From Chthoniobacteraceae bacterium (lineage in GTDB: Bacteria > Verrucomicrobiota > Verrucomicrobiia > Chthoniobacterales > Chthoniobacteraceae): a DNA stretch of 24,004 bases. The notes beneath the pieces were generated by a model. It was not told the DNA's origin. It was given only the letters and a program-made list of their open reading frames with translations, and did no database searches. The position numbers and the translations under genes are program-made. Location of the stretch: assembly GCA_031409335.1 (NCBI GenBank), contig JANNWY010000062.1, forward strand, positions 1 through 24,004, in the 5' to 3' direction. Positions 1 through 24,004 of this stretch are shown here, piece by piece; positions within the stretch are counted from its first letter, which is position 1, and every line of letters starts with the position of its first letter.

Positions 1-1
1 C

Positions 2-850
2 AAATTCGTGCAGCAGGCGCTCGACACCTACCTGCACAAGAACCGCGAGACCGCCGAAATCATCCGCAAGAAAATCGAGGAGAACGAGCACGAGCGGAAG
101 GAACTCGCCGGCATCCGCAACATCGCCAAGGAACGCGCGAAAAAAGCCTCGCTGCACAACAAGAAGCTGCGCGACTGCCGCCTCCATCTCGGCGACAAAA
201 ACCCGCGCGCCGAGGAGAGCACGCTTTTCATCGTCGAGGGCGACTCCGCCGCCGGCTCACTCACCGCCACGCGCGACGTGCAGACGCAGGCCGTCTTCGC
301 GCTGAAGGGCAAACCGCTCAACACCTACGGCCTCACGAAAAAGGTCATCTACGAAAACGAGGAGTTCCACCTTCTCCAGGCCGCACTGAACATCGAGGAC
401 GGACTCGACGGCCTACGCTACAACCAGATCGTCATCGCCACCGACGCCGACGTGGACGGCATGCACATCCGCCTGCTGCTGCTCTCGTTCTTCCTGCAAT
501 TCTTCCCCGACGTCATTCGCAACAACCACCTCTTCATCCTGCAAACGCCGCTCTTCCGCGTGCGCAACAAGAAGGTCACACGTTACTGCTACAGCGAGCA
601 GGAGAAACAGGCCGCCGTCGCCGCGCTCGGCGCCAGCCACGAAATCACGCGCTTCAAAGGCCTCGGCGAAATCTCCGCCGGCGAGTTCAAGGACTTCATC
701 GGCGAGAACATCCGCCTCGACCCGATTAACCTCCACCACCTCTACAGCTCCGACGAACTGCTCTCGTTTTTCATGGGAAAGAACACGCAGGAGCGGCAGG
801 AGTTCATCATCGAGAACCTGCGCGTGGAGAAGGATCTGATCGAGGTGTGA
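2..850 (+). CDS. parE: DNA topoisomerase IV subunit B (GyrB/ParE family), 5'-partial
   Basis: TOPRIM motifs [31 protein letters not shown] and ITRFKGLGE; short C-terminus; the frame is open from the window start; parC lies downstream. Confidence 0.93.
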
Positions 851-2528
851 CCAGTTTTATTCCGTCCCAAAGTTCGCCACGGTCGAGAGCGGCAAGCATC
901 TCGTCGTTGATGGCGAGAAACTCGGGGACGGGAACCATCCGATATGCTTTTACCGAAAAGACATCTTCGATTTCGCCAACTGACTCTGCGGCGCGACGTG
1001 CTTTACGCAGAGCATCTCGGGCCGCAACGAGGTCGCCGCTGCACGCGAATGCGATGTGCATTGCCTGCCACTGATTCGCTTGCATGGGCGAGGGCGCATC
1101 GCTCGAAGCACCGGCATGGCCAAAAAGCTCAGCGACTTGTTTCCACACATTCTCAACGATTTCTCGGGACGCACGCCGATGCGATTCGGCGGAGTTGAAG
1201 CCGTGGACAAGCATCATGGCCGGAGGCTCGCCATGCTCGATGGCATATTGCGTGCACTCGGAATAACACTTGCGAGCTTCCGCGTAGCGACCAAGCGCCA
1301 TGAGCGTGTGGCCGCGCTCGTGCTGGATACTGTAGCGACGTTCCGGCGAAAGAAGTTCAGGACGAGCAAGCAAGGCGTCAAACAGGGTGACAACGCGTTC
1401 CGGTTGATGTGTGCGGGTGTAATGGCTGGAAAGGAAGTTGAATGCGTCCTCGTATGCGGGATCGAGTTGGAAGGCTTTCTCAGCAAGCTCAACGGCCTTG
1501 GCGGTTTCGTTCCGCGCCACAGCAAAGCGAGCATGAAGGTAGATTGCCTCGGCTCGGTCGGCATAATCGCGTTCGAGAACGGCGCTTAGGCGTTCCAGTC
1601 GGATCGAATCGCCTTCAGAAATCGCCTCGTCGGATTGTTCAATCAGGAAGTCGAGGCCGGTGCGATTGAACTTTGTGATCTGCTCACACAGTCGTTCGTA
1701 ATCGCCGTTGATGGATTGTCTCGTTTGGCCGTCTTCGAGGACGAACAGCTTTTCGCTGAGGCTGGCAGGTGAGTAGTAGCGAATAGTCGAACTGATCTTC
1801 ACCCCGAGCAACTCGGCGGCGGCGTCCATTCGCTCGGTAAGTTGACTGCGCCTATCCTGCGCGCGTTTGTCGGTTGGGACACCGCGTTGGTCTGGTGGAA
1901 GGTTTGGAACCGGCGTTGCGACAAAGTGAATCTGGGGAATGCGATCCGGGTCGGCCTCGCGGATGCTTTGAGAGACGGTCGCGATCCCGCGGACATTCTG
2001 ATCGTTCAGACCGAAGAGCATCATCACCAAATCTGGGAACTGCGTGGTGCAGACGCCTCCGACCTCTGTGAGCCCGGTTCGCGAATCTACGAATACGTAA
2101 TCCGGCTGGAAATGGTGGTCGATGGCGGCTTTCCAGTTGGCGAAAAACGGCGCACCGAGGCCGCTTTCGTAAAGCTCCGCCCAGTTGATGTGTGCGAGTT
2201 GATGGTTGTAGGCAGCGTCTCTCCGGCCGGCGGGCATGACGCAGAGTTGGCCGCGTAAAGGGCCGGGCAATTCGCAGCGGTGAACGTAAGGCTGAATATC
2301 CGGCGCTGCCTTGTGGCGGAGGAATTCAGAGACGTATTCGACAACGCCAGACTTTGCCGCGGCTGGTGCGAATTCCGCGAAGCTGTCGAGGCCAGGTGCT
2401 TCGAGATCGAAATCAATCAGCAGCACACGACGTCCACGTTTGACGAGAAGTGCGGCGGTGTTGGCGAGAGCGAGCGACCGACCGACCCCTCCCTTGTAGG
2501 AATAGAAGGTGACCCAGAATGGCTTCAT
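807..2528 (-). CDS. ParA/MinD-like ATPase (KGGVGR-motif variant) fused to C-terminal TPR repeats, 573 aa
   Basis: N-terminal [12 protein letters not shown] (deviant Walker A with Arg for Lys), [11 protein letters not shown] and YVFVDSRTG (Walker B). TPR-like helices follow ([36 protein letters not shown]). ATGA overlap with the upstream gene. Confidence 0.88.
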
Positions 2529-3088
2529 GCTGCTTTGCCGAATAGGGCTTTTGCTGGGTTGAAACGAGGCGTCTCACGCATCGCTGGCGCGCTCCGCGCA
2601 GTCAGGTCGGGAAATGCCGCACAGAAGTCGAACTCGACGGTCGCCATCGCGAGCCGGTCGAGCCGGTTCTTCTTTTTCCACCCGCGCTCACGCAGCCACG
2701 CGAACGCCTCGGGAAACTCTGCGAGGGCACGCAGGTAGTAGCCCATTGAGCGGCTTGGAACTTGGTTGCCCTTTTCCCAGCGGTGATAGGTCTTGCCGCC
2801 GAGGCCGAGGATTTCACTCATTTCGGTCTGATCCACGCCGAGGTCTTCGCGGATCCGTTCGAGTTCTCGCGGCGTGAGTTGCTCGGTCTGCTCGGCGATG
2901 GCGGCGTCCACTGCCGCCGCGGCGTCCACCGACAGCAGGATCTCGTCGCAATGATCGCAGACCTCGACGAGCAGGTTTGGGACAACCACCTTCACGCCCC
3001 CGGAGGCGGTGACGGTGTAGTCGATGCGCTGCTCCCGGAACTGTCCTGCATCGCAGGCCGGGCAGAGATTGGCGGTTTCGGTTTTCAT
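2525..3088 (-). CDS. MqsA-family type II antitoxin (Zn-ribbon + XRE HTH) with ~54-aa C-terminal extension
   Basis: CPAC...CDHC zinc ribbon; LTPRELERIREDLGVDQTEMSEILGLGGKTYHRWEKGNQVPS is an XRE HTH in the MqsA arrangement. Confidence 0.9.
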   Translation of the reverse strand: MKTETANLCPACDAGQFREQRIDYTVTASGGVKVVVPNLLVEVCDHCDEILLSVDAAAAVDAAIAEQTEQLTPRELERIREDLGVDQTEMSEILGLGGKTYHRWEKGNQVPSRSMGYYLRALAEFPEAFAWLRERGWKKKNRLDRLAMATVEFDFCAAFPDLTARSAPAMRETPRFNPAKALFGKAA

Positions 3089-3092
3089 GGCT

Positions 3093-3482
3093 TCATTTGG
3101 GAAGTCTCGGCTTCCAGTTGTCGTGATTGTGAGCGTTGCAGAGGATGACGAGGGTTTGATTTCTCAGGCGAATCTCGACATAAACGTCTTCATCCTCGTC
3201 ATCGGAATCAGGGTCGAGACCGACGTTTGCGCTGAACAAAAGTGTGTCGGGTGGCGGGTTTTGAACTGGCTTGTGAAAAAGGCGGTAGCCGACTTCTAAG
3301 TGCGCCTGAATGGCCTTGACGAAAGCAACAGTGGTCATCTTCCAAGGTCCAACGACGTAGTTGTGCGCCCTGCCGGAAATCTTGTAATGTCGCTGTTCGA
3401 GTGCGGCCAAGATGGCGTCGATTTCTTCATCGGAAGCAGTCTTCGGTAAGTCTGACTCCGGTATGTATCGGCATGATTTCAT
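3093..3482 (-). CDS. Putative MqsR/RelE-fold toxin, 129 aa
   Basis: Lies 4 bp upstream of the MqsA-type gene (toxin-first order). YKISGRA and the C-terminal DVYVEIRL..LVILCNAH strand pattern recall MqsR/HigB/DUF4258 RNases. Similarity is weak, so the call is mostly contextual. Confidence 0.62.
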   Translation of the reverse strand: MKSCRYIPESDLPKTASDEEIDAILAALEQRHYKISGRAHNYVVGPWKMTTVAFVKAIQAHLEVGYRLFHKPVQNPPPDTLLFSANVGLDPDSDDEDEDVYVEIRLRNQTLVILCNAHNHDNWKPRLPK

Positions 3483-3499
3483 TTCCCGTCAACGGTAAA

Positions 3500-3569
3500 A
3501 GTGCCGAAAGGCACTCGTTGGCGCAAGTTATGAATTGCGAAATGATTACACGAGTGCTGAAAATCACTC
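3500..3569. promoter_or_regulatory. Two copies of a palindromic operator-like site upstream of the toxin gene
   Basis: AGTGCCGAAAGGCACTC (3500-3516) and AGTGCTGAAAATCACTC (3553-3569) match at 14/17 positions; each has AGTG-N8-CACT dyad symmetry; they are 53 bp apart. Confidence 0.6.
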
Positions 3570-3866
3570 ATGTGCCGACTCTCCCTTCCTCGATCTCTTT
3601 CTGTGTGACGTCCAAGAAGACGTGGCATTCGCAGCGCGGATGGCTTCGGCACGGATATCTGCGGAGATTTCCCGCAGGAGAATCGCGGTTTCACCTGGCG
3701 GCAACGCCCCTTCCGCCCCGCGCCGCCGAAAGGCAGCGTGCGCTTCGTAATGGGCGATGCGCGCAACTGCCAACGGCACACCGGGAGCCGCCAGCCCTTG
3801 GAATTGCGCAGAGTCGGCCTCCATCGCGTAGAGCTTCACGAGGGCCGACGTGTCCCATTGGCTCAT
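3564..3866 (-). pseudogene. vapC: 3'-truncated VapC (PIN domain) toxin
   Basis: Starts MSQWDTSALVKLYAMEADS (PIN D-T-S-A-L motif) 2 bp after the upstream gene's stop. Recognisable similarity ends near residue 78 and the C-terminal PIN acidic motifs are absent. Confidence 0.72.
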
Positions 3867-3868
3867 CG

Positions 3869-4150
3869 TCAGCAGCGATCTTCGCGGAGTTCGTCGAATA
3901 TCTGCTGAAGCGGCGGCCCCACCTTGCCCGTCGCGCCGCGTTCGCGGATTTTCTGCAATCTTTCCAGCCATGCACGATGGTCTGCCGCTGTTTCCGCACG
4001 CGCAGGCTCCGCCTCATCCACCACCACCTGCCCGCCCTCCGCTGCCATACGATAGCCCCGATGCGGCCCCGGATGCGGCCCCGGATGCGGCACCATCGAA
4101 GCCGGCGGGCGCAGCGCGCCCGTTTCGTCCGCTTCGAGAATTGTGCTCAT
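3869..4150 (-). CDS. Putative VapB-like antitoxin, 93 aa
   Basis: Small ORF directly upstream of vapC; AbrB-like N-terminus (ILEADETGALR); C-terminus LQQIFDELREDR is typical of VapC antitoxins. Confidence 0.65.
   Translation of the reverse strand: MSTILEADETGALRPPASMVPHPGPHPGPHRGYRMAAEGGQVVVDEAEPARAETAADHRAWLERLQKIRERGATGKVGPPLQQIFDELREDRC
4060..4091. repeat. 12-bp tandem repeat (GATGCGGCCCCG x2.7) inside the antitoxin
   Basis: Read directly; encodes PHPGPHPGPH on the minus strand. Confidence 0.85.
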
Positions 4151-4157
4151 GGCTCGG

Positions 4158-4187
4158 AACGTAGCATGCGAGACATGTGCGGCTCAA
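4158..4187 (-). promoter_or_regulatory. Candidate sigma70 promoter giving a leaderless antitoxin-vapC transcript
   Basis: Minus strand TTGAGC-N18-TACGTT with TGn before the -10; the ATG is 7 nt downstream; no Shine-Dalgarno. Confidence 0.4.
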
Positions 4188-4302
4188 GCGTTACATCCTC
4201 GCTGGCGGCAGCCGGTGTTCCTGCTCGACTCGCTTCGTGGCGGTCCATCCATTTCCCTCGACCGCGATGGCATGGCTGTGAAAAAAGTTCCGAACACGCT
4301 CA

Positions 4303-6486
4303 ATGCCAAAACGACCGAACCAGCCTGACGGAAAACCCTCGAAGAAACTGATCGCGAGCGATCAGCCGGAACTGCCTTTGGATACCGCACCCGCGCCTGC
4401 ATCCGATGAGCCGATTGCGGTGACTGCGGAGCCGAATGGGAATGGTGCAACCGATGCGCCTGCGGAGGTGCAGGCGGAGGCCGTGGCTCCGCGGCGCAAG
4501 GAGGGCGAGAAAGTGCAGGATGAGCAGGCGCCGCTGGCGCAGAGCTACCGCAATTGGTTCCTCGACTACGCGAGCTACGTCATCCTCGACCGCGCGGTGC
4601 CGCACATTGATGACGGATTGAAGCCGGTGCAGCGGCGCGTGCTGCATACGCTTTGGGACATGGACGACGGGCGCTTTCACAAGGTCGCGAATGTCGTCGG
4701 CGCGACGATGAAGCTGCATCCGCACGGCGACGCTTCCATCGGTGCGGCGCTGGTGTCCATCGGGCAGCGGGGGTGGCTCATCGAGCCGCAGGGGAATTAC
4801 GGCAACACGCTCACGGGCGACGATGCGGCGGCTCCGCGTTACATCGAGGCGCGGCTCACGGCGTTCGCGAAGGACGTGCTTTTCAATCCGAAGACGACGA
4901 CTTGGCAGCTCAGCTATGACGGGCGCAACAAGGAGCCGATCACGCTGCCGGCGAAGTTTCCCGTCGTGCTGCTGGAAGGCACGGACGGCATCGCAGTCGG
5001 GCTCTCGACGAAGATTCTGCCGCACAATTTCAACGACCTCTGCCGCGCGGCGATCAATCACTTGCAGGAGAAAAACTTTCGCATTCTCCCCGACTTTCAC
5101 ACCGGCGGCACCGCTGATTTTTCGGAATACAACGACGGCGAGCGCGGCGGAAAAGTAAAGGTCCGCGCGACGATCGAGGAGCGGTCGAAGTATCTGCTCG
5201 CGGTCACGGAGCTGCCCTTCAGCGTGACGACGACTTCGCTGATTGATTCGATCCTCGCGGCCAACGCGAAGGGGAAGATCAAGATCAAGCACGTCGATGA
5301 CAACACGGCGGACAAGGTCGAGATCCTCATTCATCTGCCAGCGGGCGCGGAGCCGAAGAAGGTAATCCAGCAGCTTTACGTTTTTACGAACTGCCAGGTG
5401 CAGCTCAATCCCTCCGCGTGCGTCATCGTGCGCGATCCGCAGACCGGCGACGACAAGCCGCGTTTCCTCGGCGTGCGCGACATTCTCAAAGCCAGCGTCG
5501 ATGCGACCAAGGCGCTGCTCAAACGCGAGCTCGAGATCAAGCTTGGCGAGCTGGAGCAGCAGTGGCATTGGGACTCGCTCGAACGCATTTTCATCGAGGA
5601 ACGCATCTACCGAAACATCGAGAAATCGAAGACGTGGGAGAGCGTGCTTGAAGAAATCCGCAAGGGTTTGAAGCCGTTTCTCGCGCAGCTCCGTCGCGAG
5701 GTCACCGACGAAGACATCGTCCGCCTCACCGAGATCCGCATCAAACGCATCTCCGCCTACAATCGCTTCCAGGCCGACGAGGCGATGAAGAAAATCGAGC
5801 AGGGCATCAAGGAGACGAAGGCGCTTCTCAAGACGCTCACCGCTTACACCGTCGCGTGGTTCGAGATGCTTCAGGCGAAGTATGGCAAGGGCCACAAACG
5901 CCGCACGAGCTACGACGAGATCGCGCAGATCGACGCGTCGCAAGTGGTGTCCGCGAACCAGCGCCTCTACGTGAATCGCCAGGACGGCTTCATCGGCCTG
6001 AACTGGCGGCAACACGAATTCATCACCGAATGCACCATCCTCGACAGCGTCCTCACCATCATGAAGGACGGCTCGCTCAAAGTCGCGAAGGTCGCCGACA
6101 AGGTCTTCATGGGTCGCGAGATCATCCACATCTCGATTTGGCCAAAGGACGGCGACACGAACTTCTACACGATGGTCTATCAGGACGGCGAAACTGGGAA
6201 GGCCTTCGCCAAGAAATTCCAGATCGGGGGCCTTTCGCGCGACAAGCTCTACCCGCTCGCGAAGAGCGAGAACTCGCGCATCATTTTCCTGCACATCGCT
6301 GCTTCGGAAAAAGAGATGCCGAAGACGCTCCGCGTATCACTCGATGGCCGCAGCGGAGCACGCGTGCGTGAGCTGGATTTCGAACTAGGGGCGGCTCCTG
6401 TCAGCTCCCGCACCTCGAAGGGCCTCACCATCACTAAGTGGGCGGTAAAGGAAGTGACTGTGCGAAGGGTGAAAGTGTCGCTATAG
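4303..6486 (+). CDS. parC: DNA topoisomerase IV subunit A (GyrA/ParC family), 727 aa
   Basis: FLDYASYVILDRAVPHIDDGLKPVQRR, HPHGDASI and the catalytic AAPRYIEARL; short CTD with no GyrA box seen; ~65-aa low-complexity N-terminal extension. Confidence 0.94.
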   Translation: MPKRPNQPDGKPSKKLIASDQPELPLDTAPAPASDEPIAVTAEPNGNGATDAPAEVQAEAVAPRRKEGEKVQDEQAPLAQSYRNWFLDYASYVILDRAVPHIDDGLKPVQRRVLHTLWDMDDGRFHKVANVVGATMKLHPHGDASIGAALVSIGQRGWLIEPQGNYGNTLTGDDAAAPRYIEARLTAFAKDVLFNPKTTTWQLSYDGRNKEPITLPAKFPVVLLEGTDGIAVGLSTKILPHNFNDLCRAAINHLQEKNFRILPDFHTGGTADFSEYNDGERGGKVKVRATIEERSKYLLAVTELPFSVTTTSLIDSILAANAKGKIKIKHVDDNTADKVEILIHLPAGAEPKKVIQQLYVFTNCQVQLNPSACVIVRDPQTGDDKPRFLGVRDILKASVDATKALLKRELEIKLGELEQQWHWDSLERIFIEERIYRNIEKSKTWESVLEEIRKGLKPFLAQLRREVTDEDIVRLTEIRIKRISAYNRFQADEAMKKIEQGIKETKALLKTLTAYTVAWFEMLQAKYGKGHKRRTSYDEIAQIDASQVVSANQRLYVNRQDGFIGLNWRQHEFITECTILDSVLTIMKDGSLKVAKVADKVFMGREIIHISIWPKDGDTNFYTMVYQDGETGKAFAKKFQIGGLSRDKLYPLAKSENSRIIFLHIAASEKEMPKTLRVSLDGRSGARVRELDFELGAAPVSSRTSKGLTITKWAVKEVTVRRVKVSL

Positions 6487-6495
6487 GAACTTCGC

Positions 6496-6832
6496 TCATG
6501 ACGCGGATGCGGGTGAATATTCGGTGTAGATAGGAAACGTATCCGCGGGAAGGCGGATGCCGGCGCGCTGGAACGATTGGGTCGGGTGGAGATTCGCGAC
6601 GACGGGAAATCGCTGAACCGATGAGGCATCGCTGCGGAGGAAGGCGTCCGAAATCTTCGTTGTGAATGTTGGCGGGATTGAGCGCGATGAACTCGCCGTC
6701 GCGATGCAGGAGCTGCGCGCAAAAGTCGCGAAATTCCCGCTGCGCGGAGGAAAGCCAACCGCCGTCGAAACGGTGGCCATTCACCCACGTCACCGGCTCC
6801 GACATCGACCAGCAATCGAAGATCGTCGTGCG
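6496..6832 (-). pseudogene. Degraded 3' fragment of an alpha-amylase (GH13)-family gene
   Basis: RTTIFDCWSM..WVNGHRFDGG.LS in one frame and QRFPVVANLHP in another recall the C-terminal part of Bacteroidota/Verrucomicrobiota GH13 proteins (RTTIFDYW). Frameshifted, with no 5' part. Confidence 0.6.
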
Positions 6833-6835
6833 CAC

Positions 6836-7014
6836 CCCGAACGCCACGTCGCAGAACTGCTCGTGCGCCTGGGCCTGGACCTGCCCACCCGCAGCCAAAT
6901 CGTGGAAGATCTGCCCGCTGCTGCATTGGAAAAGGTAGTGCAGAAAACCGCTGCATGAACAAGGTGGCTACTCAGATGGGTACGCCAGAACGGCCCGCAA
7001 ACTGTGGAACTTTG
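6836..7014 (+). mobile_element. Remnant of an IS1634-like element (transposase C-terminus and probable right end)
   Basis: PERHVAELLVRLGLDLPTRSQIV...VVQKTAA* (stop at 6958) resembles IS1634 transposase tails. It is followed by AACTGTGGAACTTTG, which resembles their terminal repeat (recalled, not searched). Confidence 0.55.
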
Positions 7015-7483
7015 AATAGCGTCGGTGATCATGGTGCCGTTGCGCGGGGTGAACGGAACACACTTGGACTACAACGCCACCAACCCCGCCACCAACCGTG
7101 CCCCCGTTACGCGTTGGGAATCAGCTACCACACGGCAACAGGAGTGACGGTCGCAGTTTAACAGCGCGCTCATTTGCAGCAACGCCACGTTACCCGGCTT
7201 CAACTTCCAGACCGGTGACCGCACCGAACGCAAGGTGATCAATGATGTGGAGATCACCACGCGCTGACCAAGCAGGGTTCGAATCGACACGAGCCTGCTC
7301 AATGTCAGCTATCTCCAGTTCATCAATCCGTCGGCCCGATGCGCACGATCACCGATCGCAATAGGTGCAGCCCGAAGGAGGAATGCCGCGTGGATAGATA
7401 CTTCCCGTCGTTATAAACCACGAATCCTACGCCTTACATCGTCACAGATTGTGACGACGGGCAGTATTACGAAGCCATCGCGG

Positions 7484-8065
7484 CTACGGCTGCCCACAGA
7501 ATTTGAACAGGAACAACTCCGTCGTGTTATCCGCGTAATAGAGCTTCAGCGCGCCGTCGCGGCCTTTGAGGTCGCGCGTCACGGCACAGCTCGCGCGGCG
7601 GCTGTGGATTTGGTGAACGCCGAGGTGATCCTGGGCGTAGAGTTCGCCCCAGGCTTCGGCGCGGACGGCTATTTTCGCTTTGGTCACGAGCAGCTCGACG
7701 AGTGGGTCGTGCTCGTAGAATTCGTAGGTGACGGGGAGCGCGGCCTCGATCATCGCGTAGTCCTGGCCGGGTTCTTCGACGAGTCCATTCTCCGGTTTTT
7801 CTTCCCAGGTGCCGGGGACGATGCCGACGCGGACGCGCGCGTCGAAACCGGCGTCGCGGTTGAAACGCGAGACGGTGTTGATGGATGCGCGCACTCTTCC
7901 AAACGGCGGGACTTCGAGCGTGATCCAGACGTGATCGACGCGCTCCGGATCTTCGGATTGCTCGACCTCGACGATGTAGGGCACGCCGGTGACGTGGACG
8001 AACTTTGCGGGCGTCGTGCGGATTTTTTCGAAGAGAAGGGTGCGGGAATCCGCGCGTCGGGCCAT
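7484..8065 (-). CDS. Hypothetical protein, possibly a distant DUF2278/YukJ homologue, 193 aa
   Basis: Host-like codon usage; 9 bp downstream of the speY-like gene; motifs HVWI..RASIN, GVHQIHS, DGALKLY and FLFKFCGQ. Confidence 0.75.
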   Translation of the reverse strand: MARRADSRTLLFEKIRTTPAKFVHVTGVPYIVEVEQSEDPERVDHVWITLEVPPFGRVRASINTVSRFNRDAGFDARVRVGIVPGTWEEKPENGLVEEPGQDYAMIEAALPVTYEFYEHDPLVELLVTKAKIAVRAEAWGELYAQDHLGVHQIHSRRASCAVTRDLKGRDGALKLYYADNTTELFLFKFCGQP

Positions 8066-8074
8066 GGGTGAAAG

Positions 8075-9292
8075 CTATGGGCGCTTGGTGCCGGTGACGG
8101 ATCGACCGGAGCGGCCGCGCTTGGGTTTGTCGAGGTCGGTGCGGTGCTCGATTTTCGCGACCGTGCCGCGTTTCAAATACTGCTCGCGCAAAGCGGCGTA
8201 GTCGGCGTCGCGACGATCGTAAAGGCGCTTGAGTTTGCGTGGCGCGGCTTTGCTCAAAGCGTAGGCGGTGATGATCGGGAGCGTGATCGTGGAGTCGGCG
8301 TAGCAGACCACGCAGTCGGGCAGATTTTCGGGGTCGATTTTTCCCCAGCTCACGGCTTCGCCGGGTGTCGCGCCGCTGAGGCCGCCGGTGTCGGGGCGGG
8401 CGTCGGTGCATTGCAAAAAGTAGTCGTGCCCGCGTTCCTCGATGCCCATGACTTCCTGAATCTGCGGCTCGGTTTGCAGCATGAAATTTTTCGGCGATCC
8501 GCCGCCGAGGATGAACACGCTCGAAGTCGCACCGCCGGATTTCGCGGCATAGACGATTGCAGCGGTTTGGTTCACGTCGCGGTTCACGTCGATCAGCAAC
8601 TTCGAATCGCGCAGCGCCATCGCGGCGACATTCATGCCGATGGAACTGTCTCCCGGAGAGCTGGTGAAAATCGGCACGCCAAACTGATACGCGGCGGCGA
8701 GCACGCTGGTTTCCTTGATCCCCAGTTTCTTTTCCCGCGCGTGGACGTAGCGCCCGAGCAGGTGGTGAAATTCGTCCGTCGCCATCGTCTTCTGAAACTC
8801 CGGCCCCTGGATGACCTGGCGCACGAACGCGTCGGTATCGAGCAGCACGTCGTAGTCGAAGAGCACGTCGTAAATGCGGATGATGCCGTCGCGGCGCAAA
8901 TCCACGTCATTCAAAAACGGCGAGCCCGCGTGCAGCGACATGCCGAGCCCGAAGTGCAGATCGTGGTAAAGATTCGCGCCGGTCGAAATCATCCAATCGA
9001 CAAAGCCCGCCTTCATCAGCGGCACGATCGCCGAGCGTCCGAGCCCGGCGGGCGTGAGCGCGCCGGTGAGCGACATACCGACGACACCGCGACCCGCGAT
9101 CATTTTGCCAGTGAAAAGCCGGCACGCCTCGGCGAGACGACCGCCGTTGTAGGCTTTGAAGGTAGTGTCGATCAGGTCGGCGACCTTCATTCCCTTGCGG
9201 ATCGGCTCGGGTAAAAGGCGCGGGAACTTCTTGTTCAGAGAACTCATGCGGGCACCGAAGTTAGCGGGTGACTTGATTCGGTCAATGGGCAT
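8075..9292 (-). CDS. speY: Deoxyhypusine synthase-like protein, homospermidine biosynthesis (SpeY) type; start may be 9247
   Basis: [42 protein letters not shown] and [23 protein letters not shown] (catalytic Lys motif). Confidence 0.88.
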
Positions 9293-9362
9293 GTCGGCGG
9301 ACGAGGCTCCGATCCTGCCGACCCTGCTTCACGGATGTGCCAACCGGAGCTGCATCCGCTGC

Positions 9363-12300
9363 TCAGCGAATGCGCTCCACTTTATAGAAGCGGCGCGCGG
9401 CACCTCCCGCGGCGGCGGGGAGGTCGGTATCCGTCCAGCTCATCGGCCCGCCCGCAGCACCGGCGGCGAGCGGGCCGGTGGCGAGTGGGGTCCATGCGAT
9501 CAGGTCGGGCGACTGCCGGATTTCATAGACGCCGTGCGGCGCAGCATCCCATGCGAGCGTGATCGTCGTGAACGGGGTATTGCGCGTGATCGCGACGACC
9601 AGCGGGCGGGCCGCGGTGGTCCAGTTGCCGATGGGATCGGTGCCGGCGAGGAATTCCGCGGCGTTCGTCTGGCCGTCACCGTCGAAGTCATTCAAGCCAT
9701 CGGCGATGCCATCGGCGACGAGCGAGCCGTTGTTGCCGGTGCTGTCGGGACTGTCGGCGCGGAAGGGATTTTGCACACCGGGAATGGCGGCGAGCAGATC
9801 GCGCGTTTCGTCGTAGTCGAGCAGGTTGTCGCGGTCGCGCTCGATGCCCATGCGGCGTCCGGTGTCGCGGGCAGTGGCGGTGAAAAGGACGGGCTCGGCG
9901 GCGGACGCGCGCGCGAGGATCGCGGCGAGCGTTTCGATGATGCCGGCCTGATCGCTTTGGAAGTTGTTCGCGCTCAAATAATGCCAGCCGCGCGGCACAC
10001 CGTTCACATTGGCTTTCGCGAAGAGATCGATTGCGGCGGCATTGGCCAGCGTGATGAGCGCCGTGAGCCGGGCGAGGTCCGTGGCCGGAAGCGTGGCACC
10101 GATGAGCAGCGCCTGGCGACCCACGGCGGCGTGCGCATCCTGACTCAATGTGCCGGGCGGCTCGAGGGCATCCACTGGCGCGCCAAAGCCGGAGCCGCCA
10201 AAGCTCAACACCAGCGCGACGAGGTCCGCGACTTCCTGATCGTTGTTCGGATTAAACGCGCCCTCGGACAGAAACCGCGACAGCGAATCCACCGAGCCAT
10301 CGTGCGCGAAACCAAACCCCGACAGGCTGAGCGGCTGGGTGAACTCGCAGCCGACCTTTTCATACATGTTGCGGAGTTGCGGGGTCTTGAACGCCTTTTG
10401 CGAAGAACCATCCACCGACACCAGCGCGTGATGCCGCTCGCCATTGAAGCCGGGCGCGATGTCCGTGAAAGTCGCCCCGGTCAGCCGCTTGTCCGCGCCC
10501 ATGCCGGTGGGCAGCGTGTGGCACGTCACACACGCGAAGGCGCCGCGATCGATGCCGCGCACCAGCGGGCGGTAGAGCGTCGTCAAGCCGCGTTGCGCAT
10601 TGCCATTTGGCATTGGCTGGCCCGCGCCGCCAAAGCGCCCGGATTTGAAGTGCCCCGGCAGCGGCAGATTTGTCGGCAGCGTGTTGTCCTGATTGCGGAA
10701 AGGATTTGGCGGAAAGGCGATGGTCGCGAGGAAATCCTCGAACTGCTGCATCTCCGTCGGCGTGAGCAGCATGTCGTCGCCGAGCAGGCCGACGAAGGCG
10801 CCGTTAAACTCCTCGATGCCATCGCGGTCGCCGCGCCAGTGATGCGGCTCCTTGCCGATGATGTCCTGCATCGTCTGCGTCGTCATCGGCCCCTTCATCG
10901 GATGAAAGTTGGTGAACCCGGTATTCAGCCCCGGGATGTTCGCGCCGAGATTGTGCCGCGGACTGCTCACCGTTTTCACCGTGCCGGATGGGTCGCCGAG
11001 ATCCCACGCCAGCCGGTCCAGGCGGGCATCCGCGTGGCACGAGGCGCACGACGCCTGGCCGAGCCCGGAGGTGCGCCGCGTATCATACAGGAAAGGCCGG
11101 CCGCTCTTGATCGCCGCCGGGGTCGGATCGAAAAACGGCACGCGCGCAGTCTCCGTTTCCGTCGTCAGATTCACGATGGAAAGACTGCCTTCAAACCGGT
11201 TCAGCACGTAGAGCACGCCGCGCGCTTCATCCAGCGCGAGCCCCGCCGGTCCCTGGCCGACCGCGATTGGCACCGCATTGAGCCGCGCGCCGTTCGCACC
11301 GATGACCGCCACATTGTTCGATCCCATGCCGGCAACGTATCCGCGCAAGCCGTCCGCTTTCCAGACGATGGCTCGCGGATCGCCGACCGACTTGTCGCGC
11401 TCCGTCTGCGCCACCGTCGGCGTCGCATAAGTCAGGTGCGGATTCAGGTCCACCGCGCTCGGCGAACCCGGCGTCGCTGGCAGAAACCAACCCATGCGCA
11501 CGCGCACGAATTTCCCGTTCACGTTTGGCTCAAAGCGCACCTCATTCGTCGCCTCGGTGCCCACCAGCGTCACCCGGCCCGTCGCGGGATTCACGCCGAG
11601 CGCCATGCAGAGATTCATCATGCGCCGCGCATACGTCACGCCGCGCGTCGCCGCGTCGATGATCGCCACATCGTTGTCCACCACATCCCAGCCGGGCATG
11701 CGGCCCGACAGCGCGGCATTGGCCCCGCTCACCAGCGAAGTCCAATTGCGCGCATTGTCATCCATCCACGCACCCGCCGCGTTTTTCTTCACGATCAGAC
11801 CCACCGGTGGCGCCACGGGATTCGCCGGATTCCGCAACGGCGCGAAAAGCGTGCCGCTATTGGGCGGCGGATTCGCCCCGCCGTACGGCCCCGACGCATC
11901 GCTCACCGCGTTGGGCGGAAATGAGATCGTCGTCCCATCGCCGCCACCCGCCAGCAGCGTGCTGCCGTTCCCACTTTCAAAGAACGCCGCATACACCTTC
12001 GTCCCATCCGGGCTTACCGCCAGACTCCGCGGATCTTCGCCCGCGATCAGCACTTCATTCGTCACCCCGCCCGCCAGATTCGCCGGATCGAAAAGCTGGA
12101 GCTTGTTCACCTGTGAGCACGCCACCCACGCCCGCTGCGGCGTGCCCGCGAAGACCACATCCACCGGCTCATCCGCCGTCTGCAGCGTCGCCGTCACCGC
12201 ACACGTCACCGCATCCACCACGCTCACCGAATCCGACGTGTGATTCGCGACCCACAGCTCCGTCGCCGTCCGCCAGCGCACGCTCACCGGGTCCAGCCCC

Positions 12301-12509
12301 GTCGTGATCGCCGCAGCCAGGACCGGCGTGCCAGACACCAGCGAATAGAGCAGCACGCGATTGTCCGCCGTGTGACACACCGCCAGCACCTTGCCGTCCG
12401 GACTCAAGTCCAGCGGATGCACCGGCGGCACCTCAAAATTCACGAAGTCTCCAGCCACCAGCGGGACGGCCAGAAACGGGACGAGGAAAAGCGCGCGGAG
12501 GGACATCAT
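9363..12509 (-). CDS. Exported YVTN/YncE beta-propeller + di-heme cytochrome c peroxidase (bCCP/MauG)-like protein
   Basis: Signal peptide MMSLRALFLVPFLAVPLVAG at 12509 (the ORF track starts at 12626). YVTN-type blades; two CxxCH motifs (CASCH, CVTCH); HWRGDR; FKTPQLRN...HDGS; C-terminal DFDGDG..E..AGTDP...RRFYKV module. Confidence 0.85.
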   Translation of the reverse strand: MMSLRALFLVPFLAVPLVAGDFVNFEVPPVHPLDLSPDGKVLAVCHTADNRVLLYSLVSGTPVLAAAITTGLDPVSVRWRTATELWVANHTSDSVSVVDAVTCAVTATLQTADEPVDVVFAGTPQRAWVACSQVNKLQLFDPANLAGGVTNEVLIAGEDPRSLAVSPDGTKVYAAFFESGNGSTLLAGGGDGTTISFPPNAVSDASGPYGGANPPPNSGTLFAPLRNPANPVAPPVGLIVKKNAAGAWMDDNARNWTSLVSGANAALSGRMPGWDVVDNDVAIIDAATRGVTYARRMMNLCMALGVNPATGRVTLVGTEATNEVRFEPNVNGKFVRVRMGWFLPATPGSPSAVDLNPHLTYATPTVAQTERDKSVGDPRAIVWKADGLRGYVAGMGSNNVAVIGANGARLNAVPIAVGQGPAGLALDEARGVLYVLNRFEGSLSIVNLTTETETARVPFFDPTPAAIKSGRPFLYDTRRTSGLGQASCASCHADARLDRLAWDLGDPSGTVKTVSSPRHNLGANIPGLNTGFTNFHPMKGPMTTQTMQDIIGKEPHHWRGDRDGIEEFNGAFVGLLGDDMLLTPTEMQQFEDFLATIAFPPNPFRNQDNTLPTNLPLPGHFKSGRFGGAGQPMPNGNAQRGLTTLYRPLVRGIDRGAFACVTCHTLPTGMGADKRLTGATFTDIAPGFNGERHHALVSVDGSSQKAFKTPQLRNMYEKVGCEFTQPLSLSGFGFAHDGSVDSLSRFLSEGAFNPNNDQEVADLVALVLSFGGSGFGAPVDALEPPGTLSQDAHAAVGRQALLIGATLPATDLARLTALITLANAAAIDLFAKANVNGVPRGWHYLSANNFQSDQAGIIETLAAILARASAAEPVLFTATARDTGRRMGIERDRDNLLDYDETRDLLAAIPGVQNPFRADSPDSTGNNGSLVADGIADGLNDFDGDGQTNAAEFLAGTDPIGNWTTAARPLVVAITRNTPFTTITLAWDAAPHGVYEIRQSPDLIAWTPLATGPLAAGAAGGPMSWTDTDLPAAAGGAARRFYKVERIR

Positions 12510-12652
12510 CCGGCAGCCTACCCGACGCCGATACGAGATCAACGACCGTGTTTTTTCCACGAGCTGCCTCAAATGGAATGACCCTGGCAGATCCGAATTG
12601 AAAACGAAGCGCCGCCTCCCTGACATCGCGCACGCAAGAGTGGAGGTAAACT

Positions 12653-13189
12653 ATGCTGAATATTCTTGTCGGTTTCCCCAGATCGGTTCAACCCGGACTC
12701 GCCGGTGGCGCAGCCTTTCTCTTTCTATCCCTGTCCCCGCCGGGCCAGGTGGCGACAATGATCTATCAGGCCACGGACCTCGCCGACACCACGCCCGGCA
12801 ACGATCTCTGGCAATACTCCTACACGCCCGGCCAGTTCACCTTCACGGCAGGTCAGGGATTCACGATCGTCTTCGATCGCACCTTGTTCTCGCAGATCCA
12901 AAGCCCGCCCCCGTTTGTGAACGCGGACTGGGATCCCATCTCCCTCCAACCCGACCTCCTCCTCGGCTCCGACGGCTTCTACGATGCGCTCGCCCTGCGC
13001 AACGCGCCCTCGCTTGCCGATCCCTTCAAGGTCAAATTCGTCTGGCTGGGCCCCGGTGCTCCCGGCCCGCAGCCCTTCACGATCTACGACTCCAATTTCC
13101 AGCCACTCGTCCAGGGCCAGACCGTCCCCGAGCCATCCGCCCTCGCGTTGCTGCTCGCCGCCGTCAGCGCGTTCGCGCGCCGACGGCAA
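12653..13189 (+). CDS. PEP-CTERM sorting-domain protein (~179 aa); no stop codon after the signal, so the frame runs on to 13930
   Basis: VPEPSALALLLAAVSAFARRR ends at 13186; GGAGG RBS upstream of the ATG; a REP element begins immediately after the Arg cluster. Confidence 0.8.
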
Positions 13190-13296
13190 GTAGCGCAGGC
13201 GCCCCGCCTGCCGGCAAGTGGTGCCGGCGCCTCGCCTGCACACGGCGGGCAGGGTGCCCGCCGGACGAACCGGCAGCCGGGGCGGCTGCGCTACTT
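13188..13296. repeat. GTAG-family REP doublet (REPIN/BIME-like), 109 bp
   Basis: 27-bp terminal inverted repeats with 2 mismatches (AAGTAGCGCAGGCGCCCCGCCTGCCGG / CCGGCAGCCGGGGCGGCTGCGCTACTT); each arm is itself a GC hairpin after GTAG; further small hairpins lie inside. Confidence 0.8.
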
Positions 13297-13316
13297 CCCT
13301 AAACCCGCCCCACCCC

Positions 13317-14744
13317 ATGAAAACACTCCTCTCCGCCATCCTCGCACTCTGCGCTGCCACCTTGGCCCGCGCCGACCTCGTCACCGACTGGAACGAAACC
13401 GCGCTGGCCGCGATCCAGCTCGACAAAACCCCGCCACCCAAAGCCGCGCGTGCTCTCGCCATCCTGCACACTTCGATTTACGACGCGGTGAACGGCATCA
13501 CGCCAACGCGCGAACGATACCTCGTCCCCGGCAAACCCGCCGGCACTGCATCGCCCCAAGCCGCAGTCTCGGCAGCGGCGCATCTCGTCCTCGTCCGCCT
13601 TTTCCCCGCGCAGCAGGCCACTCTCGACGCCACGCACCACAAGGCGCTCGCCGCGATCACGAACAGCCCGGAGAAAAACAACGGAATCCACTGGGGCGAA
13701 TGGGCGGCGAACATCATCCTCGTCGCGCGTTCGACCGATGGTGGGGAGGAAACCGTGACGCACATTCCCAAAGACGCACCCGGCGAATGGCAGCCGACAC
13801 CACCGGCCTCCGCGCCCGCGCTCCTCCCGCAGTGGGCAAAGCTCGCCTGCTTCGCCATGACCAGCGGCTCGCAATTCGGCCCGCCGCGCATGCCCGCGCT
13901 CACCATCGCCGTGTATGCGGTCGATTTTAATCTCACCAAACAACTCGGCGCAAAAGACAGCCCCGCGCGCACCGCCGAGCAAACCGCCATCGCGCAGTTC
14001 TGGGCTGACGGTTCCGGCACCGTCACGCCGCCCGGCCATTGGAACGTCATCGCTCGCGACCTCGCCACCCAGCGCAAGCTTTCGCTCGCGGAAAACGCGC
14101 GCCTCTTTGCCATGCTGAATATCGCCCTCGCCGAGGCTGCGATCCTCTGCTGGGACTGCAAATACGACTGCCGCTTCTGGCGGCCCATCACCGCGATCCA
14201 AAACGCCGACACCGACAAAAACCCCGCGACCGAAAAAGACCCCGCGTGGACGCCCTTGCTCGAGACGCCGCCCTTCCCCGAATACACCTCCGGCCACAGC
14301 ACCTTCAGCAGCGCCGCCGCCACCGTCCTCGCCGCGTTCTTCGGCTCGGATGAAATCGCGTTCTCGACCACGTCCGATGCGATGCAGGGATTCTCGCGCA
14401 ATTTCCACTCCTTCTCCGAAGCCGCCGCCGAAGCCGACCTCAGCCGCATCTTCGGCGGCATCCACTTCATGTCCGCAAATCAACAGGGCCTCGCCTCCGG
14501 CGCAAGGCTGGGCACATACGTGAGCGAGAGTTTTCTGAAAGCCCGGCCGGGCGCAGCCGCAAACTCATCCCGACCTGCGCAGGCACAAAGCGACCCGCCG
14601 ACCCCAGCGCCGCAAATCGCAACACCGGACGCGACACCGCCGGCAACCGCCGCAGTCGAACCAGAGGCTCTATCGCCACCAAACCCCGCGCGAAGAATCG
14701 TCGCCACCGGCGGACAGGAAACATCGAAAGGAGAAACGCCATGA
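13317..14744 (+). CDS. Exported vanadium-dependent haloperoxidase / PAP2 superfamily protein
   Basis: Signal peptide MKTLLSAILALCAATLARA; active-site motifs WDCKY...WRP, PPFPEYTSGHS and SRIFGGIHF; Pro/Ala-rich C-terminal tail. Confidence 0.88.
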   Translation: MKTLLSAILALCAATLARADLVTDWNETALAAIQLDKTPPPKAARALAILHTSIYDAVNGITPTRERYLVPGKPAGTASPQAAVSAAAHLVLVRLFPAQQATLDATHHKALAAITNSPEKNNGIHWGEWAANIILVARSTDGGEETVTHIPKDAPGEWQPTPPASAPALLPQWAKLACFAMTSGSQFGPPRMPALTIAVYAVDFNLTKQLGAKDSPARTAEQTAIAQFWADGSGTVTPPGHWNVIARDLATQRKLSLAENARLFAMLNIALAEAAILCWDCKYDCRFWRPITAIQNADTDKNPATEKDPAWTPLLETPPFPEYTSGHSTFSSAAATVLAAFFGSDEIAFSTTSDAMQGFSRNFHSFSEAAAEADLSRIFGGIHFMSANQQGLASGARLGTYVSESFLKARPGAAANSSRPAQAQSDPPTPAPQIATPDATPPATAAVEPEALSPPNPARRIVATGGQETSKGETP

Positions 14745-17700
14745 GTCTCACAACGAGCGAGCGCAATATCCGGGTAGCACGCTCGTCCCGAGCGTCGGTC
14801 GAGGCGTCCCGCCTCGACGAACTTCCCAAGATGTCCAAACCGGAACGAACGCCGCAACCAGATCGAACGTCCTCGAAAGATCATTTCGGCGGGACGCCGA
14901 AACCAACGCGCGAGACGCGCGTGCTACCCGAAACATCCCCCGCCGCAAAACTTCAACGTTGGAAGTTGAAAGTTCGACGTTCGACGTTCAGCCCCGCGCA
15001 GCGGCCCCTCGTTTTCCTCTTCCTCTTTCTCCTAATCTTCCTCCCCTCCGCCAGCACCGCCACCCTCACCCCCGCCGCCCCCCAAACCCTCACCGAAACC
15101 CTCACCGAAACCCGCATCACCCGCACGGTCTTCGAGTACGTCATGCAAATCAGCGTGACCAACTCCGACACCAAGACCGCCCGCGGCGTCCTCTCCACCG
15201 TCACCAGCACCTCCCCGCGCACCACCATCGTCGAAGGCAGCGTCAGCTTCGGCAGCATCGCCCCCGGCCTCGCCGCCGCGGGCGCGGACACCTTCACCCT
15301 CCGGCACGATCGCACCGTGCCCTTCGATCCCGCCGTCTTGCAGTGGGTCTTCGTGAAAGTCCCCGCCGATCCCACCGTCGCCGCGCCGTCTTCCCCCACC
15401 ATGCTCACGAGCGCCACCGTCACCGGCACCACCGATCCCGGTGCGGGCATCGAAATCGTCGGCGGCGCGCAGACCATCACCGGCACCTCCCACGCCACCA
15501 CTGGCGTCTTCAACCTCAGCGTCCCCCTGCAAACCAACCGCCTCAACCCGCTCTTCGTCACCGCCTTCAACCCCGCGGGCCGCAGCGCCCCGGTGCCCGC
15601 CGCCGTGCTCCAGGACGCGCAGCCGCCCTCGCTCTTCATCGACTTCCCGAAAAACGGCGACCAGCTCACCAACGACACCATCGTCGTCGGCAGGCGCGTC
15701 GGCGACATGCTCAGCGGCTACCAGGGCCTCACCGTCTCGGTCAATGGCCAGCCCGCCACCGTGAATGTCGGCATTGGCAACAACGGCACCTTCGAGCGCA
15801 GCGCCGTCCCGCTCGTTTTGGGAAGTAACACGATCACCGCCACCGCGACCGACATCAACGGCAACGCGATCACGCTGCCCCCGATCACCGTCCATCGAAT
15901 CCCGATCACCGGCCCGCGCATGATCGCCCTCTCCGGCGACATGCAAAAGGCCCCGTGCACGCCCGCCTCGCGCAACCCCTCGTCGTCAAAATGACCAACG
16001 CCGACGGCACCCCCTTCCCCGGCAAGATCGTCACCTTCACCGTCACCCGCAGCGATGGCCGCCTCGTCGCCGACCCCGCGCAAACCGCGCCCGGCACCCT
16101 GCTCCTGCAAATCCCCACCGACGCGAACGGCCTCGCCAAAGCCTGGTGGAACGTCGGAGCCGACGCCGGCCGCGCGAACAACCGCGTCGCCGTCACCAGC
16201 AAAGACATCGCCGACACCATTGGGTTCTGCGCCTCCGCCGACCCCGGCCCCGTGCATCAGATCAACATCGGCAGCGGCAACAACCAGAAAGCCGAAGCCG
16301 GCGGCCCCGCTCCCGAGCCCCTCCGCGCCTGGGCCAGCGACATGTGCAATGGCATCAATAACCTCCCCATCACCTTCACCGTCAAACAGGGCGGCGGAAA
16401 AGTGAACGGAGCCAACACCGCCACCGTGAATTCCGGCATCACCGGCCACGCGCAGGTGATCCTCACGCTCGGCCCAGACGCCGCCACCAACGTCATCGAA
16501 GCCAACTACCCCGGCAACCCCAACCTCCCCGCCACCTTCATCGCCTACGGAGTCGTCCGAGACCCCGCCAAACCCACCACCTTCACCGGCCTGGTCTTGG
16601 ATAACACCAGCAACCCCATCGGCGGAGCGACGTGCAAATTAGTAGTCCAAGGCTTTAGCCTGTCCACCTTCAGCGATGCCCACGGCCGTTTCCGAATCGA
16701 CGCCACCACCCCGCACCTGCCGAACACCCCGCTCACCGACCTCCCCAACGGCCCCGCCCACCTCTTCGTCGATGGCCTAACAGCGACAACTCTCAACGGA
16801 GCCGCCGTCCCACCCGGCACCTACCCCCCGCTCGGCTACGTCACGACAATAGTGCCCAACGCCGAAAACTCCCTCCCCACGCCCGTGCTCCTGCCCTGCA
16901 TGAACGTGCATAACGCGAAGACCTACGACGGCACCACCGACCTCGTGCTCACCTGCGAAGGCATCGCCGGCCTCAAGATGACCATCAAAGCCGGCTCGAT
17001 GCGCAAGCCCGACGGGTCTCTCGTCACTCCCACCAACACCGCCATCGTCTCCCTCAATCAGGTCCACCACGACCAAATCCCCATGCCCATGCCCGACGGC
17101 GCCAGCCCGCCGTTCGCCTGGACCCTCCAGCCCGGCGGCGCGCACTTCGATCCCCCCGTGGCCATCGAATACCCCAACATGAGCGGCCTCCCCGCCGGAG
17201 CCATCGCCTACTTCCTCTCCTTCAACCACGAGACCGAACGCTTCGAAATCGTCGCCAGCGGCCACGTCACCCCCGACGGCTCCACCATCCTCAGCGATCC
17301 CGGCGCAGGTCTCACCATCGTCGGCTGGGGCTGCAATTGCCCGCCTTATTCGGTGACAGGAGCAGTTTCGTATAACAGCTGCGCCTTTCGAGCCGAAGAC
17401 TACCGTTCTAGCGATCAGCAAATCCCCAATGACTCTCCCAAAAAGCTGTTTAGTACGTCACTTGCATGCGTAGGTTCCGGACTTTGCGACAGCCTGAATA
17501 ACGGCGACTTTCAGGATCCAGATTGGCTCCTGAATTTGAATCGTGTACTCTACGAAAGATGGAAGATACGAAACACGCTCCTCCATTGGCGCATCGCCGA
17601 GGCCGACTGTATCCTAAGTTCACAGTTACTCCCACCGGCTGTGTCCAAATGGGTGTGCATGTTTGATTATGTCGTTGCGCACGACTACTTCGATATGCAA

Positions 17701-20700
17701 TTTGCTTTAGCGCAAATTGGATGTGGGACCGATGCGGATTGGGCGAAGATGGGCCAAATTGTTGCCGCTTGTTCACCTGATAACCTGAACGGCGTCCCGG
17801 AGTTTATTGGCGCGAACCTTAATAGACTGCGGTTGCAGTGCAACTTTCCGAAAGCTTTCGTGACCGCCGTCGCTAGGCCGTTGCTCCAAGCGGGCGGAGG
17901 AGAGATTTCGGTCGTGACTTCCAACGATCGCCAGCCAATTAGCGATGCGATGATCGCGTTGATCGATCTCGATAACGATCGGCTCGTGACATCAGGACTT
18001 AGTGATGTGTCTGGGATTGTGACCTTCGGCGCGCTGCCATCCGGCAACTATTACTTGATAGGCATCCACGAAACCGCCGGAAGTGTAAATGCTCCCGTAT
18101 CACTTACCGGAGCCGAAAGCCTTCAAGTTCCACTCAAGCTCGTTCCAAAACAAGCCGACGTTGCCTCGGACCCTTTAACCTCTGCGTCACTGACTATTTC
18201 AGCGGCAGGCCAATCGACGGTGGTGGACGAACGCGGTACGTTTCAGATTTTGAATGTATCCTCGCCAGACCAATTTGGACCGGGCGGACCAGGAACGGCA
18301 CCCGACTTTATCGCCGATGATTACATCCGTGTTATTGGCGTAAGCAATACGGGAAGTGCAAACCGTTACGCGTTCAGCGAATTCCTTAAGATTCGCCAAG
18401 CTAACACGGTTCCGGTTTCCACTTTTACCTTTACCGACACGCCACATAAGAAGCCGGACATGCTCATGGCGGTGCCGGCTGCTGCGATTTTGACCACCAT
18501 CGGCCAAACAACGCAGGTCCGCGTCACGGCCACTTACGCGGACAACAGCACCGGCGATGTCTCACCCGCCACGAGCTGGACCAGCTACCGCAGCAGCAAC
18601 CCCTCCGTCGCCACGGTGAGCAAGGACGGCCTCGCCACCGCCACCAGCCGGGGCATTGCGTTCATAACCGCGGTAAATGAAGGAGCGACCGCAGTAACGC
18701 AGATTACCGTCGTGCCGGGCGACCCGCTCACCACCGTCAAAGGTTTTATGCGCTTGCAGGATGGAACGCCGGCTACCGGAGTAACGGTGTCCATTTCTGG
18801 CCTTGGCCTCACGGCGGTAGTGCAGGCCGATGGGAGCTTCATCTTTGCCAGTGTGCCGACGACCTTGGGACCACTGACTTTGAGCGCGGTGGTTGTCCAA
18901 GGCAGTGGTCGGTTGGTGGCCCTGGCTATGAACCTCAGCTCGGTCGCTGGTGGTGTGGTGGATGCGGGAATCCTCACGCTGCTGCCGTATTCGGAGAGTG
19001 TGCGAATCAAATCCATCGCCGCGGGCAACGGTCAGACCGTGGCGCTCAAGATCGACGGCAGCCTTTGGGCTTGGGGTGCTAATGGTACCGGGCAACTGGG
19101 CGATGGTACTACGGGCAACAAGCTCAGTCCGGTGCGGATTGGCACGGCCAGCGACTGGGCTGAGGTCGCCGCAGGCTCCGGTCACACCCTAGCGCGCAAG
19201 ATCGATGGCAGCCTTTGGGCTTGGGGATTTAATAACAGCGGGCAACTGGGCGATGGTACTACGGTCCAGAGGCTCAGCCCGGTGCGGATTGGCACGGCCA
19301 GCTACTGGGCTGAGGTCGCCGCAGGCTCCGGTCACACCCTAGCGCGCAAGATCGATGGCAGCCTTTGGGCTTGGGGTGCTAATAGCACCGGGGCACTCGG
19401 CGATGGTACTACGGGCGACAAGCTCAGCCCGGTGCGGATCGGCATGGCCAACGACTGGACCGAGGTCGCTGCAGGCTCCGCTCACACCCTAGCGCGCAAG
19501 AACGACGGCAGCCTTTGGGCCTGGGGTGCTAATCGCTCCGGGCAACTGGGCGACGGCACCGGAATCAACAGAACCAACCCGGTACGGGTCGGCACTGCCA
19601 ACGATTGGGCCGAGGTCGCCGTGGGCAGCTCCAGTGGTGGCTTTTCCGATCAAAGTTACAACGTGGCGCGTAAGAGCGACGGCAGCCTCTGGGCTTGGGG
19701 TGCTAATCGCTCCGGGCAACTGGGCGACGGCACCACGGGTAACAAGCTCAGCCCGCTGCGAATCAGCACCGCCAACGATTGGATCGAGGTCGCTTCGGGC
19801 GAAGGTCACACGGTGGCACGCAAGACTGATGGCAGCCTCTGGGCATGGGGCTCGAATAATCGCGGGCAACTTGGTATCGGCCCCAGTTTCGCCATGCTCA
19901 GCCCGGTGCCGATAGCTATAGACAACGACTGGGCCGAGGTTGCCACAGGCTGGCGTCACACCGTGGCGCGTAAGACAGATGGCAGCCTTTGGGCTTGGGG
20001 TTGGAACGTTTACGGGCAACTGGGCGACAGCACCACGGTCCAGAGGCTCAGCCCGGTGCGCATCGGCACGGCCAGCGATTGGGTAGACGTTGCCGCGGGC
20101 TCCGCTCACACGGTGGCGCGCAAGATCGACGGCAGCCTTTGGGCTTGGGGTGCTAATGGCACCGGGCAACTGGGCGACGGGACCACGGTGGGCAAGCTCA
20201 GCCCGGTGCGGATCGGCGCGGACAACGATTGGGCTGAGGTTTCTCCCGGTCGGGATCTTGCCTCAGATTACACCGTGGCGCGCAAGATCGATGGCAGCCT
20301 CTGGGCCTGGGGTGCTAATAGCACCGGGCAACTGGGCGATGGTACTACGGGCAACAAGCTCAGCCCAGTGCGGATCGGCACAGCCAGCGACTGGGCTGAG
20401 GTCGCCGCAGGCTCCGCTCACACCTTGGCGCGCAAGACCGACGGCAGCCTCTGGGCCTGGGGCGATAATACCTCTGGCCAGCTCGGGATTGCGAGTTTGA
20501 TGGTCGGCCCGATCGGCGGCACGTTCGACTGGGGTCCACCCGCGACCGCTCCCGCACCCACACCGATTCCCGAAGTTTCCCCGCTGCTCGACAGCGACGG
20601 CGACGGCATCCCCGACGCACAGGAACTCCTCGCCGGCACCGACCCGCACGATCCCGCCAGCGTCCTGCGCCTCAGCCAGCTCGACAAGACCGCCACCGGG

Positions 20701-20889
20701 ATGCAGATGCAGTTCCCGACGCTGACCGGCAAGACCTATCGCCTCGAATACACCGACGACCTCACCTCCGGGAAGCGGCGCCCCCTCACCGAACCCATCC
20801 CCGGCGACGGCAAGCCCGTGATCGTCGAAGACCCCGCTGCCACCACCCGTTCGCAGCGCTTCTACCGGCTCAAGCTCATTCAGCCGTAG
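14741..20889 (+). CDS. Large exported multidomain protein (~2049 aa if repaired): Ig-like and carboxypeptidase-regulatory-like domains, Cys-rich insert, Big_2, 10 RCC1 repeats, C-terminal module; split by a 1-bp frameshift near 15945-15948
   Basis: AAAGGAGA RBS and ATGA overlap at 14741; hydrophobic [18 protein letters not shown]. ORFs 14741-15994 and 15955-20889 join as [20 protein letters not shown] if one base is added to the AAAA run. Confidence 0.8.
14771..14930. repeat. REP/MITE-like element, ~160 bp, within the 5' end of the large gene
   Basis: Perfect 12-bp terminal IR CGGGTAGCACGC / GCGTGCTACCCG; internal hairpins GTCGAGGCG-TCC-CGCCTCGAC and TTTCGGCG-GGA-CGCCGAAA. Confidence 0.8.
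14957..14991 (+). repeat. Degenerate heptamer tandem repeat, 5 units
   Basis: CGTTGGA AGTTGAA AGTTCGA CGTTCGA CGTTCAG. Confidence 0.7.
19005..20490 (+). repeat. Ten coding RCC1 repeats, ~150-bp unit
   Basis: Ten DGSLWAWG motifs; long stretches are identical at DNA level between units. Confidence 0.92.
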
Positions 20890-21105
20890 CAACTATGAAA
20901 AGCGACCGCGATGCCTGCCCATTTTCGATTGTCTGATGGCTAACGCCCATGCGGCGCATCTCGGAGTGCCCTTCCTGCATCAACGGTGCCTTTCGTGCCG
21001 AATCACCATGCCACCTTTTCGGCTCCCCGCTCCGCAGGCGGTTCGGGGACAGATTCTAGCATCGAAACGTTAGCCGTCTTCGCTCTTGATACGACCGTTA
21101 CACCC

Positions 21106-23874
21106 ATGAAAATCTCATCCTGCATTGCGATTCCGCATTCCCTTCGTTCACTCAGCAACGTGCCCATCCTTGGGATGATTGTGCTCCTAGTCTTCACGTT
21201 ATCGCCAGCTCAATCGCAGCAATATATCTGGAGCACTTTCGCCGGATCGCAAGGTGGCAGCGGCAGTGCGGACGGAATGGGCAGTGCCGCGCGGTTCCAG
21301 ACTCCAAACGGTGCGGCCGTGGATGCAAACGGCAATGTCTATGTCGCGGATACCGGCAACCATACGATACGGAAGGTGACGCCGTCCGGGGTGGTCACGA
21401 CGCTCGCTGGGCTGGCGGGCACGAGCGGTTCTACGGATGGGACGGGAAGCGCCGCGCGGTTTAATTACCCCAGAGGTGTTGCGGTAGATGCGGGCGGCAA
21501 TGTCTATGTCGTGGGTGATGCCTCAACGATTCGGAAGGTGACGCCAGGCGGTACTGTGACCACGCTGGCGGGGCTGGCGGGCACCATCGCCTCCTCCGGT
21601 GTGGCGGTGGATGCGAGCGGCAATGTCTATGTCGCCGATGCTGGCAACCATACAATTCGAAGGGTGACGCCGTCCGGGGTGGTCACCACGCTGGCAGGGA
21701 TGGCAGGCAGCAGCGGCTCTGCGAACGGAACTGGAAGCGCCGCGCGGTTCTATTCCCCCACCAAAGTGGCGGTGGATGCGAGCGCCAATGTCTATGTTGC
21801 CGATACTGGCAACCATACAATTCGGAAGGTGACGCCGTCCGGGGTCGTCACCACGCTGGCGGGATTCGCGGGCAATAGCGGCTCTGCGAACGGAACTGGA
21901 AGCGCCGCGCGGTTCTATTTCCCCAGAGGTGTTGCCGTGGATGCGAGCGACAATGTCTATGTCGCGGATACTGGCAACTACACAATACGGAAGGCGACGC
22001 CGTCTGGGGTCGTCACCACGCTGGCTGGGATGGCGGGCAGCTTCGGCTATGCGGACGGAACGGTGGGCGATGCGCGGTTCCGTAGACCCGACGGTGTGGC
22101 AGTGGATGCGAGCGGGAATGTCTATGTCACGGACAGTGACAATCTTACGAACACGATTCGGAAGGTGACGGAAGCCGGGGTGGTTACCACGCTGGCTGGG
22201 ATGGCAATCAGGTACGGCGCGGCGGATGGAACGGGAGACGCTGTTCTGTTCAATAGCCCGAGCGGAGTGGCATTGGACTCGGCTGGCAACGCTTATGTCG
22301 CAGACGTTAACAACCACACGATCCGAAGGGTGGCGCACGACGGAGTGGTCACGACGGTGGCGGGGCTGGCCGGCAGCGCCGGGTCGGCGGACGGGACGGG
22401 AAGCGCCGCGCGTTTCGATCATCCCTTCGGTATTACAGTGGACGCGAGTGGCGATGCTTATGTCGCGGACACTAGCAACAACACCATTCGGAAAGTAACG
22501 GCGGCCGGAGTGGTCACCACGGTGGCAGGGCTGGCCGGCAGCACTGGGTCTGCGGACGGGATGGGAAGCGCCGCCCGATTCTACAATCCGCAGAGTGTTG
22601 CTGTGGACGCGAGCGCTAATATCTATGTCGCGGACACTCGTAACAATACGATTCGGAAGGTGACGCCGGTCGGTGTCGTCACGACGCTGGTAGGGCTGGC
22701 CGGCAGCAGCGGCTCTGCGGATGGAACGGGAAGTGCCGCGCGGTTCTTTTGGCCCTTTGGGGTTGCGGTGGACGCGAGCGGCAATGTCTATGTCGCAGAC
22801 TTGTTTAACAGTGCGCTTCGGAAAGTAACGCCAGGAGGAGTAGTGACAACGCTGGCTGGGCTGGCCGCCGGGTTTTCTCAACCCTATGGAGTCGCGGTGG
22901 ACGCTAGCGGGAATATCTATGTCTCGGATCAACCACGCCATACGATTCGGAAGGTGTCACCGGCTGGTGTGGTGACGACAATCGGCGGGCTGGCGAACAG
23001 GTACGGCTCTGCGGGAGGGTTGGGAAGTGCCGCCCGATTCAATTATCCCGAAGGAGTTGCTGTGGACGCGAGCGGTAATGTGTATGTCGCCGATGCTGGT
23101 AACAGTCGCATTGCGCAAGGAGTCCCCGTGTTTCAGCCGAGTATCGAGGTTCATCAGCCTTCCGGTGTGGCCCTTACGTCTGGCTCAAGCAGCGTGTCCT
23201 TCGGCACCGTGGCGAACGGCGGCAGCGGAACGCCTCTGGTCTTTACCATCAAGAATGTGGGATCGCTGGATCTCACCGGACTCGCGCTTTCGATCGACGG
23301 CGCTAACGCAAGCGACTATGTCGCCAGCGCCCTCAGTGTCACCACACTCGCTGCGGGAAGCAGCACGACGTTTTCCATCACATTCACACCCACGGGCCTT
23401 GGGAGCCGCACCGCTGGTCTGCACATCGCCAGCAACGATCCGACTCAGAATCCATTCAACATCGCGCTCAACGGCACCGGTGCGTCGTCCGATGCCGATG
23501 GAGATGGGTTGCTCGACTCATGGGAGATTAGCTACTGGGGAACCACCGCGGGTCACGGGCCGGCGGACGACTTTGATCACGATGGAATCCCCGAACTGAT
23601 CGAGGAAGCGTTTGGCCTGAACCCGAAGGTACCCGACACTGTCGGCCTGCCGCGCCCAGTCATCGAAGGCGGGTATCTCACGATCACGATCACCAAGCAC
23701 CCCGGAGTGACTTGCTTGGTCGTGACTGCCGACGACTTTCAGCCTTCGTCCTGGAGCGCCGCGACGACGAATGTGTTAATCGACAACGCCACAACCTTGA
23801 AGGTGCAGGATGCCTTTTCCGCCAGCACAGCCTCAACGCGCGTTATGCGAGTAGTAGTAACGGCCACTCCGTAG
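21106..23874 (+). CDS. Exported NHL-repeat protein (12 blades) + choice-of-anchor D/ASH-like Ig domain + C-terminal module
   Basis: Signal peptide ending ..TLSPAQS; 12 repeats of P.GVAVDASGNVYVAD..N.TIRKVT; VSFG..FTIKNVGS..L..F.ITFTP..G.RTA.LHIASNDP; DADGDGLLDSWE. Start placed at MKISS (the ORF track gives 20986). Confidence 0.9.
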   Translation: MKISSCIAIPHSLRSLSNVPILGMIVLLVFTLSPAQSQQYIWSTFAGSQGGSGSADGMGSAARFQTPNGAAVDANGNVYVADTGNHTIRKVTPSGVVTTLAGLAGTSGSTDGTGSAARFNYPRGVAVDAGGNVYVVGDASTIRKVTPGGTVTTLAGLAGTIASSGVAVDASGNVYVADAGNHTIRRVTPSGVVTTLAGMAGSSGSANGTGSAARFYSPTKVAVDASANVYVADTGNHTIRKVTPSGVVTTLAGFAGNSGSANGTGSAARFYFPRGVAVDASDNVYVADTGNYTIRKATPSGVVTTLAGMAGSFGYADGTVGDARFRRPDGVAVDASGNVYVTDSDNLTNTIRKVTEAGVVTTLAGMAIRYGAADGTGDAVLFNSPSGVALDSAGNAYVADVNNHTIRRVAHDGVVTTVAGLAGSAGSADGTGSAARFDHPFGITVDASGDAYVADTSNNTIRKVTAAGVVTTVAGLAGSTGSADGMGSAARFYNPQSVAVDASANIYVADTRNNTIRKVTPVGVVTTLVGLAGSSGSADGTGSAARFFWPFGVAVDASGNVYVADLFNSALRKVTPGGVVTTLAGLAAGFSQPYGVAVDASGNIYVSDQPRHTIRKVSPAGVVTTIGGLANRYGSAGGLGSAARFNYPEGVAVDASGNVYVADAGNSRIAQGVPVFQPSIEVHQPSGVALTSGSSSVSFGTVANGGSGTPLVFTIKNVGSLDLTGLALSIDGANASDYVASALSVTTLAAGSSTTFSITFTPTGLGSRTAGLHIASNDPTQNPFNIALNGTGASSDADGDGLLDSWEISYWGTTAGHGPADDFDHDGIPELIEEAFGLNPKVPDTVGLPRPVIEGGYLTITITKHPGVTCLVVTADDFQPSSWSAATTNVLIDNATTLKVQDAFSASTASTRVMRVVVTATP

Positions 23875-23890
23875 CAGTCTGTTGAAAAAC
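23872..23890. mobile_element. Possible terminal inverted repeat of an IS (IS1182/IS5-like) abutting the stop codon
   Basis: TAGCAGTCTGTTGAAAAAC resembles recalled CAGNCTGTTGAAAAA IS ends; neither a partner IR nor a transposase is visible in the window. Confidence 0.3.
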
Positions 23891-24004
23891 CCTCAAGCGG
23901 CGGCGGACAGAGGGTAGCCTTGCTGGGATTGGAGATATTCGCGGCCAAAGCGCGCAGAGTGCGCGAATCGGCAGAGTAACCTCAGAAACGGTCGCCAGAA
24001 CCGA

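Follow-up and report, generated by a model that had tools for sequence, protein, structure and literature searches.

The three adjacent minus-strand genes at positions 807-3482 of the window, the 24,004-nt stretch of Chthoniobacteraceae contig JANNWY010000062.1 that was analyzed here, raise the question of what a ParA-type ATPase does in the third position of a toxin-antitoxin (TA) operon. The genes occupy positions 3482-3093 (129 aa), 3088-2525 (187 aa), and 2528-807 (573 aa), and these coordinates bear out the initial annotation, which described co-oriented genes with a 4-bp gap between the first two (3089-3092) and an ATGA overlap between the last two (2525-2528). The surrounding 3,451-bp insert (851-4301, unstranded) replaces the 41-bp parE-parC spacer of the relative G012, whose parE shares 95.5% nucleotide identity with that of the window; parE and parC are adjacent in 4 out of 4 relatives fetched. 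One independent assembly unitig, the run of which may be the window's own source, spans both insert junctions (793-4596, no differences), and neither a target-site duplication nor an integrase was found at the insert. The same insert carries, upstream of the cassette, a decayed minus-strand gene pair (3564-4150) detected by tblastn to an intact-looking pair on contig C153 of genome G000; it has no matches in Pfam or NCBIfam, and from its motifs we take it to be Phd/YefM-PIN(VapC)-like. The codon usage of the cassette had been described as unlike that of parE and parC, and the third-position GC content of the toxin (0.60), mqsA (0.75), and ATPase (0.62) genes is indeed below that of both flanks (0.88 and 0.81, respectively); when 3,483 long genomic ORFs (median 0.758) serve as the reference, the toxin falls in the lowest 5% and the ATPase in the lowest 8%, whereas mqsA is ordinary. 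A sigma-70 promoter scan returned no sites, and terminator predictions were at chance level. The three-gene cassette is a mobile unit, and we regard it as almost certainly a functional one.

The first gene (3093-3482, minus strand) matches no model in Pfam, NCBIfam, or PADLOC and no sequence in the PDB; with no Pfam match it is not a member of the MqsR family PF15723, and its identity as MqsR relies on its fold. The AF2 model (pLDDT 93) was compared with 48,161 chains, and the best match is E. coli MqsR (3hi2_D; Z 10.0, rmsd 2.4, 91 aligned residues), followed by the next one at Z 5.7. As modeled, the 129-aa protein has the MqsR/RelE (BECR) fold of a putative endoribonuclease, in line with the MqsR-like, RelE-fold toxin proposed from sequence. 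A Foldseek search gave no match at E ≤ 0.001, with RelE of Pyrococcus at rank 7, and an NTF2-like fold was rejected (TM about 0.3, rmsd 7-8). In the atlas, an MqsR cluster does not come up for this protein until rank 7 (score 0.89). Residues H61, K71, Y101, H118, and H120 are invariant over 43 sequences, and K71 and Y101 (43/43 where aligned) pair with the catalytic residues K56 and Y81 of canonical MqsR (PMC9636575), the profile alignment itself being non-significant (probability 1%). The product is very probably a toxic RNase.

The second gene (2525-3088, minus strand) encodes a 187-aa protein with a CxxC zinc finger and an HTH (helix-turn-helix) domain that matches two antitoxin models, PF15731 (E 2.3e-14) and TIGR03830 (78 bits, cut-off 61.8), and is the MqsA-family antitoxin that had been assigned. 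Operator-like sites are likewise real: an exact palindrome AGTGC-N6-GCACT (3500-3515, unstranded) lies 18-33 nt upstream of the toxin start, and a second copy with one mismatch is located at 3553-3568 (unstranded). The exact motif occurs only twice in the whole 7.9-Mb genome, including the copy at 3500-3515, and the chance of a site with at most one mismatch in 150 bp is 0.003. It also precedes six homologous toxins; the BREX-I lineage and the proteobacterial loci lack it. It is the probable binding site of the antitoxin. The E. coli and Pseudomonas MqsRA systems (3hi2; PMC9636575; PMC5422877) share with the cassette the toxin fold, the putative positions of the catalytic Lys and Tyr, the zinc finger-HTH antitoxin, and a palindromic operator upstream; however, across the structural match the toxin described here shares 9% identity, it is 30 aa longer and has an extra invariant H-x-H, the MqsRA operator reads ACCT-N3-AGGT, and the antitoxin tail and third gene are additional.

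The third gene (807-2528, minus strand) had been annotated as a KGGVGR ParA/MinD ATPase with tetratricopeptide repeats (TPRs), and both parts stand: NF047398 (KGGVGR) scores 163 bits against a cut-off of 90 (E 8e-48), and three Pfam TPR models are barely above their cut-offs at residues 327-429. The ATPase domain (residues ~1-290) contains the motifs SYKGGVGRS at 10 and DFDLEAPG at 39 and a Walker B motif YVFVD, and is followed by a TPR-like helical solenoid (~291-560). The model (pLDDT 90.7) matches MinD, FlhG, and Soj as well as TPR solenoids, and the first TPRs (291-435) are the most variable part of the protein (0.44 vs. 0.75 for ParA). The last ~13 residues, which overlap the 3' end of parE on the opposite strand (807-850), are of low confidence in the model, and close homologues end near 564 aa, thus we treat the 44-nt overlap as incidental read-through. 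No match to SecB was detected in Pfam or NCBIfam. The PADLOC PDC-M28 and TIR-ParA systems have the same KGGVGR ParA domain (PDC-M28B, E 2.5e-31, residues 6-177) but different flanking domains and PDC-M28A or TIR partners; PDC-M28A, found at other loci, has no match in the window ORFs scanned, and membership in PDC-M28 was ruled out on that ground.

Homologues of the ATPase-TPR protein sit next to mqsRA-like pairs in a conserved order across phyla. Among 17 ParA matches in 151 genomes of the family, all six that span at least 500 aa have MqsA directly upstream, and the 11 matches to the ParA domain only have none; the near-full-length proteins are confined to 5 of the 151 genomes. Metagenome loci, 7 of which constitute one lineage, have MqsA upstream in 12 out of 12 cases and the toxin in 11, the twelfth contig beginning too close. 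A survey of 400 genomes of the phylum added one locus, and plasmid loci opened in Proteobacteria (two in Rhizobium, one in Massilia) have MqsA directly upstream in 3 out of 3 cases; the survey opened 4 of the 31 plasmid records and left out genome G156. The toxin HMM failed to recognize the three proteobacterial toxin ORFs, which are called toxins by position and appearance only. The genes are translationally coupled across lineages. By sequence and structure, an MqsR-fold toxin, a tailed MqsA, and a KGGVGR ParA-TPR protein travel together in a fixed order with a palindromic operator. The Rhizobium records opened annotate MqsA and ParA and leave the toxin gene out, and PADLOC 2.0 has no toxin or antitoxin model, thus such cassettes are easily missed, even within BREX operons.

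The suggested proximity to defence loci was found for the homologues, with a PADLOC defence gene adjacent in 7 of 16 distinct loci, a raw count and not an enrichment. These neighbors are BREX pglX/pglY, BREX brxC/pglX, type III CBASS, type II restriction endonuclease (two loci), type III restriction-modification, and PDC-S22; six loci, this window included, have no clear defence neighbor, and three are too short to judge. No relative was found in 50,697 phage records or, with either of two alignments, in viral contigs. An anti-phage or anti-plasmid role is likely. The same distribution could be read as addiction, in which post-segregational killing stabilizes islands, plasmids, or costly defence operons and ParA couples the release of the toxin to loss of DNA or to copy number: cassettes occur on plasmids, two lie within BREX operons that they could stabilize, the insert lies between housekeeping genes and also holds a decayed second TA pair, and the spread in the family is patchy (5/151). 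We find this improbable, since a two-gene TA pair is enough for addiction, the variable TPR region better fits a sensor, and related KGGVGR ParA proteins pair with TIR or PDC-M28A proteins.

A system of this composition, of which the initial annotation knew no description, has in fact been predicted. Section 24 of a preprint by Li, Burroughs, and Aravind (bioRxiv 10.64898/2026.10.19.760177, October 2026) defines TA-ParA systems as a type II TA pair with a ParA protein whose fusion partner is in most cases a set of TPRs, and lists MqsR-MqsA among the subtypes. Its authors put forward the same sensor-switch model as the initial annotation, and predict a ternary complex and toxin release triggered by an invader. 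The cassette shows no difference in composition from these systems: it combines a BECR/MqsR toxin with an HTH antitoxin (Z 10.0; PF15731, TIGR03830) and a ParA protein with C-terminal TPRs, its gene order is conserved across genomes, and the SYKGGVGRS and DFDLEAPG motifs contain the ConB2 signature given there (Ser at the Walker A start, Arg for the Walker A Lys, and PG after DxD/sensor-1). It is a member of this predicted, apparently untested class; no experimental test of TA-ParA was found in the literature, and the accessible part of PMC7159879 contains nothing on it. The preprint's main text, as far as available, says nothing on an antitoxin tail in TA-ParA systems, and its available sections on the class (24 and 26) do not mention an operator; its figures or supplements may already list this toxin subfamily or locus. 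The additions made here are the conserved operator palindrome and two conserved antitoxin-tail motifs.

The antitoxin ends in a 50-aa tail (residues 138-187; 2528-2677, minus strand), a candidate docking handle for ParA-TPR that contains the motifs F159-P160-x-L162 (FPxL) and R175-F176-N177-P178 (RFNP). Over 80 aligned rows, F159, P160, and N177 are conserved at 94, 93, and 95%, respectively, compared with a mean of 22% for the linker between the motifs. All 19 PVC-type ParA-linked antitoxins, a single clade (89/66) of non-independent members after viewing which the pattern was drawn up, carry the tail motif, versus 1 of 25 non-ParA-linked antitoxins, a control from which HTH-only or other-family matches were left out (L050-L066, five of them inspected, L084, L087, L093, L094, L097-L099, L108, and L109). 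Both motifs are absent from the three proteobacterial ParA-linked tails. The model of tail plus ParA-TPR, built with the toxin left out, scores 0.50 against 0.12 for the best control, with at least 81% of contacts agreeing between runs and partner pLDDT of at least 53; in calibration, 18 of 157 solved complexes reached the pass mark at 0.60 or below, as did both of the mismatches that passed (2/215). The score came with no interface. As modeled, the tail may be a handle gripped by ParA-TPR, and we lean slightly toward such binding. The weak score, together with the NP pattern missing from 33 of 120 close MqsA homologues and the argument, in the available part of the preprint, that ParA itself is the effector in other systems (10.64898/2026.10.19.760177), would also suit an ordinary MqsRA pair that merely shares its promoter with an independent ParA-TPR effector. 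Such independence is very unlikely given that MqsA is present at every near-full-length ParA-TPR locus examined, that the canonical two-gene MqsA (L037) has no tail, and that translational coupling extends across lineages.

The toxin-antitoxin-chaperone (TAC) systems MqsRAC, HigBAC, and CmdTAC (PMC5105189; PMC9519451; 10.1101/2024.02.24.581848), of which MqsRAC protects against T2 (PMC9519451), resemble the cassette in having a third gene after toxin and antitoxin, a C-terminal extension of the antitoxin at the position of their ChAD, and a third protein proposed as phage sensor. The earlier analogy to TAC also covers this tail. The third protein is a 573-aa ATPase-TPR here and SecB there, and the FPxL/RFNP motifs are, bar one loose match, not found in SecB-linked tails. 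By a TAC-like reading, the tail destabilizes MqsA, ParA-TPR must hold MqsA to keep the toxin neutralized, and a phage protein competing for the TPR groove, as lambda gpV does with HigC, frees the toxin. Apart from the position of the tail, this reading draws on the same-phylum tailed MqsA-type antitoxins, which otherwise precede SecB-like genes (21 of the 25 non-ParA-linked ones), and on the HTH tree, which rejects a single clade uniting every ParA-linked antitoxin (p-AU 0.024) and places each ParA-linked group beside different SecB-linked antitoxins, suggesting from sequence that antitoxins swapped third partners. A C-terminal -AA is a ClpXP degron, and the antitoxin of the window has this ending; however, so do just 2 of 22 ParA-linked tails, as opposed to 11 of 25 non-ParA tails. 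The tail motifs are aromatic, like those described for ChADs in the available parts of the sources (PMC5105189; 10.1101/2024.02.24.581848), but ChADs are highly variable (PMC5105189) and the tail motifs are 93-95% conserved. Since this reading also does not explain why the ATPase motifs are so strongly conserved, we consider chaperone-like addiction unlikely, and give a modest preference to the third gene acting as an activator rather than a stabilizing chaperone.

In the mechanism that we propose for this activator, which in our judgment has about an even chance of being correct, the mobile cassette would repress itself and would serve abortive defence as a three-component TA-ParA system, with tail docking and sensor release. 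MqsA would bind and block the toxin and would repress the operon via AGTGC-N6-GCACT, and its tail motifs would dock on ParA-TPR to form a ternary complex. Recognition of a phage-derived trigger would fall to the variable N-terminal TPRs (291-435); ParA would then change its nucleotide state, and the tethered antitoxin would be pulled off or freed for degradation. The free toxin would then cut mRNA, and the infected cell would stop.

The locus provides a compact, intact example of TA-ParA with mutable residues (toxin K71/Y101, tail F159/P160 and R175/N177, Walker A/B, and TPR 291-435) and an operator, and its proteobacterial plasmid relatives lend themselves to work in E. coli. Should the tail be a docking handle, it would explain how an ATPase-TPR protein controls a type II TA pair and would tie TA-ParA to the logic of TAC. 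More tentatively, the tail could be a ParA-addiction element, i.e., a peptide with two motifs that takes the place of ChAD and either docks on ParA-TPR or stimulates its ATPase, with tail and third gene forming a swappable module and MqsA-type antitoxins having traded SecB at least twice for a TPR sensor switched by NTP. In that case, TAC and TA-ParA would be one design of warhead, tail, and sensor, portable to other TA pairs.

The three co-oriented minus-strand genes between parE and parC lie at 807-3482 as initially annotated, with both the 4-bp gap and the ATGA overlap present: gene 1 (3482-3093, 129 aa), gene 2 (3088-2525, 187 aa), and gene 3 (2528-807, 573 aa). Their GC3 (toxin 0.60, mqsA 0.75, ATPase 0.62) is below that of parE and parC (0.88 and 0.81), although against 3,483 long genomic ORFs just the toxin and ATPase genes stand out and mqsA is ordinary; no paralog of any of them occurs elsewhere in the genome. 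Comparison with the relative G012, which has a 41-bp spacer at this position and a parE gene 95.5% identical to that of the window, delimits a 3,451-bp insert holding the cassette (851-4301), and parE directly adjoins parC in all four relatives fetched. Both junctions are bridged without differences by one unitig (793-4596) from a run that may be the window's own source, and another run from that study spans 1020-4123. The same insert contains a decayed minus-strand pair (3564-4150), which by its motifs is probably Phd/YefM-PIN-like; a 12-bp unit is repeated in a short tandem array within its antitoxin ORF (4056-4094), and its toxin ORF lacks the C-terminal part present in the paralog on G000:C153, a contig with an intact-looking pair. 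The parC gene (4303-6486, compared with locus L073) is ~87% identical to G012, versus 95.5% for parE, and its first 200 bp just 67%, which could stem from rapid evolution of the N-terminus or from a recombination event involving the insert. Elsewhere the window encodes a deoxyhypusine synthase-like protein (8075-9292, minus strand), a beta-propeller/cytochrome c protein (9363-12626, minus), a PAP2/vanadium haloperoxidase-like protein (13218-14744, plus), and RCC1-repeat (15955-20889, plus) and NHL-repeat (20986-23874, plus) surface proteins, with a low-GC stretch at 17500-18500.

The gene 1 product matched no family in the Pfam, NCBIfam or PADLOC libraries; it has 9 close homologs and 37 profile matches among 50%-cluster representatives. 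Its AlphaFold2 model, built from 43 sequences (pLDDT 93), gave no Foldseek match at E ≤ 0.001; an exhaustive VIA structure search ranked Escherichia coli MqsR (3hi2_D) first (Z 10.0, rmsd 2.4, 91 aligned, 9% identity), with RelE-family toxins next and none of them above Z 5.7, in agreement with the proposed MqsR-like toxin. Residues H61, K71, Y101, H118, and H120 are invariant, and K71/Y101 pair, in an alignment not significant by itself, with K56/Y81 of canonical MqsR, its catalytic residues (PMC9636575); the product is a putative RNase. According to family-library matches, gene 2 encodes MqsA with a 50-aa tail (residues 138-187), and gene 3 a KGGVGR ParA (NF047398) that continues into a helical solenoid matched by Pfam TPR models. 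The gene 3 model (pLDDT 90.7) has structural matches to MinD, FlhG, Soj, and TPR solenoids, and its conservation drops from 0.75 in the ParA core to 0.44 across the first TPRs and rises again to 0.58 over the last helices. Three MqsA homologs of the same subfamily (P0181, P0184, and P0191) carry a second HTH-like domain in place of the tail. The operator-like sites ascribed to the cassette are present as the palindrome AGTGC-N6-GCACT at 3500-3515, one of two exact copies in the genome, and a second copy with one mismatch at 3553-3568. The exact palindrome precedes the toxin in six other loci (L006, L022, L023, L032, L033, and L082), L007-L009 and L020 have tandem AGTAT variants instead, and none was found in L024-L030, three proteobacterial loci or, within one mismatch, eight control TA/TAC loci. 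Known repression by MqsA uses a palindrome with another sequence (PMC5422877), so we only infer that the antitoxin binds the site described here.

The tripartite composition is borne out by conserved gene order beside mqsRA-like pairs. Across 151 family genomes, 17 ParA matches occur in 15 genomes; all six that span at least 500 aa, own copy included, lie behind the toxin and MqsA genes in an unchanged order, and none of the 11 ParA-domain-only matches has MqsA, several having TIR or PDC-M28A partners. MqsA lies upstream in 12 of 12 metagenome loci, seven from one lineage, with the toxin seen in 11, and a 400-genome phylum sample added one more cassette. The best three distinct plasmids among 31 records (Rhizobium phaseoli, Massilia forsythiae, and R. 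gallicum) each encode a 119-128-aa ORF absent from the annotation, then MqsA, then ParA. These plasmid ORFs (L034:3109-3468, L035:3042-3404, and L036:3069-3455) form a second toxin-like family, recognized by neither the gene 1 toxin HMM nor Pfam nor NCBIfam. Other KGGVGR ParAs (L010:658-1470 and L016:376-1182) are preceded by a 270-aa helical protein, without a Pfam match in L010, where a candidate toxin ORF of 201 aa lies further upstream.

The initial annotation knew of no described system with this composition; one had already been described computationally by Li, Burroughs, and Aravind (bioRxiv 10.64898/2026.10.19.760177). Their preprint, in its accessible part, extends type II TA by ParA, most commonly fused to TPRs, names MqsR-MqsA among the TA types involved, sets TA-ParA against SecB TACs (on the latter see PMC5105189, PMC9519451, and 10.1101/2024.02.24.581848), and proposes a sensor-triggered ParA switch. 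Its ConB2 signatures are present in the window's ParA, and the cassette is of this known, computationally predicted TA-ParA kind. Because the architecture is already in print, we rate its interest below the initial estimate. The antitoxin tail is not mentioned in the accessible main text of the preprint, and literature searches found no experimental paper on TA-ParA.

Among 120 antitoxin homologs, 104 match an FP-type pattern (F159-P160-x-L162 in the window) and 87 an NP-type one (R175-F176-N177-P178); in an 80-row alignment F159, P160, and N177 are 93-95% conserved, and the linker between the motifs averages 22%. As controls we used MqsA-type antitoxins found with TIGR03830. A SecB-like third gene accompanies 21 of the 25 that are not ParA-linked (14 called by a Pfam SecB match at E ≤ 0.015 and 7 judged from their appearance); one of the 25 belongs to a tailless two-gene MqsRA, and one has a loose NP-pattern match. 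The tail pattern is present in 19/19 PVC-type and 0/3 proteobacterial ParA-linked antitoxins. The 19 form a single clade and had been inspected before the pattern was defined, so the motif shows selection within one lineage rather than repeated coupling. An AU test on 75 HTH columns rejected the grouping of all 22 ParA-linked antitoxins in one clade (p 0.024, with long branches in play), which hints that MqsA-type antitoxins paired with ParA on two separate occasions.

The predicted complex of tail residues 131-187 with whole ParA-TPR scored 0.50, against 0.12 for the best control, with contact agreement of at least 81% and partner pLDDT of at least 53 across runs. The score mark was passed by 116/157 solved and 2/215 mismatched pairs, and passing scores of 0.60 or under comprised 18 solved pairs and both mismatches; the modeling points weakly to a tail/ParA-TPR complex. 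The tail may either bind the TPRs or, in the manner of ParB/MinE, work as an arm on the ATPase. In the most likely reading, to which we give about even chances, ParA-TPR would grip the antitoxin tail, use its variable TPRs to sense a phage cue, and free the toxin to cut mRNA. A TAC-like dependence on the third protein is conceivable at distinctly lower probability, a DNA maintenance role of the cassette is improbable, and mere co-transcription of the TA pair and ParA-TPR is in our estimate very unlikely. TAC-like operons with a small toxin-like ORF, a tailed HTH antitoxin, and a SecB-like gene are common in the phylum (L040-L043, L047-L049, L083, L089-L092, L095, L096, L100, and L102-L107); many of their antitoxins have no zinc finger, and the three of their toxins that were scanned had no library match.

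The suggested proximity to defense genes held in part: counting the lineage of seven metagenome loci once, 7 of 16 loci adjoin a PADLOC defense gene, as a raw count rather than an enrichment over background, 6 (the window included) have no clear one, and 3 are too short to judge. One cassette lies inside BREX between pglX and pglY (L003:8601-11231), and another between brxC and pglX (L024-L030:3045-5923); further cassettes precede a CBASS type III operon, follow type II REase genes (two loci) or type III RM, or lie beside PDC-S22. The embedding in two different BREX operons suggests a backup-effector or stabilizing role. For the TA-ParA class, the antitoxin tail offers a sharp experiment.
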